NCBI RefSeq assembly: GCF_006345805.1
Contig: NC_042999.1
Span: forward strand, 8,618,001 to 8,682,000
DNA from: Octopus sinensis
Lineage: Eukaryota
Direction of reading: 5' to 3'
DNA length: 64,000 nt
Shown here: positions 1-64,000 of the stretch, piece after piece
Position numbering within the stretch: position 1 is the first letter of the stretch
Layout of the letters: the number at the start of each line of letters is the position of its first letter
Notes under the pieces: generated by a model
Database searches by the model: none
Told to the model about the DNA's origin: nothing
The model's input: the letters and a program-made list of their open reading frames with translations, nothing else
Program-made: the position numbers and the translations under genes

Positions 1-51
1 CCATGTAGTTGAGAATCAAGCCTCTTACCACACAGCCATGCTTGCACCTAT
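1..51 (-). mobile_element. SINE family A, tRNA-like head, cut by the window edge
   Basis: Reverse complement reads ATAGGTGCAAGCATGGCTGTGTGGTAAGAGG, matching the head of the full family-A copy at 9086. Confidence 0.6.
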
Positions 52-610
52 TATATAATTGTTATTTCAAAACCCTTCCTCTTCACTCATTTTCCTTTTT
101 TTTGTGTTGCTTTTCCATTTTTAAGATTTTTTTCTTCTTTGTTTTTCTTTCAACAGTTTCTAAAGTCCCTTCTGCAGCAACCATTATTTTTCCAGTGACC
201 ATGGGGTGGGATGGTGCCATGGTGTGGAGGAGTGGTGCTACTGATTCTTACTGTTAGGGCAGGGCTGGGTAAAGTGTTTGCTCATTTGCATATGATATTT
301 AGACATAAAGCAATTTCTCCTGCCATTCCCTAGAGTTCTGGTCGAAGGTGTTGTGGAAACTGGGGCCGGCTGCACGTTTTGCTGTCTCAGTTGGCCCTTA
401 TTAGATTAGTTTTCTAGCTTTTGCCAAATCTTTCTTGGAACTGTGTCTAAAAATTCTGTTTGTCCCATTTGGTGTTGAACCAAAGCAAGGTTTACATCAA
501 CACAGCTACAACGAGAGCAATATAGAGTAAAAGTTATTGTTGTTGTTACTACTCTTGCTGTCTTGAAAACTACCCGTTAGGCTGTTGTGTTTTTACTTAT
601 TTTAAAAATT

Positions 611-758
611 CTTTTTACTTGTTTCAGCCATTTGACTGCAGCCATACTGGAGCACTGCCTTTGGTTGAACAAATTGACCCTAGGACTTATTCTTTGTAAG
701 CCAAGTACTTATTCCATCGGTCTCTTTTGCTGAACCACTAAATTACGGGGACATAAAC
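611..758 (-). mobile_element. SINE family A, isolated 3' module
   Basis: TTACTTGTTTCAGCCATTTGACTGCAGCCATACTGGAGCACTGCC...TTACGGGGACATAAAC matches the 3' half of the other A copies. Confidence 0.8.
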
Positions 759-795
759 TTTCGGAATGAATGAATGAGAGATAGAGGAAGAGAGA

Positions 796-798
<3 letters not shown>

Positions 799-866
<68 letters not shown>
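799..866. repeat. (AG)n microsatellite
   Basis: Pure AG run. Confidence 0.95.
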
Positions 867-871
<5 letters not shown>

Positions 872-1440
872 AGAATTGACCCAAACATAAGATTTATGTT
901 TTATTGACCCTGGAAGGATAAAAAACAAAATCGACTCCAGCAGGATTTGAACCCCAACGTAAAGAAGACTGGAATGCTTCCTACAAAACAGTTTTTCCAA
1001 TACTTGAATGACTGTCAGTTGACCGTGTTGGAAGTAATTCTCTTGTAGACAAGAACTGAACTGAAAACCTGAGGAATTATGTTGACTTAGGATCATGTTG
1101 AATTAAAAGTATTACCGTAATTAAGGAATGTGACAATCATCCCCGTTTGTAATTAACACAAATGGAACGATGCAGAAACCCTCTCCCCCCCCCACACAAT
1201 AACGAGCTGACAGATTACCTATGAAGATAAACTTAGACACATTCCAGAGCACAACAGTACCCAGGTTTGTTGGGCAGGGTGTGGGGGGTGGGGGGTATTA
1301 TAACATTGAACAGGTTTCAACGTGTTTTTTTTTTGCAATCTGTTTAATTCCTTTTGATACGAGAAAGGAGACTCTTGGTGTAGTTCTTAAGTCTTTGGAT
1401 ATAATAATGCTAAAATAATACTTAACAACAACAACAACAA

Positions 1441-1695
1441 TAATAAGGGTTTCGAATTTTGGCACAAGGCCAGCAATTTTGGAGTGCAAATCAATTACAT
1501 TGGCTCTAGGACTCAACTGGATTTTTTTTTTTATTTTATCGACCTTGATAGGATGAAAGGCAAAGCTAATCTCTGTGGAATTTGAACTCAGGATGAAAGA
1601 AATGCTGCTTAGCAATTTGCCCAATGTGCTAATGATTCTGCCAGCTCACAGCCTTAACGATGATAATAATAATGATAATAATAATGATGATAATA

Positions 1696-1742
<47 letters not shown>

Positions 1743-3170
1743 AATAATAATAATAATCCTTTCTACTGAAAGAACAAGTCCGCAAATTTGGGGGAAGGGA
1801 TTAAGTTGATTACATTACCCCCAGTGCATAACTGGTACTTATTTAATCGACCCTGAAAGGATGAAAGGCAAAGTTGACCTTGGTGCAGAATGTAATGGCA
1901 GACGAAATACCACTAAGCATTTCATCTGGCGTGCTAATGATTCTGACAGTTCACCGTCTTAAATAATAATAATAATGATAATAATAATGGTTTGAAATTT
2001 TGCCCCAATGGCAGCTATTTTGGGGGAGGGGATGAGTTGATTATACATCGACACTCAGTGTTCAACTGGTATTTAATTTATTGACCCCGAAATGATGAAA
2101 GGTAAAGTTGACCTAAGCAGAATTTGAACTCACAACATTGGGACAGGCGAAATACCGCTAAGTATTTCATCCAGTGTGCTAACATTTCTGCCAGCTCACT
2201 GCCTTAATAATGATAATAATAATCCTTTCTATTAAAGGCACAAGCCCTGAAATTTGTGGGGTGGGGACTGGTCAATTACATCAACCCCAGTACGCAACTG
2301 GTACTTAATTTATCAACCCCGAAAGGATGAAAGGCAAAGCTGACCTGGGCAGAATTTAAACATAAAGCATAAAGATGTACAATCCTGTCTTAGCACATCT
2401 TGACATCATACAATCATAAAAAGGGGTTAAAAGAACATATCTGATATCTACCTCGGGTGTTTGGGTGGCACCCTGGGTGTAAGATGTACATACGACAGAT
2501 ATCAAGGAAAATTTACTTTACATGATAATAATTAAGGAGAATATTGAGGATAGCATGGACAGACAAAGGGTCTGGTGATGAAATGATGTGCCGGGCTGTG
2601 GTAAATAGGAAACTGATTTGTGAGATAAGGGCCAAGTAACTGAGATTTCTTGGTCATGTGATGAGGGTTTGGAGAATTTAGTGATGATTGGAAAGATTGA
2701 ATGGAGAAGAAGCAGAGGAAAGAGAATGATGATATGGATGTCAAGATTGAGGAATTGGTTGGAAGAAAGAGGCATCGAACATCAGGAAGAAGCAGAACTG
2801 TTTGTTACAGAATGCAGAGAACAGAGAATCGTGGTTGGACACGATCACTTGTGTCCTATATTCTGGACATCGCACCTAAACAATAATAATAATAATTCTT
2901 TGTATTAAAGGCACAAGGTCTGACATTTTTGGGGAGGGGGATCAGTCAATTACAGTGACCCAGGCACATAACTGGTACTTAATTTATTGACCCTAAACGG
3001 ATGAAAGGTAAAGTCGACCCCAGCAGCATTTGAACTCAGAACGTGATGACAGAAGAAATACCGCTAAGCATTTCACTCAGCATGCTAATGATTCTGCCAG
3101 CTCGCCGCCTTAAAGAATAATAATAATAATAACAATAATAGTTTCCTATTTTGGCCCAGAGCCAGCAATG
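1441..3170 (-). mobile_element. Chain of 5-6 older family-C SINEs (C2/C3 tails) separated by (AAT)/(GAT) runs
   Basis: Copies at about 1441-1655, 1752-1960, 1985-2205, 2221-2360 and 2895-3111, plus a tail at 3140-3170. The copies carry GGATGAAAGG(C/T)AAAG, mostly followed by GAATTTGAACTC (B box on the minus strand), and most end in CTGCCAGCTC.CCGCCTT. Confidence 0.8.
2535..2890 (+). pseudogene. RTE-clade (BovB-like) LINE, ORF2 C-terminus and (AAT)n tail
   Basis: Translates with a stop and frameshift as RRILRIAWTDK..NRKLICEIRAK*LRFLGHVMR / GLENLVMIGKIEWRRSRGKRM, matching the post-RT C-terminal motif of RTE LINEs (LKFLGHVMR..GLENL..GKIEG.R.RGR). Confidence 0.8.
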
Positions 3171-3439
3171 TTTTTTGTTTTTTCTGGTTATTTAATGAGA
3201 CATTTCTGCAGTGACAGATTTTGTCTTTCACCGTAGAATGTTATGGGTTATGGTTTTTATTGGCAATTTTTAAGTGGCACAACTCTTAGAAGCTCTGACT
3301 TTAAGTTAAAGAGCTTCAGTCTTGTCATAAACACCAGAATTGAAAACAGTGCTTCTCATCTCTTTACCATTCTTTTTTCCTTCGTAAGTTACTTGGTGAT
3401 CTCATTAGCGTTAGGTGAAGAATGCTCAGGACACCCTGT

Positions 3440-3582
3440 GTAGTGGTTGGCAATTAAGAAGGGCACCCACTCATGGGAAACCCTGCCAGGATAGACACTG
3501 GGGTTTGGTGCGGCCTCACTGTACCTCACTGGATCCTATCAAACTGTCAAATGCATGCCAGCATGAAAAATAAATGTTAAGT
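3440..3582 (+). mobile_element. Old, diverged copy of the family-D LINE 3' end
   Basis: GTAGTGGTTGGCAATTAAGAAGGGCACCC...CATGCCAGCATGAAAAATAAATGTTAAGTGATGAT parallels the D terminus GGTTGGCATTAGGAAGGGCATCC...CATGCTAGCATGG..GGACGTTAAACGATGAT. Confidence 0.55.
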
Positions 3583-3691
3583 GATGATGATGATGATGAT
3601 GATGAAGATGAGGATGATTATAATGATGATAATGATGATGATGATGATGATGAAGATGAGGATGATTATAATGATGATAATGATGATGATG

Positions 3692-3722
<31 letters not shown>

Positions 3723-3902
3723 AGATGAAGATGAAGATGAAGGTGAGGATGATGATAATGATGATGATGATGATGATGATGGTGGTGATGATGATGATGG
3801 TGGTGACGACGACGACGATGATGATGATGATTATGATGATGAGGATGATGATGATGACGACAACGACAATGATGATGACGATGATGATGATGAAGATGAA
3901 GA

Positions 3903-3947
<45 letters not shown>

Positions 3948-3991
3948 ATGATGATGATGATGAAGATGAAGACGAGGATGATGATAATGAC

Positions 3992-4052
<61 letters not shown>
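3582..4052. repeat. Compound (GAT)n array of about 470 bp
   Basis: GAT with GAA/GAC/GGT/AAT variants; a 48-bp sub-block is repeated at about 3601 and 3649. Confidence 0.95.
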
Positions 4053-4203
4053 CTGGCTATCTGAACAGAACTCTTGCAATATCATTAAGTTTAAAAATAG
4101 ACCACGTAGAAGAAGAGCCAGAATCCCTCCGAGCAACAATAAACAGTTGTGTCAATCAATTCTAACCAAACATGAATAAGCATCAATGACACGAGCTTGA
4201 GAT

Positions 4204-4779
4204 AACACACACACACACACATCACACACGCACACACATACACATACACATAAACATGCACACATACACACGCAAACACACACACACACACAAGCATGTG
4301 CCTCCACATACATGCTCACACATACCTACCCACACAAATACAACCACACACAAACATTCATTTACACACACATGCACACACACATACACACACACGCAGA
4401 CACATGCACATACACGCACACACACACACACATGTGCCTCCACATACAAGCCCACTCATACCCACCCACACAAATACACACATACACACACGTACACACA
4501 CATGCATACACGCATACACACACATGCACACATGCACACACACACACACATGCACACATGCACACATGCATGCACACACATGCACACGTGTGTGCACACA
4601 TGCACATGCACACATGCACATGCACACATGTACACATATGCACACATGCACACACATGCACGCATGCATGCAGACACATGCACACACACACATATACACA
4701 CATGCATGCACACACATGCACACATACATGTGCCTCCAAATACATACCCACACACACACCCACACACACACACACACAG
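4204..4779. repeat. (CA)n/(CACATG)n compound repeat
   Basis: Visible directly; contains an internal duplicated block CATGTGCCTCCA at about 4276, 4431 and 4727. Confidence 0.95.
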
Positions 4780-5695
4780 AGCTTAGTGACAGCACAGCAG
4801 TTTCCCATTCAAACTCCCCCCCCCTTTATGGAGATCATTAAATATAAGTGAGCAAGGCCCACAATGGAAGTTGCGCATTCCTCTTTTCACAAAAACCAAA
4901 ACGAAAATCATTATTTTCGCTCGTATTCATCCTCATCTCAGACACGACTAACGATATACATCACTCTCTGTTCTGCCGCAGTAATTGGTTTCTAAGACTG
5001 CACAGTTTTTTTCTTTTTTTTTTTTCAAATAATTCTTTCATATCTTAAATTATTCAGTTTATTATATTTATTTATTTATTATAATTATCGTTAGTGTTGT
5101 TGTTTTGGTTAATGGTAAGTACTTAACGGCCGCTATATTTGGCAATAAACAGTAGCTGGATACAATTGCTACTAATAACAATTGTTGCTACCAACCAACC
5201 AACCAAACAACCAACTTGCTAACCAACCAGTTCACTAAGCAGCCAGCTTATTCGTTACCTGAAAGGTAAGTATTATAGGTAACCTCCCATAGAGGTTTCT
5301 ATCATTCATTAATAATTGCCTCATATAAAAGGAGGGGAGTGGCAGAGACAATAGAGAACTAAAATCAATACTTATAGATTTAGTCTCAAGGGTTTTAAGT
5401 TCAAATCCTATTCATGTTTTTTTTTTTTTTTTCCTTTTGAAACAGGAATATAATCAGTCAATTTTTGTCCCTTTTCTAGAAAGTTTTAGTCACCTGACCA
5501 TGGAACAAAAAGCACAAATTAGTATTTCCATAAACCTCAATGTAGTCACACACTTTGCTTGAAATAGCAGCCAAATCACCCAGATAGCGTTTTGTACTTT
5601 CTTAACATAAGAAGGACATATTGGAGAGGGGATTTGTGAATATGTTTTTCTTAGAAAAGAAGAAAGGTTGGCTCCAACTGGACATCTCTTCAATT

Positions 5696-6010
5696 ATAGG
5701 TGCAGGTGTGGCATGCATACAGGTGTAGTGGTGTGGTAAAAAGATTTAGTTCCCAACCACATGGTTTCGGGTTCAATCCCACTGTACTGCAATTTGGAGA
5801 AATGTCTTTTCATATAGCCATGTAGAAACATTGCCAAATTAGACTGGAGCCTGGTGCAGCCTTCTGGCTTCCCAGAACCCCGGTCGAACCGTCCAACCCA
5901 TGCTAGCATGGAGAACGGACGTTAAACGACGATGATGATGATGATGATGGGCTGACCAAAGCCTTGTAAACAGATATGGTAGATGAAAATTGAAAGAAGC
6001 CCATCGTATC
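5696..6010 (+). mobile_element. SINE family A, left module, interrupted by a family-D fragment
   Basis: Head ATAGGTGCAGG..GGTTCAATCCC. The consensus TATAGCC/GGGCCGACCAAAGCC is split at 5820/5949. Confidence 0.8.
5821..5948 (+). mobile_element. 5'-truncated family-D LINE 3' end with (GAT)n tail
   Basis: TGTAGAAACATTGCC...GGACGTTAAACGACGATGATGAT is the same family sequence as the minus-strand D copies. Confidence 0.85.
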
Positions 6011-6082
6011 TATCCTTCCATCCATCTATATATATATATATATATTATATATATATATATATATATATGATATATATATATA

Positions 6083-6390
6083 TGGAGGCGCAATGGCCTA
6101 GTGGTTAGGGCAGTGGACTTGTGGTCGTAGGATCGCGGTTTCGATTCCCAGACCGGGCGTTGTGAGTGTTTATTGAGCGAAAACACCTAAAAGCTCCATG
6201 AGGCTCCGGCAGGGGGTGGTGGCGATCCCTGCTGTACTCTTTCGCCACAACTTTCTCTCACTCTTTCTTCTGTTGGCCTGCTTTCTTAGCCAGCGGGGTG
6301 GCGTCACTTGAAGGCTAAAACAATGTGAAGCGCATTGTGACCAGCGATGTGTAACAACATCTGATGGCGTGGTCGGTCACAGTGATCACA

Positions 6391-6395
<5 letters not shown>
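6083..6395 (+). mobile_element. SINE family B, tail type 2 (candidate octopus OR-type tRNA-derived SINE)
   Basis: A box TGGCCTAGTGG and B-box-like GGTTTCGATTCCC; shares the B body and ends GTGTAACAACATCTGATGG..CACAGTGAT. Confidence 0.85.
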
Positions 6396-6430
<35 letters not shown>

Positions 6431-6431
6431 C

Positions 6432-7190
6432 CTCATCATATCATCATCATCGTTTAACGGCCATTTTCCATGCTGGCATGGGTTGGACAGTTTGACTAGG
6501 GGTCTGGGAAGCCAGGAGACTGCACCAGGCCCCAATCTGATCTGGCAGTGTTTCTACAGCTGGATGCCCTTCCTAATGCCAACCACTCCGAGAGTGTAGT
6601 GGGTGCTTTTTATGTGCCATTGGCACAGGGGCCAGAGGGGGCTGGTATCGACCATGATTGGATGGTACTTTTTACATGCTACAAGCATGGGAGCCAGTCA
6701 AGGCAGTGTTGGCATCGGCCACATTTGAATGGTGCCTTTTACATGCTACTAGCACAGGAGCCAGTCGGGGTTAGGGGGCAGGCATTGACCATGTTCAGAT
6801 GGTGCTTTTTACGTGCCACCAGCACGGAGGCCACAACTACAATTTCCATTTGATTGTAATTTGATTTGATTTTGATTTTGATGTACTTGACTCAATAGGT
6901 CTCCTCAAGCATGGGATGTCACCCTACGATCCAAGGTACTTTTTGAGTGGGCTGGTTATGCAACACTGGTGTAGGTTACAGTTGTGGACTCACTTTATTT
7001 GCTGGGTCTTCTCAGTTACAGCATAATTCCAGTGGCCCCAGTCTTTCGTCATTGTCTCTGTGAGGCTCAACATTCAAAGGTCATGCTTCACCACTTCATC
7101 CCATGTCTTCCTGGGTCTACCTCTACCCCTGGATTCCTTCCACTGTTAGGGAGTGGCAAGCAATTGACTTGCTCCCTCCACCAAACTTGC
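6432..7190 (-). mobile_element. RTE-clade LINE 3' end (family D): ORF2 C-terminus, long 3' UTR and (GAT)n tail
   Basis: The minus strand at about 7135-6990 reads GRGRPRKTWDEVVKHDL*MLSLTETMTKDWGHWNYAVTEKTQQIK*, typical of the RTE C-terminal GRPRKTW motif, and runs on into the D UTR. Confidence 0.8.
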
Positions 7191-7767
7191 TGGCCTTGTG
7201 CCAAACTTAGAAGTGAATATTCTAGAAAATGATGTCGGGGAACCAAATTAGAACCAAATTTCCTAGCAAAGGCCAAACTCGTTAACTCCCAATGAAACAA
7301 AACCATAAACTGGCCACAACGATTGGTCGAAGCTATTTTATTTGATTTGCATAACTAATTCTTCTGCAAAAGGAATGGACATTCCAAATGTTGTTAAGCC
7401 ATTTTCTGAAGTTAATGAGACTAATTCTGACCGAAAGACGTTAATAGTTTGCAGGCAATCAAGCATTTGATGCTGGGGCCTGTTATTTATGGTCATCACA
7501 CACTATTCAAACTTGGGAATTTGTCCCAAGTTTTTAACAATGGTCTCTGACTTAAGCAGCAACCACTCAACTCATTGAAAAACAGACTAAGTTGGAAGAC
7601 TGAGAGAATGGCTCAATGGGGATTGTCAAAGAATGAGAAACTAATGGATTAGATAGGAGAAGGATGAATAACTTTACTCATTAATTAATAACTAATTAAT
7701 GACAAATTCCAAACGGAATTGATTATGAGAACATTGTTCGAGAATAATTGTTCAAAAACAATTGTTC

Positions 7768-8100
7768 ATCATCATCATCATCATCGTTTAACGTCCGTTT
7801 TTCCATGATAGCATGGGTTGGATGGTTTGACAGGGGTCTGTGAAGCCAGGAGACTGCACCAGGTTCCAGTCTGATCTGGCAGTGTTTCTACAGCTGGATG
7901 CCCTTCCTAATGCCAACCACTCTGTGAGTGTAGTGGGTGCTTTTTATGTGCCACCGGCACAGGTGCCAGGGGAGGCTACTAGCAACGGACATGATCGGTT
8001 GGTGCTTTTTATGTGCCACCGGCACAGAAGCCAGTCGAGGCAGCGCTGGCATCGGTCATATACGGTGGTGCTTTTTACATGCCACCGGCACAGGTATCGT
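7768..8100 (-). mobile_element. 5'-truncated family-D copy
   Basis: D terminus with about 65-bp internal repeats; 12-bp TSD AAACAATT(G/A)TTC at 7756-7767 and 8101-8112. Confidence 0.85.
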
Positions 8101-8619
8101 AAACAATTATTCGAAAAACATTTATTCGAATGGAAATTGTATGAATGAAAATTAGTCAAAAGGACGATTATACAAAACGTTAATCATTCTAAATTCTTTT
8201 ATTTTATTTAAACAAAACTGATAAAATTAAAAATCAAGTACACAAATGATATTTATTTAAAAAAACTATTTTTCAAATAATTGTTTTCGAACAATTTCCA
8301 TGATACGCAGAAAATAAATGTGAGAGCTTTCATTTTTCTTTTCTGTCGTGGGCCATTTTATGAGTCCTTTTCTTAGGAGAGAAATATTTAGGATAAATAC
8401 CCGCATGCATATGTTAAGTAAAATAATGAGATTTAGAGAAATCAATGTTTTTGTAGTCTGGAAACCATACGTTATTTGGATCTTTTGGAGGATTCTTGAG
8501 AGAAAAACTAAAAACCACCAAGATTAATTTATTTTCAAATCCATCTTCACAGGCACCTGAAATCCATGGTTAAGATTAATTAATATTATAAAAACCTCAT
8601 TATGACTGTTGATCCATGG

Positions 8620-8812
8620 AATTGTTGAGTGGTATCTAAGAGATCGGAAAGATCCACTTGGAAGGCCTCCACGACAATGGAAAGACGATTTAGTTGAGCA
8701 ATTTGGATTAAGATGGAACAGATTGGTCTAATCAAGACAGAATTAGAAGCACATTGTGAACAGTGGTGTGTAACAGCATCTGATGGTCTGGTTGATACTG
8801 TGATACTGCGGT
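8620..8812 (+). pseudogene. 3' end of a second RTE-clade LINE, carrying the SINE-B2 tail
   Basis: VEWYLRDRKDPLGRPPRQWKDDLVEQFGLRWNRLV*SRQN*KHIVNSGV* resembles the RTE motif W.PRD.KRP.GRPP.RW.D, followed by a UTR matching the B2 tail. Confidence 0.75.
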
Positions 8813-9085
8813 ATCTGTTAACACTAAGTGTAGTATTGAATGATATGGCAATATATTTGATGTGATTGATTTAAAATAGGGCCCTGATGCAAGGGCTTCT
8901 GTCAGAGTCTAAGCTCATAAGAGAGAATGAGACCAGCTTTGCATGCTAAGAGCTAAGTGAAATGCTTTTGATGAAAGCTATAGCATAGCTGAAACAACAT
9001 GTGTACACACACACATGTCATGAGCCCTACAATCTCAGCCTGCTGCACCTCACAGAATTTGGGTTGTTGTCGTTAAAAACTTACC

Positions 9086-9260
9086 ATAGGCGCAGGAGTG
9101 GCTGTGTAGTAAGTAGCTTGCTAACCAACCACATGGTTCCGGGTTCAGTCCCACTGCGTGGCATCTTGGGCAAATGTCTTCTGCTATAGCCCTTTTCCCA
9201 AGGCCAACCAAAGCATTGTGAGTGGATTTGGTAGACGGAAACTGAAAGAAGCCTGTTGTA

Positions 9261-9317
<57 letters not shown>

Positions 9318-9515
9318 CTGTGTTTGTCCCCCTAGCATTGCTTGACAACCGATGCTGGTGTGTTTACGTCCCCGTCACTTAGTGGTTCGGCAAAAAGAGA
9401 CCGATAGAATAAGTACTGGGCTTACAAAGAATAAGTCCCGGGGTCGATTTGCTCGACTAAAAGGCGGTGCTCCAGCATGGCCGCAGTCAAATGACTGAAA
9501 CAAGTAAAAGAGAGT
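9086..9515 (+). mobile_element. SINE family A, full-length (tRNA head, CORE-like segment, internal (TA)n(TG)n, 3' module)
   Basis: A box TGGCTGTGTAG, B box GGTTCAGTCCC, CORE-like CTTGGGCAAATGTCTT, and end ACAAGTAAAAGAG. Confidence 0.9.
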
Positions 9516-11344
9516 ATACTAACCTGCCCGCAATTGGCCCTGGTTCTAGGATATAGACAAGCTGTTTTAAAGGGGATCTAGCAATGCATTGTGTCCTTGA
9601 GCAAGACCCCTCATTGCACACTGCTCCAGCCTATTCCACTGAAAACGCTGGCACAGTGCTCCCTCCACCTGCCAAATCCTCGATGTTCTGCTGGGTCAAT
9701 GACGTGAGAACCAAGACGGTACCTGTGTTCACTCTCAACCACATAAGCACACAAACCAACCCCTAAAACCCTGGTCCATGCTCCCAGATCATACTTGCCT
9801 CATGAGCGAAGGCCAAGCTTTGAAACCATCCAACATTTGGAGAAGTTACACTCTATTGCTATTCGTTTTGTAGCAACTTTGTGCAAGAGTGGTTTGCACG
9901 AATAAAAATCGATATTCTGTTAATACAGCTGGGGTTAAATCACAATTTATTATGTAAATATTATCACAGTTGTTGCTTTTAATGTTTTTTTTTGTATTTG
10001 TATTTCTCATTAACTCTGAGATCTTAATCAGCTGATACTTATTTATTTTGTATTTTATTTATATCTCACTTTATTCACTTATTTGCATTACTATTTAGTT
10101 TTGAAAATACTATGAAAGACGTCTAACCGACTTTTATTAAGGATTTAAGAGTTGTCACTGTTTGGTGAATGACGGCTAAGTTGACATAGTGTAATAACCA
10201 AAATGTCTGTGATGATTCCTGTATCATTCATCGAAGAGAGATTCGTGGATTTCTAAATAAAACAAATATCTTGAAAGTCTCCAGGGACTTTTAAAAACGC
10301 TGCAGTTTTTCTCAGGTTTTATAAAATTTAGTAAATGGAAGATAAATTTCTCACTAGGTGGAATGCCAACCTATCTCAGGTCATAGTTCCAGACAATTTG
10401 ATACATATTCCTAACAATTAAATGAACTGAAGCACAAAGAATTAAGTGTGATGACCAAAGACATAACCAAATAAAATGCCTGAAGTGAAGAATTTCAATT
10501 GATGCTCTGGGAGTTGGGAGTAGAATGTTATAGACTTTCAACCATTTTTCTTCTCTGTTTGAAAAAGTAACATTTCACAGAAGATAAAAGAGAATTGGAA
10601 ATAATAAAAGGGAAAAAGAATAGGAAAAAATAAATAGAGAATAAAATAAGGCAAATAACAGAATAGAGAAATTGAATGAAAAATATTTTTGTAAAGTAGA
10701 AGAGAAAATATGTAAAACCATTGGAAGGGGAAAAAAGTTTATGCAGTCGAGAGAAAATATTAAGAGAAATGGTTCAAGACGTTGAATGAAGAAAGAATAA
10801 TAGAATGGATCAAAGAAAGACAAAGAAAGGAGAGACAGAATGAAAAAAGAAAAGGAAAGAATGGAAACAGTAATGAATAAGGATATATATCTAAGAGTAA
10901 AAGAGAAAGATATAGAAATCTAAATTTCTGCAAAGTCCCAAAGGAATTTTAAGAAGTGGAGCTTATCTCTTCGTTCTATGATTATAAATGGCCAAGAGAT
11001 AAATCTTTGCATCTTGTGTCTGTAGTGCCAATGTATCATTGGTAACATTCGTAGATTATCTGAAAGCTTTCCCAATAGCTATGCGAACTGAAATATAGAG
11101 AATTAATTGTACTGTACAGCTACATAAGAAAATGCCTGCAGTGGGTCTGAATTTAAGACAGATCAATCCTCTCATCCATTCTGTATTCTTAGAAATTTCC
11201 TGATCAAAATAAACTGCTTTTTTTTCTAAACTGTGCAGCAGAAACGCAACAGCACAGCATCAGAAATGTCTGACTTTACAACTTGGTTTATTATCCAAAG
11301 ATTTAAGAATCTTCAGCATCATGGATTGAAAAATATCATTTTTG

Positions 11345-11352
11345 ATTGTTGC

Positions 11353-11432
<80 letters not shown>

Positions 11433-11790
11433 AACAAATGGTCTTCGTCCCATTAGTAGGAGAGTCCAAAACGGGGACCTTCGCTCTTTGTAAGACCCGC
11501 AGAAGAGAAAGCAGGTCAACCCCCGACTCCGAGAGCATCGACGGATGGATGAATGTGCATCCAGGCTCAGCGGTTGCGTAGGAAGTCGGGGACAAGAAAC
11601 AGGAGGAAAGAGTGAGAGAAAGTTGGGGCGAAAGAGTACAACAGGGGTCGCTACCACCCTCTGCTGGAGCCCTCATCGAGCTTTAGGTGTTTTCACTCAA
11701 TAAACACACACAACGCCCGGTCTGGGAATCGAAACCGCGATCCTCCGACAGCAAGTCCGCTGCCCTAACCACTGGGCCATTGCGCCTCCA
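11345..11790 (-). mobile_element. SINE family B, tail type 3, ending in (CAACAG)n
   Basis: B head and body at about 11590-11790, a different unique tail at 11430-11590, and a GTTGCT repeat at 11345-11432. Confidence 0.85.
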
Positions 11791-12000
11791 CTGGTGTTGC
11801 TGTTGATTTTATTGTTGGCCTTAATCAAGCCAAGCAATGATCAAAGCTACCCAACTCTAACTACCCCATCTTTTTCCAATCCACACTGATTTAGGGCCAA
11901 ACCAAGTTATTCTATTCATCCTTATTTTCTCAGACTTTAGAGTATGGTTTGAGAGAGATTTGGTTGCTATTTCTTGCAGGTTGAACAATCATACAGTGGC

Positions 12001-12040
<40 letters not shown>

Positions 12041-12390
12041 TATCATTTAACGTCCGCTTTCCATGCTAGCATGGGTTGGACAGTTCAACTGGGGTCTGGG
12101 AAGCCAGAAGGCTGCACCAGGCCAGTCAGATCTGGCAGTGTTTCTACAGCTGGATGCCCTTTCTAACGCCAACCACTCCATGAGTGTAGTGGGTGCTTTT
12201 TATGTGCCACTGACACAGGTGCCAGACGAGGCTGGCGAACGGCCATGCTCGGATGGTGCTTTTTACATGCCGCTGGCATGGATGCCAGGCGAGGCTGGCA
12301 ACGGCCATGATCAGATGGTGTTTGTTACGTGCCACCAGCACGGAGGCCAGTCGACGCGGTGCTGGCTACGGCCACGTTCGGATGGTTCTC
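12001..12390 (-). mobile_element. 5'-truncated family-D copy
   Basis: (TCA)n tail followed by TTTAACGTCCGCTTTCCATGCTAGCATGGGTTGGAC. Confidence 0.85.
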
Positions 12391-12639
12391 TTATGTGCTC
12401 ATTTATTATATTGTTGGTGGCAGTGGTCGGGGTGATGGCAGCACTGAGAGCAACATTACTTTTTGTAATCAAGGATGAAGACATCTTTGAAAACAAAATT
12501 GTTTGTTTTCAAAAATCCATTATTGCAAAACTAAAACATAGCGTTTTGGTTTATTGTGACGCCATAAAAGGTTTTTGTTCTGACTCCCAAGTGGAGAGCA
12601 CTTGAAGGGTTTCTTGTAACCAAGGAAAAATATAATAAT

Positions 12640-13367
12640 CTTTTCTACTATTGGCACAAGGAACAAACTTTTTGGGGGAGGTGGGGGCCAGTCGATTAAA
12701 TCAACCCCAGTATGCAACTGGTACTTAATTTATCGACCCCGAAAGGATGGAAGGTAAAGTCAACTTTGGCAGAATTTGAACTCAGAACAGATGAAATACC
12801 TAATTCTTTACTATCCACAAGGGGCTAAACACAGAGAGGACAAACAAGGACAGACAAACGGATTAAGTCGATTACATCGACCCCAGTGCATAACTGGTAC
12901 TTATTTAATTGACTCTGAAAGGCAAAGTCGACCTGTGAAGAATTTGAACCCAGAACGTAGCGGCAGACGAAATACCTATTTCTTTACTGCCCACAAGGGG
13001 CTAAACACAGAGAAGACAAACAAGGACAGACAAACTGATTAAGTCGATTATATCGACCCCAGTGCGTGACTGGTATTTACTTAATCGACCCTGAAAGCGG
13101 AATTTGAACTCAGAACGTAACGGCAGACGAAATACCCATTTCTTTACTACCCACAAGGGGCTAAACACAGAAGGGATAAACAAGGACAGACAAACGGATT
13201 AAGTCGATTATATCGACCCCAGTGCGTAACTGGTACTTATTTAATCGACTCCGAAAGGATGAAAGGCAAAGTCGACCTCGGCGGAATTTGAACTCAGAAC
13301 GTAACTCAGAAATACCGCTAAGCATTTCGCCCGGCGTGCTAACGTTTCTGCCAGCTCGCCGCCTTAA
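12640..13367 (-). mobile_element. Family-C SINE array: one head, three C1 units and a terminal C2-tailed unit
   Basis: Junctions GAAATACC near 12795, 12970 and 13130; single head at 13315-13367. Confidence 0.9.
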
Positions 13368-13559
13368 TAAGGACGCCATATTAAACATGATTCTTCAATT
13401 TACATCAAGTCTCGCTTCTTGAGAGGACAACGTACACCAAATACTAAATATGGTGATGCTAATTGTACTCAATTTTATGTACTTTAAATGGAAAAAAATT
13501 TATTTAGTTCAGTGTAAATGCCTCACATATGAACAAATGTTACGTTAATGTATATTTTA

Positions 13560-14000
13560 CACCAGGAATCAGTTTAAATTTTCTCCATTCACACAATTTG
13601 TTATGAATTTTAAATTAAGTTAACTGACTTCCTGTCACACTTGGCTAACCATCTAAGTGGTTTTCGACAGTTACATCTATAAACACTAAAAGTCATTAAA
13701 AAAAAAAGATTTAAATAGTACTCGCTAATTAGTGTTATTTAGACAGTTTTGCAGTAATGTTTTTTTTTAATGCATTGATACTGCAGCTATTAAATAAATG
13801 AAAAAAAGAGTGTTGATAAAAAGAAATTCTTTAAACTAATCAGCGAAAACTGATTGATTTATGAAATAGATAAAGGTAATGAGACCACTTTCTATTGTTG
13901 TACAGCAGAAGGGTCACTATGTTTTGTTAGTGACAACCTCGTCAGTGCTTGTGGATTGTTAAAAATGCACACAATCAATGCTTTGTGATAGGAAATACAT
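13560..14000 (+). repeat. Old unclassified interspersed repeat, copy 1
   Basis: GTTATGAATTTTAAATTAAGTTAACTGA..CACACTTGGCTAACCATCTAAGTGGTTTTCGACAGTTACA recurs, diverged, near 26710. Confidence 0.65.
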
Positions 14001-14577
14001 CCAGGGGTGGGGTGTGTGTGTAAAAAGATAATTCCAGATAAAGAATGAATAGGGGTGATGTAAAGGAGAAGCAACACTTTGATCTTCTTAAACAGACACA
14101 ACCTACCTGTGTTTGTGGCATTCAGAACTAGAGTTACTCTCCGCTGTGAAATGGTTTGTGGCAGTGAACACGTGTGGCTGGGCAGGAGAAACCATGCCAA
14201 AGAATGAGAGGATCGAACGGAGGTGATACAGGGTAGAGGAAACTCATTGCTGACTAACTTTTTAGTGAAACAAAAATACCAGATTCTGTGTGTGTGCTTT
14301 GGGTGTTTGTGTATGTGGCAGGGGCCAAAAGACGATTGTGAAACACTGTGTGACCTGTTTAGATTATGCTATTATGAAAAAAGGAATGGAGAATGATGAC
14401 GGTGATAACGAGGAAGAGGAGAGAAAGGAGAGGGAAGAACAGAATAATAATGAGGAGGAGGAGGAAGAAGAGGAATAATTTAAGTTCCGGTCATATGAAT
14501 GGTGGGAATGTAGATAATTACGTTTTAGTAAAACATATATATATGTGTAGTGAGTGACTGATACTTCACATACGTAT

Positions 14578-14590
14578 TTATGTATGTATG

Positions 14591-14624
<34 letters not shown>

Positions 14625-17095
14625 TGTACGTATGTATGTATGTATGTATATATGTATGTATGTATTGTATGTATGTTTGTATGTATGTTTGTATGTGTGT
14701 ATGTGTGTGTGTATGTATGTATGTATGTATGTATGTATATATGTACGTATGTATGTATGTATGCATGCATGCATGCATGTATGTATGTATGTATGTATGC
14801 ATGCATGCATGCATGTATGTATGTATGTATGTATGTATGTATGTATGTATGCATGTATGTATGTATGTATGTATGTATGTATGCATGTATGTATGTATGT
14901 GTTGTATGTATGTATGTAAGTATGTATGTATGTATGTATGTGTGAATGTATGTATGTATGTATGTATGTATGCATGTATGTATGTATCCATGTATGTATG
15001 TATGTATGTATGTATGTATGCATGTATGTATGTATGTATGTATGTATGTATGCATGTATGTATGTATGTATGTGTGTATGTATGTATGTATGTATGTATG
15101 TATGTATATATGTACGTATGTATGTATGTATGCATGCATGCATGCATGTATGTATGTATGTATGCATGTATGCATGCATGCATGCATGTATGTATGTATG
15201 TATGCATGTATGCATGCATGCATGCATGTATGTATGTATGTATGTATGTATGCATGCATGCATACATGTATGTATGTATGTATGCATGTATGCATGCATG
15301 CATGCATGTATGTATGTATGTATGTATGCATGCATGCATGCATGTATGTATGTATGTATGTATGTATGTATGTATGCATGCATGCATGCATGTATGTATG
15401 TATGTATGTATGTATGTATATATGTACGTATGTATGTATGTATGCATGCATGCATGTATGTATGTATGTATGCATGTATGCATGCATGCATGCATGTATG
15501 TATGTATGTATGTATGTATGCATGCATGCATGCATGTATGTATGTATGTATGTATGTATGTATGTATGTATGCATGTATGTATGTATGTATGTATGTATG
15601 TATGTATGTATCCATGTATGTATGTATGTATGTATGTGTGAATGTATGTATGTATGTATGTATGTATGTAGCATGTATGTATGTATCCATGTATGTATGT
15701 ATGTATGTATGTATGCATGTATGTATGTATGTATGTATGTATGTATGTATGTATGTATGTATGTATGTATGTATGTATGTATGTATGTATGTGTGTATGT
15801 ATGTATGTATGTATGTATGTATATATGTACGTATGTATGTATGTATGCATGCATGCATGCATGTATGTATGTATGTATGCATGTATGCATGCATGCATGC
15901 ATGTATGTATGTATGTATGCATGTATGCATGCATGCATGCATGTATGTATGTATGTATGTATGTATGTATGCATGCATGCATGCATGTATGTATGTATGT
16001 ATGCATGTATGCATGCATGCATGCATGTATGTATGTATGTATGTATGTATGCATGCATGTATGTATGTATGCATGCATGCATGCATGTATGTATGTATGC
16101 ATGTATGTATGTATGTATGTATGCATGCATGCATGCATGTATGTATGTATGTATGTATGCATGTATGTATGTATGTATGTGTGTATGTATGTATGTATGT
16201 ATGTATGTATGTATATATGTACGTATGTATGTATGTATGCATGCATGCATGCATGTATGTATGTATGTATGCATGTATGCATGCATGCATGCATGTATGT
16301 ATGTATGTATGTATGTATGCATGCATGCATGCATGTATGTATGTATGCATGTATGCATGCATGCATGCATGCATGTATGTATGTATGTATGTATGCATGC
16401 ATGCATGCATGTATGTATGTATGTATGTATGTATGTATGCATGCATGCATGCATGTATGTATGTATATATGCATGTATGTATGTATGTATGTATGCATGC
16501 ATGCATGCATGTATGTATGTATGTATGTATGCATGTATTATGTATGTATGTATGTATGTATGTATGTATGCATGTATGTATCCATGTATGTATGTATGTA
16601 TGTATGTATGTATGCATGCATGCATGTATGTATGTATGTATGTATGCATGCATGCATGTATGTATGTATGTATGCATGTATGTATGTATGTATGTATGTA
16701 TGTATGTATGTATGCATGCATGCATGTATGTATGTATGTATGTATGTATGTATGCATGTATGTATGTATGTATGTATGCATGCATGCATGTATGTATGTA
16801 TGTATGTATGCATGTATGTATGTATGTATGTATGTATGCATGCATGCATGTATGTATGTATGTATGCATGTATGTATGTATGTATGTATGTATGTATGTA
16901 TGCATGTATGTATCCATGTATGTATGTATGTATGTATGTATGTATGTATGTATGCATGTATGTATGTATGTATGTATGTATGTATGCATGTATGTATGTA
17001 TGTATGTATGTATGTATGTATGTATGTATGTATGCATGTATGTATGTATGTATGTATGCATGTATGTATGTATGTATGTATGTATGTATGTATGC

Positions 17096-17128
<33 letters not shown>

Positions 17129-18428
17129 TGTATGCATGTATGTATGCATGTATATATGTATGTATGTATGTATGTATGCATGTATGTATGTATGTATGTG
17201 TGTATGTATGCATGTATGTATGTATGTATGTATGTATGCATGTATGTATGCATGTATATATGTATGTATGTATGTATGTATGTTTGTATGTATGTATGTA
17301 TGTATGTATGCATGCATGTATGTATGTTTGTATGTATGTATGTATGTATGTATGCATGTATGTATGTATGTATGTATGTATGTATGTATGTATGTATGTA
17401 TGTATGTATGTATGTATGTATGTATGTGTGTATGTATGTATGTATGTATGCATGTATGTATGTTTGTATGTATGTATGTATGCATGCATGCATGCATGTA
17501 TGTATGTATGTATGTATGTAAGTATGTATGTATGTATGTATGCATGTATGTATGTATGTATGTGTGTATGTATGTATGTATGTATGCATGTATGTATGTA
17601 TGTTTGTATGTATGTATGTATGTATGCATGTATGTATGTATGTATGTATGTATGTATGTATGTATGTGTGTATGTATGTATGCATGTATGTATGTATGTA
17701 TGTATGTATGTATGCATGTATGTATGCATGTATGTATGTATGTATGTATGTATGTATGTATGTATGTATGTATGTGTGTGTGTATGTATGTATGTATGTA
17801 TGTGTGTATGTATATGTATGCATGTATGTATGTATGTTTGTATGTATGTATGTATGTATGTATGTATGTATGTATGTATGTGTGTATGTATGTATGTATG
17901 TATGTATGTATGTATGTATGCATGTATGTATGTATGTTTGTATGTATGTATGTATGTATGTATGTATGTATGTATGTATGTGTGTATGTATGTATGTGTG
18001 TATGTATGTATGTATGCATGTATGTATGTATGTTTGTATGTATGTATGTATGTATGTATGTGTGTATGTATGTATGTATGTATGTATGTATGTATGTATG
18101 CATGTATGTATGTATGTATGTATGTATGTATGTGTGTATGTATGTATGTGTGTATGTATGTATGTATGTATGCATGTATGTATGTATGTTTGTATGTATT
18201 TATGTATGTATGTATGTATGTATGTATGTGTGTATGTATGTATGTATGTATGTATGTATGCATGTATGTATGTATGTATGTGTGTATGTATGTATGTATG
18301 TATGCATGTATGTATGTATGTTTGTATGTATGTATGTATGTATGTATGTATGTATGTATGTGTGTATGTATGTATGTATGTATGTGTGTATGTATGTATG
18401 TATGTTTGTATGTATGTATGTGTGTATG
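14578..18428. repeat. About 3.85-kb (TATG)n/(CATG)n tetranucleotide array
   Basis: Visible directly; rare variant units recur periodically. Confidence 0.98.
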
Positions 18429-18748
18429 CTTTCAACTTTTGCTTTCATCCTTCTGTTGTCAATACATAACTACCGGGTTCGATTTAATCACCCGTTCCCC
18501 CTCTCACCAAAATGTGTGTGACCTGGTGCTTATGTGACGAAACATTATTTAGATCAGCGATCAGGAAAGTGATAAATATTGATCCGAGGGGATCGATGTG
18601 GCTATCCAAGGTGTTCAATCAACTCCTGAAACAACTTTGAGCATTAAGGGTGGTGCTGAATTAACAGCGAACTAGTAAGGACGGAAGACTGCGGAAATGT
18701 ATGACTAAAACCCGCTAATTTTCAGCCAAATATAGATGCAATAATATA

Positions 18749-19321
18749 TTGGGTTATCCGGAAAGTTCGTACCGATTTATAGTAGATTATCTTTCGACTT
18801 ATTTTAGAACATGGTTGAGTTCATAAAATAGGAATTCACTACACCTCCATTTAGAGCACAGTTTAAGCTATCTTTTCGAGGAAGAAGGTTTATGTTCCTA
18901 TAACCTGTGTTAATTCTGTAACCCTTTAAAATGGAAGATAAGAAAGTTCATTTTCGGCACTTGATGCTTTTCTTTTTCCGTAAAGGGAAAATGCCTCAGA
19001 AGCAACCAAAGAAATATGCGCAGTTTACGGTGATGTTTCTTTATCGGAAAGAACTGTACGGAAGTGGTTCGCAAGGTTCCGAGCTGGAGATTGTAGCCTT
19101 ATTGATAAAGAGCGATCAGGCAGACCATCCACTACAGATGATGACCAAATCAAGTCATTAATTGAGAATTACCCACATTGCACAACCCGAGAATTGGTAG
19201 AAAGCCTCAACCTATCAAAATCCGTCGTTCATGAGCACCTGGTAAAGCTTGGGTAATGGCAAGTATTTATTGACCTTTTTCTTTCCTTTAAAAATCGGCA
19301 CGAACTTTCCGGACAACCCAA
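18749..19321 (+). mobile_element. Internally deleted mariner (Tc1/mariner) element
   Basis: 30-bp TIRs TTGGGTT(A/G)TCCGGAAAGTTCGT(A/G)CCGATTT (28/30 match) with TA TSDs at 18747-18748 and 19322-19323. Confidence 0.92.
18931..19256 (+). pseudogene. Mariner transposase N-terminal (HTH) region, one frameshift
   Basis: MEDKKVHFRHLMLFFFRKGK/NASEATKEICAVYGDVSLSERTVRKWFARFRAGDCSLIDKERSGRPSTTDDDQIKSLIE...LG* carries the WF.RF..G and RSGRP mariner motifs. Confidence 0.9.
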
Positions 19322-19358
19322 TACATTTGCCAAACACATTTCGCACGACACTCTAAGA

Positions 19359-19753
19359 CTGTGGTTCTCAACCGTTTTTTTATCTATGGACCCCTTTGAT
19401 AACTATTTTATTCTAGTGGATCCATATACCATTCGATGTTTAAAAACTAGTTTTAAAGAAACTTCTTTCAAAGTCCCTGTTTTGTTTTTCGCTCTTTCAC
19501 TTGCGTAAGTTTGCAGCAACCGTCTTTGAGAGAACCTTTTCAGTAACAGAAAAAAAAAAAAAAAAAACATGTTGAAATATGTAAAACGCGAGACAAAGAA
19601 ACTGTTTCTTGCAATAAATATATTTAAGGTAAAAATTTTCACGGACACTTAAAATAATACTGTGGATCTCCAATTTACTATTTTGTCGCCGGGGACTCAC
19701 AAAAATCTTGTATAGATTCTAGGGGTTATATGAACCTCGGGTAAGAATCCCTG
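19359..19753. mobile_element. Probable non-autonomous hAT (Charlie-like) MITE
   Basis: Ends CTGTGGTTCTCAACC and GGGTAAGAATCCCTG resemble CAGTGGTTCTCAACC-type TIRs; the 8-bp flanks match only 5/8. Confidence 0.45.
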
Positions 19754-19804
19754 ATATAATATGACTAAATTTTTTATCGTACTCTTTCAATTTCGTTAAG
19801 TATT

Positions 19805-20227
19805 TTTACTCTTTTACTCTTTTACTTGTTTCAGTCATTTGACTGCGGCCATGCTGGAGCACCGCCTTTAGTCGAGCAAATCGACCCCGGGACTTATTCT
19901 TTGTAAGCCCAGTACTTATTCTATCGGTCTCTTTTGCCGATAAGAGACGGGGACGTAAACACACCAGCATCGGTTGTCAAGCAATGCTAGGGGGACAAAC
20001 ACACACACACACGCAAACACATGCACACACACACATATATATATATATATATACATATATACGACAGGCTTCTTTCAATTTCCGTCTACCAAATCCACTC
20101 ACAAGGCATTGGTCGGCCCGAGGCTACAGTAGAAGACACTTGCCTAAGATGCCACGCAGTGGGACTGAACCCGGAACTATGTGGTTGGTTAGCAAGCTAC
20201 TTACCACACAGCCACTCATGCGCCTAT
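19805..20227 (-). mobile_element. SINE family A, full-length
   Basis: Reverse complement of the 9086 copy. Confidence 0.9.
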
Positions 20228-20948
20228 TTTCATTATTTTTTTTCCACAAAAGAAGGAAGAATTATTGTTTTTGAATCAAGAATTCTTTTATTATACTTTT
20301 TGATTTTATTTTATAGATCAACATGATGGGGGTGGCAAGTTAACAATGATATAAGAAATTCCGCCGACCCCTGGTTTAGACAGTTCTGTAGTTAAGAACG
20401 TTTTCAATTCATAATTACTGCATTTGTGAAATTTTTAAAACACGGTGTTGAAATTAGGAAATTCTGATAAACACTAATTAATGACTGGAGAATGAATAAT
20501 GTCTGAAGCAAACGAGGTCAACGAGGTCAATTTACGTTGACATTAGGGGTGGGCTCTTTGTCTCGTCTGACAATTTTTCTAATGCCGGTGGCATTAGAGA
20601 AACACTTCCAGTCGAATAATTTGTTGAACAGTCTGGGAATAGGAAATGCACCCAGCTGTAAAAAAATGTAAAAATATGCTAAGAAAAGAAGTCACAGATG
20701 GAAACAGCAGAAAATGGAGAGAAAAATATAGTTTTGTTAGAGACAAACACAACGAAGGTGTTTGGTTTGTGTCGTGTGTACAACAGGATGAAAGAGTGAG
20801 GTGAGATAGCATCGGATCCATCAAACTCTTGCTAGTCTGGCAGAATGGATGTAAAATAATAATGACGGTGACGATGGTGAACAAAATTTCCTGTTATAAA
20901 CTTGGAGACGTGCAAACTGCTGACATACTTAGTACAATATATGTGTGT

Positions 20949-20949
<1 letters not shown>

Positions 20950-21008
<59 letters not shown>

Positions 21009-21149
21009 GAGACAGAATGACAGACAGAGAGACTGAGTTTATATTTATGCATACATGTATATGTGTGCTCGTAGATGTAAGCGTATGTGTATATGTATAT
21101 ATGTATACACACACGCATACAGATGTGTGTGTATTTGTATATATATATT

Positions 21150-21188
<39 letters not shown>

Positions 21189-21268
21189 TATATATGTGTG
21201 TGTGTATATATATATATACATATGTGTGTATATATATATATGTGTATGTATATATATATATATGTATG

Positions 21269-21316
<48 letters not shown>

Positions 21317-21492
21317 ATACATATATACATATATATATATACATATATATATATATATGTATGTATGTATGTATATATATATATACATATATACATATAT
21401 ATATATACATATATATATATATGTATGTATGTATGTATATATATATATATATATGTATACATATATATATATACATATGTGTGTGTGTGTGT
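20950..21492. repeat. Compound (GA)n, (GACA)n and (TA)n/(TATG) microsatellite
   Basis: Visible directly. Confidence 0.95.
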
Positions 21493-21657
21493 GGATCAAC
21501 CGAAACTAAGTGGAGCAGTTTTTGCCTCACCAACCAAATGATCAATGGAGAATGAACGACAGCTTAAAATGCTTTAAAAATAGAATATGTTATCGGTCGC
21601 CAGGAAGAAGTTGACATTGACGTCGTTGTCTTTTAATGTTGTCTTAATGTCAAGCGT

Positions 21658-21699
<42 letters not shown>

Positions 21700-22090
21700 C
21701 AAACAGACAGGCCAATATGTATGGAAACGAGAGGAGGATAGAGAAAGCGAAAAGGAGACAGCGTTGCAGACATTCTTTGATAAAGACAAAATAATTGAAG
21801 AGAAAGAGAGACAAAGAAGGAAGTGAGGAGGAAAGTATAACGTGATATAGTGAACGGTTAAAAAAGTGTATATTCTAATATAAAGAATATTGAGAATACC
21901 TTGCAATATCTTTTAACTTGTCGTGTTTAAAGATGCACAAGGTTGTTGCCGAAGATCAGAAAAGTAGAGCAAAGATGAATGGTGCGTTGTGTTTAATGGC
22001 ACTACAAAATGGTCCTCGCAAGGTTTAAATGCATAAAAAGAATGTCGATAGTAATTCTGTATTTGGACTGGCAGGCGGTTGTTAATTATA

Positions 22091-22507
22091 TCTATTTCTT
22101 TACTACCCACAAGGGGCTAAACATAGAGGGGACAAACAAGGACAGACAAAGGGATTAAGTCGATTATATCGACCCCAGTGCGTAACTGGTACTTATATAA
22201 TCGACCAGGAAAGGATGAAAGGCAAAGTCTACCTCGGTGGAATTTGGACTCAGAATGTAACGGCAGAAGAAATACTTATTTCTTTACTACCCACAAGGGG
22301 TTAAACACAGAGGGGACAAACAAGGACCGACAAACGAATGAAGTCGATTACATCGACTCCAGTGCGTAACTGGTACTTATTTAATCTACCCCGAAAGGAT
22401 GAAAGGCAAAGTCGACCTCGGTGGAATTTGAACTCAGAACGTAACGGCAGACGAAATACCGCTAAGCATTTCGCCCGGCGTGTTTACGATTCTGCCAGCT
22501 CGCCTTA
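22091..22507 (-). mobile_element. Family-C SINE, head plus two C1 units
   Basis: 15-bp TSD CGGTTGTTAATTATA at 22076-22090 and 22508-22522. Confidence 0.92.
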
Positions 22508-22981
22508 CGGTTGTTAATTATAACAATTATATGAGTGGAGAGAAATATTTACCGTAAAATAAACCGAATCACAGATACCTAAATGTGTTAATTAACTGTT
22601 TGCTTAATTGGGCAACACACAACAGATTGACGTATTTACCGGGATTTTCCTGACATTATTTTTTGAATTTCAATTCAGGCTTCTTAAAAGATTATTTTGG
22701 CTACAACCTGGTTCTTTTCTATTTTAATTGTAAACTTATATAAATGTTATTTTTGGCCAGTTAGTCTAATTTATTAAATGAAGTTAGCTTTGTTATATAT
22801 TTAAATACTTTGATACATATTGCATCACGAAAACTCAACATTGATTAAACACATCACAGATTCACTATAATTAGTATAAATCTAAATGACTGGACACAGC
22901 TGCCACAGCTATTGTATAATGGCTTCAGAAAATTATTCAACCAATCATGTGTCCGTTTATATTTTTAGATATTTTCTATAA

Positions 22982-23188
22982 CAATTGCAGCGTGGAAGGT
23001 CTTTATAAACCATTTAAGAAACACACAAAACCGTTAGATTCACTTCAACATTTAAATTTAATTTGTCAAAATCTAACGGTTTTTGTGTGTTTCTTAAATG
23101 GCTTATAAACACCTTCCACGCTGCAATTGTTTTCGTTCCAGCACACGATCTCAGATCAGGTCACTTGCTATGCAAGTACATCTCCATA
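22982..23188. mobile_element. Family-G retroposon fragment with an internal fold-back
   Basis: Inverted arms of about 60 bp (ACAATTGCAGCGTGGAAGG...CCGTTAGATT and its reverse complement); 13-bp TSD ATATTTTCTATAA at 22969-22981 and 23189-23201. Confidence 0.8.
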
Positions 23189-24244
23189 ATATTTTCTATA
23201 AATTTAATATGAAATGTTATCAAGGTTCAAAATTTATTTTAAGCTCTAATATTTCGGAAATTATAAATAATTAACGAAATGTCAAAACATTTGGCTATGC
23301 CGGACAACTCTGGATTTGAAACACTGATGGACAGGCACGGTTGGTAGCACTTTTTGGCGACAGTTGCCTCTAGGGATAAGTTTTGCTAGAAGTAACGTGA
23401 AAAAGTGTCTATTAATAAATTCATATTAGTGCTAACATGCTATCTTAAAGAAAATAGGTAGATCATTTTGTAGTGTGTTCCTCTATATTTAAGGTGTTCG
23501 GGAAAGTTGACTTGATCTGGAGCATATCGAATGATCATGAAGAAATCGTTCTGGTATAATAAAGTGGGCCAGATGCTTTTTTGTAGACGTTAATCAGATG
23601 GAAATTTTAAGAAGCTAATTCAAATCCCAATTATCCCCAAACTATACTCACTTAAACAATGAGCAACAGCTCGAATTATGAACAACGAGCAATAGATTGA
23701 TGTATGATGAAATATTTTCAAAATCCTGGTTAACTAACGCACACTATTCAAACCCTGTGAGAGAAAAAAATCACTGAAACAATAAAGCTTTATATAAAGT
23801 TAGCAGCATTGAATACCAATATAACAAAGCATCTTTCTTTAGCTAAATGTAAAACTTGACAAATGCAGCAAACTCAAAGCAGTTTATTGTTAGTAAAACA
23901 ACAAAACTTGAAGTACAGTCATCAGCAGTTGGTGTTGGTCGATTAGAAAATATTGATAAAAGATTTCTTTTATCAGCAATTGCGGCTAATTTGAAATTGC
24001 TTCGAACAAAATCCACAGTTCTTTAAAAAATGTTACTGCCACATCCGCATTGAAAGAAAAAGAAAGGAGGACATAAAAATAATAGTTTGTGATTTTGGAC
24101 GAGTCAAGTACTAACGCTCGGGAAGAATCATGTGTGCGTTAATTATTGTGATGAAGCACATGATTATAAAAGCAATTGTAAAACATTTTCAGAGTTAAAA
24201 TCCGCTTGGTAAACAATTGCTGAAGTGTTACATCAAGCTAAGAA

Positions 24245-24283
<39 letters not shown>

Positions 24284-24961
24284 AGAGAGGAAGAGGGAAA
24301 GAGAAAGATTCAAACTTTTATGGTGTTAATTCTCTTTATATGCCAAGGACATCTAAGCCTGATTCTCATAAAATCTGTTTACAACTCCTTACCTAACATA
24401 TTGCCATGTTGTCAAAAATTAAACTTGTAACATTGAAGAATTGTAACGAGAAATTCACAAGTTCATTGAATGGAAATCTATAAATTATCCAAGGATTGTA
24501 AAGAACCATTGAAATGGATTTCCCTGGAACGGTGAATTCTTGGCTTCTCAACCAGGAATTGAAACCGCAGCCTAAATTTTTCTATAACCTTCTTGACATT
24601 GTTCGCTGTAGTAGGTAATCGGAGATTTACGAACCATCTGTCAACTTCTTGACCATCTCGTGTCAAACCCTGTTCACCATAGATAAGCCAATATTAACGG
24701 GAAAAAGGAGGGGGCAAGACTTGACGTTTCGGATGTCAGTCATTCATCCGAAGAAAATATAGAAAGAAGAAACAAAAATGGTTAGAGAAAACGGAGAGAA
24801 GTGAATGAGGAAGTAAAACGAAAGATTTGAGGTAATCGCGGGAGATAAGGTAGAATGCAGAGAGCAGAGAAATATGAGGTTGGCATGAGAGTAAAAACTA
24901 TAAAATAAAAGCAATAAACAACTGAAAGAAGACAACAGAGGAGAGACATGCGCATTCAATT

Positions 24962-25350
24962 TCTTTTACTTGGTATTTATTTCAATCAGTAGACTGCGGC
25001 CATGCTGGGGCACCGCCTTGAAGAATTTTAGTCGAACGAATCGATTCCAGTATTTATTTTTTTAAACCTGATATTTATTCTACTGGTTTCTTTGTTGAAC
25101 CACTAAGGTTACGGGGACGTAAACACATCAACACCGGTTGTCAAGCATTGGTGAGGGAAATCACAGACACAGACACACACATACGTGTACAACAGGCTTC
25201 TTTCAGTTTCCGTATACCAAATCAACGCACGAGGTTTCGGTCGGCCCGAGGCTACAGAAGAAGACACTTACCCAAGGTGCTACGCAGTGAGACTGAACCC
25301 GGAACCATGTGGTTAGAAAAGAAGCTTCTTACACACAGCCCCGCCTGCCT
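24962..25350 (-). mobile_element. SINE family A, older diverged subfamily
   Basis: GACTGCGGCCATGCTGGGGCACCGCC...GACTGAACCCGGAACCATGTGG. Confidence 0.8.
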
Positions 25351-25468
25351 ACAAAATTTTCATTTTGAGTTACTTTCTTATATAATCTGCTACATTTTGA
25401 AAATTTCTCCTACATTATTTTTTTATAAAACTGATCTGGTAACAAAGGTTTGGTTTCTGAAAGATACG

Positions 25469-25855
25469 TGGAAGCACTCCGTCGGTTACGACCACGAGGG
25501 TTCCGGTTGATCCGAATCAATGGAACAGCCTGCTCGTGAAATTAACGTGTAAGTGGCTGAGCACTCCACAGGCACGTGTACCCTTAACGTAGTTCTCGGG
25601 GATATTCAGCGTGACACAGAGAGTGACAAGGCCGGCCCTTTGAAATACAGGTACAACAGAAATAGGAAGGAAAGAGTGAGAGAAAGTTGTGGTGAAAGAG
25701 TACAACAGGGATCACCACCATCCCCTGCCGGAGCCTCGTGGAGCTTTTAGGTGTTTTCGCTCAATAAACACTCACAACGCCCGGTCTGGGAATCGAAACC
25801 GAGATCCTATGACCGCGAGTCCGCTGCCCTAACCACTGGGCCATTGCGCCTCCAC
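25469..25855 (-). mobile_element. SINE family B, tail type 1
   Basis: 14-bp TSD TTCTGAAAGATACG at 25455-25468 and 25856-25869. Confidence 0.93.
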
Positions 25856-26208
25856 TTCTGAAAGATACGACACAACATCGGTCATGTCCACGATCGTTAA
25901 TATATAGAGTTAATCTCTTCCTTTACTCAATTTGACCAGCTAACCATATAAACCAACATTCATCATTGAAAGAAAAACGGACAGAGAGATCTAGAATTAG
26001 AATAACGACTCATAAATCTGTTCTGTTACATTTATTTAAATGTATTTCGAGAGAATCACTTTATTGCCCATGACTCTGGCTATCGAACAGTTCTCAATTC
26101 GTAACATAGTTTTCATCTGGATCTATCTATAGCGTCTGGTGTCGCACGGAACAGAAACATCTTACTCAGATGAAAATATATTTTTCATTTATTTCCTACT
26201 CTGAAACC

Positions 26209-26602
26209 GTGGAGGCGCAATGGCCCAGTGGTTAGGGCAGCGGACTCGCGGTCGTAGGATCGCGGTTTCGATTCCCAGACCGGGCGTTGTGAGTGTTTAT
26301 TGAGCGAAAACACCTAAAAGCTCCACGAGGCTCCGGCAGGGGATGGTGGTGATCCCTGCTGTTCTCTTTCACCACAACTTTCTCTAACTCTTACTTCCTG
26401 TTTCTGTTGTACCTGTATTTCAAAGGGCCGGTCTTGTCACTCTCTGTATCACGCTGAATATCCCCGAGAACTACGTTAAGGGTACACGTGTCTGTGGAGT
26501 GCTCAGCCACTTATACGTTAATTTCACGAGCAGGCTGTTCCGTTGATTCGGATCAACCGGAACCCTCGTGGTCGTAACCGACGGAGTGCTTCCAACCAAA
26601 AA
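26209..26602 (+). mobile_element. SINE family B, tail type 1
   Basis: 11-bp TSD ACTCTGAAACC at 26198-26208 and 26603-26613. Confidence 0.93.
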
Positions 26603-26689
26603 ACTCTGAAACCATCCTTCATAAAGTCCCCGTCTCCAGTACGTACGAGCTTTAGCCAAATGAATTTAAATTCCAATCAGGAATCACCA

Positions 26690-27120
26690 TAAGTTTTCAT
26701 CATTTACAGTTTGTTATGAGTTTTAAATCAAGTTAACTAATTTCTCATCACACTTGACTAACCAACTAAGTGGTTTTTGACAGTTACACCTATAAACAAC
26801 GAAATAATAATTTAAAAAAACTGATGATATATATATATATATAAGAGGGTTTTAAAATTAAGATATTTAAAAATTTTAAGTGCTGCAGTTATTAAATTTA
26901 AAAAAAAGTTAATTGTGAGAAATTCCTTCTATAAACATTAATCATTAAAAAATAAAGTGATGTGTGAAATAGATTAGGGCAAAGAAATCAATTTAAATTA
27001 ATGTGTCGAATGAAAAGGAGAGGTGGTTTTCTTTTTAGTTTTGTCATTGATGGCCTCATTTTACTTGTGGTTTAATATAATTGCCGTTAGTTTACACTAC
27101 AAAATGTGTTCTGATAGGAG
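26690..27120 (+). repeat. Old unclassified interspersed repeat, copy 2
   Basis: Diverged match to 13560-14000. Confidence 0.6.
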
Positions 27121-27493
27121 AGGCAGCCAAAGTAAAAAGCATACACGAAGACAAAGAAAGAAATGTAGATGATGACGATGGTTGGTGAGGAGAGTTTAGC
27201 TTCGTCAGTTAACTTATCTAGTGCAAGTGAAAGGATAAAATCAACTCACAAGATGCCGCCAAATGTATTGTGACAGTGAGAGCACCCTGCCGCTAAGCTA
27301 TGCTAAGAAAAGGAATTTACGAACCATTAACACTGGATAATTTTGCCAATGATTCAAGTGTTTCAATGGTGCCTGGGTTTTTATTGTATACTAAACAATG
27401 AAGGATAAGGACTAGACAACACGAGATCTGCCAAAACCTTGCCGATTGCAGATGTGGCCAGCAATAAATCCTGCGTGAATCAATACTAATTTT

Positions 27494-27687
27494 CTTACTC
27501 TTTTACTTGTTTCAGTCATGTGACTGTGGCCATGATGGAGCACCGCCTTTAGTCGCGCAAATCGCCCCCAGGACTTATTCTTTGTAAGTCTAGTACCTAT
27601 TCTATCGGTCTCTTTTGCCAAACCATTAAGTTACGGGGACGTAAACACACCAGCATCGGTTGTCAAGCGATGTTGGGGGGACAAACA

Positions 27688-27753
<66 letters not shown>

Positions 27754-27824
27754 TATATACGACGGGCTTTCAGTTTTCGTCTACCAAATCCACTCACAAG
27801 GCTTTAGTGGGCCTGAGGTGCCAC
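27494..27824 (-). mobile_element. SINE family A, 5'-truncated
   Basis: 3' module, (CA)n and part of the left module. Confidence 0.85.
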
Positions 27825-28336
27825 ATACTATACACGAAGCAATGTTATCTAACCAAGATTCAGAGCCGGATTAAGACCCCATAAAGGCCCTAAACACTTA
27901 AAAGATTTTGTCGCCCCCATGTATATGTAATTCAAAATATAAACAATAAGAAACTATAAAATAAATTTATATTTTATCAAAATGAAACAAAACTCGCAGT
28001 AAGATTGACCATAATGCTTATTTTTGTATGTATCTACTTTATTTATATTCGAAAAGTTTTCTCCTACTATTTTTAATTGCAAAGTCTTTGAGCAGATCCT
28101 CAAAATTAATCTTATGTAACACCTCTTTATATTTAGTTGTGATAAGGCAAGCTAAAAGTGATTTCTTTTTTACCGTAAACCATTTACCATTTCTGTGGTT
28201 CCCGCCCTCTTAATGCCCTGAGTACGTGCTTAGTTTGCGTATTGGTTAATCTAGCACTGCTAAGAGTATGTCACCTTATCATCACGTGCACTCAAAGAGA
28301 TGTAGTATTTAAGTGCACATCAGAAATCTCATCTAA

Positions 28337-28705
28337 TCTCTCTATATATAAACGGCAAAATGTCTGTCTGTGTGTGTGTCCTTTATACAAATCCACAATA
28401 TTTCAGTTAGAGGGCTCGAACTTTCTATGGCCATTTAAAACTGTTTGAGGGTGATCGTGCACATCTTTACATTTCCCCAGACACCCCGCAAAGCCATTAA
28501 AAAATCAATAGAAGTGACTTTTTTTGTGAATTTTCTATCCAAAACCCAATCAAAACGCCCGAAACTTGATACCCCAATTGAATGCCAGCTAGTTGTATGT
28601 GATTGGCCGGAGATTTGGACCGTACTCGCGTGTATGTGCGCACGCACGCAGCTGTATATGCATGCATTAGCACTATGACCCGGCGTTACCGGGTCATAGT
28701 GCTAG
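28337..28705 (+). mobile_element. Non-autonomous Helitron
   Basis: A|TC start (TCTCTCTATATATAAA), CTAG|T end, and a perfect 16-bp-stem hairpin at 28668-28704. Confidence 0.8.
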
Positions 28706-29158
28706 TTAGGGATAAAACACTCCCGACCCTGTTGGTGGAGGTATCTAGGTTGAGCGGAGGATAATTAAACTTGGTTGTATTCCTTGGAGTAAAGGAGCGT
28801 TTACGTATATCAACGTCTCACTAAATTCACTCTACTCCAATGCTCCGTTGCAATGAGGGGCAACTGTGATGCAGATATCAATGTCAAGCGGGTGAATCAG
28901 AGATTGTGGCGACCGATCCCACTCACTAAATTCCTGTCCCTGCGGAGATTGCAATTCATATGAATATACATATGTAAGTGCACGCGCGCGCGTTTATATA
29001 TTTCTCTGGTCGAACAATTTTACATGGACGTAAACAAAGCAACACTGGCTGTCAAGCAGTGTTGAGTAACAAACACAAATACAGATACACATATAAAGAA
29101 ACATATACATGCATACCAATATGAATATATGTATGTATGTATGTATGTATTGTATATA

Positions 29159-29700
29159 TCTCTTATTATAAAAGGCAGATTTTATCTGCCTCCCTTTGTA
29201 ACTTATAGAAATCTACAATATAGGATTTCTTCAATTACAATTTACCTAGCATTTTTAAGAGTAGAATGCATCGGGTCATGCCAGGTCCAGTTTTTAAAAT
29301 TTAAACTCCAATTAAGCAAAATTTACAGAAAACTCACATTCTGGTGTGTATGTCAAATGTTTTTCTTAATGTGGTTTAAACCACACGCAAACGCACACAC
29401 ACACAAAGGGAGCGAATTGTTTCACTGACGCTATCACCCTTCTCCTCCTTTGTCTTTGCAAGTTTGCAGCTATTAAAGTGAAAACAGTGAATCCGACAGC
29501 GATAAAGAAAACGAATTGGTACCTGAATGGAGTGAAAATTTAAAAACTGTTTCTTTCGGTGATTTTTCTGAAGAAACTGCACCAAGCCACAGACTTTCCC
29601 AGAAGAGTAAAGCCTTAGACTATTTCTATTTACTTTTTCGCTAAACGTAAACAAAACGAAAGAAAGGATAGTTTGTTATTTCCCACAACCTTAAATAAAA
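29159..29700 (+). mobile_element. Possible 5' part of another non-autonomous Helitron
   Basis: A|TCTCTTATTATAAAA start with a subterminal hairpin GGCAGAT-TTT-ATCTGCC; no 3' end found. Confidence 0.35.
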
Positions 29701-30202
29701 TTAAGGCCTATTTTGCCATAAATATTATTATGGGTATCAGAAAGTTACCCAGAATAACAAATTCTATCGTAAAATTTTGTTGTATACCCAATTGAATATT
29801 AGCTAATAACCCATTTTCTATAGCGATGTTTGAACAAAATTTTAATAATTTTATATTTTGTTGAATTTACCTGTATCTACCTGCAATTAGAGTTACTTTG
29901 TGACAAAAATTATAGTATAGAATTGGTTGAGGACATTTCATTAAATTATCTTCCAAAATTCACGTTAATATATTGATAAATAAAAAAGTTATTGTTGTTT
30001 AATGAAACCAGACTAAATTTATGATTACGTTAGAAATTAATTGAAACACATAAGGGGTGTATTTTGGTCAGAAATATAGTAACGAAAGGGTTAAGAAAAA
30101 CCAAAAAATATTTTATTCTTTATAAATGTTGTATTCAAAATAACATTTTCTTTTAAAAATGTGTATATAACAAAGTATGTGTATATAACTACGTGACTTA
30201 TA

Positions 30203-30597
30203 TCTTTATATATAAGAGTGAAGTTGTGTGTCTGTCTCCTACGATTTAGATTCCTAACTACTCCCACATTTTGCGGTGCAGTGTAACCAAAACCGGGTAT
30301 CTTATAGTCGTGAGTCATATCGAGCCCTTCTGGGTATTAGCGCGCGTCTACGATGAGTCTACGATTTAAAAAAATTTACCATCATATTTTTCCATTTTAA
30401 TGCATTTTTTCGCTATTATATAAGGGAAGTAACTCTCTAAAAATATCTACGATGTGTCAACGATTTAAAATGAAATTTACCTTAATTTTTTTTCCATTTT
30501 TAATGCATTTTTTGCTATTTTTTGGCTATAACTCTCTAAAAATGCTTATATAGTTATTTCCCTTACAAACCCGAGCAACGCCGGGCGATTCTGCTAG
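30203..30597 (+). mobile_element. Non-autonomous Helitron, family H2 copy 1
   Basis: A|TC start; hairpin CCCGAGCAACGCCGGG at 30570-30585; CTAG|T end. Confidence 0.88.
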
Positions 30598-30621
30598 TAT
30601 ATATATATTTATATATATATA

Positions 30622-30836
30622 TATAATCAAAATAAGCAACAAGGATATCCAAGGTAGTGTAGTACAATCGTTTCATGCTACTTCATTTTATCAAACAATG
30701 TAAGTATTACATCAGTTTTAAAATGTAGAGCAATCTTCAGCCACATATAGAATTTTTTGATTAATTAGACAATGTACATTTTTATACTTATTGTACTACA
30801 CTACCTTGGATATCCTTGTTGCTTATTTTGATTATA
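30622..30836. mobile_element. MITE-like element with perfect 47-bp inverted arms; probably a Penelope-like or retrozyme remnant
   Basis: 30622-30668 is the exact reverse complement of 30790-30836; the element contains a hammerhead motif. Confidence 0.75.
30658..30745 (-). ncRNA. Type I hammerhead-ribozyme-like motif
   Basis: TGTGG-CTGAAGA-[long stem II]-GAAA-C-GATT-GTA|CTACA. Stem I is 5 bp with one G.U, stem III is 2 bp with a GATT loop, and the triplet is GUA. Position 10.1-11.1 is U.U rather than G-C. Confidence 0.6.
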
Positions 30837-30955
30837 ATCACCCCATTTGATTTATATGGATAATACCATACCAAATTCTGGTGCCTTTAATCTCTGGTAC
30901 CATATTCATCTGAATCTAAGTTTTGCTGAACTTATAATATCATATATATATATAT

Positions 30956-30988
<33 letters not shown>

Positions 30989-31383
30989 CTAGCAGTATCG
31001 CCCGGCGTTGCTCGGGTTTGTAAGGGAAATAACTATATAAGCATTTTTAGAGAGTTATAGCCAAAATATAGCAAAAAATGCATTAAAAATGGAAAACAAA
31101 TGATGGTAAATTTTTTTTAAATCGTTGACTCATCGTAGACATTTTTAGAGAGTTACTTCCCTTATATAATAGTGAAAAAATGCATAAAAATGCAAAAAAA
31201 TGATGGTAAATTTTCTTTTAAATCGTAGACTCATCGTAGACGCGCGCTAATACGCAGAAGGGATCGATATGAATCACGACTATAAGAAACCCGCTTTTGG
31301 TTAAACTGCACCGCAAAATGTGGGAGTAGTTAGGAATCTAAATCGTAGGAGATAGACACACAACTTCTCTTTTATATATAAAG

Positions 31384-31384
<1 letters not shown>
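30989..31384 (-). mobile_element. Non-autonomous Helitron, family H2 copy 2 (inverted relative to copy 1)
   Basis: CTAG at 30989-30992; reverse complement of 30203-30597 with scattered differences. Confidence 0.88.
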
Positions 31385-31416
<32 letters not shown>

Positions 31417-33300
31417 CTAGCAAACTGGCCCGTCCTTTGGACGGTGTAATTTATTATAACGGTGCACTCCTTTGGACGGATTAAGTTGCATTATCCCGCA
31501 GTTAGACGTCGTTTCAAGTGGATAAACGTAAAATGTATAATTACCAATGTCGTTAGCAGTTTATTATATGGCATGAATAATATAGCTAATGAGTAAAAAA
31601 AAATGTGAACACAAATTTGGCAGTTAGAAATAAATGAAAGTCCATGAAATGAGGTCGTAATTGCAGTAGGCATTAGGGATCCTATATCTTACCTGAAGCG
31701 TTTTGTAACAAGTAGTTATTATACACGTTATGCCTGACACAACCGCATCGAAACTTTTTTCAATGAAAGCCATGTATGATAAACAAAAGGAAATATTTAT
31801 AGCAAACACACAAATAGAATAATGGCATGTACAAAAATAAGTGTCAGAGCACTCTTATATGCGAACAGCGTGTGTGAAGTAAGAAGGATCATTTAAGGTA
31901 ATGTACTTTTAACAGCAATCGTGGATATGAAGAAAAATATCAATGAAATGCTTGAAGAAAGTCTCATTGCTATCGGCTACAGTTTGGCGTAGATGTGAAG
32001 ATTGCAGTAGAGGAAAAACTACTGTAGGGTTGCTTTGCAGACAACATTTTTTGGTTTTCCTTCAGGATCGTAGATGAATAAGTTGTCTGGATGGCCAACT
32101 CTGGAACAACTGACGTAGAACCGTCCATGTGAAAGGCGTGACGTTCGAAGGTCTAATCCAACAACTTTCAGCGATTGACCTTGTGCTTTGTTAATTGTCA
32201 TGGCGAAGCTGAGTTTGAGAGAGGGAACTGAAGTCTGCGCATACGATAGGAGCAGTCTGTTGGGGTTAGTGAAAGATTTTGGAATAAAAACGGTATTGCT
32301 TTTGCCGTGTCCCGTAATAATTTGGGCTTCCGTGACGTGGTCCATCATTTGTTTGATCACAAAGCTAGTTCCATTGCATGGGCCTGGGTGCATTTAGATT
32401 CTCTCTCGTTTTTACTCTTTTTATTTGTTTCAGTCATTTTTGACTGCGGCCATGCTGGTGCACTGCCTTTAATCGAGCAACTCGACCCCGGGACTTATTC
32501 TTTGTAAGCCCAGTACTTATTCTATCGGTGTCTTTTGCCGAACCGCTAAGTGACGGGGACATAAACACACCAGCATCGGTTGTCAAGCAGTGCTAGGGAC
32601 ACAAACACAGACGCACGAACATACACGCACATACATATATATCCATATATACGACGGGCTTCTTTCAGTTTCCGTCTACCAAATCTACTCACAAGGCTTT
32701 GGTCGGCCCGAGGCTATAGTAAAAGACAGTTACCCAAGGTGCCACGCAGTGGGACTGAACCCGAAACCATGTCGTTGGTAAACAAGCTACTTACCACACA
32801 GCCACTCCTATTCCTATAGCCACTCCTGCGCCTATGGAGGAGTGTAGGAGGATGACAGGGCAGCCGCCTTTTAAGCGAAATTCGTGGGGAGGGAGTCCTG
32901 GAGGATGTTGGGAGTTGAGAAATTTTGTTGGAAAGTGTGTAATCTGATCGAAGTCGGTAACAGTGTCAGCTGATGCAATATGGATGATTTTTCTGAAGGC
33001 ATTTAAAAGAATAATTAAAAGTTGATTTAAGTTGCGTGACTACCCCAAGGAAGTGCTATTGTGCAAATATCGGCGTTTTGCAGTGAATGGGCATTGTAAA
33101 AACTGTAGCAGGAGACGAAGTGAAAGTAGCATAACTGCGTCATCGAGAGTAATGTTCCTTGAAGCAGGGATCGTTGGTATTTGTTATTTACCTATGAGAA
33201 GGAGTTTTCGGGCCCAACAGGCGGCATTATTCATTATGTGAAAAATTTGAAGAGTCTATGACCATTTCTGGAACATAAGTGATGTGTGTTCTCAGCGTGA
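31417..33300 (-). mobile_element. 3' part of an autonomous-type Helitron with a decayed PIF1-like helicase
   Basis: Minus-strand peptides WARKLLLIG, FPTKFLNSQHPPGLPPHEFRLKGGCPVILL, CNGT, FAMTINKAQGQSL and HGRFYVSCSRV; 3' hairpin CCGTCC-TTT-GGACGG at 31430-31444, 9 nt from CTAG at 31417-31420; interrupted by a SINE-A copy. Confidence 0.92.
32410..32835 (-). mobile_element. SINE family A inserted in the Helitron helicase
   Basis: Full A copy; the helicase motif LLRNL is split across it. Confidence 0.9.
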
Positions 33301-33549
33301 ACGAAAATGGATGAAAAATATTGATTTTTAAGGGGTGAACAAGGAAAATGCCTGCACACACGCACACACACACACACACACACACACCACACACACACAC
33401 ACACACATCTTCCGTTTTCTTATATATATATATAGATATAGATATTCCGTCTCATTAAACCATTATTGTCCCTGAAAATTGTTATTTATATTTACTACGG
33501 ATTGCTTGAAGCTAACTTTCTTCCTACACCTTGATTCCTGGATCTTATA

Positions 33550-33586
<37 letters not shown>

Positions 33587-33664
33587 TTAGAGACAATTAT
33601 ATATAATTATATATATACATATATATGTATGTATGTGTGCGTGTGTGTGTGTGCGCGCGCGCGT

Positions 33665-33815
33665 ACTGCGGGGTTCCGTCAATCAAATTCACTAACAAGG
33701 GATAGTTCGGTCCAGGATAGAACAAGATAGTTGACCAACCAAATTGCTGCGAGATGGGACTGAACTCGAAACCATGCGGTCGCAAAGCAAGCACCTTAAC
33801 CACACAGCCATGACA
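33665..33815 (-). mobile_element. Old SINE family-A left module
   Basis: GGGACTGAACTCGAAACCATGCGG..CTTAACCACACAGCCA. Confidence 0.6.
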
Positions 33816-34078
33816 GCAAATAGATTGGACCATTTTCACTAGAATTTCTGAGAGAATGGTAATCTGCGAGGTGCAGGTCTTTTCCGAGGTGATGACAAAA
33901 GTTTAAAATAGTCTCAGGTGTGAAGAAAGGAATCTAGAAGTGTGACCTAGATCGTGTCTCTGCTGCTGCTTGTTTATCGGAGCTTACCAAAAGGAAAAGG
34001 TAAACAACAAGGTTGAAATAAATCATGTCGGAACACGTCTTTGAATAGAAAGAACTTTTCTCATTAGAGGAGAGGGGA

Positions 34079-34113
<35 letters not shown>

Positions 34114-34186
34114 AAGAGAGAGAGAGAGAGAGAGAGAAATAGATAGAAACAAGCTATGGGGCATGGTTGTTCTTATTATGGCATTG

Positions 34187-35560
34187 GCGAAGGTGGTGAG
34201 CTTGCAAAATCGCTAACACGTGTTACAAACTCTAGCATTTTGAGTTCAAATTCGTCTGAGGTCACTGTACCTTAACTTTTTTTTTTCTTTCGGGGTCAAT
34301 AAAATACCTTTCCCTCTGAAAATTGAGAGTGAAGTAAACGATTAGCCCTTCCCCTCTAAATTGCTGGTTTGTGCCACAATTAAAAAGAAATATTATTAAG
34401 GTCGTGAACCGGCGCGACGGACAAAATGCTTAGTAGCATTTCTTCCGGCTCTTTATGTTCTGAGTTCAAATCTAGCCGAGGTTAAATTTCTTTTTCATTC
34501 TTTCGGGATTGATAAAATAAATACCAGTCAAGTACGGGGGGGGGGTCAATGTAATAGACTTACACCCCACCCCAATAAAATGACTGGCCTTGTGCCAAAA
34601 TTTGAAATTATTATTATTGAGGGATTCATCAAGGTGGCGAGATGGCCGAATAGTTAGCGCGCCGGACAAAATGCTTAGCGGTATTTCATCGGTCGTTACG
34701 TTCTGAGTTCAAATTCCGCCCAGGTCGACTTTGCCTTTCATCCTTTCGGGGTCGATTAAATAAGTACCAGTTACGCACTGGGGGCGATATAATCGACTTA
34801 ATCCGTTTGTCTGTCCTTGTTTGTCCCTTCTGTGTTTAGCCCCTTGTGGGTAGTAAAGAAATAGGTATTTCGCCTGCCGCTACGTTCTGAGTTCTAATTC
34901 CGTCGAAGTCAACTTTGCCTTTCATCTTTTCGGTATCGATGAGGTAAGTAGCAGTTGAGTACTGGAATCGATTCACTTGATTTGCCCGCTCCACCAAAAT
35001 TGCTAAAAGTGTTGCACCACAATTTGAAACCCTAATTATTGAGGGAATCAAAGGTTGTTAACTAGCAGAACCTTTAGAGTGTCGAAAAAACAATTTCGTT
35101 TAGCATTCTATGTACAGAGTTCATATCCCGCTGAGATCAACTTTATATCTCATCCCTCCGATAGCGACGAAATAACATACCCGTTTTATATTGGGAGCAT
35201 CGATGATTTCGACTGACGCTTTCCCTCGAAATTAGTAGTCTAAATCAGACACATTTTACGACGATCACCGAATCAGCCCTCATCGAATAGATTTATGTTA
35301 AAACGTATCGTAACCATTTGTAAGACCTTGGGTTATATAATCCAGTGAGTCTTTGGCGAGCTGGCAGAATCGTTAACACACCGGGCGAAATGCGTAGCCG
35401 TATTTCGTCTGCCGTTACGTTCTGAGTTCAAATTCCGCCGAGGTCGACTTTGCCTTTCATCCTTTCAGGGTCGATAAATAAAGTACCAGTTTCGCACTGG
35501 GTCGATGTAATCGACTTAATCCATTTGTCTTCCCTTGTTTGTCCCCTCTGTGTAAAGAAA
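34187..35560 (+). mobile_element. Chain of five family-C SINEs on the plus strand
   Basis: Heads near 34187, 34397, 34631, 35050 and 35355; most carry a GAGTTC(A)AATTC B box. Confidence 0.8.
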
Positions 35561-35779
35561 TATATACGACTTTAGGGTTTAGTTTCGACGATATTGGCAG
35601 AGTCATTAGATCATCGGAATGATTTACTGTATTTTTTCCGACTGACTGCGCTCTACGTTCGAATCTCACTAGGGTAATGTTTGCTTTTTCTCCTTTTGGG
35701 AGCCGATTAAAAAACAGAAAGTACCAATCGAAATGGTTAAGACGTAAAAACGCTGGTTCCGGTGCCTGGCCATATTCTG

Positions 35780-35975
35780 ACTTCAAATATCCTTTTCTAC
35801 TCGAGGTACAAGGCCCGAAATTTTTGGGGAAGGCATCAGTCGATTAGATCGACTCCAGTACACAACTGGTACTTAATTTATCGACCCCGAAAAGTTGATA
35901 GGCAAAATCGACCTCAGCGGAATTTGAACTCAGAACGTAGCGGCAGACATAATAACCATTTCTTTACTACCCACA
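35780..35975 (-). mobile_element. C2-tailed family-C body preceded by a C1 tail fragment
   Basis: The sense strand reads TTGTGGGTAGTAAAGAAAT|GGTTATTATGTCTGCCG...GGGCCTTGTACCTCGAGTAGAAAAGGAT. Confidence 0.75.
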
Positions 35976-36389
35976 AGACAAAAGATACCAACCGAATAAG
36001 TACCAGGCTTTTGAAAAGTACTGGGGTTAATTCATTCGACCAAGAATTCTTCAAGGTACGCGCCCCAGAATGGCCGCAGTCAAATGACGAAGACAAGTAA
36101 ATGATAAAAGAAGTGTAAAACTGTTATTTAGGCTCAGGTCAGATATGGAAATGTTGGCCCTTTTTCAACTGATAATAGGCCCAGACCTGTTAGGAAATGT
36201 TATGTCTTCACTTGAAACTGCTCATAAAAGTTTTTGGTAATTTCTACTAGACAGATATCATTTATATAAGTTTACGGGTACATAAAGTGCACGCAGCGAC
36301 ATAGCAAGGGTTGTCTGTCTCTGGGGCAAGGCAAGATTTGCGGGTAGAGTGTACTCTTTTGTTTATTTATTATTATTCTTTTATTCTTT

Positions 36390-36767
36390 TTTTTTGTTTC
36401 AGTCATCCTGACTGCGGCCATGCCGGAGCACCGCCTTTAGTCGAACAAACCGACCCCCGCCCCATGACTTATTCTTTGTAAGCCTAGTACTAAGTTACGG
36501 GGACGTAAACACACCAACATCGGTTGTCATGCGATGATAGAGTGGGGACAAATACAGATACACAAACATACACACACACACACACGCACACATACATATA
36601 TACATGACAGGCTTCTTTCAGTTTCCGTTTACCAAGTCCACTCACAAGGCTTTGATTGGCCCGAGGCTATAGTAGAAGACACTTGCCCAAGGTGCCACGC
36701 AGTGGGACTGAACCCGGAACCATGCGGTTGGTAAGCAAGCTACTTACCACACAGCCATTTTGCGCCC
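36390..36767 (-). mobile_element. SINE family A
   Basis: Matches the A consensus with an internal deletion. Confidence 0.85.
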
Positions 36768-37019
36768 CTTACAATTATGTACCCATGGTGACAGCCCTTG
36801 TGGCCTCACCCATCTTACGTCAATAAGTGTGTATGACATAACTGCAAATAACCGGACAGAATTTAAGAACTAGAACGGTTTCCAAAAGACGAAGATTCTT
36901 TATCAAGGAATTCTGTTTTTGACTTAAACAAGGGAGGTGAGGAGGGGTCCCTCCAAGTAACAGGCGAACGACAACGGGTCCTTTTATATTCTGGCCTGTT
37001 ATATTTATCTTACCTTGAA

Positions 37020-37195
37020 AGAAAGAAAGAAGAAAGAAAGAAAGAAAGAGAAGAGGGAGGAGGAGAAGAAGAAGAAGAAAAAGAAGAAGAAAAAGAAGAA
37101 GAGGAGGAGAAGAAGAAGAAGAAGAAGAGGAGGAGGAGGAGGAGGAGGAGGAGAAGAAGAAGAAGAAGAAGAAGAAGAAGAAGAAGAAGAAAAAT
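37020..37195. repeat. Polypurine (GAA)/(GGA)/(GAAA) tract
   Basis: Visible directly. Confidence 0.95.
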
Positions 37196-37800
37196 AGCAG
37201 CAATAAATCGGATAAGGCGGGAGCCAAAGGGTGAACAGCTAACGAAAGTTTTTAATCTGTTTTTTTTCCCCTTTCACAACCAAATTCCCGTTCCGACAAC
37301 TCTGCCTTTTCGCCCATTTAAGTGACACACTGGTTTTGATCCCATCGACTGTACCCTAAACCCTACAATTAGCCCTGCCTGTACCGACTGAAAGACAAAG
37401 ATGCAACAAAAAACAAAGAAACAAACAAACAAATGGAGGTCAACGCATTTAGTTTCGTTAAGCGATAATTAGTCTTGAAGTTCAGAGAACCACTGGGTTA
37501 CATTTGCAGCGCCACAATGACTTCTGTTACACCAACGAGATTTGAAGTTTGGAAAGAAAAAAAAATTACAAAAAAGTTACAAAAAGTTACAAAAATGAAA
37601 AGCTCTGAATCAGCTCATGTTTTGGGGGTGAGGTGGGGATGATTAGAATTCGTCTCGGGTCGAATTTGTTGCTAATTACCCCCCACCAGGTCGATAAGAA
37701 TTTGTATCAGCGTTCACTTGAGCACAACCCCAAAATTTGATGAAACGAGAATCAGAAAATCAATTGACTACAACCGAAACCCCTTCGATCACAATTCTGC

Positions 37801-37855
<55 letters not shown>

Positions 37856-38376
37856 GTTTCGTCTCTTATAGTTCGGAGATGAAATTGCCACACTCAGATC
37901 GATCTCACTTTGCTTCTCATCCCTTCAGGGTCTTCACCTTCTTCGACGATTAGCGCAGTGAATTCTAAGAACATGAATCAATTCTAGTGCTTCATTCGTA
38001 CTCTGAAGTTTTATCGACCCCAGAAGGATGGAAATCAAAGTTGATCTCGGTTGAATTCGAACTCAGAACGTGTTTGTTCAAATAAGTACAAGAAATACAA
38101 TAACATGGAATAAACATAGTCTTAGACACACCCCTCCCCCCACACACACATACACACATATCCGTTAATCTAGATAAAGAAATTATCAGCTTACCTTAAG
38201 AACAGACATGATTTCAGTTTGTAAAAGCACTGATCGATAAGAAAGGAACAAAATCGGACGAAGAACTGCAAACTTGAAAGCCGGAATCGATACAATTTTG
38301 TGTAAACACAAACACCTCACTGCTTCGTCAGAGTGTTGTTGTTGTCGTTGTTGTTCTCTTATTAATATTATTATTA

Positions 38377-38428
<52 letters not shown>

Positions 38429-38751
38429 GAGTCTGTCTTTTGTCCTTGTCTTTGTCTTTCCCACTTTAATCTTGTGGTACGTTTCTTCTCTTCAAGACAT
38501 CATTGTTTACAACCGCTGCGAGGCGACGAGAGCACCTGTCCGACGGACATGCGCAATGCAAACAAACATCATAGCAACAGCGTCATTCAAGAAATGCCGA
38601 CGACAGATTTTTTTTCGCTGTGTGTTCGAGAGGTTTAAACACTCGGATTAAATGCAGTTCGCTCTCTAACTGTGATTTATATCACACAATCTCACACACT
38701 GTTCTATTATCTTATTTATCGATATGTGAAATCTATTTGTTAATCAACCTT

Positions 38752-38769
38752 TTCTCTCTCTCTCTCTCC

Positions 38770-38856
<87 letters not shown>

Positions 38857-39535
38857 CAATTTCCTTCTCTCTCTCTCCGTCTCTGTCTTCCTCTCTCATG
38901 GTTACTTCAGATCAAACGGACGTCGTGCGAGCATGAATGAATGTGTGAGTGTGTGTACACCTATGTACAAATATGTATAATTAATATATAAGAGTCTATC
39001 ATATTCTTGACTGCTTTTAATTGTTATTAGTTTTGCCAAACTACTTTACCTCACTCAGGTAACACAAAGCCTTATCAATATTTATGCATATACATCGTCC
39101 AACAATGTCTATGTGTGTATGTATGTATGTGTGTGTATGTATACAGGTATGTATGTTCGTGTGTACTCACACACACACACACACACACATACACACATAT
39201 CTGTATATGTAACTACATGTACAAATTAACACACATGTATGTGTATGTATGTATGTATGTATGTATGTATATAACTATATGATGTAATACATGTATATAT
39301 ATATATATATGAATAATGAACTATGTATGTGTGTGTATGTATGTCTGTATGCATGTATGTATATAAATATATGACGTATTACATGTATATATACATATAT
39401 ATATATATATGATCTATGTATGTATGTATATAAATATGTGATATAATACATGTATATATATATATATATATATACAAATAATGAACTATGTATGTGTGTG
39501 TATGTATGTATATAAATATATGATGTATTACATGT

Positions 39536-39575
<40 letters not shown>

Positions 39576-39590
39576 GAACTATGTATGTAT
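38752..39590. repeat. (CT)n tract followed by a TA/TATG compound repeat with 2-3 duplicated blocks
   Basis: The block (A)TGAACTATGTATGT recurs near 39316, 39481 and 39573. Confidence 0.85.
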
Positions 39591-39790
39591 GTACACACCG
39601 AAGAATGTATTCTCATATGTATTGTGTTGTCTTTTATTGTATTCTATGGCTAATGCATTCTTTTAGGTAATGCATGGCTGATGCTAAGTAGCCTTAACCG
39701 CACGCGCGCACAGACACACACACACACCACACACACACACACACACAACACACACACACACAATCACTCATTCACTGACTATCACATATT

Positions 39791-40173
39791 GCACTCCGTC
39801 GGTTACGACGACGAGGGTTCCAGTTGATCCGATCAACGGAACAGCTTGCCCGTGAAATTAACGTGCAAGTGGCTGAGTGCTCCTCAGACACGTGTATCCT
39901 TAACGTAGTTCTTGGGCGAGATTCATCGAGACACAGAGTGTGACAAGGCTGGCCCCTTTGAAATACAGGTACAAGTGAAACAGGAAGAAAGAAAGAAGGA
40001 AAGAAAGTTGTGGTGAAAAAGTACAGCAGGGTTTGCCACCAACCCCTGCCGAGGCCTCGCGGAACTTTAGATGTTTTCACTCAATAAACACTCACAACGC
40101 CCGGTCTGGGATTCGAAACCACGATCCTATGACCGCGAGTCCGCTGCCCTAACCACTGGGCCATTGTGCCTCC
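39791..40173 (-). mobile_element. SINE family B, tail type 1
   Basis: GCACTCCGTCGGTTACGACGACGAGGGTTCC...CCACTGGGCCATTGTGCCTCCA. Confidence 0.9.
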
Positions 40174-40213
40174 ACACTATCAAATATATTAATTATATAA
40201 CTCTCAAAATAAC

Positions 40214-40348
40214 GGAAATGTACTCGCATAGCAAGTAATTTGATCTGAGATCGTGTGCTGGACAAATTAAACTTAAATGTTGAAGTGAATCGAACGGCTT
40301 TTGTGTGTTTCTTAAATGGCTTATAAACACCTTCCACGCTGCAATTGG
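40214..40348. mobile_element. Family-G fragment with an internal inversion
   Basis: Sense piece ..GATCGTGTGCTGGA joined to the inverted piece CAAATT...GCTGCAATTG; 12-bp TSD TCTCAAAATAAC at 40202-40213 and 40349-40360. Confidence 0.8.
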
Positions 40349-41489
40349 TCTCAAAATAACATAAATGGCAAAACAAACTAGTGAAATTCGAGTTTACAGG
40401 ATCGACCCAGCAAGAGTTATAAATTTTGTCTTTCTCATCATTTTTCTTCTTTGTCCTTCTCCTGCATTACGTCTAGCTTTCCACCCATCAATTATTCCCA
40501 GTTATCTTACCCCTGTCTCTCTCCATCATTTCTCTTCACTCCTCATAGTTTCAAGAACCAATCCTAAAGTGAAAATGCAATCGTGGCGACAGTTCTAGCA
40601 CCTTCAAACTATACTAAAAGAGTGGAACAGCTAGTTGTGTGTTCGCTTGCGGTTGACAATATTCGCTTTTGCAGTGTGCTGTTGCGTTCATCACTTGTCA
40701 GTATATTCCTGGGCTCTCTAGGGCGATCCGTCAAGCAGAATTTCACTTAGTTCTCATCTTCGTGAGATACCTCATCATCTGCTATCACCATGCAGCATGT
40801 GGTCAACCAACACGAGCCGCCAATCCAGCCGGGTCGGCAGTGAAGAGAACACAGAAAGCAGAGTCCAACTCGGAAAATCGAGCAACATGGTTAAACAGTC
40901 TGAGTTAGCGCTCCCAAATCCTACAAGTAGTAAGACGTAACCCAGTTTCTGAGCAAAGTCATTCGGTTTAAAAGTTTAAAATTTCTTACGGTATGCTGAT
41001 CTGTAACTGACAAGTTTTGTAATAATTAAAACGTTAAAGTTTATTCTCGTGACGATGTTTTCTTTTTATATTAATTTAGATGTCTTAATTATAATATACT
41101 TTGTTTTATCTGATATTTAGAATTCTTTCTCATTAGTGCGGAACATGTTCTGTAAATGTTTCCATTTACAGAACATTTTTCATCAATGTTTTTGCTGCTG
41201 GGGGCTAGAATGCGTCGTGACATTTTAAAACTAGTATATTTCTCGAGGCGTCGTACATAACCCGACAGAGCCGTGAATATAAAATAAAGGGTTGTTTATG
41301 ATTGCATAACGGATTATACGTGGTTATTTATACGAGCCATTTTATTGCATTGGGGTGAAAGGGGAGGAGGGTAGCTTTCTGATTGACGATGTTTACAGTT
41401 GTAACTTCCTTGGTTTCCTTGATCTTTTGTTTCATTAGGATTCCGGACTTGAAATTCAGACCGGGAAGATCAAAGAAAACACGAGAAAA

Positions 41490-42819
41490 GGAGAAAGGTT
41501 GCCAGCAGATTATTTGTCATTTGAATCGCGAAATGAATTTATTTCCTTTTGACCTGATGTCGTTTTGAATCACATATTCTCTGAAAGATCAAAGGTAAAA
41601 ATACAATATTAAATAATAATCGATGCAATACCTGATGCTACTCATGTCAAACTGGCAACATCGATCATACGATTCCTTCAAAGTATGAATTGTCTTTAAG
41701 TTACAAGAAAGATTTGTATCTTTTGAAGAATGTTATGAGAAAAATGTTCTGACATTACAAACCTAATAAAGGAAACTTTGAATAAAAATAGCATTCTTTT
41801 GGCAAATTGTGAAGGTCAAGGAAATGACGGCGCTGCTAATATGGCCACTAAGTACGAGAAAGAATTACTCGATATTTTCGCTATTTTCTTGTTATCTGGT
41901 TGCTGTAGATTGAATTTGTGCGGCACCGATTCATTAGATTGCAGTAATAAATGGCAAACTTATTTCAAAACTATTGAGAGTCTATATATCTTTCATCCAA
42001 AAAGATGGTAAATTCTTCTGACAATTGCAGGCTGTCAGTTATTGCGTCATATGCTCAGTAACCGGTGGTCAACCGGGACCGATTCCATGAAATCTTTTCC
42101 ATCAATTTTTATTGACAGAAAATGAACTCCGAAAATTTTTGAAACTTATTCTGTCGCCAACGATTAAAAATGCCGCAAAAGGATGAGTTGAATACGTGTC
42201 CTGTTGTAGAAATACATTCATGTCATGCATTTAGTTCGATATTGTAACATCATGGCGTTGTGTTAGAGGTTGCAGTTGGCACCACTGCTGATAAGGAAGC
42301 GGGTAGGATTGAACTAGTCACCAAAAACTTGTAGAAACTGTGAGATGAATTCGAGATTCCACTGGCAGAATTAAAACATCGGAACCTCAAGTAAATGAAA
42401 GAAACGCAACACACACACATGTATGTGTGCGTATGTGTGTATATATGCATATATGTATGTGTATATATACATATATCTATGTTTTTATATATTCATATAT
42501 GTATGTGTATATATATATATTTTTTTTCTCCGACCAGACCATCAAATGTTGTTACACGTCGCTGGTCACAATGCGCTTCGCATTGTTTTTTAGCCTTCAA
42601 GTGACGCCACCCCGCTGGCTAAGCGAGCAGGCCAACAGAAGAAAGAGTGGGAGAAAGAGTGGTGAAAGAGTACAGCAGGGATCAGCCCCCCCCCCCTGCC
42701 GGAGCCTCGTGAAGCTTTTAGGTGTTTTCGCTCAATAAACACACACAATCGAAACCGCGATCCTGCGACCGCGAGTCCGCTGCTCTAACCACTAGGCCAT
42801 TGCGCCTCCACGTGTGTGC

Positions 42820-42850
<31 letters not shown>

Positions 42851-42934
42851 ATATATAATAATATATATATATATTATATATTATATATATATATATATAT
42901 ATATTAATATATATATATATATATACATATATAT

Positions 42935-42982
<48 letters not shown>

Positions 42983-43650
42983 TTTAGTACGTGCCCGTAT
43001 ATGAGAGAGTGTGTGTGTGTCTGTGTGTACGTACGTAAGTGTGTGTGTGTGTGTCTGTGTGTACGTACGTAAGTGTGTGTGTGTGTGTGTGAGTATCTTT
43101 AAGAACCAGCCAATTGATGAAAGCCATGCAAAAGATTCTGGCACATAGCAGACTCATTATTTCGTGAATTTATGTTTTTTTTTTTTTTATGTCATTGTTT
43201 GATTCTGTCATTGATGGTTTAACAAGAATATTTGAAGCAGAAAAGAACATTTCTCATTCCTGTTGCTCGTTCCTCTGGCGATTCCTGTCTATATCGGAAA
43301 ATCTTTTGACCGCGAAGTGAGTGTCATTCGCAGAAATTTACAATGCTGATGTAAATGGCAAAGAACTTTCCAATGAATTAATCATTGAATAAACAGGGAC
43401 ACACCGTAGCGGCTTTGAGGAGTCACAACTTAAAGTCATCGATTTATTGGACAAAATATGCAGCTAAAAGACAGAAAAACCATTCCAAATATGTGTGCAC
43501 CTCTCTGAATCATTTCACGATGTCTGCCTGCACAGTGAGCGTCGAGAGATGAAATGTCCATTCAAAAAGCTTAAATTGATGAAGAATTATTGGAGAATAT
43601 GTCGCAGGGTCGTCTGGTGATTTTCGTTCAACACGGTATCGAGCTATAAC
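41490..43650 (+). pseudogene. Decayed hAT (Tip100/ZMYM1-like) transposase
   Basis: IIIDAIPDATHVKLATSIIRF near 41613; CEGQGNDGAANM resembling CRGQ.YDGA..M in ORF 41778-42011; C-terminal dimerisation motif SVER..FKKLKLMKNYWR/MSQGRL at about 43540-43620. Confidence 0.8.
42530..42810 (-). mobile_element. SINE family B, tail type 2
   Basis: Reverse-complement match to 6083-6395. Confidence 0.88.
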
Positions 43651-43782
43651 TGAGATGAAATATCGATTTCAGCCTAAGAAGTTCAAGAACCAGCGATCGG
43701 TACAGCAGCAGCTCATGGTAACTGTGTTTCGGTGGGGGACAAGACACCATTTCTCCTTGATTGTCGGGAACCTGGTTATACC

Positions 43783-44197
43783 TATTTCTTTATTACCCAC
43801 AAGGGGCTAAACATAGAGGGGACAAAGAAGGACAGACATAGGTATTAAGTCGATTACATCGACCCCAGTGCGTTACTGGTACTTAATTTATCGACCCCGA
43901 AAGGATGAAAGGCAAAGTCAATCTCGGCGGAATTTGAACTCAGAACGTAACAGCTGACCAAATACCTATTTCTTTACTACCCACAAGGAGTTAAACACAG
44001 AGGGGACAAACAAGGGCAGACATAAGTATTAAGTCGATTACATCGACCCCAGTGCGTTACTGGTACTTAATTTATCGACCCAGAAAGGATGAAAGGCAAA
44101 GTCGACTTCGGCAGAATTTGAACTCAGAACGTAGCGGCAGACGAAATACGGCTACGCATTTCGCCCGGCGTGCTAACGTTTCTGCCAGCTCGCCGCC
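43783..44197 (-). mobile_element. Family-C SINE, head plus two C1 units
   Basis: 7-bp TSD TTATACC at 43776-43782 and 44198-44204; removing it restores the mariner reading frame. Confidence 0.92.
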
Positions 44198-44572
44198 TTA
44201 TACCGTTAACAGCAAGCGATGCGTTGAGGCATCCAGAGAAGCTGTTAGGAATAACGAACACAACTGGAATGCGAAAAAGATCCACATTCACCATTACAAT
44301 GTGTAACATCTCACATCTTTGGCAACAAATCAAGCGATCATGAAATTGAGCTGGTCAGTGTCGCTACTGACCCCTCTCCCCATACGGCCCAAATTTGACG
44401 TCCTTTTAGATTCTACCTGTTTGGGTCTAATGAAGGACATTCTTCGTGAATAGAGACTTGATGATACGGATGAGGTAAAAACGACGGGAAGAAGCGGGCA
44501 CGACGGTGTACACCGGAAGGTTTCCGAAGACGAAAATTGAGTTCAATTATGGCGTAAATACACCACATGTGA

Positions 44573-44955
44573 GTGGAGGCGCAATGGCCCAGTGGTTAGG
44601 GCAGCGGACTCGTGGTCATAGGATCGCAGTTTCGATTCCCAGACCGGGCGTTGTGAGTGTTTATTGAGCGAAAACACCTAAAGCTCCACGAGGCTCCGGC
44701 AGTGGGGTGGTGGTGATCCCTGCTGTACTCTTCCACCACAACTTTCTCTCACTCTTACTTCCTGTTTCTGTTGTACCTGTATTTCAAAGGGCCGGCCTTA
44801 TCACTCTCTGTGTCACGCTGAATATCCCCGAGAACTACGTTAAGGGTTCACGTGTCTGTGGAGTGCTTAGCCACTTACACGTTAATTTCACGAGCAGGCT
44901 GTTCCGTTGATTCGGATTAACCTTCGTCGTCGTAACCGACGGAGTGCTTCCACCG
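44573..44955 (+). mobile_element. SINE family B, tail type 1
   Basis: 12-bp TSD CACCACATGTGA at 44561-44572 and 44956-44967. Confidence 0.93.
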
Positions 44956-45027
44956 CACCACATGTGATGGCGGTTACGTTCAGTTGCATCTTTGTATGAA
45001 GGAAGAGGAGTTACTATGTTAACATGT

Positions 45028-45292
45028 GAAGGCGCGTGGCTTAGTGGGTAGAGTATTTGGCTCGCGACCGAAAGGTCAAGCGTTCGATTCCTGGCGGCGC
45101 GTTGTGTCCTTGAGCAAGGCACTTTATTTCTCGATGCTCCAGTCCGCCCAGCTGGCAAAAATGAGTTGTACCCGTAATTCAAAAAGGGGCCAGCCTTGTC
45201 ACACTCTGTGGAGTACTCAGCCACTTGCACGTTAATATCATGTGCAAGCTGCTCCGTTGATCAACTGGAACCCTCGCCGTCGCAACCGACGA
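45028..45292 (+). mobile_element. CORE-SINE (family E) with a B1-type tail
   Basis: A box TGGCTTAGTGG, B box GTTCGATTCCT, CORE GTTGTGTCCTTGAGCAAGGCACTT..TGCTCCAGTCC, then the B1 tail with a deletion. Confidence 0.8.
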
Positions 45293-45407
45293 TGTCCAAT
45301 TATTAAATATGGCAATATGTGGCTTATTAAAAATGTTTTGGTCGTATTGCATTTCTTTCGGTATAACTTCTGTGTGTGTGTGTGTGTGTGTGTGTACATA
45401 CATATGT

Positions 45408-45509
<102 letters not shown>

Positions 45510-47159
45510 TCAGATATGCTTGTACTTGAATGCATGCGTATGTGTTTTATATTGAAAACACGACTATGTTCAAGTTTTATCTTTTTTACATTAAGGAGTT
45601 CTCCCTTTTCCCTTTCCTGTCTGTATATTCAGCCTGGAAAAAAGTAAAACTCCTTGGATAAAATTTCTGAAGTTTCTTGATTTTCTTTACTGGATGTTGT
45701 TGTTGCTGTTATTTAGACCCAGGTAACACTAGACGGAGTTGATCTATGATCCAAAGGAAAGACATTCCAAATGAGACCATCACATCTTTTTTATACATAG
45801 TGTATGACGGGCTGCCTTATTCACCTAGATCTTCGTCTTTTAAATATAGTAATATGTGATTTGAGTGAGAAGGTGTTGTTACTTCTGGCAGTTCTTGTGA
45901 CCACATAGAGGTTTCCTCATTGACTCATATTCTGATTGAAGCTGTTAGTGGTAACTGGTGCCCGACAGCCTTAACTATGAAGATTTATTTAACAGCTAGC
46001 TTAAAAGCCGCCCTAGGCTTTTAAGATAGCTCATGTGGAGGGCTCTTCATTAGGCCTTCGGCCCAACAGCGACACTTCATACATTGAGTACATATTAAAT
46101 TATTAAAACAAATTAAAACAAATAGAGAACTTTGCGATGAGATAGACACATGGGACAATACAATAAAAGTAAATACGAGAGAATGTTCCGGATTACCATT
46201 GCGATACCATTGTGTGGTGGCAAACTTGGAATAATTGTCAAGAATAAAAGACTACGATAAGGACTTTGAATACTGGGTCAGGGAAATCGGCACCAGTGGA
46301 TAGATTATCGTGAAAGTCGCGATGATTATAATATAGACATTCTTCAGAAAGATGAAAATTAACTGTGTTTTAAAGTCGTCCTTACAGGTAAAATGAAGTC
46401 ACTCGGGGGTGGGGGCCGAACGGCTTCATTTCAGTTTTCATTTTCATCCATTATTTTATTAATCCCTTACATTCGTTTTGTCCCTTCCTTCTATTGTCCC
46501 CTCTATGTTGACCCCTTGTGGGTAATAAAGAATTCTTTGTCTTTGTCTTTGTGTCGGTGGTGTGTGTAGAGAGTTGGTGTCTGTAGGGGGAGGACGGGGT
46601 AGAGTGGGTGTGGGTGGGAGTCGGATGGGTGTGGAATGGGGGTCAATATTCACCGGGTGTGCATTTCTCTTCTTTCTTCTTTTGCCCCCACTTCGTATTG
46701 TCCCCTCTATTCTTTACATTTATGGATTACACACTGAAGAGAAAAGGAACCATGGGACTTCTATCTACACACGGCCATTACGGATTATTACAAAGCATTT
46801 TACCATGGATTTATATTATTTTCTCAAAATATTTAGCCCAAGTTTGTACCAACAGACATCTATACCAGTAACCTTTTTAAACAACATCTTTATCGTACGA
46901 TTTTAAATAGAATTCCTTTCATTCGATTGACTACACGGAAGTTCATCCTTTTCTCTTACGTGCGGAAGTATTACCTAATAATGGTTATCGATTTTTGATT
47001 TCATTTCGAAGGGTAATACATTCATGAAACGATCGTAAGATATCTCAAGCCTTTTTTTAAATAATCATACTTTATATATTTATTTATCAATACAATATTG
47101 TTTATATTATGGACGTATCTCTTCTGTGATTCTTTGATGTAATTTTTCCTGCATTTACT

Positions 47160-47196
<37 letters not shown>

Positions 47197-47205
47197 CATA
47201 CACAC

Positions 47206-47237
<32 letters not shown>

Positions 47238-48023
47238 ATGTATTTGTAGAGAGAAGTAGACAGACGGATAAACACAGAGATAGATAGTTAGATACATACA
47301 TATATACACACTTTGTGTATGGTTGAATGATGGCTGCGTGTGCATGAATATTTGTATGTGTGTTTGTATGTATGTTTGTAAATATGAATGTATGTATGTA
47401 CTCTGTATGTATTTACGTATATGTATGTAACCATTATATTATCCACAGAAGCCAGAGCATGTCCTTAGATGCGATTTACATTAACATAACAGTTTTGTTA
47501 TCATATATAAGATACATATGAATTCCTATAAGGTCCGTATAAATTATAGAAATTTTAAATTTAACAAAGATGGCGCCCATCTCCTCTTATCGCTTGTTTG
47601 TGTTTTCTTCTTCGTTCTCACATTCATGTAGATTATGTAGAAGATTTATAATATAATTGGATACGAATCGATGGGAATATACGTTCTTCAATGAGATCAT
47701 TCCAAAAATGAGATTTTGAGTTGAAGAGGATATTAGAATAAACTTTGATGGTATCAACATGCAGTTCCTATCGGCTGAAACAATATTTATATATTTGATG
47801 TAATTTTTCTTGAAAAGATCTATATAGACAGGGAGTAGAAGCAGAGCGATAAACAAACCAGATCATGGCAAACGCACACAGATAGCTATCTTTGCTTTAA
47901 CGAAGGAAATCGGAATTAAATCGGAAGCTGTATAGGAGCTGAACTGCTCTAAAAATACTTGGTCGATGCGGAAAAGCTTAAGGTTTCCGTTCTCATGCAA
48001 CGCTACAAACGGAGAGAAAGGTT

Positions 48024-48244
48024 ATACTCTTTTACTCTTTTACTCTTTTACTTATTTCAGTCATTTGACTGCGGCCATGCTGGAGCACCGCCTTTAATCG
48101 AGCAACTCGACCCCGGGACTTATTCTTTTTGTAAGCCCAGTACTTATTCTATCGGTCTCTTTTTGCCGAACCGCTAAGTGACGGGGACGTAAACACACCA
48201 ACATCGGTTGTCAAGCAATGCTAAGGGGGACAAACATAGACACA

Positions 48245-48294
<50 letters not shown>

Positions 48295-48462
48295 CATATA
48301 TACGACAGGCTTCTTTCAGTTTCCGTCTACCAAATCCACTCACAAGGCATCGGTCGGCCCGAGACTATAGCAGAAGACACTAGCCCAAGATGCCACGCAG
48401 TGGGACTGAACCCGGAACCATGTGGTTGGTTAGCAAGCTACTTACCACACAGCCACTCCTGC
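48024..48462 (-). mobile_element. SINE family A, near full-length
   Basis: Matches the A consensus. Confidence 0.9.
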
Positions 48463-49896
48463 AGGTTCTTGATTAAAAATCGTAAAATATTCTCTTCCCA
48501 TTAAGACATCATTCCATAACTAAAAGAGATAGTTCTCCGTTATAAAGCTATATTCGTAACAAACCGTTTATTTACTGCAGAATGTAGAAGAGGTCAGCGA
48601 GAGTTAAATAAGCACAACGAAATCTTTTTTATTTTCTGTTTTACATTTATTTTGTTTCGATATGTAAATGATAATATTTAAAATCCAATATATCTCTAAC
48701 CTTTTGTCATGCTCCACTTGAAACAGAGAAACCACTATCTCACCAAAGGAAACGCCGCCACCACAATGGCCAGCGTTAACATGCTTGAGTAGAAAGTGAA
48801 AGAACCGTGTAACTAACCACTTTCAACTTGCTCTGTGTTGTATTGTTCCGACATGAAACCGATTTGTTTAACAGTCAAATACGATTTTACTCCACATGTT
48901 CCTTCTTCAATCACTTGCCGTCTCTCTGCATTACCGCTGCACTTCGCTGAACACAGAGCTGCGTTTTAAAAGTAATATAAAACTATTGGTCCATTGTGAA
49001 AAAAAAAAAGACATATCATATAAAACAATATCTAAAAAGTAAATTAATGTAGTGAGTGCCGTAGAGCAAGAGTTAAGCTACCAACCAGTCAATACCACGA
49101 ATGCTTAAAGCCATTTCGTCTCGTGTACAATTACTAATGTCTGCAAGAAAATTATGCCATTTCATCCCATTTTCTCCCTTATTAGATATGGCAAATTATG
49201 ACGAGAACTACAAACCTAATTATATGAACATCATGATCTATCTACCCACGTGTCACAAAAGGTCTTATTTATTTTCCTTCGTTTCCTTTTCTTTTCCTCG
49301 CTGACCTGCTCTTCATCGTTCTCTTCCGGTCATGCATTTTTAATTATTTCCTCGTGTAGTGAACAGTTCACGTTATATTCACAGCGAGTCACTGACACGA
49401 AACAAAAAAAAATCCAGAGATTTACAATTTGATATCGTTGATGACTGAGCCTGTCCCACCTGACAGGACCCGGAACCAATCACTTATGTGCCTGCTTCAT
49501 TAACAGCAGCAGCTTCCATGGCAGCAACAGAGAGTAGCATCTTTCTAAGTCATCATTTTCTTTTTTTCTTTAGTGGTGTCAACAATTGTTTCCTCACGTT
49601 AATCTAATTAGACATACTTGTGTGCTCCTAACTTTTCTAACCAATCAGTAACTTCAAATCATGTTATATTGAAGAGAAATGTTGTAGAGAAAAGAGTTGA
49701 TTTACTGTCAACCAATGATTGTCAGGCATGCAGCCTGGCGCACAGTGACACGGCCTGTATATGCAACAGGAATATGCAACACCTGAGGGAAGATATCACT
49801 AGTTACACTGCTTTTGGCAGCCAGCATAGCAGTGGTAGTCACAAAAGACTCACCAACGGGGACAGCAGACCAGTTGTGAAATCAGTAATTCATACC

Positions 49897-50497
49897 TATT
49901 TCTTTATTACCCACAAGGGGGTTAAACATAGAGGGGACAAACAAGGACAGACATGGGTATAAAGTCGATTACATCGACCCCAGTGCGTAATTGGTACTTA
50001 ATTTATCGACCCCGAAAGGATTAAAGGCAAAGTCGACCTCGGCGGAATTTGAACTCAGAACGTAACGGCAGACGAAATACCTATTTCTTTACTACCCACA
50101 AGGGGCTAAACATAGAGGGGACAAGCAAGGACAGACAAACGGATTAAGTCGATTACATCGACCCCAGTGCGTAACTTGTACTTAATTTATCCACCCCGAA
50201 AGGATGAAAAGCAAAGTCGACGTCGGCGGAATTTGAACTCAGAACGTAACGGCAGACGAAATACCTATTTCTTTACTACCCACAAGGGCTAAACACAGAG
50301 GGTACAAACAAGGACAGGCAAACGGATTAAGTCGATTACATCGACCCCAGTGCGTAACTGGTACTAAATTTATCGACCCCGAAAGGATTAAAGGCAAAGT
50401 CGACCTCGGCGGAATTTGAACTCAGAACGTAACGGCAGACGAAATACCGCTGAGCATTTTGCCTGGCGTTCTAACGACTCTACCAGCTCGCCACCTT
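49897..50497 (-). mobile_element. Family-C SINE, head plus three C1 units (period 183-185 bp)
   Basis: ATACC junctions at 49892, 50077, 50261 and 50444; 18-bp TSD AAATCA(GT/TC)AATTCATACC at 49879-49896 and 50498-50515. Confidence 0.93.
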
Positions 50498-50582
50498 AAA
50501 TCATCAATTCATACCGACAGTTCATCTTACAGATTACCGAATAGTTCAACGATCGTACCGCCTAACTAGTAGAGCCGTGTCT

Positions 50583-50977
50583 ATGGAGGCGCAATGGCCC
50601 AGTGGTTAGGGCAGCGGACTCGCAGTCATAGGATCGCGGTTTCGATTCCCAGACCGGGCGTTGTGAGTGTTTATTGAGCAAAAACACCTAAAGCTCCACG
50701 AGGGACCGGCAGGGGATGGTGGTGATCCCTGCTGTACTCTTTCACCACAACTTTCTCTCACTCTTACTTCCTGTTTCTGTTGTACCTGTATTTCAAAGGG
50801 CCAGTCTTGTCACTCTCTGTGTCACGCTGAATATCCCCGAGAACTACGTTAAGGGTACACGTGTCTGTGGAGTGCTCAGCCACTTACACGTTAATTTCAC
50901 GAGCAGGCTGTTCCGTTGATTCGGATCAACCGGAACCCTCATCGTTGTAACCGACGGAGTGCTTCCATCCCATCCAC
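50583..50977 (+). mobile_element. SINE family B, tail type 1
   Basis: 10-bp TSD AGCCGTGTCT at 50573-50582 and 50978-50987. Confidence 0.93.
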
Positions 50978-51353
50978 AGCCGTGTCTGAAATCCCACATA
51001 ACATACCATGGTTTTACCAGACTTTCTTCCATAAATAGCTCAGGTTTTGGTTTTCTGACAACCTACAGTTTCCAGCAATACTGCTGAACTTTCGTATGTA
51101 TACTTTCTCCTCTACAGTGTATCATGACGTAATATATATATATACGCCTACAGCTAAGTTACATGTAACAGAGGTCGAATGCAACATCGTACAGCACCAG
51201 CCATTACAGTTTCCATAGCTTTTATAATGCAGCTTCCACCATTATCATAGTTTATAGACCTTGTTACAAAACTTCAGAAATTCCTTTGTATGACCGGAAA
51301 CATCTGCTCCTGCAGTGTTACGTTCAAGAATCGTACACCAGGTGTCCAATTAG

Positions 51354-51433
<80 letters not shown>

Positions 51434-51645
51434 TAATAAATAAAATATATGCATACATACAAACATATATGTACATACCTACATCTACATGTATATATAC
51501 ATGCATATATAAATATATATACGTGTGTACAGGACACCACAAATAGACGTAGAACTCGAGAAACGAAAACGTAAAAACACCATGGAACGGACCATTTTTT
51601 TAACAACGAAAAAACAGAGTACAAGACAATTACACAAGGAAAAAT

Positions 51646-51706
51646 CCCCTTCATCAGCTGTCCCTAGTACGACTCCAGCGTGTTTCGAAGGTGAGGACAG
51701 AACACG
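51646..51706 (-). ncRNA. Hammerhead-like motif with permuted strand order, copy 1
   Basis: CGTGT-T-CTGTCC-tca-CCTTC-GAAA-CACG-14 nt-GGGACAG-CTGATGA-AGGGG. Stems I (6 bp plus G.U) and III (5 bp) are fully complementary; stem II is weak. Confidence 0.45.
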
Positions 51707-52485
51707 TTTCGTCGAACTAATCCTTCCTGCGAAAGAATTAAATAAAGTTCCTTTGCAGAGGGGTAAAAACAAGGGAAAAAATGTAACAAAAACAGGACGT
51801 AAAAAGAATACAATTAAGAACAAATACAAAATAAAATACAATTGCAAAAAATACAGTACAAGAAGGAATAGAAACAGGACAGGAAAACAAATAAAGAGGG
51901 CCTAAAAGCCTAGACGAGGAAAAAAAGAATTTTTTTACGAGCACAGGAAGACACATGTTTACTTGAACAAGGCAGCCGGCGAAAGGAAGTTCGTAGACCC
52001 GGCTGTGAGAGAGATGAGGAGGAGTGAGAGAGAGAGATAGAGAGGAAGGAAGCAAAAGAGGGTGAAAGAAAGAGAGAAGTAGGAGTTATAGGGTTTCGCG
52101 TCATAATTATATATAAAAACCAGCTTAGAGAAGAAGAAGAAACGAAACGAAACCAAACGAATCGAATCGAATCGACGCGAAGGCGCTCAGTCATACAATA
52201 GTGTAATAAATAAAATATATGCATACATACAAACAGATATGTACGTACCTACATCTACATGTATATATACATGCATATATAAATATATATACGTGTGTAC
52301 AGGACACCACATATAGACGTAGAACTCAACGAGAAACGAAAACGTAAAAACGGCATGGAACGTCGTATTTGTTTTTAATTGCATTCTTTTTACGTCCTGT
52401 TTTTGTCACATTTTTTTCCTTGTTTTTACCCCTCTGCAAATGAATTTTATTTAATTCTTTCGCAGGAAGGATTAGTTCGACGAGA

Positions 52486-52546
52486 TGTGTTCTGTCCTCA
52501 CCTTCGAAACACGCTGGAGTTGAACTAGGGACGGCTGATGAAAGGG
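52486..52546 (+). ncRNA. Hammerhead-like motif with permuted strand order, copy 2
   Basis: TGTGT-T-CTGTCC-tca-CCTTC-GAAA-CACG...GGGACGG-CTGATGA-AAGGG. The substitutions in stems I and III give G.U pairs; stem II is weaker than in copy 1. Confidence 0.4.
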
Positions 52547-52880
52547 ATTTTTCCTTGTGTAATTGTCTTGTACTCTGTTTTTTCGTTGTTAAAAAATGGT
52601 CCGTTCCATGCTGTTTTTACGTTTTCGTTTCTCGTTGAGTTCTACGTCTATTTGTGGTGTCCTGTACACACGTATATATATTTATATATGCATGTATATA
52701 TACATGTAGATGTAGGTACATACATATATGTTTGTATATATGCATATATTTTATTTATTACACTATTGTATGACTGAGCGCCTTCGCGTCGATTCGATTC
52801 GTTTGGTTTCGCTTCGTTTCTTCTTCTTCTCTAAGCTGGTTTATATATATTGTATATATATATATATAATATATATATTA

Positions 52881-52918
<38 letters not shown>

Positions 52919-53252
52919 AGTTACATGTTTTATTATATATTTTATTTTTCCTTTATGATATGGTTTATGTCTATCATTGTTTGAATTACATAATAGTGTT
53001 TTTTCTCTAATTTATATATATATATATTGGTCGAATCAGTCTTTTGTACTTTAACTTTCACCTGCATATATAGATGATATTCAGGCAAACGTGAATCACA
53101 ACTTACCTGGTGATCCACTGAACATATAGGTGAAACTCAAAGTAGTAAGAGATTAACACGACCAAAATAAAATACCGCTAATCTCTCGAGACTTATCGCC
53201 TCTAAGTTAAACTTCTGCCTTTCGTCTTTCTCTTTGTAAATGTTTATACATA

Positions 53253-53671
53253 TATTTCTTTACTGCCCACAAGGGGCTTAACATAGAGGGGACAAACAAG
53301 GACAGACAAAGGGATTAAGTCGATTATATCGACCCCAGTGCGAAACTGGTACTTTATTTATCGACCCCGAAAGGATGAAAGGCAAAGTCGACCTCGGCGG
53401 AATTTGAACTCAGAACGTAAAGACAGACGAAATACCTATTTCTTTACTACCCACAAGGGGATAAACACAGAAGGGACAAACAAGGACAGACAAACGGATT
53501 AAGTCGATTATATCGACCCCAGTGCGTAACTGGTACTTATTTAATCGACCCCGAAAGGATGAAAGGCAAAGTCGACCTCGGCGGAATTTGAACTCAGAAC
53601 GTAACGGCAGACGAAATACTGCTAAGCATTTCGCCCGGCGTGCTAGCGTTTCTGCAAGCTCGCCGCCTTAC
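53253..53671 (-). mobile_element. Family-C SINE, head plus two C1 units
   Basis: 16-bp TSD TAAATGTTTATACATA at 53237-53252 and 53672-53687. Confidence 0.93.
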
Positions 53672-54000
53672 TAAATGTTTATACATAGACTGCAGCCAAC
53701 GCAACTTAATGTTTCATTCCTATGCAAATGAAATAGTTTTGTGTCTTACTTTGAGCCATTTTTAATTGGTTGGTGTCATTTTATTTCATTTAAGACGCTA
53801 ATAATTTTCTGAAAACATGAACTTTCCTTAAAATGCGAGGTCTGAGACGTTGAAACAAGAAGTACGTTCGCACTGAAACAAAGATCCGATGCTATTTGGT
53901 GTTATAAATTCTCCATTCACTTCCTTTAAAACGGAAGAGTTTTGTGTTTAAAAACAAAAAAAATTCCTTTCTTTATTAGACCTTCCTTAGCAGCCATATG

Positions 54001-54276
54001 ACTCTTTCTCTTTTACTCTTTTACTTGTTTCAGTCATTTGACTGCGGCCATGCTGGAGCACCGCCTTTAATCGAGCAAATCGAACCCGGAACTTATTCTT
54101 TGTAAGCCTAGTACTTATTCTATCGGTCTCTTTTGCCGAACCGCTAAGTGACGGGGACGTAAACACACCAGCATCGGTTGTCAAGCAATGCTAGAGGGAC
54201 AAACACAGACACACAAACATATACACACACACATATATATATATACATATATACGACAGGCTTCTTTCAGTTTCCG
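54001..54276 (-). mobile_element. SINE family A, 5'-truncated
   Basis: 3' module and microsatellite, breaking at TTTCAGTTTCCG. Confidence 0.88.
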
Positions 54277-54427
54277 ATTGTTTAATATTAGTGTAATGAT
54301 CATCTGCCGTTGCCCTGCTTGCAGACCATTCTGTTACTTTTCTCTCGCCTGCTTAACATCGCGAAAGTGGAGTCAAGCCCCTAAATATCATTTACAGGTT
54401 TGCGAGACCCTTACACTTACCATTTCA

Positions 54428-54610
54428 TTAACCCTTTAGTGTTCGCATTATTCTGTCGAACATTAATAATTTTTTATCCACTTTGTTTTGAACTAATCAG
54501 GCATTATCTTGTAGCTGTGAGATTTTGATAAGGTAGCTGTTAACTTTAAAAACGACATTGTAGGGCTGGTGTGAGAGACCAGATCTGGCCAGTTTGACCA
54601 TAAAACAGGC
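54428..54610 (+). mobile_element. One end of a piggyBac-like non-autonomous element
   Basis: TTAA|CCCTTTAG terminus; no partner end found. Confidence 0.4.
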
Positions 54611-54854
54611 ACACCTTGTTTATACATTGTCTAGCTCTCCACCCATTCTTCCTCTCTTTCTTTCACTATTTTCTTCCCCCCTTCCTCCCGTTCTCCTTTC
54701 ATTATTTTCTTCTTTCCATCGCTCGTTCATTCATTTATCCGTCACTGAAAAATACTATAATTTGTTATCTTTACCATCTAAACTTTTATTCATTCCTTCT
54801 TCACCCATTCACTATTTACTTGGATGCCATTCGTATCTCATTCGGTTTCTTCTC

Positions 54855-55267
54855 ATTTACTCATTTACTCATTTACTCTCTTACTTGTTTCAGTCATTTG
54901 ACTGCGGCCATGCTGGAGCACCGCCTTTAGTCGAGCAAATCGACCCCGGGACTTATTCTTTGTAAGCCCAGTACTTATTCTATCGGTCTCTTTTTTGCCG
55001 AACCGCTAAGTTACGGGGACGTAAACACACCAGCATCGGTTGTCAAGCAATGCTAGGGGGACAAACACACACACACAAACATATACACACATATACATAT
55101 ATATATATACACGACAGGCTTCTTTCAGTTTCCTTCTACCAAATCTACTCACAAGGCATTGGTCGGCCCGGGGCTATAGTAGAAGACACTTGCCCAAGAT
55201 GCCACGCAGTGGGACTGAACCCGGAACCATGTGGTTGGTTAGCAAGCTACTTACCACACAGCCACTC
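54855..55267 (-). mobile_element. SINE family A, near full-length
   Basis: Matches the A consensus. Confidence 0.9.
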
Positions 55268-55523
55268 AAATTCCTTTTCTTTTTTTTTTTATTTCTGTAT
55301 CATCCAAAATTCTTCTTATTTTGCCTCCCTTCTTTTTACCAATTCCCTTCTTTTGTCTCAACTAAGCTACTTTGTTTCTGCAAGCAGATATTTTCTGATC
55401 TTATCCATTATTTTTCCAATATGCACTTTCTTCTTTCAATCTCTTTCGAATCATGTCATACTCACCGACATTTCTGTTTTTCCTTATTCCAACCCCGCTC
55501 TTATCTAGCTTCATCGATCCATT

Positions 55524-55524
<1 letters not shown>

Positions 55525-55601
<77 letters not shown>

Positions 55602-55606
55602 CTCTC

Positions 55607-55657
<51 letters not shown>

Positions 55658-55663
55658 ATATAT

Positions 55664-55699
<36 letters not shown>

Positions 55700-55768
55700 T
55701 ATATTATGTGTGTGTGTGTGTATTCATATAATATTATAATATGTGTATGTATGTATGTATATGTGTAT

Positions 55769-55808
<40 letters not shown>

Positions 55809-55950
55809 CACATATACATACATACATACACATATATATATGTCTATGAATACACAAACACACACACACATATATATATATACACTATACATACATATAT
55901 GCATATATATATATATATGTATGAATACGCATACACCCCCACCCACATAT

Positions 55951-55987
<37 letters not shown>

Positions 55988-56545
55988 CATATCTTGCCTG
56001 CCATCCATCCCTCCATCCACTACCCTCTCTATGTCTATATATATTATATGTTATACTACATTATATTATATTTATTTACACACAAATAAACACAGATATG
56101 CACACACACACTCACACACACACTCACACACACACACACGCACACGCATGCACGCATGCACGCATGTGTTCTTCCGGTCCGCCCTTTGTTCTTCCCGTCT
56201 AGTTCTTCAAACATTCTCACCTTCATCTCTCCATCTCTCCTCTCTCCTTTCTTTCCTCCTCCGTGCTCTCTGTTTCTCCTTCTCCACATTTTGTAATTAT
56301 CTTTTCTCTCTTCTACAAATAACCAATATCTCATATAAACGAATAACATGCTCCGGGATAATTTAATTTTACCTTGACACCTTTTCCCCCCCGCTGATCA
56401 GCCATTATTGGAAATGATGTGTGTGTATGCATTATACATATTTATATATGTATATATATAAATATGTATATAATATTATATATTATATATATATGTATGT
56501 ATGTATCTATATATATATATATATTATATATATATATATATATAA

Positions 56546-56600
<55 letters not shown>

Positions 56601-56634
56601 ATATATATATATTGGATATATTATATAATATATG

Positions 56635-56690
<56 letters not shown>

Positions 56691-56726
56691 ATATATATAT
56701 AGAGTATATATTATATATATAATATG

Positions 56727-56761
<35 letters not shown>

Positions 56762-56797
56762 TATATATGTATATATATATATATATATAATTATATA

Positions 56798-56828
<31 letters not shown>

Positions 56829-56840
56829 TATAGTATATAT

Positions 56841-56873
<33 letters not shown>

Positions 56874-57430
56874 GTATGTATATATATGGTATTTATATGT
56901 ATATATACTACATATATATATATATATATATGTTATATATATATATGCATGTATAATATATATATATGCATGTATATATATATATATATATGTATTTATA
57001 TGTATACATATATACATATATATATATATATGTATTATATTATATATATGTATATATATATATATATGTATTTATATGTATATATATATATGTAATATGT
57101 TATATATATAGTATATATATGTATATATATATTATATATAAATATGTATGTGTGTATGAATATATATATATAATATATATATATATATATACACAGATAC
57201 ATGAATATATATACATGTACTATATAAGTACCTATATACACATATACATATATATGTATATAGGTAGCTTGTATATATGTACATGTGTGCGTGTGTGTTT
57301 GTGTGTGTGTGTATACATGTATACATACACTCATATATATTTGTGACTGCAGATACATGTGTGCGTGCGTATATGTTTTGTTATGCATGTGTGTGTGTGT
57401 GTGTCTGTGTGCGTGCTTCTGTGTGTGTGT
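55525..57430. repeat. Large compound (TATC)n, (CT)n, (TA)n and (CA)n region with a short unique insert
   Basis: Visible directly; nearly pure TA-derived sequence at about 56415-57200. Confidence 0.95.
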
Positions 57431-58509
57431 ACTTTCACTACGAAACACAATGGTAGAAACCTTCACTAAACTCGTTCGTTGTCAATGAGAATAAAAATAA
57501 TTACAAAAACAATCCAACAACATAAACCAAACCAAGAACCGAAAAAAAAAACCGGAAAAAACACAAACCTGGATCCTCTTTTACTTTGAATGATGATTGC
57601 GACAGGTTTTTTCTCCCACCTTTTTTGCACCTGAGTCGATGGCGTTGAATACGTCTTCTAGTTTACCTTTAATTCAACAACAACAACAACAATTCGACAA
57701 AGAATAAAATCGCTTTCTTTGCTCCCCACCCCACCTCACCCAATTCACCCCTTCTTATTCTTCTCTTCCCTCACCTCCTCCTCCTCCTCTTCCTCCTCTT
57801 CTATTAAAAAAAGACAATTAAATTGGATTGAAATTATTTTCTTGAGTCAGCTTCTTCTAAATTTTATACCCCACACCCCCACCCCGAAGTCACAGGGTAC
57901 TGTTTATGTTTGTTTGTTTATTTATTTATTTATTTATTTTAGGGGTAAATAGGAATGCACGATCGCAGTTGTTCTTCCTGGTTTAGGATAGTGAGATGTG
58001 ATTCAAGGGAAATTTGACTGCTTTTTCTTGTAGGTCGAGCAATTTCGTACAGATTCCCTGCTCGGTCGGTCTGTCGGTCGGTCGGTTGGTCGGTGCAATG
58101 TTTTACAGAAAGAAGATAATTGTACCTCAACACCGCCGCAAAGTATGTATTTATTAATGCTATTGTGTTCTGTAACTAACTGAACCTGGAAGGTATTTCA
58201 AATCACACTTAATCAATATATATATATAAAACAGTTGCATATATTAGTATTGATTAGTTATTGAACTACCAAATCGGTTTCCCGTAGTTTCTTTCTGGTG
58301 CTTTCCACATCGCCGTTAAGCAAGTGTCTTATTTCCTGAATGGCTGTATATAAATACAGCAATTTAGAAACAATTTACCGTTATTGGCACCACAATAAAA
58401 CGTGTAAGTGCTTCGTTTGATTGCAGTATTCCATTGAACTCTCAAGAGTAGATCTCAGAGCGGTGCTTTTCAAACGGTGCGCAGCAAGTGTATCTTTGGG
58501 CATTGTATT

Positions 58510-59365
58510 GAAATACCTATTTCTTTACTACACACAAGGGGCTGAACACAGAAGGACAAACAAGGACAGACAAACGGATTAAGTTGATTACGTCGACCCC
58601 AGTGCGTAACTGGTACTTATTTAATCGACCCCGAAAGGATGAAAGGCAAAGTCGACCTCGGCGGAATTTGAACTCAGAACGTAACGGCAGACGAAATACT
58701 TATTTCTTTACTAATCACAAGGGACTAAAGACAGAGAGGACAAACAAGGACAGACAAAGGGATTAAGTCTATTATATCGACCGCAGTGTGTAACTGGTAC
58801 TTATTTAATCGAACCCGAAAGGATGAAAGGCAAAGTTGACCTCGGGGGAATTTGAACTCAGAACGTAACGGCAGACGAAATACCTATTTCTTTACTACCC
58901 ACAAGGGGCTAAACACAGAGAGGACCAACAAGGACAGAAAAAGGGATTAAGTCGATTACATCGACCCCAGTGCGTAACTGGTACTTATTTAATCGATCCC
59001 GAAAGGATGAAAGGCAAAGTTGGCCTCGGCGGAATTTGAACTCAGAACGTAACGGCAGACGAAATACCTATTTCTTTACTATCCACAAAGGGCTACACAC
59101 AGAGGGAACAAACAAGGACATACAAAGGGATTAAGTCGATTACATCGATTCCAGTGCGTCACTGGTACTTAATGTATCGATCCTGAAAGGATGAAAGGCA
59201 AAGTCGACCTCGGCGGAATTTGAACTCAGAACGTAACGGCAGATGAAATGCCGCTAAGCCTTTCGTCTAGCGTGCTAACGATTCTGGCATGGGGTCGATG
59301 TAATCAACTTAAACCCTTCTTTGTCCCCTCTATGTTTAGCCCCTTGTGGGTAGTAAAGAAAATAT
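58510..59365 (-). mobile_element. Family-C SINE, four C1 units and a truncated head, abutting an inverted C1 tail fragment
   Basis: Junctions near 58510, 58692, 58877, 59061 and 59244; plus-strand tail at 59290-59365. Confidence 0.9.
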
Positions 59366-59895
59366 ATATGAAATAAGTGCTTCGTGAGAAGGAGTATTGG
59401 AGTAAATACTCATGAAGGCTACGCAAAGCGCTGTTTTTTTTTCTTTGAGTGCAAGAAGGTTCCATGTTGGCAACACATCGAAAGAAATCTTCTGTAGCAC
59501 TCTCATGAGTATAGCGCAAAGCAGTGATCCCCAAATGGTGAACGCAACGTTTGAAAACACCTACGTCGTGTCATTTTTTAAATTATAATTTAAGGCTTTA
59601 GAAAATCTACCTTAATATTTAATCGTCTTGAGAAAGACAATGGTTTAATAATTTTGTTATAAACAAGAATTAATTAAGAAAATAAGCCACGAAGCACCTT
59701 TTTATATATTTGTTTCTGATTGTTTAACTTTTAGCCTGGATTTTGTTTTACTTCCCTTATGCGATGCCTCAATAATTGATTTGTTTAATTTGCAATGTGC
59801 CACGAAATCAAAAAATTATAAAACCACAGATTTAAAATGTGATTGTCTCCTCCATGTTGGCTTCTTGAAATACTACATAAAGACACATGATTTCT

Positions 59896-60276
59896 TATTT
59901 CTTTATTGCCCACAAGGGGCTAAACATAGAAGGGGGCAAACAAGGACAGGCAAACGGATTACATCGATTATATCGACCCGGTGCGCAACTGGTACTTAAT
60001 TTATCGACTCCGAAAGGATGAAAGGCAAAGTCGACCACGGCGGAATTTGAACTCAGAACGTAACGGCAGTCGAAATACCTATTTTTATTTCTTTACTACC
60101 CACAAGGGGCTAAACACAGAGGGGCCAAACAAGGACAGACAGGCGGATTAAGTCGATTACATCGACCTCAGTGCGTAACTGGTACTTAATTTATCGACCC
60201 CGAAAGGATGAAAGGCAAAGTCGACCTCAGCGGAATTTGAACTCAGAACGTATCGGCAGACGAAATACGGCCACGC
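59896..60276 (-). mobile_element. Family-C SINE, two C1 units and a truncated head
   Basis: Junction GAAATACCTATTT near 60071. Confidence 0.9.
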
Positions 60277-60447
60277 AAAGATCTTTACATTCGTTGCACG
60301 GTGGAGCAAGTGTGACCGAAAACACAGTTTTCAACAACGGCATCAAGGGTTCATTTTTAAACGTAAATGAATATGGTTAAAACTTTAATTTCCGACACGA
60401 ACCAGAAGACAAACGTATATATTTGTACAACATTATTACGTTCAAGG

Positions 60448-60650
60448 AAGGCGGTGAGGTAAAAGAATCGTTGGCATGTCGGGGAAATTGCTTAGCGGGG
60501 TTTCGTTCGTCTTTACGTCCTGAGTTCAAATTCCGCCGAGGTCCACTTTGCTTTCATCTTTTCGAGATCGACGAGATAAGTACAAGTTGAGCGCTGAGAT
60601 GGATGTAATAGACTCACCTCTTACACAAAATTAGTGGCCTTGAAACCAAT
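60448..60650 (+). mobile_element. Older family-C SINE with a C3-type tail
   Basis: AAGGCGGTGAGG..GAGTTCAAATTCCGCCGAGG..GTGGCCTTGAAACC. Confidence 0.75.
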
Positions 60651-61285
60651 ATTTCGTTCAAGGGAATAATTTTAAGATGTTAAATAGAAATTAAACGAGT
60701 TGAAGAATTTTAAAAATAATTTAATAAAAAAAAAATAAAGCAATTTTTATGGATTTCTTGAGACGTTTTTAACATTTCGGTTGTAATGAGTTAAGACTGT
60801 AACATTAACATCGTAGTGTCAATAGAAAGAAAATAGTTTTCATTTTCATTTATGGTGACACTGGGAAACATTAGCTCTTAATTGCTGTTTACAGTGAAAT
60901 GAGATTTCAATAGGACATAGAAAACTATTTCCACCAGGGCATGAACACATCGAATACAGAAAACTAATCTTAACAATAATGGAAAATACCAACGCAAACT
61001 AATTATGGTTGTTCTTGGATAAGAACTAATCAAATAATCAATATAGAATCCAGATTTAAAAACTGTTAAACAGAATTGGCAAATCACCCAGAGGATAGAT
61101 GCAATTTACTTTCAGATGTGTCATTGCGAAAACACACAATATTCGATCCCGACGGGATTGGAACTCAGAACAGAGATAAACGAAACGTAGTTCGACTGAC
61201 TTACTTTTGTCTTAAACTCAATATAAATAATAATTGCGACAATTTCTGATATTGTATTGAGATGATAATATACAACTATGTTTCA

Positions 61286-61691
61286 AAGGCGGCGAGATGG
61301 CAGAAACGTCAGCACGCCAAGCGTAGCCGTATTTCGTCTGCCGTTACGTTCTGAGTTCAAATTCCGCCGAGGTCGACTTTGCCTTTCATCCTTTCAGGGT
61401 CGATAACTTAAGAACAAGTTACGCACTGGGGTCGATATAATCGACTTAATCCCTTTGTCTGTCCTTGTTTGTCCCCTCTGTGTTTAGCCCCTTGTGGGTA
61501 ATAAAGAAATAAGTATTTCGTCTACCGTTACGTTCTGAGTTCAAATTCCGCCGAGGTCGACTTTGCCTTTCATCCTTTCGGAGTCGATTAAATAAGTACC
61601 AGTTACGCACTGTGGTAGATGTAATCGACTTAATCCGTTTGTCTGTCTTTGTTTGTCCCCTCTGTGTTTAGCTCCTTGTGGGTAGTAAAGA
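61286..61691 (+). mobile_element. Family-C SINE, head plus two C1 units
   Basis: Junction AAAGAAATAA|GTATTTCG near 61505; flanked by a 60-bp direct repeat. Confidence 0.9.
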
Positions 61692-61754
61692 AATATAAAT
61701 AATAGTTGCGACAATTTCTGATATTGTATTGAGATGGTAATATACAACTATATA

Positions 61755-61976
61755 GGGCGGCAGAATCGTTAGCACGCCGGGCGAAATGCTTAGCTGTATT
61801 TCGTCTGCCGCTACGCTCTGAGTTCAAATTCCGCCGAGGTCGACTTTGCCTTTCATCCTTTCGGGGTCGATAACTTAAGTACCAGTTACGCACTGGGGAC
61901 GATATAATCGACTTAATCCATTTGTCTGTCCTTGTTTACCCTCTCTATGCTTATCCCCTGCGGGCACTAAAGAAAT
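61755..61976 (+). mobile_element. Family-C SINE, head plus one C1 unit
   Basis: GGGCGGCAGAATCGTTAGCACGCCGGG...AAAGAAATAAAT. Confidence 0.88.
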
Positions 61977-62028
61977 AAATATATAACTGTGTCATATATA
62001 CATATGTGTGTGTGTGTACGTGTGTATG

Positions 62029-62077
<49 letters not shown>

Positions 62078-62096
62078 GTATGTGCATACGTGCGTG

Positions 62097-62152
<56 letters not shown>

Positions 62153-63121
62153 TCTCTATGTTATATGTATATAAATATATGTATGTATATATATATATGT
62201 ATACACACACATGCATGTATATGTGTATGGATATATATTTCATACACAGACACACACACACAAAGGTTAGTCTTGATCTGTTGCTGTCAGACAACTCTCA
62301 CTTAAACTCGCCACACTTATAATAACACACAATTTGATAATGTCCACCGACCAGATGCTAAAGACATTTCCAATTGCTCTTAATCGAACGAAATTGTTGT
62401 ATCAGATATCATTACAATAATTTTTATTATCACCTCCAATAATCTACTCATATCTACAACGTCAATTAGATTCTTGATGGAATTCTCAAATATTACCATT
62501 ATATTAGATTAAATTTGTCAGTTTGCGCGTTTCCATATTTTGCTCGCAGATTCTGTCCACCTCATATTTCTCAGTGTTTCTGCCTGGTGTTTTACGACGT
62601 ATGCGTGTGTGTGTATGTGTGTGTGTGTGTTATACTATGTCCCGAAAGATTTTTGTATTTCATTATTTAAATGCGACAGTCATTAACATTCGGAACGGCT
62701 ATTATTTTATAACTATTATTTGAATTATACTCTAAATCTTGCAGACTTGGTCCTACTACGAAACATTTCCTCATAATATCTGTAGTTTACTGCCTCTCTC
62801 CCTCTCTCTCTCTCTCTCTCACTCTTTACCTCTCTCTCTCTCTCACTCTTTCCCCCCCTCTCTCTCTCTCACTCTTTGCCTCTCTCTCTCACTCTTTTCC
62901 CATCTCTCTCTCACTCTTTGCCTCTCTCTCTCTCTAACTACCCCAGTTTGTCTTACGCGTATAAATGTATGCATGTATGTATGGATAACATATGTATCAG
63001 ACTTCTATTATGGTCTCCACTTTCTAAAAAGGTTCTTTTCTCAATTTTAACTCTTTGAGAATGCAACACAGAAAGAAACAAGGAGAGAAAATAAAGAATA
63101 TGTAATGGCTAGCGATCTATC

Positions 63122-63234
63122 ATGGCGAATAATATTGGAACACTAGGTTTTGTTAGTAAATGCTTAAAGGAGAATCTGGATAAACTGGGATTTTCAGAAA
63201 GTGAAACTGAGCGGCTAATTCGTACATTACAAGT
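63122..63234 (+). pseudogene. Probable C-terminus of an RLE-type (R4/Dong/NeSL-like) non-LTR retrotransposon ORF
   Basis: IGTLGFVSKCLKENLDKLGFSESETERLIRTLQ resembles the terminal motif IG.LG.VPK.L...L..LG....I..LQ; truncated by the gap. Confidence 0.5.
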
Positions 63235-63334
63235 NNNNNNNNNNNNNNNNNNNNNNNNNNNNNNNNNNNNNNNNNNNNNNNNNNNNNNNNNNNNNNNNNN
63301 NNNNNNNNNNNNNNNNNNNNNNNNNNNNNNNNNN
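63235..63334. other. Assembly gap (100 N)
   Basis: Run of N; the round length suggests an unsized scaffold gap. Confidence 1.
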
Positions 63335-63673
63335 CCTTTTAATTAAGATTATAAAAATCTGTTTTTATTTGTAACATCGGTAAACACGGTTTCACAGCTT
63401 TTGTCGCAGCCGACATTTCCTCCCTCACCCAAAATGAGAACTATCCTGTGCTGCGATGCCTCGTCTAGATATGAAGCACATCGATAAACCACACGCAGTG
63501 CTTTATCGTTTGAGTTGTAGTAGGGCAGTTTAAAGTTTGTTTCCTTCATAGTTCAAGCCATTCCACTTTGGCTGGAGTTTGTAGCGGTAATGACCACAAG
63601 GGAAGTGAGAAAGATGTAAACATGCAGTGACTTCTCTTTCCTGCCTTCAACTGTAACAACAGTTTCGTTTCCA

Positions 63674-64000
63674 AAGGCGGCGAGCTGGCCGAAAGGTTAG
63701 CGCGCCGGGCGAAATGCTTAGCGCTATTTCGTCTGTCGTTACGTTCTGAGTTCAAATTTCGCCGAGGTCGACTTTGCCTTTCATCCTTTCGGGATCGATA
63801 AATTTAGTACCAGTTACGCACTGGGGTCGATGTGATCGACTTAATGTCTATGCCTGTCCTTGTTTGTCCCCTCTATGTTTAGCCCCTTGTGGCTAATAAA
63901 GGAATAGATCTTTCGTCTGTCGTTACGGTTTTGAGTTCAATTCCGCCGAGGTCGACTTTGCCTTTCCATCCTTTCGGGGTCGATAAATTAAGTACCAGTT
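63674..64000 (+). mobile_element. Family-C SINE, head plus one C1 unit plus the start of a second unit, cut by the window edge
   Basis: AAGGCGGCGAGCTGGCCGAAAGG..; junction GGAATAG|ATCTTTCGTCTG near 63905. Confidence 0.9.

What the first reader, a model, noticed from the sequence alone, without database searches (positions are those of the whole stretch)
12640..13367. Self-targeting SINE: family C grows head + n x 184-bp arrays by inserting into older copies of itself
Seen: at least 10 family-C insertions are multimers with one A-box head and 2-4 body units. Each new unit restarts at the same internal site (..AAAGAAATAG|GTATTTCGTCTGCCG). In this array the 3'-most unit carries a different, older tail (C2) from the three upstream C1 units, which simple tandem duplication cannot produce. 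Inference: new copies prime reverse transcription at the GGTATTTC site in the head of a resident copy and resolve their 5' end by homology, pushing the old body downstream. This would be a route from SINE to satellite with a built-in time axis. Outer TSDs do not discriminate between models, because they belong to the founder copy.
Basis: partly seen in the sequence, partly recalled or inferred. Interest (0 to 1): 0.8.

Follow-up and report, generated by a model that had tools for sequence, protein, structure and literature searches.

The report
SINE with tandemly stacked body units
A short mobile element that fills about an eighth of this window usually occurs as one promoter "head" followed by two to four 184-bp body copies; this layout is real and linked to retrotransposition, but similar arrays are already known in a clam and in reptiles, and the proposed "inserts into itself, oldest copy last" mechanism is only partly borne out.

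Summary
At 12640-13365 (- strand) one A-box head is followed by three core+C1-tail units and a fourth unit with a different C2 tail. Ten of 12 C1-bearing loci in the window are multimers, and all 15 internal junctions lie at the same site (…AAAGAAATA|GGTATTTC…).

Local tandem duplication is not the main source. Units within an array differ almost as much (8.9%) as units from different arrays (9.8%), and they mix sublineages. TSDs flank whole arrays. The sense strand has almost no T≥4 runs (3 versus about 40 expected), so a Pol III transcript could cover a whole array. The unit boundary is the loop/3'-arm edge of a conserved 13-bp RNA hairpin. The junction carries the same RRTAT motif as primary insertion sites.

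The proposed time axis is only partly supported:
- **For it:** older tail types sit at the 3' end (3 of 3 mixed arrays; tail variant p=0.003).
- **Against it:** the pooled age gradient among C1 units is not significant (p=0.26) and A9 contradicts it. Heads hold only about 1.5% of RRTAT sites yet would have to take 56% of insertions.

I favour RT-coupled, junction-specific unit addition plus retrotransposition of whole arrays. The window cannot separate same-event addition from later self-insertion. The architecture is already known from a clam and from squamates.

The parts
13317..13365 (-). A1 head: A-box-like 5' part (AAGGCGGCGAGCTGGCAGAAACGTTAGCACGCCGGGCGAAATGCTTAGC). Its 3' half forms the 5' arm of the 13-bp hairpin.
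13138..13316 (-). A1 unit 1: core with B-box-like GAGTTCAAATTCC plus C1 tail. It belongs to the young 'Y1' haplotype shared with A3u1 and A8u1, and has a small indel 8 nt after the unit start.
12976..13137 (-). A1 unit 2: core + C1 tail, with a 24-bp internal deletion.
12800..12975 (-). A1 unit 3: core + C1 tail, with an 8-bp deletion.
12632..12799 (-). A1 unit 4: core + C2 tail ending in ATTATTAT. It belongs to the older subfamily and keeps 3/10 CpGs.
22093..22507 (-). A2: head + 2 units. TSD TATAATTAACAAC(CG) flanks the whole array.
34631..35043 (+). A3: diverged head, one young C1 unit, then one old C3-tailed unit. TSD (ATT)GAGGGAWTCA. It is inserted on the (ATT)n tail of an older copy at 34453-34620.
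35792..35979 (-). A5: about 20 bp of C1 tail joined at the standard junction to a C2-tailed unit. No head and no detectable TSD.
43783..44199 (-). A6: head + 2 units. TSD GGTAT(AA). The two units share the private variant 94A.
49897..50497 (-). A7: head + 3 units. 18-bp TSD GGTATGAATT..TGATTT. The head is much more diverged than the units.
53254..53669 (-). A8: head + 2 units from different sublineages. Perfect 16-bp TSD. This is the best-preserved array.
58518..59365 (-). A9: inverted C1 tail fragment (59315-59365), 5'-truncated head and 4 units. A 7-bp TSD (TATTTCA) flanks the composite.
59897..60274 (-). A10: 2 units with only 6 nt of head. The internal junction carries 6 extra bases (AAAATA). 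No TSD found.
61286..61977 (+). A11 (head + 2 units, bracketed by a 58-bp direct repeat of flank) followed by A12 (monomer with its own TSD).
63674..64000 (+). A13: head + 1 unit + start of a second unit. It runs off the window end.
35350..35557 (+). A4: C1 monomer with an internally deleted tail. Its head is the GCGTAGCC type, with no RRTAT at the boundary.
1430..3200 (-). Chain of at least 5 older family-C monomers (C2/C3 tails). Each head abuts the (ATT)n tail of the copy upstream.

Best explanation
Family C1 is a Pol III-type SINE with three parts: an A-box head, a B-box core and a presumed LINE-derived tail. Its 184-bp core+tail module has become a reiterated unit.

**Arrays as retrotransposition units.** I infer that a Pol III transcript starts at the single head and runs through all units, because the sense strand is purged of T≥4 terminators. 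It would then be inserted by target-primed reverse transcription (TPRT) at RRTAT sites, leaving one pair of TSDs around the whole array.

**How units are gained.** Units are added one at a time, in register, on the 5' side of a unit start, by a reverse-transcription-coupled step. A DNA 3' end complementary to ...GGTAT at the head/core boundary primes copying of another SINE RNA from the exact tail end (...AAAUA). That boundary is the loop/3'-arm edge of a conserved 13-bp RNA hairpin.

**Timing.** I think this priming end is usually the nascent cDNA of the same integration event (template switching), and that most multi-unit structure is then inherited from array transcripts. The best candidates are the mixed arrays A1 and A3, where an old C2/C3 copy carries younger C1 units.

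**Shown:** the architecture, the junction, the TSDs, the terminator depletion, the hairpin, the RRTAT motif, the sublineage mixing and the subfamily polarity.

**Inferred:** Pol III read-through, template switching, and the timing of unit addition.
For: - TSDs flank whole arrays (A2, A3, A6, A7, A8, A9 composite). None of the 15 internal junctions has a TSD, a second head or a truncated unit.
- The sense strand has 3 T≥4 runs in 4,966 bp, against about 40 in shuffles (minimum 23).
- The unit starts at the first base of the 3' arm of a 13-bp hairpin. The hairpin is kept across 14 copies, with a two-sided compensatory change in the GCGTAGCC head type.
- The junction equals a primary 3' junction, AAATA|RRTAT.
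- Mean within-array distance is 8.9% versus 9.8% between arrays, and most nearest neighbours lie in other arrays. This rules out recent local duplication.
- Private-mutation loads are homogeneous within arrays (p=0.59) and heterogeneous between them (p=0.07).
- Head type travels with the first unit: GCGTAGCC heads go with GATAAATTAAG cores in 4 of 4 cases, and in A8 and A11 the head matches u1 rather than u2.
- 174G-type tails are almost never terminal (13 internal versus 2 terminal). This is expected if they spread only as internal passengers.
- A9 fits a single event on a longer array RNA: a 174A-type tail fragment is inverted at its 5' end, and a 7-bp TSD (TATTTCA) overlapping a unit start (GGTATTTC) flanks the composite.
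- Multimers outnumber monomers 10:2, although heads are only about 1.5% of RRTAT sites.
Against: - In the mixed arrays the 3' unit belongs to much older families and is itself decayed. A1u4 is about 12% from the C2 star centre and keeps 3/10 CpGs. A3u2 differs pairwise by 27-37% from the other C2/C3 copies. A single event would need old, decayed copies as initiating templates in 3 of 3 cases.
- First units have fewer private mutations than last units in 6 of 8 arrays. The gradient is significant if A9 is excluded (p=0.016), but that exclusion is post hoc.
- Pol III transcripts would end in flanking T runs 10-215 nt downstream. A plain end-to-end template jump should therefore carry flank sequence into junctions, and none does. 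A tail-specific re-initiation on a cDNA end has to be assumed.
- The heads of A3 and A7 are far more diverged than their first units (p=0.0008 and p=0.003). This needs an extra switch to an old template.
- No two arrays in the window are recognisable copies of one master array.
- Only 24 units at 13 loci could be analysed.
Confidence: 0.42

Rival explanations
1. One reading: sequential self-targeting. Each unit is a separate, later TPRT event. The partner LINE nicks a resident copy at the RRTAT site (GC|GGTATTTC) between head and core and copies a new SINE RNA from its tail. The cDNA's 5' end is resolved by homology with the resident head, so the old body is pushed downstream and the array records time from 5' (young) to 3' (old).
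For: - The internal junction has the family's primary target signature. Only R (G or A) occurs at the junction base, although 5/12 heads carry C/T there.
- All three mixed arrays have the older family 3'-most, and it is old from its first 10 nt or fewer.
- 174A/196A tails are terminal (p=0.003). The tail-only copy at 46470-46540 also carries them, which suggests they are ancestral.
- First units have fewer private mutations than last units in 6 of 8 arrays, and A1 shows a CpG trend of 10/11, 8/10, 7/12 and 3/10.
- All three monomers (A4, A12, L001) lack RRTAT at the head boundary, and all six loci whose heads keep RRTAT there are multimers.
- The older subfamilies show sequential self-targeting at (ATT)n tails.
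- Every junction is an orthodox, exact tail-end initiation.
Against: - It needs a roughly 40- to 80-fold preference for heads beyond the motif.
- The pooled gradient is not significant (p=0.26). A9 runs 8,3,8,4, and non-CpG divergence in A1 u1-u3 is flat at 8, 8 and 8 substitutions.
- There are no internal TSDs, although primary insertions make 7-18 bp TSDs.
- The sequences after the head and after the junction differ at 3/16 sites in A8 and 4/16 in A3.
- There are no double heads and no truncated internal units (0/15).
- The head lineage matches u1 in A8 and A11.
- 13 of 15 174G-type units would have to have landed in heads, against 2 of 9 for 174A-type units.
- Some adjacent units share private variants.
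- Once internal junctions exist they are equally good targets, so unit order need not be chronological.
Confidence: 0.33
2. DNA-level origin. Arrays arise by unequal crossing-over, replication slippage, or break repair that copies out of register from another multimeric locus (ectopic gene conversion or SDSA). Retrotransposition only seeds the founder copy.
For: - Units are perfectly in register and there are no internal TSDs.
- There is an excess of rare variants shared within arrays: 4 versus 1.35 expected, in A2, A6, A9u2/u3 and A7u1/u3.
- Within-array distance is slightly lower (permutation p=0.047).
- All four allele combinations occur between informative sites, indicating homologous exchange within the family.
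- A recipient's own head and tail would automatically stay terminal.
- The literature invokes unequal recombination for similar arrays (PMC11481361, PMC10702118).
Against: - Most units have their nearest relative in another array, and units within an array differ by 5.5-14%.
- Arrays mix sublineages and even tail families.
- In all three mixed arrays the old/new boundary falls within 10 nt of the unit junction rather than anywhere in the 118-bp homologous core (about (10/118)^3 by chance).
- It does not explain why the junction carries the RRTAT insertion signature, why it sits at the RNA hairpin loop, or the 6 extra bases at the A10 junction.
- It cannot create the first tail-to-core junction.
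Confidence: 0.1
3. Fixed multimeric master genes only. Like the Alu dimer, a few dimeric, trimeric or tetrameric source genes arose once, and all arrays are plain copies of them.
For: - TSDs lie around whole arrays, and there are no internal terminators.
- Dimers predominate.
- There is a position-specific tail variant: G in first units, A in last units.
Against: - First and last units occur in all four combinations of the core variant (79/82).
- The same Y1 first unit sits upstream of three unrelated downstream units (A1, A3, A8).
- Unit number varies from 2 to 4.
- Mixed arrays have three different old terminal units.

Many independent additions are therefore required.
Confidence: 0.05

Closest known systems
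TSD1-(SINE)n-TSD1 tandem SINE structures in the blood clam Scapharca/Anadara broughtonii (PMC11481361, Mob DNA 2024)
   Same: It is also a mollusc. One TSD pair surrounds the array. The first copy has a complete tRNA-related head, and later copies are truncated at one fixed position of the head. Arrays have a few to about 15 units and may include other families.
   Different: In the clam, the first and middle copies also lack part of the 3' tail, and only about 3% of SINEs are involved. Here every unit keeps the tail to its last base, the junction equals a primary insertion junction, and 10 of 12 C1-bearing loci in the window are multimers. The clam paper gives no mechanism for this class (it suggests recombination between TSDs for arrays in general).
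SINE-derived satellites (sSat) of squamate reptiles (PMC10702118, Mob DNA 2023)
   Same: These are tandem repeats made of part of a SINE, with a longer terminal unit that reaches the SINE terminus. They are proposed as a SINE-to-satellite route.
   Different: sSats reach up to about 1000 units, become homogenised and are subtelomeric. Here arrays have 2-4 units that differ by 5-14%, are dispersed, and are each bounded by TSDs. They behave as mobile elements and not as satellites.
Dimeric and multimeric SINEs that amplify as units (for example Alu) and multimers of full-length copies (Dip/B1 in jerboa, cited in PMC10702118)
   Same: They have several SINE-derived modules behind one active promoter. 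Multimer frequency can approach half of all copies.
   Different: Alu has a fixed dimer of two head-like monomers, and the Dip multimers are complete copies with their own heads. Here only the B-box core + tail is reiterated, and the unit number is variable.
RT template switching or jumping: R2 reverse transcriptase end-to-end jumps, L1/U6 chimeras (PMC4476161), and the accepted model for how SINEs acquire LINE tails (my own knowledge of Bibillo & Eickbush 2002, Buzdin 2002, Ohshima & Okada 2005)
   Same: Several RNAs are concatenated in one TPRT event. TSDs surround the chimera, and the 3'-most part is the template on which RT initiated.
   Different: Known jumps go from a template's 5' end to an acceptor's free 3' end. 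Here the switch would occur at an internal hairpin loop and land exactly at a tail end that is not the Pol III transcript's 3' end.
Self- or repeat-targeting non-LTR elements: Dong/R4 in (TAA)n, Zepp clusters in Chlorella, Tx1L in Tx1D (my own knowledge). Dong-R4 has the most recently active LINE insertions reported in Octopus vulgaris (1,129; PMC13282606).
   Same: Insertion goes preferentially into sequence supplied by earlier copies. The older family-C subfamilies here, with (ATT)n tails, form head-to-tail chains in just this way (1430-3200).
   Different: In those systems every inserted copy is complete and the target is a tail or microsatellite. The C1 arrays have one head and a junction inside the tRNA-like region.

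Membership tests
Pol III-transcribed, tRNA-type SINE mobilised by a LINE | Internal A-box and B-box promoter motifs in the 5' region | tested here: met
   By eye, TGGCAGAATCG in the head matches TRGCNNAGTGG at 9/11 positions. GAGTTCAAATTCC, 26 nt into the unit, is B-box-like with one extra base. These are motif matches only; promoter activity was not tested.
Pol III-transcribed, tRNA-type SINE mobilised by a LINE | Recognisable tRNA homology or cloverleaf in the head | tested here: not met
   ARAGORN finds no tRNA-like gene in the window. An Rfam scan of A8 at E≤10 gives no tRNA hit. The predicted fold is a long hairpin rather than a cloverleaf. A tRNA origin remains unproven.
Pol III-transcribed, tRNA-type SINE mobilised by a LINE | Target-site duplications of variable sequence flanking the element | tested here: met
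   TSDs found: A2 13-15 bp, A3 about 13 bp, A6 5-7 bp, A7 18 bp, A8 16 bp, A9 composite 7 bp, A12 11 bp, A4 about 14 bp. None was found for A1, A5 or A10.
Pol III-transcribed, tRNA-type SINE mobilised by a LINE | No internal Pol III terminator (T≥4) on the sense strand | tested here: met
   3 runs in 4,966 bp against a mean of 40 in shuffles (minimum 23). All three are private to single copies.
Pol III-transcribed, tRNA-type SINE mobilised by a LINE | 3' tail shared with a partner LINE | not testable with these tools
   No LINE with this 3' end is in the window. A tail-only copy at 46470-46540 is a lead. No genome of the organism could be reached.
CORE-SINE superfamily (octopus OR2 is listed as a member in PMC4758252) | Central CORE domain similar to that of MIR/CORE-SINEs | tested here: inconclusive
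Only GGGG..ATAA.T.AGTACC..TAC resembles it. This is a lead, not a membership.
TSD1-(SINE)n-TSD1 tandem SINE structure (PMC11481361) | One TSD pair around the array; first copy with a full head; later copies head-truncated at one fixed position | tested here: met
TSD1-(SINE)n-TSD1 tandem SINE structure (PMC11481361) | First and middle copies truncated in the 3' tail | tested here: not met
   All 15 internal units keep the tail to ...AAAGAAATA.
Satellite DNA / SINE-derived satellite (PMC10702118) | Long, homogenised arrays | tested here: not met
   Arrays have 2-4 units with within-array distances of 5.5-14%, and each array is bounded by unique flanks or TSDs.
   Pooled permutation p=0.26, or 0.016 without A9 (a post hoc exclusion). 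First unit below last in 6/8 arrays. A1 shows a CpG trend, but non-CpG divergence is flat among u1-u3.
   3 of 3 mixed arrays have C2/C3 at the 3' end. For 174A tails, 7/9 are terminal or monomeric versus 2/15 internal (p=0.003). This is also predicted by template switching with tail-dependent initiation.
   4 of 22 doubleton variants lie within an array, against 1.35 expected (Poisson p≈0.05). The effect is small.
   No other genome, haplotype or read data for this organism could be reached.

The most novel reading that the evidence does not exclude
The partner LINE machinery of C1 homes to the head/core boundary of resident family-C copies. Guidance could come from the GGTATTTC site, or from the Pol III complex sitting between the A and B boxes, as Dictyostelium TRE elements and Ty3 do at tRNA genes. 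The new cDNA is resolved by homology, so each locus stacks units in roughly chronological order. That would be a self-targeting SINE building proto-satellites with an internal clock.
Probability: 0.3. Interest if true: 0.75.

Novelty: new variant of a known kind. Interest (0 to 1): 0.5.

Why it matters
If unit addition is coupled to reverse transcription at a defined RNA hairpin or RRTAT site, this family gives a sequence-level handle on how a dispersed SINE turns into tandem DNA. The SINE-to-satellite literature currently attributes that step to unspecified 'initial duplication' or unequal recombination.

The family appears to be very abundant, at 12% of this window. This is comparable to the 11.6% SINE content reported for Octopus vulgaris in PMC13282606, although the window's species is not established. 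A genome-wide census of arrays, orthologous loci in sister species and long-read polymorphism could decide between same-event concatenation and later self-insertion.

Variable-length, terminator-free SINE arrays also matter in practice. Repeat annotation pipelines merge or split them. In species with heavy RNA editing they can form long structured RNAs.

Tried and rejected
1. **More copies from elsewhere.** A peptide spanning a unit junction gave one hit among 5.8 billion proteins: a 543-bp ENA metagenome contig carrying a monomer. Exact-pattern scans of metagenome, prokaryote-genome and viral contig collections gave 0 hits. Two window ORFs are not on record. All statistics therefore rest on 24 C1 units.
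2. **Recent local tandem duplication.** Rejected on distances and nearest neighbours.
3. **A single fixed multimeric master.** Rejected on haplotype combinations.
4. **A-to-I editing as the cause of the G/A polarity at tail positions 174 and 196.** Rejected. Of 16 differences between A6u1 and A6u2, only 2 are A→G in the required direction.
5. **Headless arrays A5 and A10 as proof of whole-array retrotransposition.** Weakened, because neither has a detectable TSD.
6. **A3 as clean proof of insertion into an old copy** (old head, young unit, old body; p=0.0008). Weakened. Its head type (GGCC…AGCGCGCC) matches C1b-type copies (A13, L001) rather than the C3-type heads seen in the window. The 16 nt after the head and after the junction differ at 4 sites, so they are not a duplicated target.
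7. **tRNA identity of the head.** Not detected.
8. **CORE-domain membership.** Not significant.
9. **Microhomology between the RNA 3' end and target starts.** No consistent overlap was found. What I did note is that the tail end GAAATA is the reverse complement of TATTTC at the unit start, so the junction is a near-palindrome.
10. **Sequence string search of the literature.** 0 papers.
Full report
**What is there.**

The window is eukaryotic and very rich in microsatellites and short interspersed repeats. Its species could not be established. The only external relative found is a monomer of the same family on a 543-bp metagenome contig. A cephalopod origin is my guess, based on repeat content and on the literature (PMC13282606, PMC4758252).

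The flagged interval is one element on the minus strand. Its parts are:
- a 49-bp head with an A-box-like motif (13365-13317);
- three units of core + C1 tail (13316-13138, 13137-12976, 12975-12800);
- a fourth unit (12799-12640) with the same core but a different tail (C2), ending in ATTATTAT.

The repeated 184-bp unit begins GGTATTTCGTCTGCCG, contains the B-box-like GAGTTCAAATTCC, and ends ...CCCTTGTGGGTAGTAAAGAAATA.

**Recurrence.**

blastn with head, core and tail queries, together with TRF, finds the same layout at ten loci. These are A1, A2, A3, A6, A7, A8, A9, A10, A11 and A13, with 2-4 units each. Only two C1 monomers occur (A4, A12). A5 is a headless fragment that joins about 20 bp of C1 tail to a C2-tailed unit at the same junction. 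All 15 internal junctions are at the same site. Three read A instead of G at the first base, and one (A10) has six extra bases. Family C covers 12.4% of the window, and 18 of the 19 GGTATTTC octamers lie in it.

**What the arrays are not.**

They are not recent local tandem duplications:
- Mean p-distance between units of one array is 0.089, against 0.098 between arrays (permutation p=0.047). For most units the nearest relative lies in another array.
- Arrays mix sublineages. A8u2 shares three rare variants with the monomer A4. A1u1, A3u1 and A8u1 share a haplotype (79T, 82A, 111A, 169T) but sit upstream of three unrelated units.

They are not copies of one fixed multimeric master either, because all four first/last combinations of the core variant occur. 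There is a small excess of rare variants shared within arrays (4 of 22 doubletons against 1.35 expected). All four allele combinations occur between informative sites. Some homologous exchange or in-register copying therefore takes place as well.

**Features that tie the arrays to retrotransposition.**

1. TSDs flank whole arrays: A2 13-15 bp, A3 about 13 bp, A6 5-7 bp, A7 18 bp, A8 16 bp. A 7-bp TSD flanks the A9 composite. No internal junction has a TSD, a second head or a truncated unit.
2. The sense strand is 33% T yet has only 3 T≥4 runs in 4,966 bp, against about 40 in shuffles (minimum 23). A head-initiated Pol III transcript should therefore run through every unit and stop in the 3' flank (first T≥4 found at +10 to +215 for nine elements; none within 400 nt for A11 and A12). 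Arrays can thus act as source genes for arrays.
3. Primary C1 insertions are followed by RRTAT in 6 of 10 cases (background 0.47%, p=2e-12). Three of these sites begin GGTAT; the TSD of one (A9) overlaps a full GGTATTTC. The internal junction AAATA|GGTAT(TTC) has the same signature. Five of 12 heads have C or T at the first junction base, but none of 14 junctions does (p=5e-4).
4. In the predicted RNA fold the last 13 nt of the head before a 4-nt loop pair with the first 13 nt of the unit. The unit starts exactly at the first base of the 3' arm. The helix is kept in 14 copies, including old ones. The GCGTAGCC head type carries a two-sided compensatory change at the closing pair. Four of the 13 pairs are G·U, so this is an RNA feature and not a DNA one.

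**Testing the time axis.**

*For it:*
- In all three mixed arrays (A1, A3, A5) the older family is 3'-most. C2/C3-type copies differ pairwise by 20-37%.
- A1u4 keeps 3/10 CpGs, against 10/11, 8/10 and 7/12 in u1-u3.
- The old units look old from their first 10 nt or fewer, so the old/new boundary is the junction itself.
- Within C1, the tail variant 174A (with 196A) is terminal or monomeric in 7 of 9 cases and internal in 2 of 15 (p=0.003). A tail-only copy at 46470-46540 and the external monomer also carry it.
- First units have fewer private mutations than last units in 6 of 8 arrays.

*Against it:*
- The pooled within-array permutation test gives p=0.26. A9 runs 8,3,8,4.
- Private loads are homogeneous within arrays (chi-square p=0.59) and tend to differ between arrays (p=0.07).
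- Non-CpG divergence of A1 u1-u3 is flat (8, 8 and 8 substitutions).
- The heads of A3 and A7 are far more diverged than any of their C1 units (p=0.0008 and p=0.003). The A7 head also exceeds its putative founder. The A3 head type matches C1b-type copies rather than the C3-type heads in the window.

The subfamily polarity is real. A clock-like order of insertion is not demonstrated.

**Weighing the mechanisms.**

Two mirror-image models use the same chemistry. In both, a DNA 3' end complementary to GGTAT at the head/core boundary primes copying of a SINE RNA from its tail end. In the alternative it is the nascent cDNA of the same integration event.

- Heads are about 1.5% of RRTAT sites but would have to take about 56% of C1 insertions.
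- 13 of 15 174G-type units would have had to land in heads, against 2 of 9 for 174A-type units.
- There is no internal TSD, although primary insertions make 7-18 bp TSDs. In the best-preserved array, A8, the 16 nt after the head and after the junction differ at 3 sites.
- Head type follows the first unit.
- Internal units are never truncated.

- The terminal units in the mixed arrays are old and decayed.
- Every junction is an orthodox, exact tail-end initiation.
- Pol III transcripts would not end at the tail, so a simple end-to-end jump should import flank sequence, and none is seen.
- Monomers occur only among loci whose heads lack RRTAT.

Whole-array retrotransposition, which the terminator depletion makes likely, reduces the number of addition events either model needs.

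A9 is best read as a single event on a longer array RNA. Its 5' end carries an inverted 174A-type tail fragment. The 7-bp TSD flanking the composite overlaps a GGTATTTC at the 3' junction.

I put same-event addition plus whole-array copying at about 0.42, sequential self-insertion at about 0.33, DNA-level recombination at about 0.10, and fixed masters at about 0.05. For the flagged array A1 specifically, later addition of C1 units to an old C2 copy is at least as likely as a single event.

**Context from the older subfamilies.**

The C2/C3 copies, whose tails end in (ATT)n, form a head-to-tail chain of at least five complete monomers at 3200-1430. Each head sits on the previous tail. A3 likewise sits on the (ATT)n tail of an older copy. 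This is ordinary microsatellite-directed self-targeting of the kind known for Dong/R4 elements (my own knowledge). Dong-R4 has the most recently active LINE insertions reported in O. vulgaris (PMC13282606). It shows that stacking on resident copies does occur here, but at tails and with complete copies.

**Comparison with what is known.**

The architecture has been described in the blood clam: one TSD pair, a full head on the first copy only, and later copies truncated at one head position (PMC11481361). SINE-derived tandem repeats with a SINE terminus at one end are known in squamates (PMC10702118). [quoted passage not shown]

The present case differs in several ways. Every unit has a complete tail. 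The junction has the signature of a primary insertion. The boundary coincides with an RNA hairpin loop. Multimers dominate, at 10 of 12 C1-bearing loci in the window. Mixed arrays show a strict subfamily polarity.

A tRNA origin for the head and CORE-SINE membership could not be shown. I classify this as a new variant of a known kind. The mechanism question is open and testable genome-wide.

Noticed in passing
window 1430-3200 (- strand); also 34453-34620 next to A3: At least five older family-C monomers (C2/C3 tails) lie head to tail. Each head sits directly on the (ATT)n tail of the copy upstream. One tail has expanded into (ATC/ATT)n at 1659-1757. This suggests microsatellite-directed insertion, as with Dong/R4 elements.
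   Followed up: partly
window 61228-61977: A 58-bp direct repeat of flank (2 mismatches) brackets the dimer A11, and its second copy leads straight into the monomer A12, which has its own 11-bp TSD. A11u1 and A12u1 share a variant (GATAACTTAAG) found nowhere else in the window. This is either an unusually long TSD or a segmental duplication; the order of events is unclear.
   Followed up: partly
window 59290-59365: An inverted C1 tail fragment (174A type, starting exactly at the tail end) is fused to the 5'-truncated head of the tetramer A9. A 7-bp TSD (TATTTCA) flanks the composite. This resembles twin priming or a double-TPRT event.
   Followed up: partly
window 14574-18428: A (GTAT)n microsatellite of about 3.85 kb (964 copies, 91% matches).
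   Followed up: no
window 6548-6853, 7936-8093, 12192-12354: Another dispersed repeat family with 62-65-bp internal tandem repeats (GGTGCTTTTTAYGTGCCACYGGCAC...). One copy lies about 280 bp beyond the 3' end of A1.
   Followed up: no
window ~20000-20270, 25150-25500, 48210-48500, 55040-55500; L001 423-543: A third SINE-like family, seen as recurrent ORF artefacts (...LPKMPRSGTEPGTMWL...). In the window it is regularly adjacent to (CA)n/(TA)n runs. It also occurs on the external contig next to a family-C monomer.
   Followed up: no
window 46470-46540 (+): A C1-type tail (174A/196A variant) with no family-C core or head upstream. It could be the 3' end of the partner LINE, or another SINE family using the same tail.
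   Followed up: no
window 32019-32393 (-): A 124-aa ORF whose sequence looks by eye like the C-terminal part of a Pif1/Helitron-type helicase. It was not searched against family libraries.
   Followed up: no
window 50448-50497 and 34631-34696: The heads of A7 and A3 are 13-15% diverged while their adjacent units are 2-5% diverged. They share two changes (GGTGG, GGCAAA/GACAAA; both CpG sites). No model explains A7 well, because its head also looks older than its putative founder unit.
   Followed up: partly
all family-C junctions, e.g. window 13130-13145: The tail end GAAATA is the reverse complement of TATTTC at the unit start, so every junction (GAAATA-GG-TATTTC) is a near-palindrome. The tail end mimics the head arm (CGAAATG) that pairs with the unit start.
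   Followed up: no
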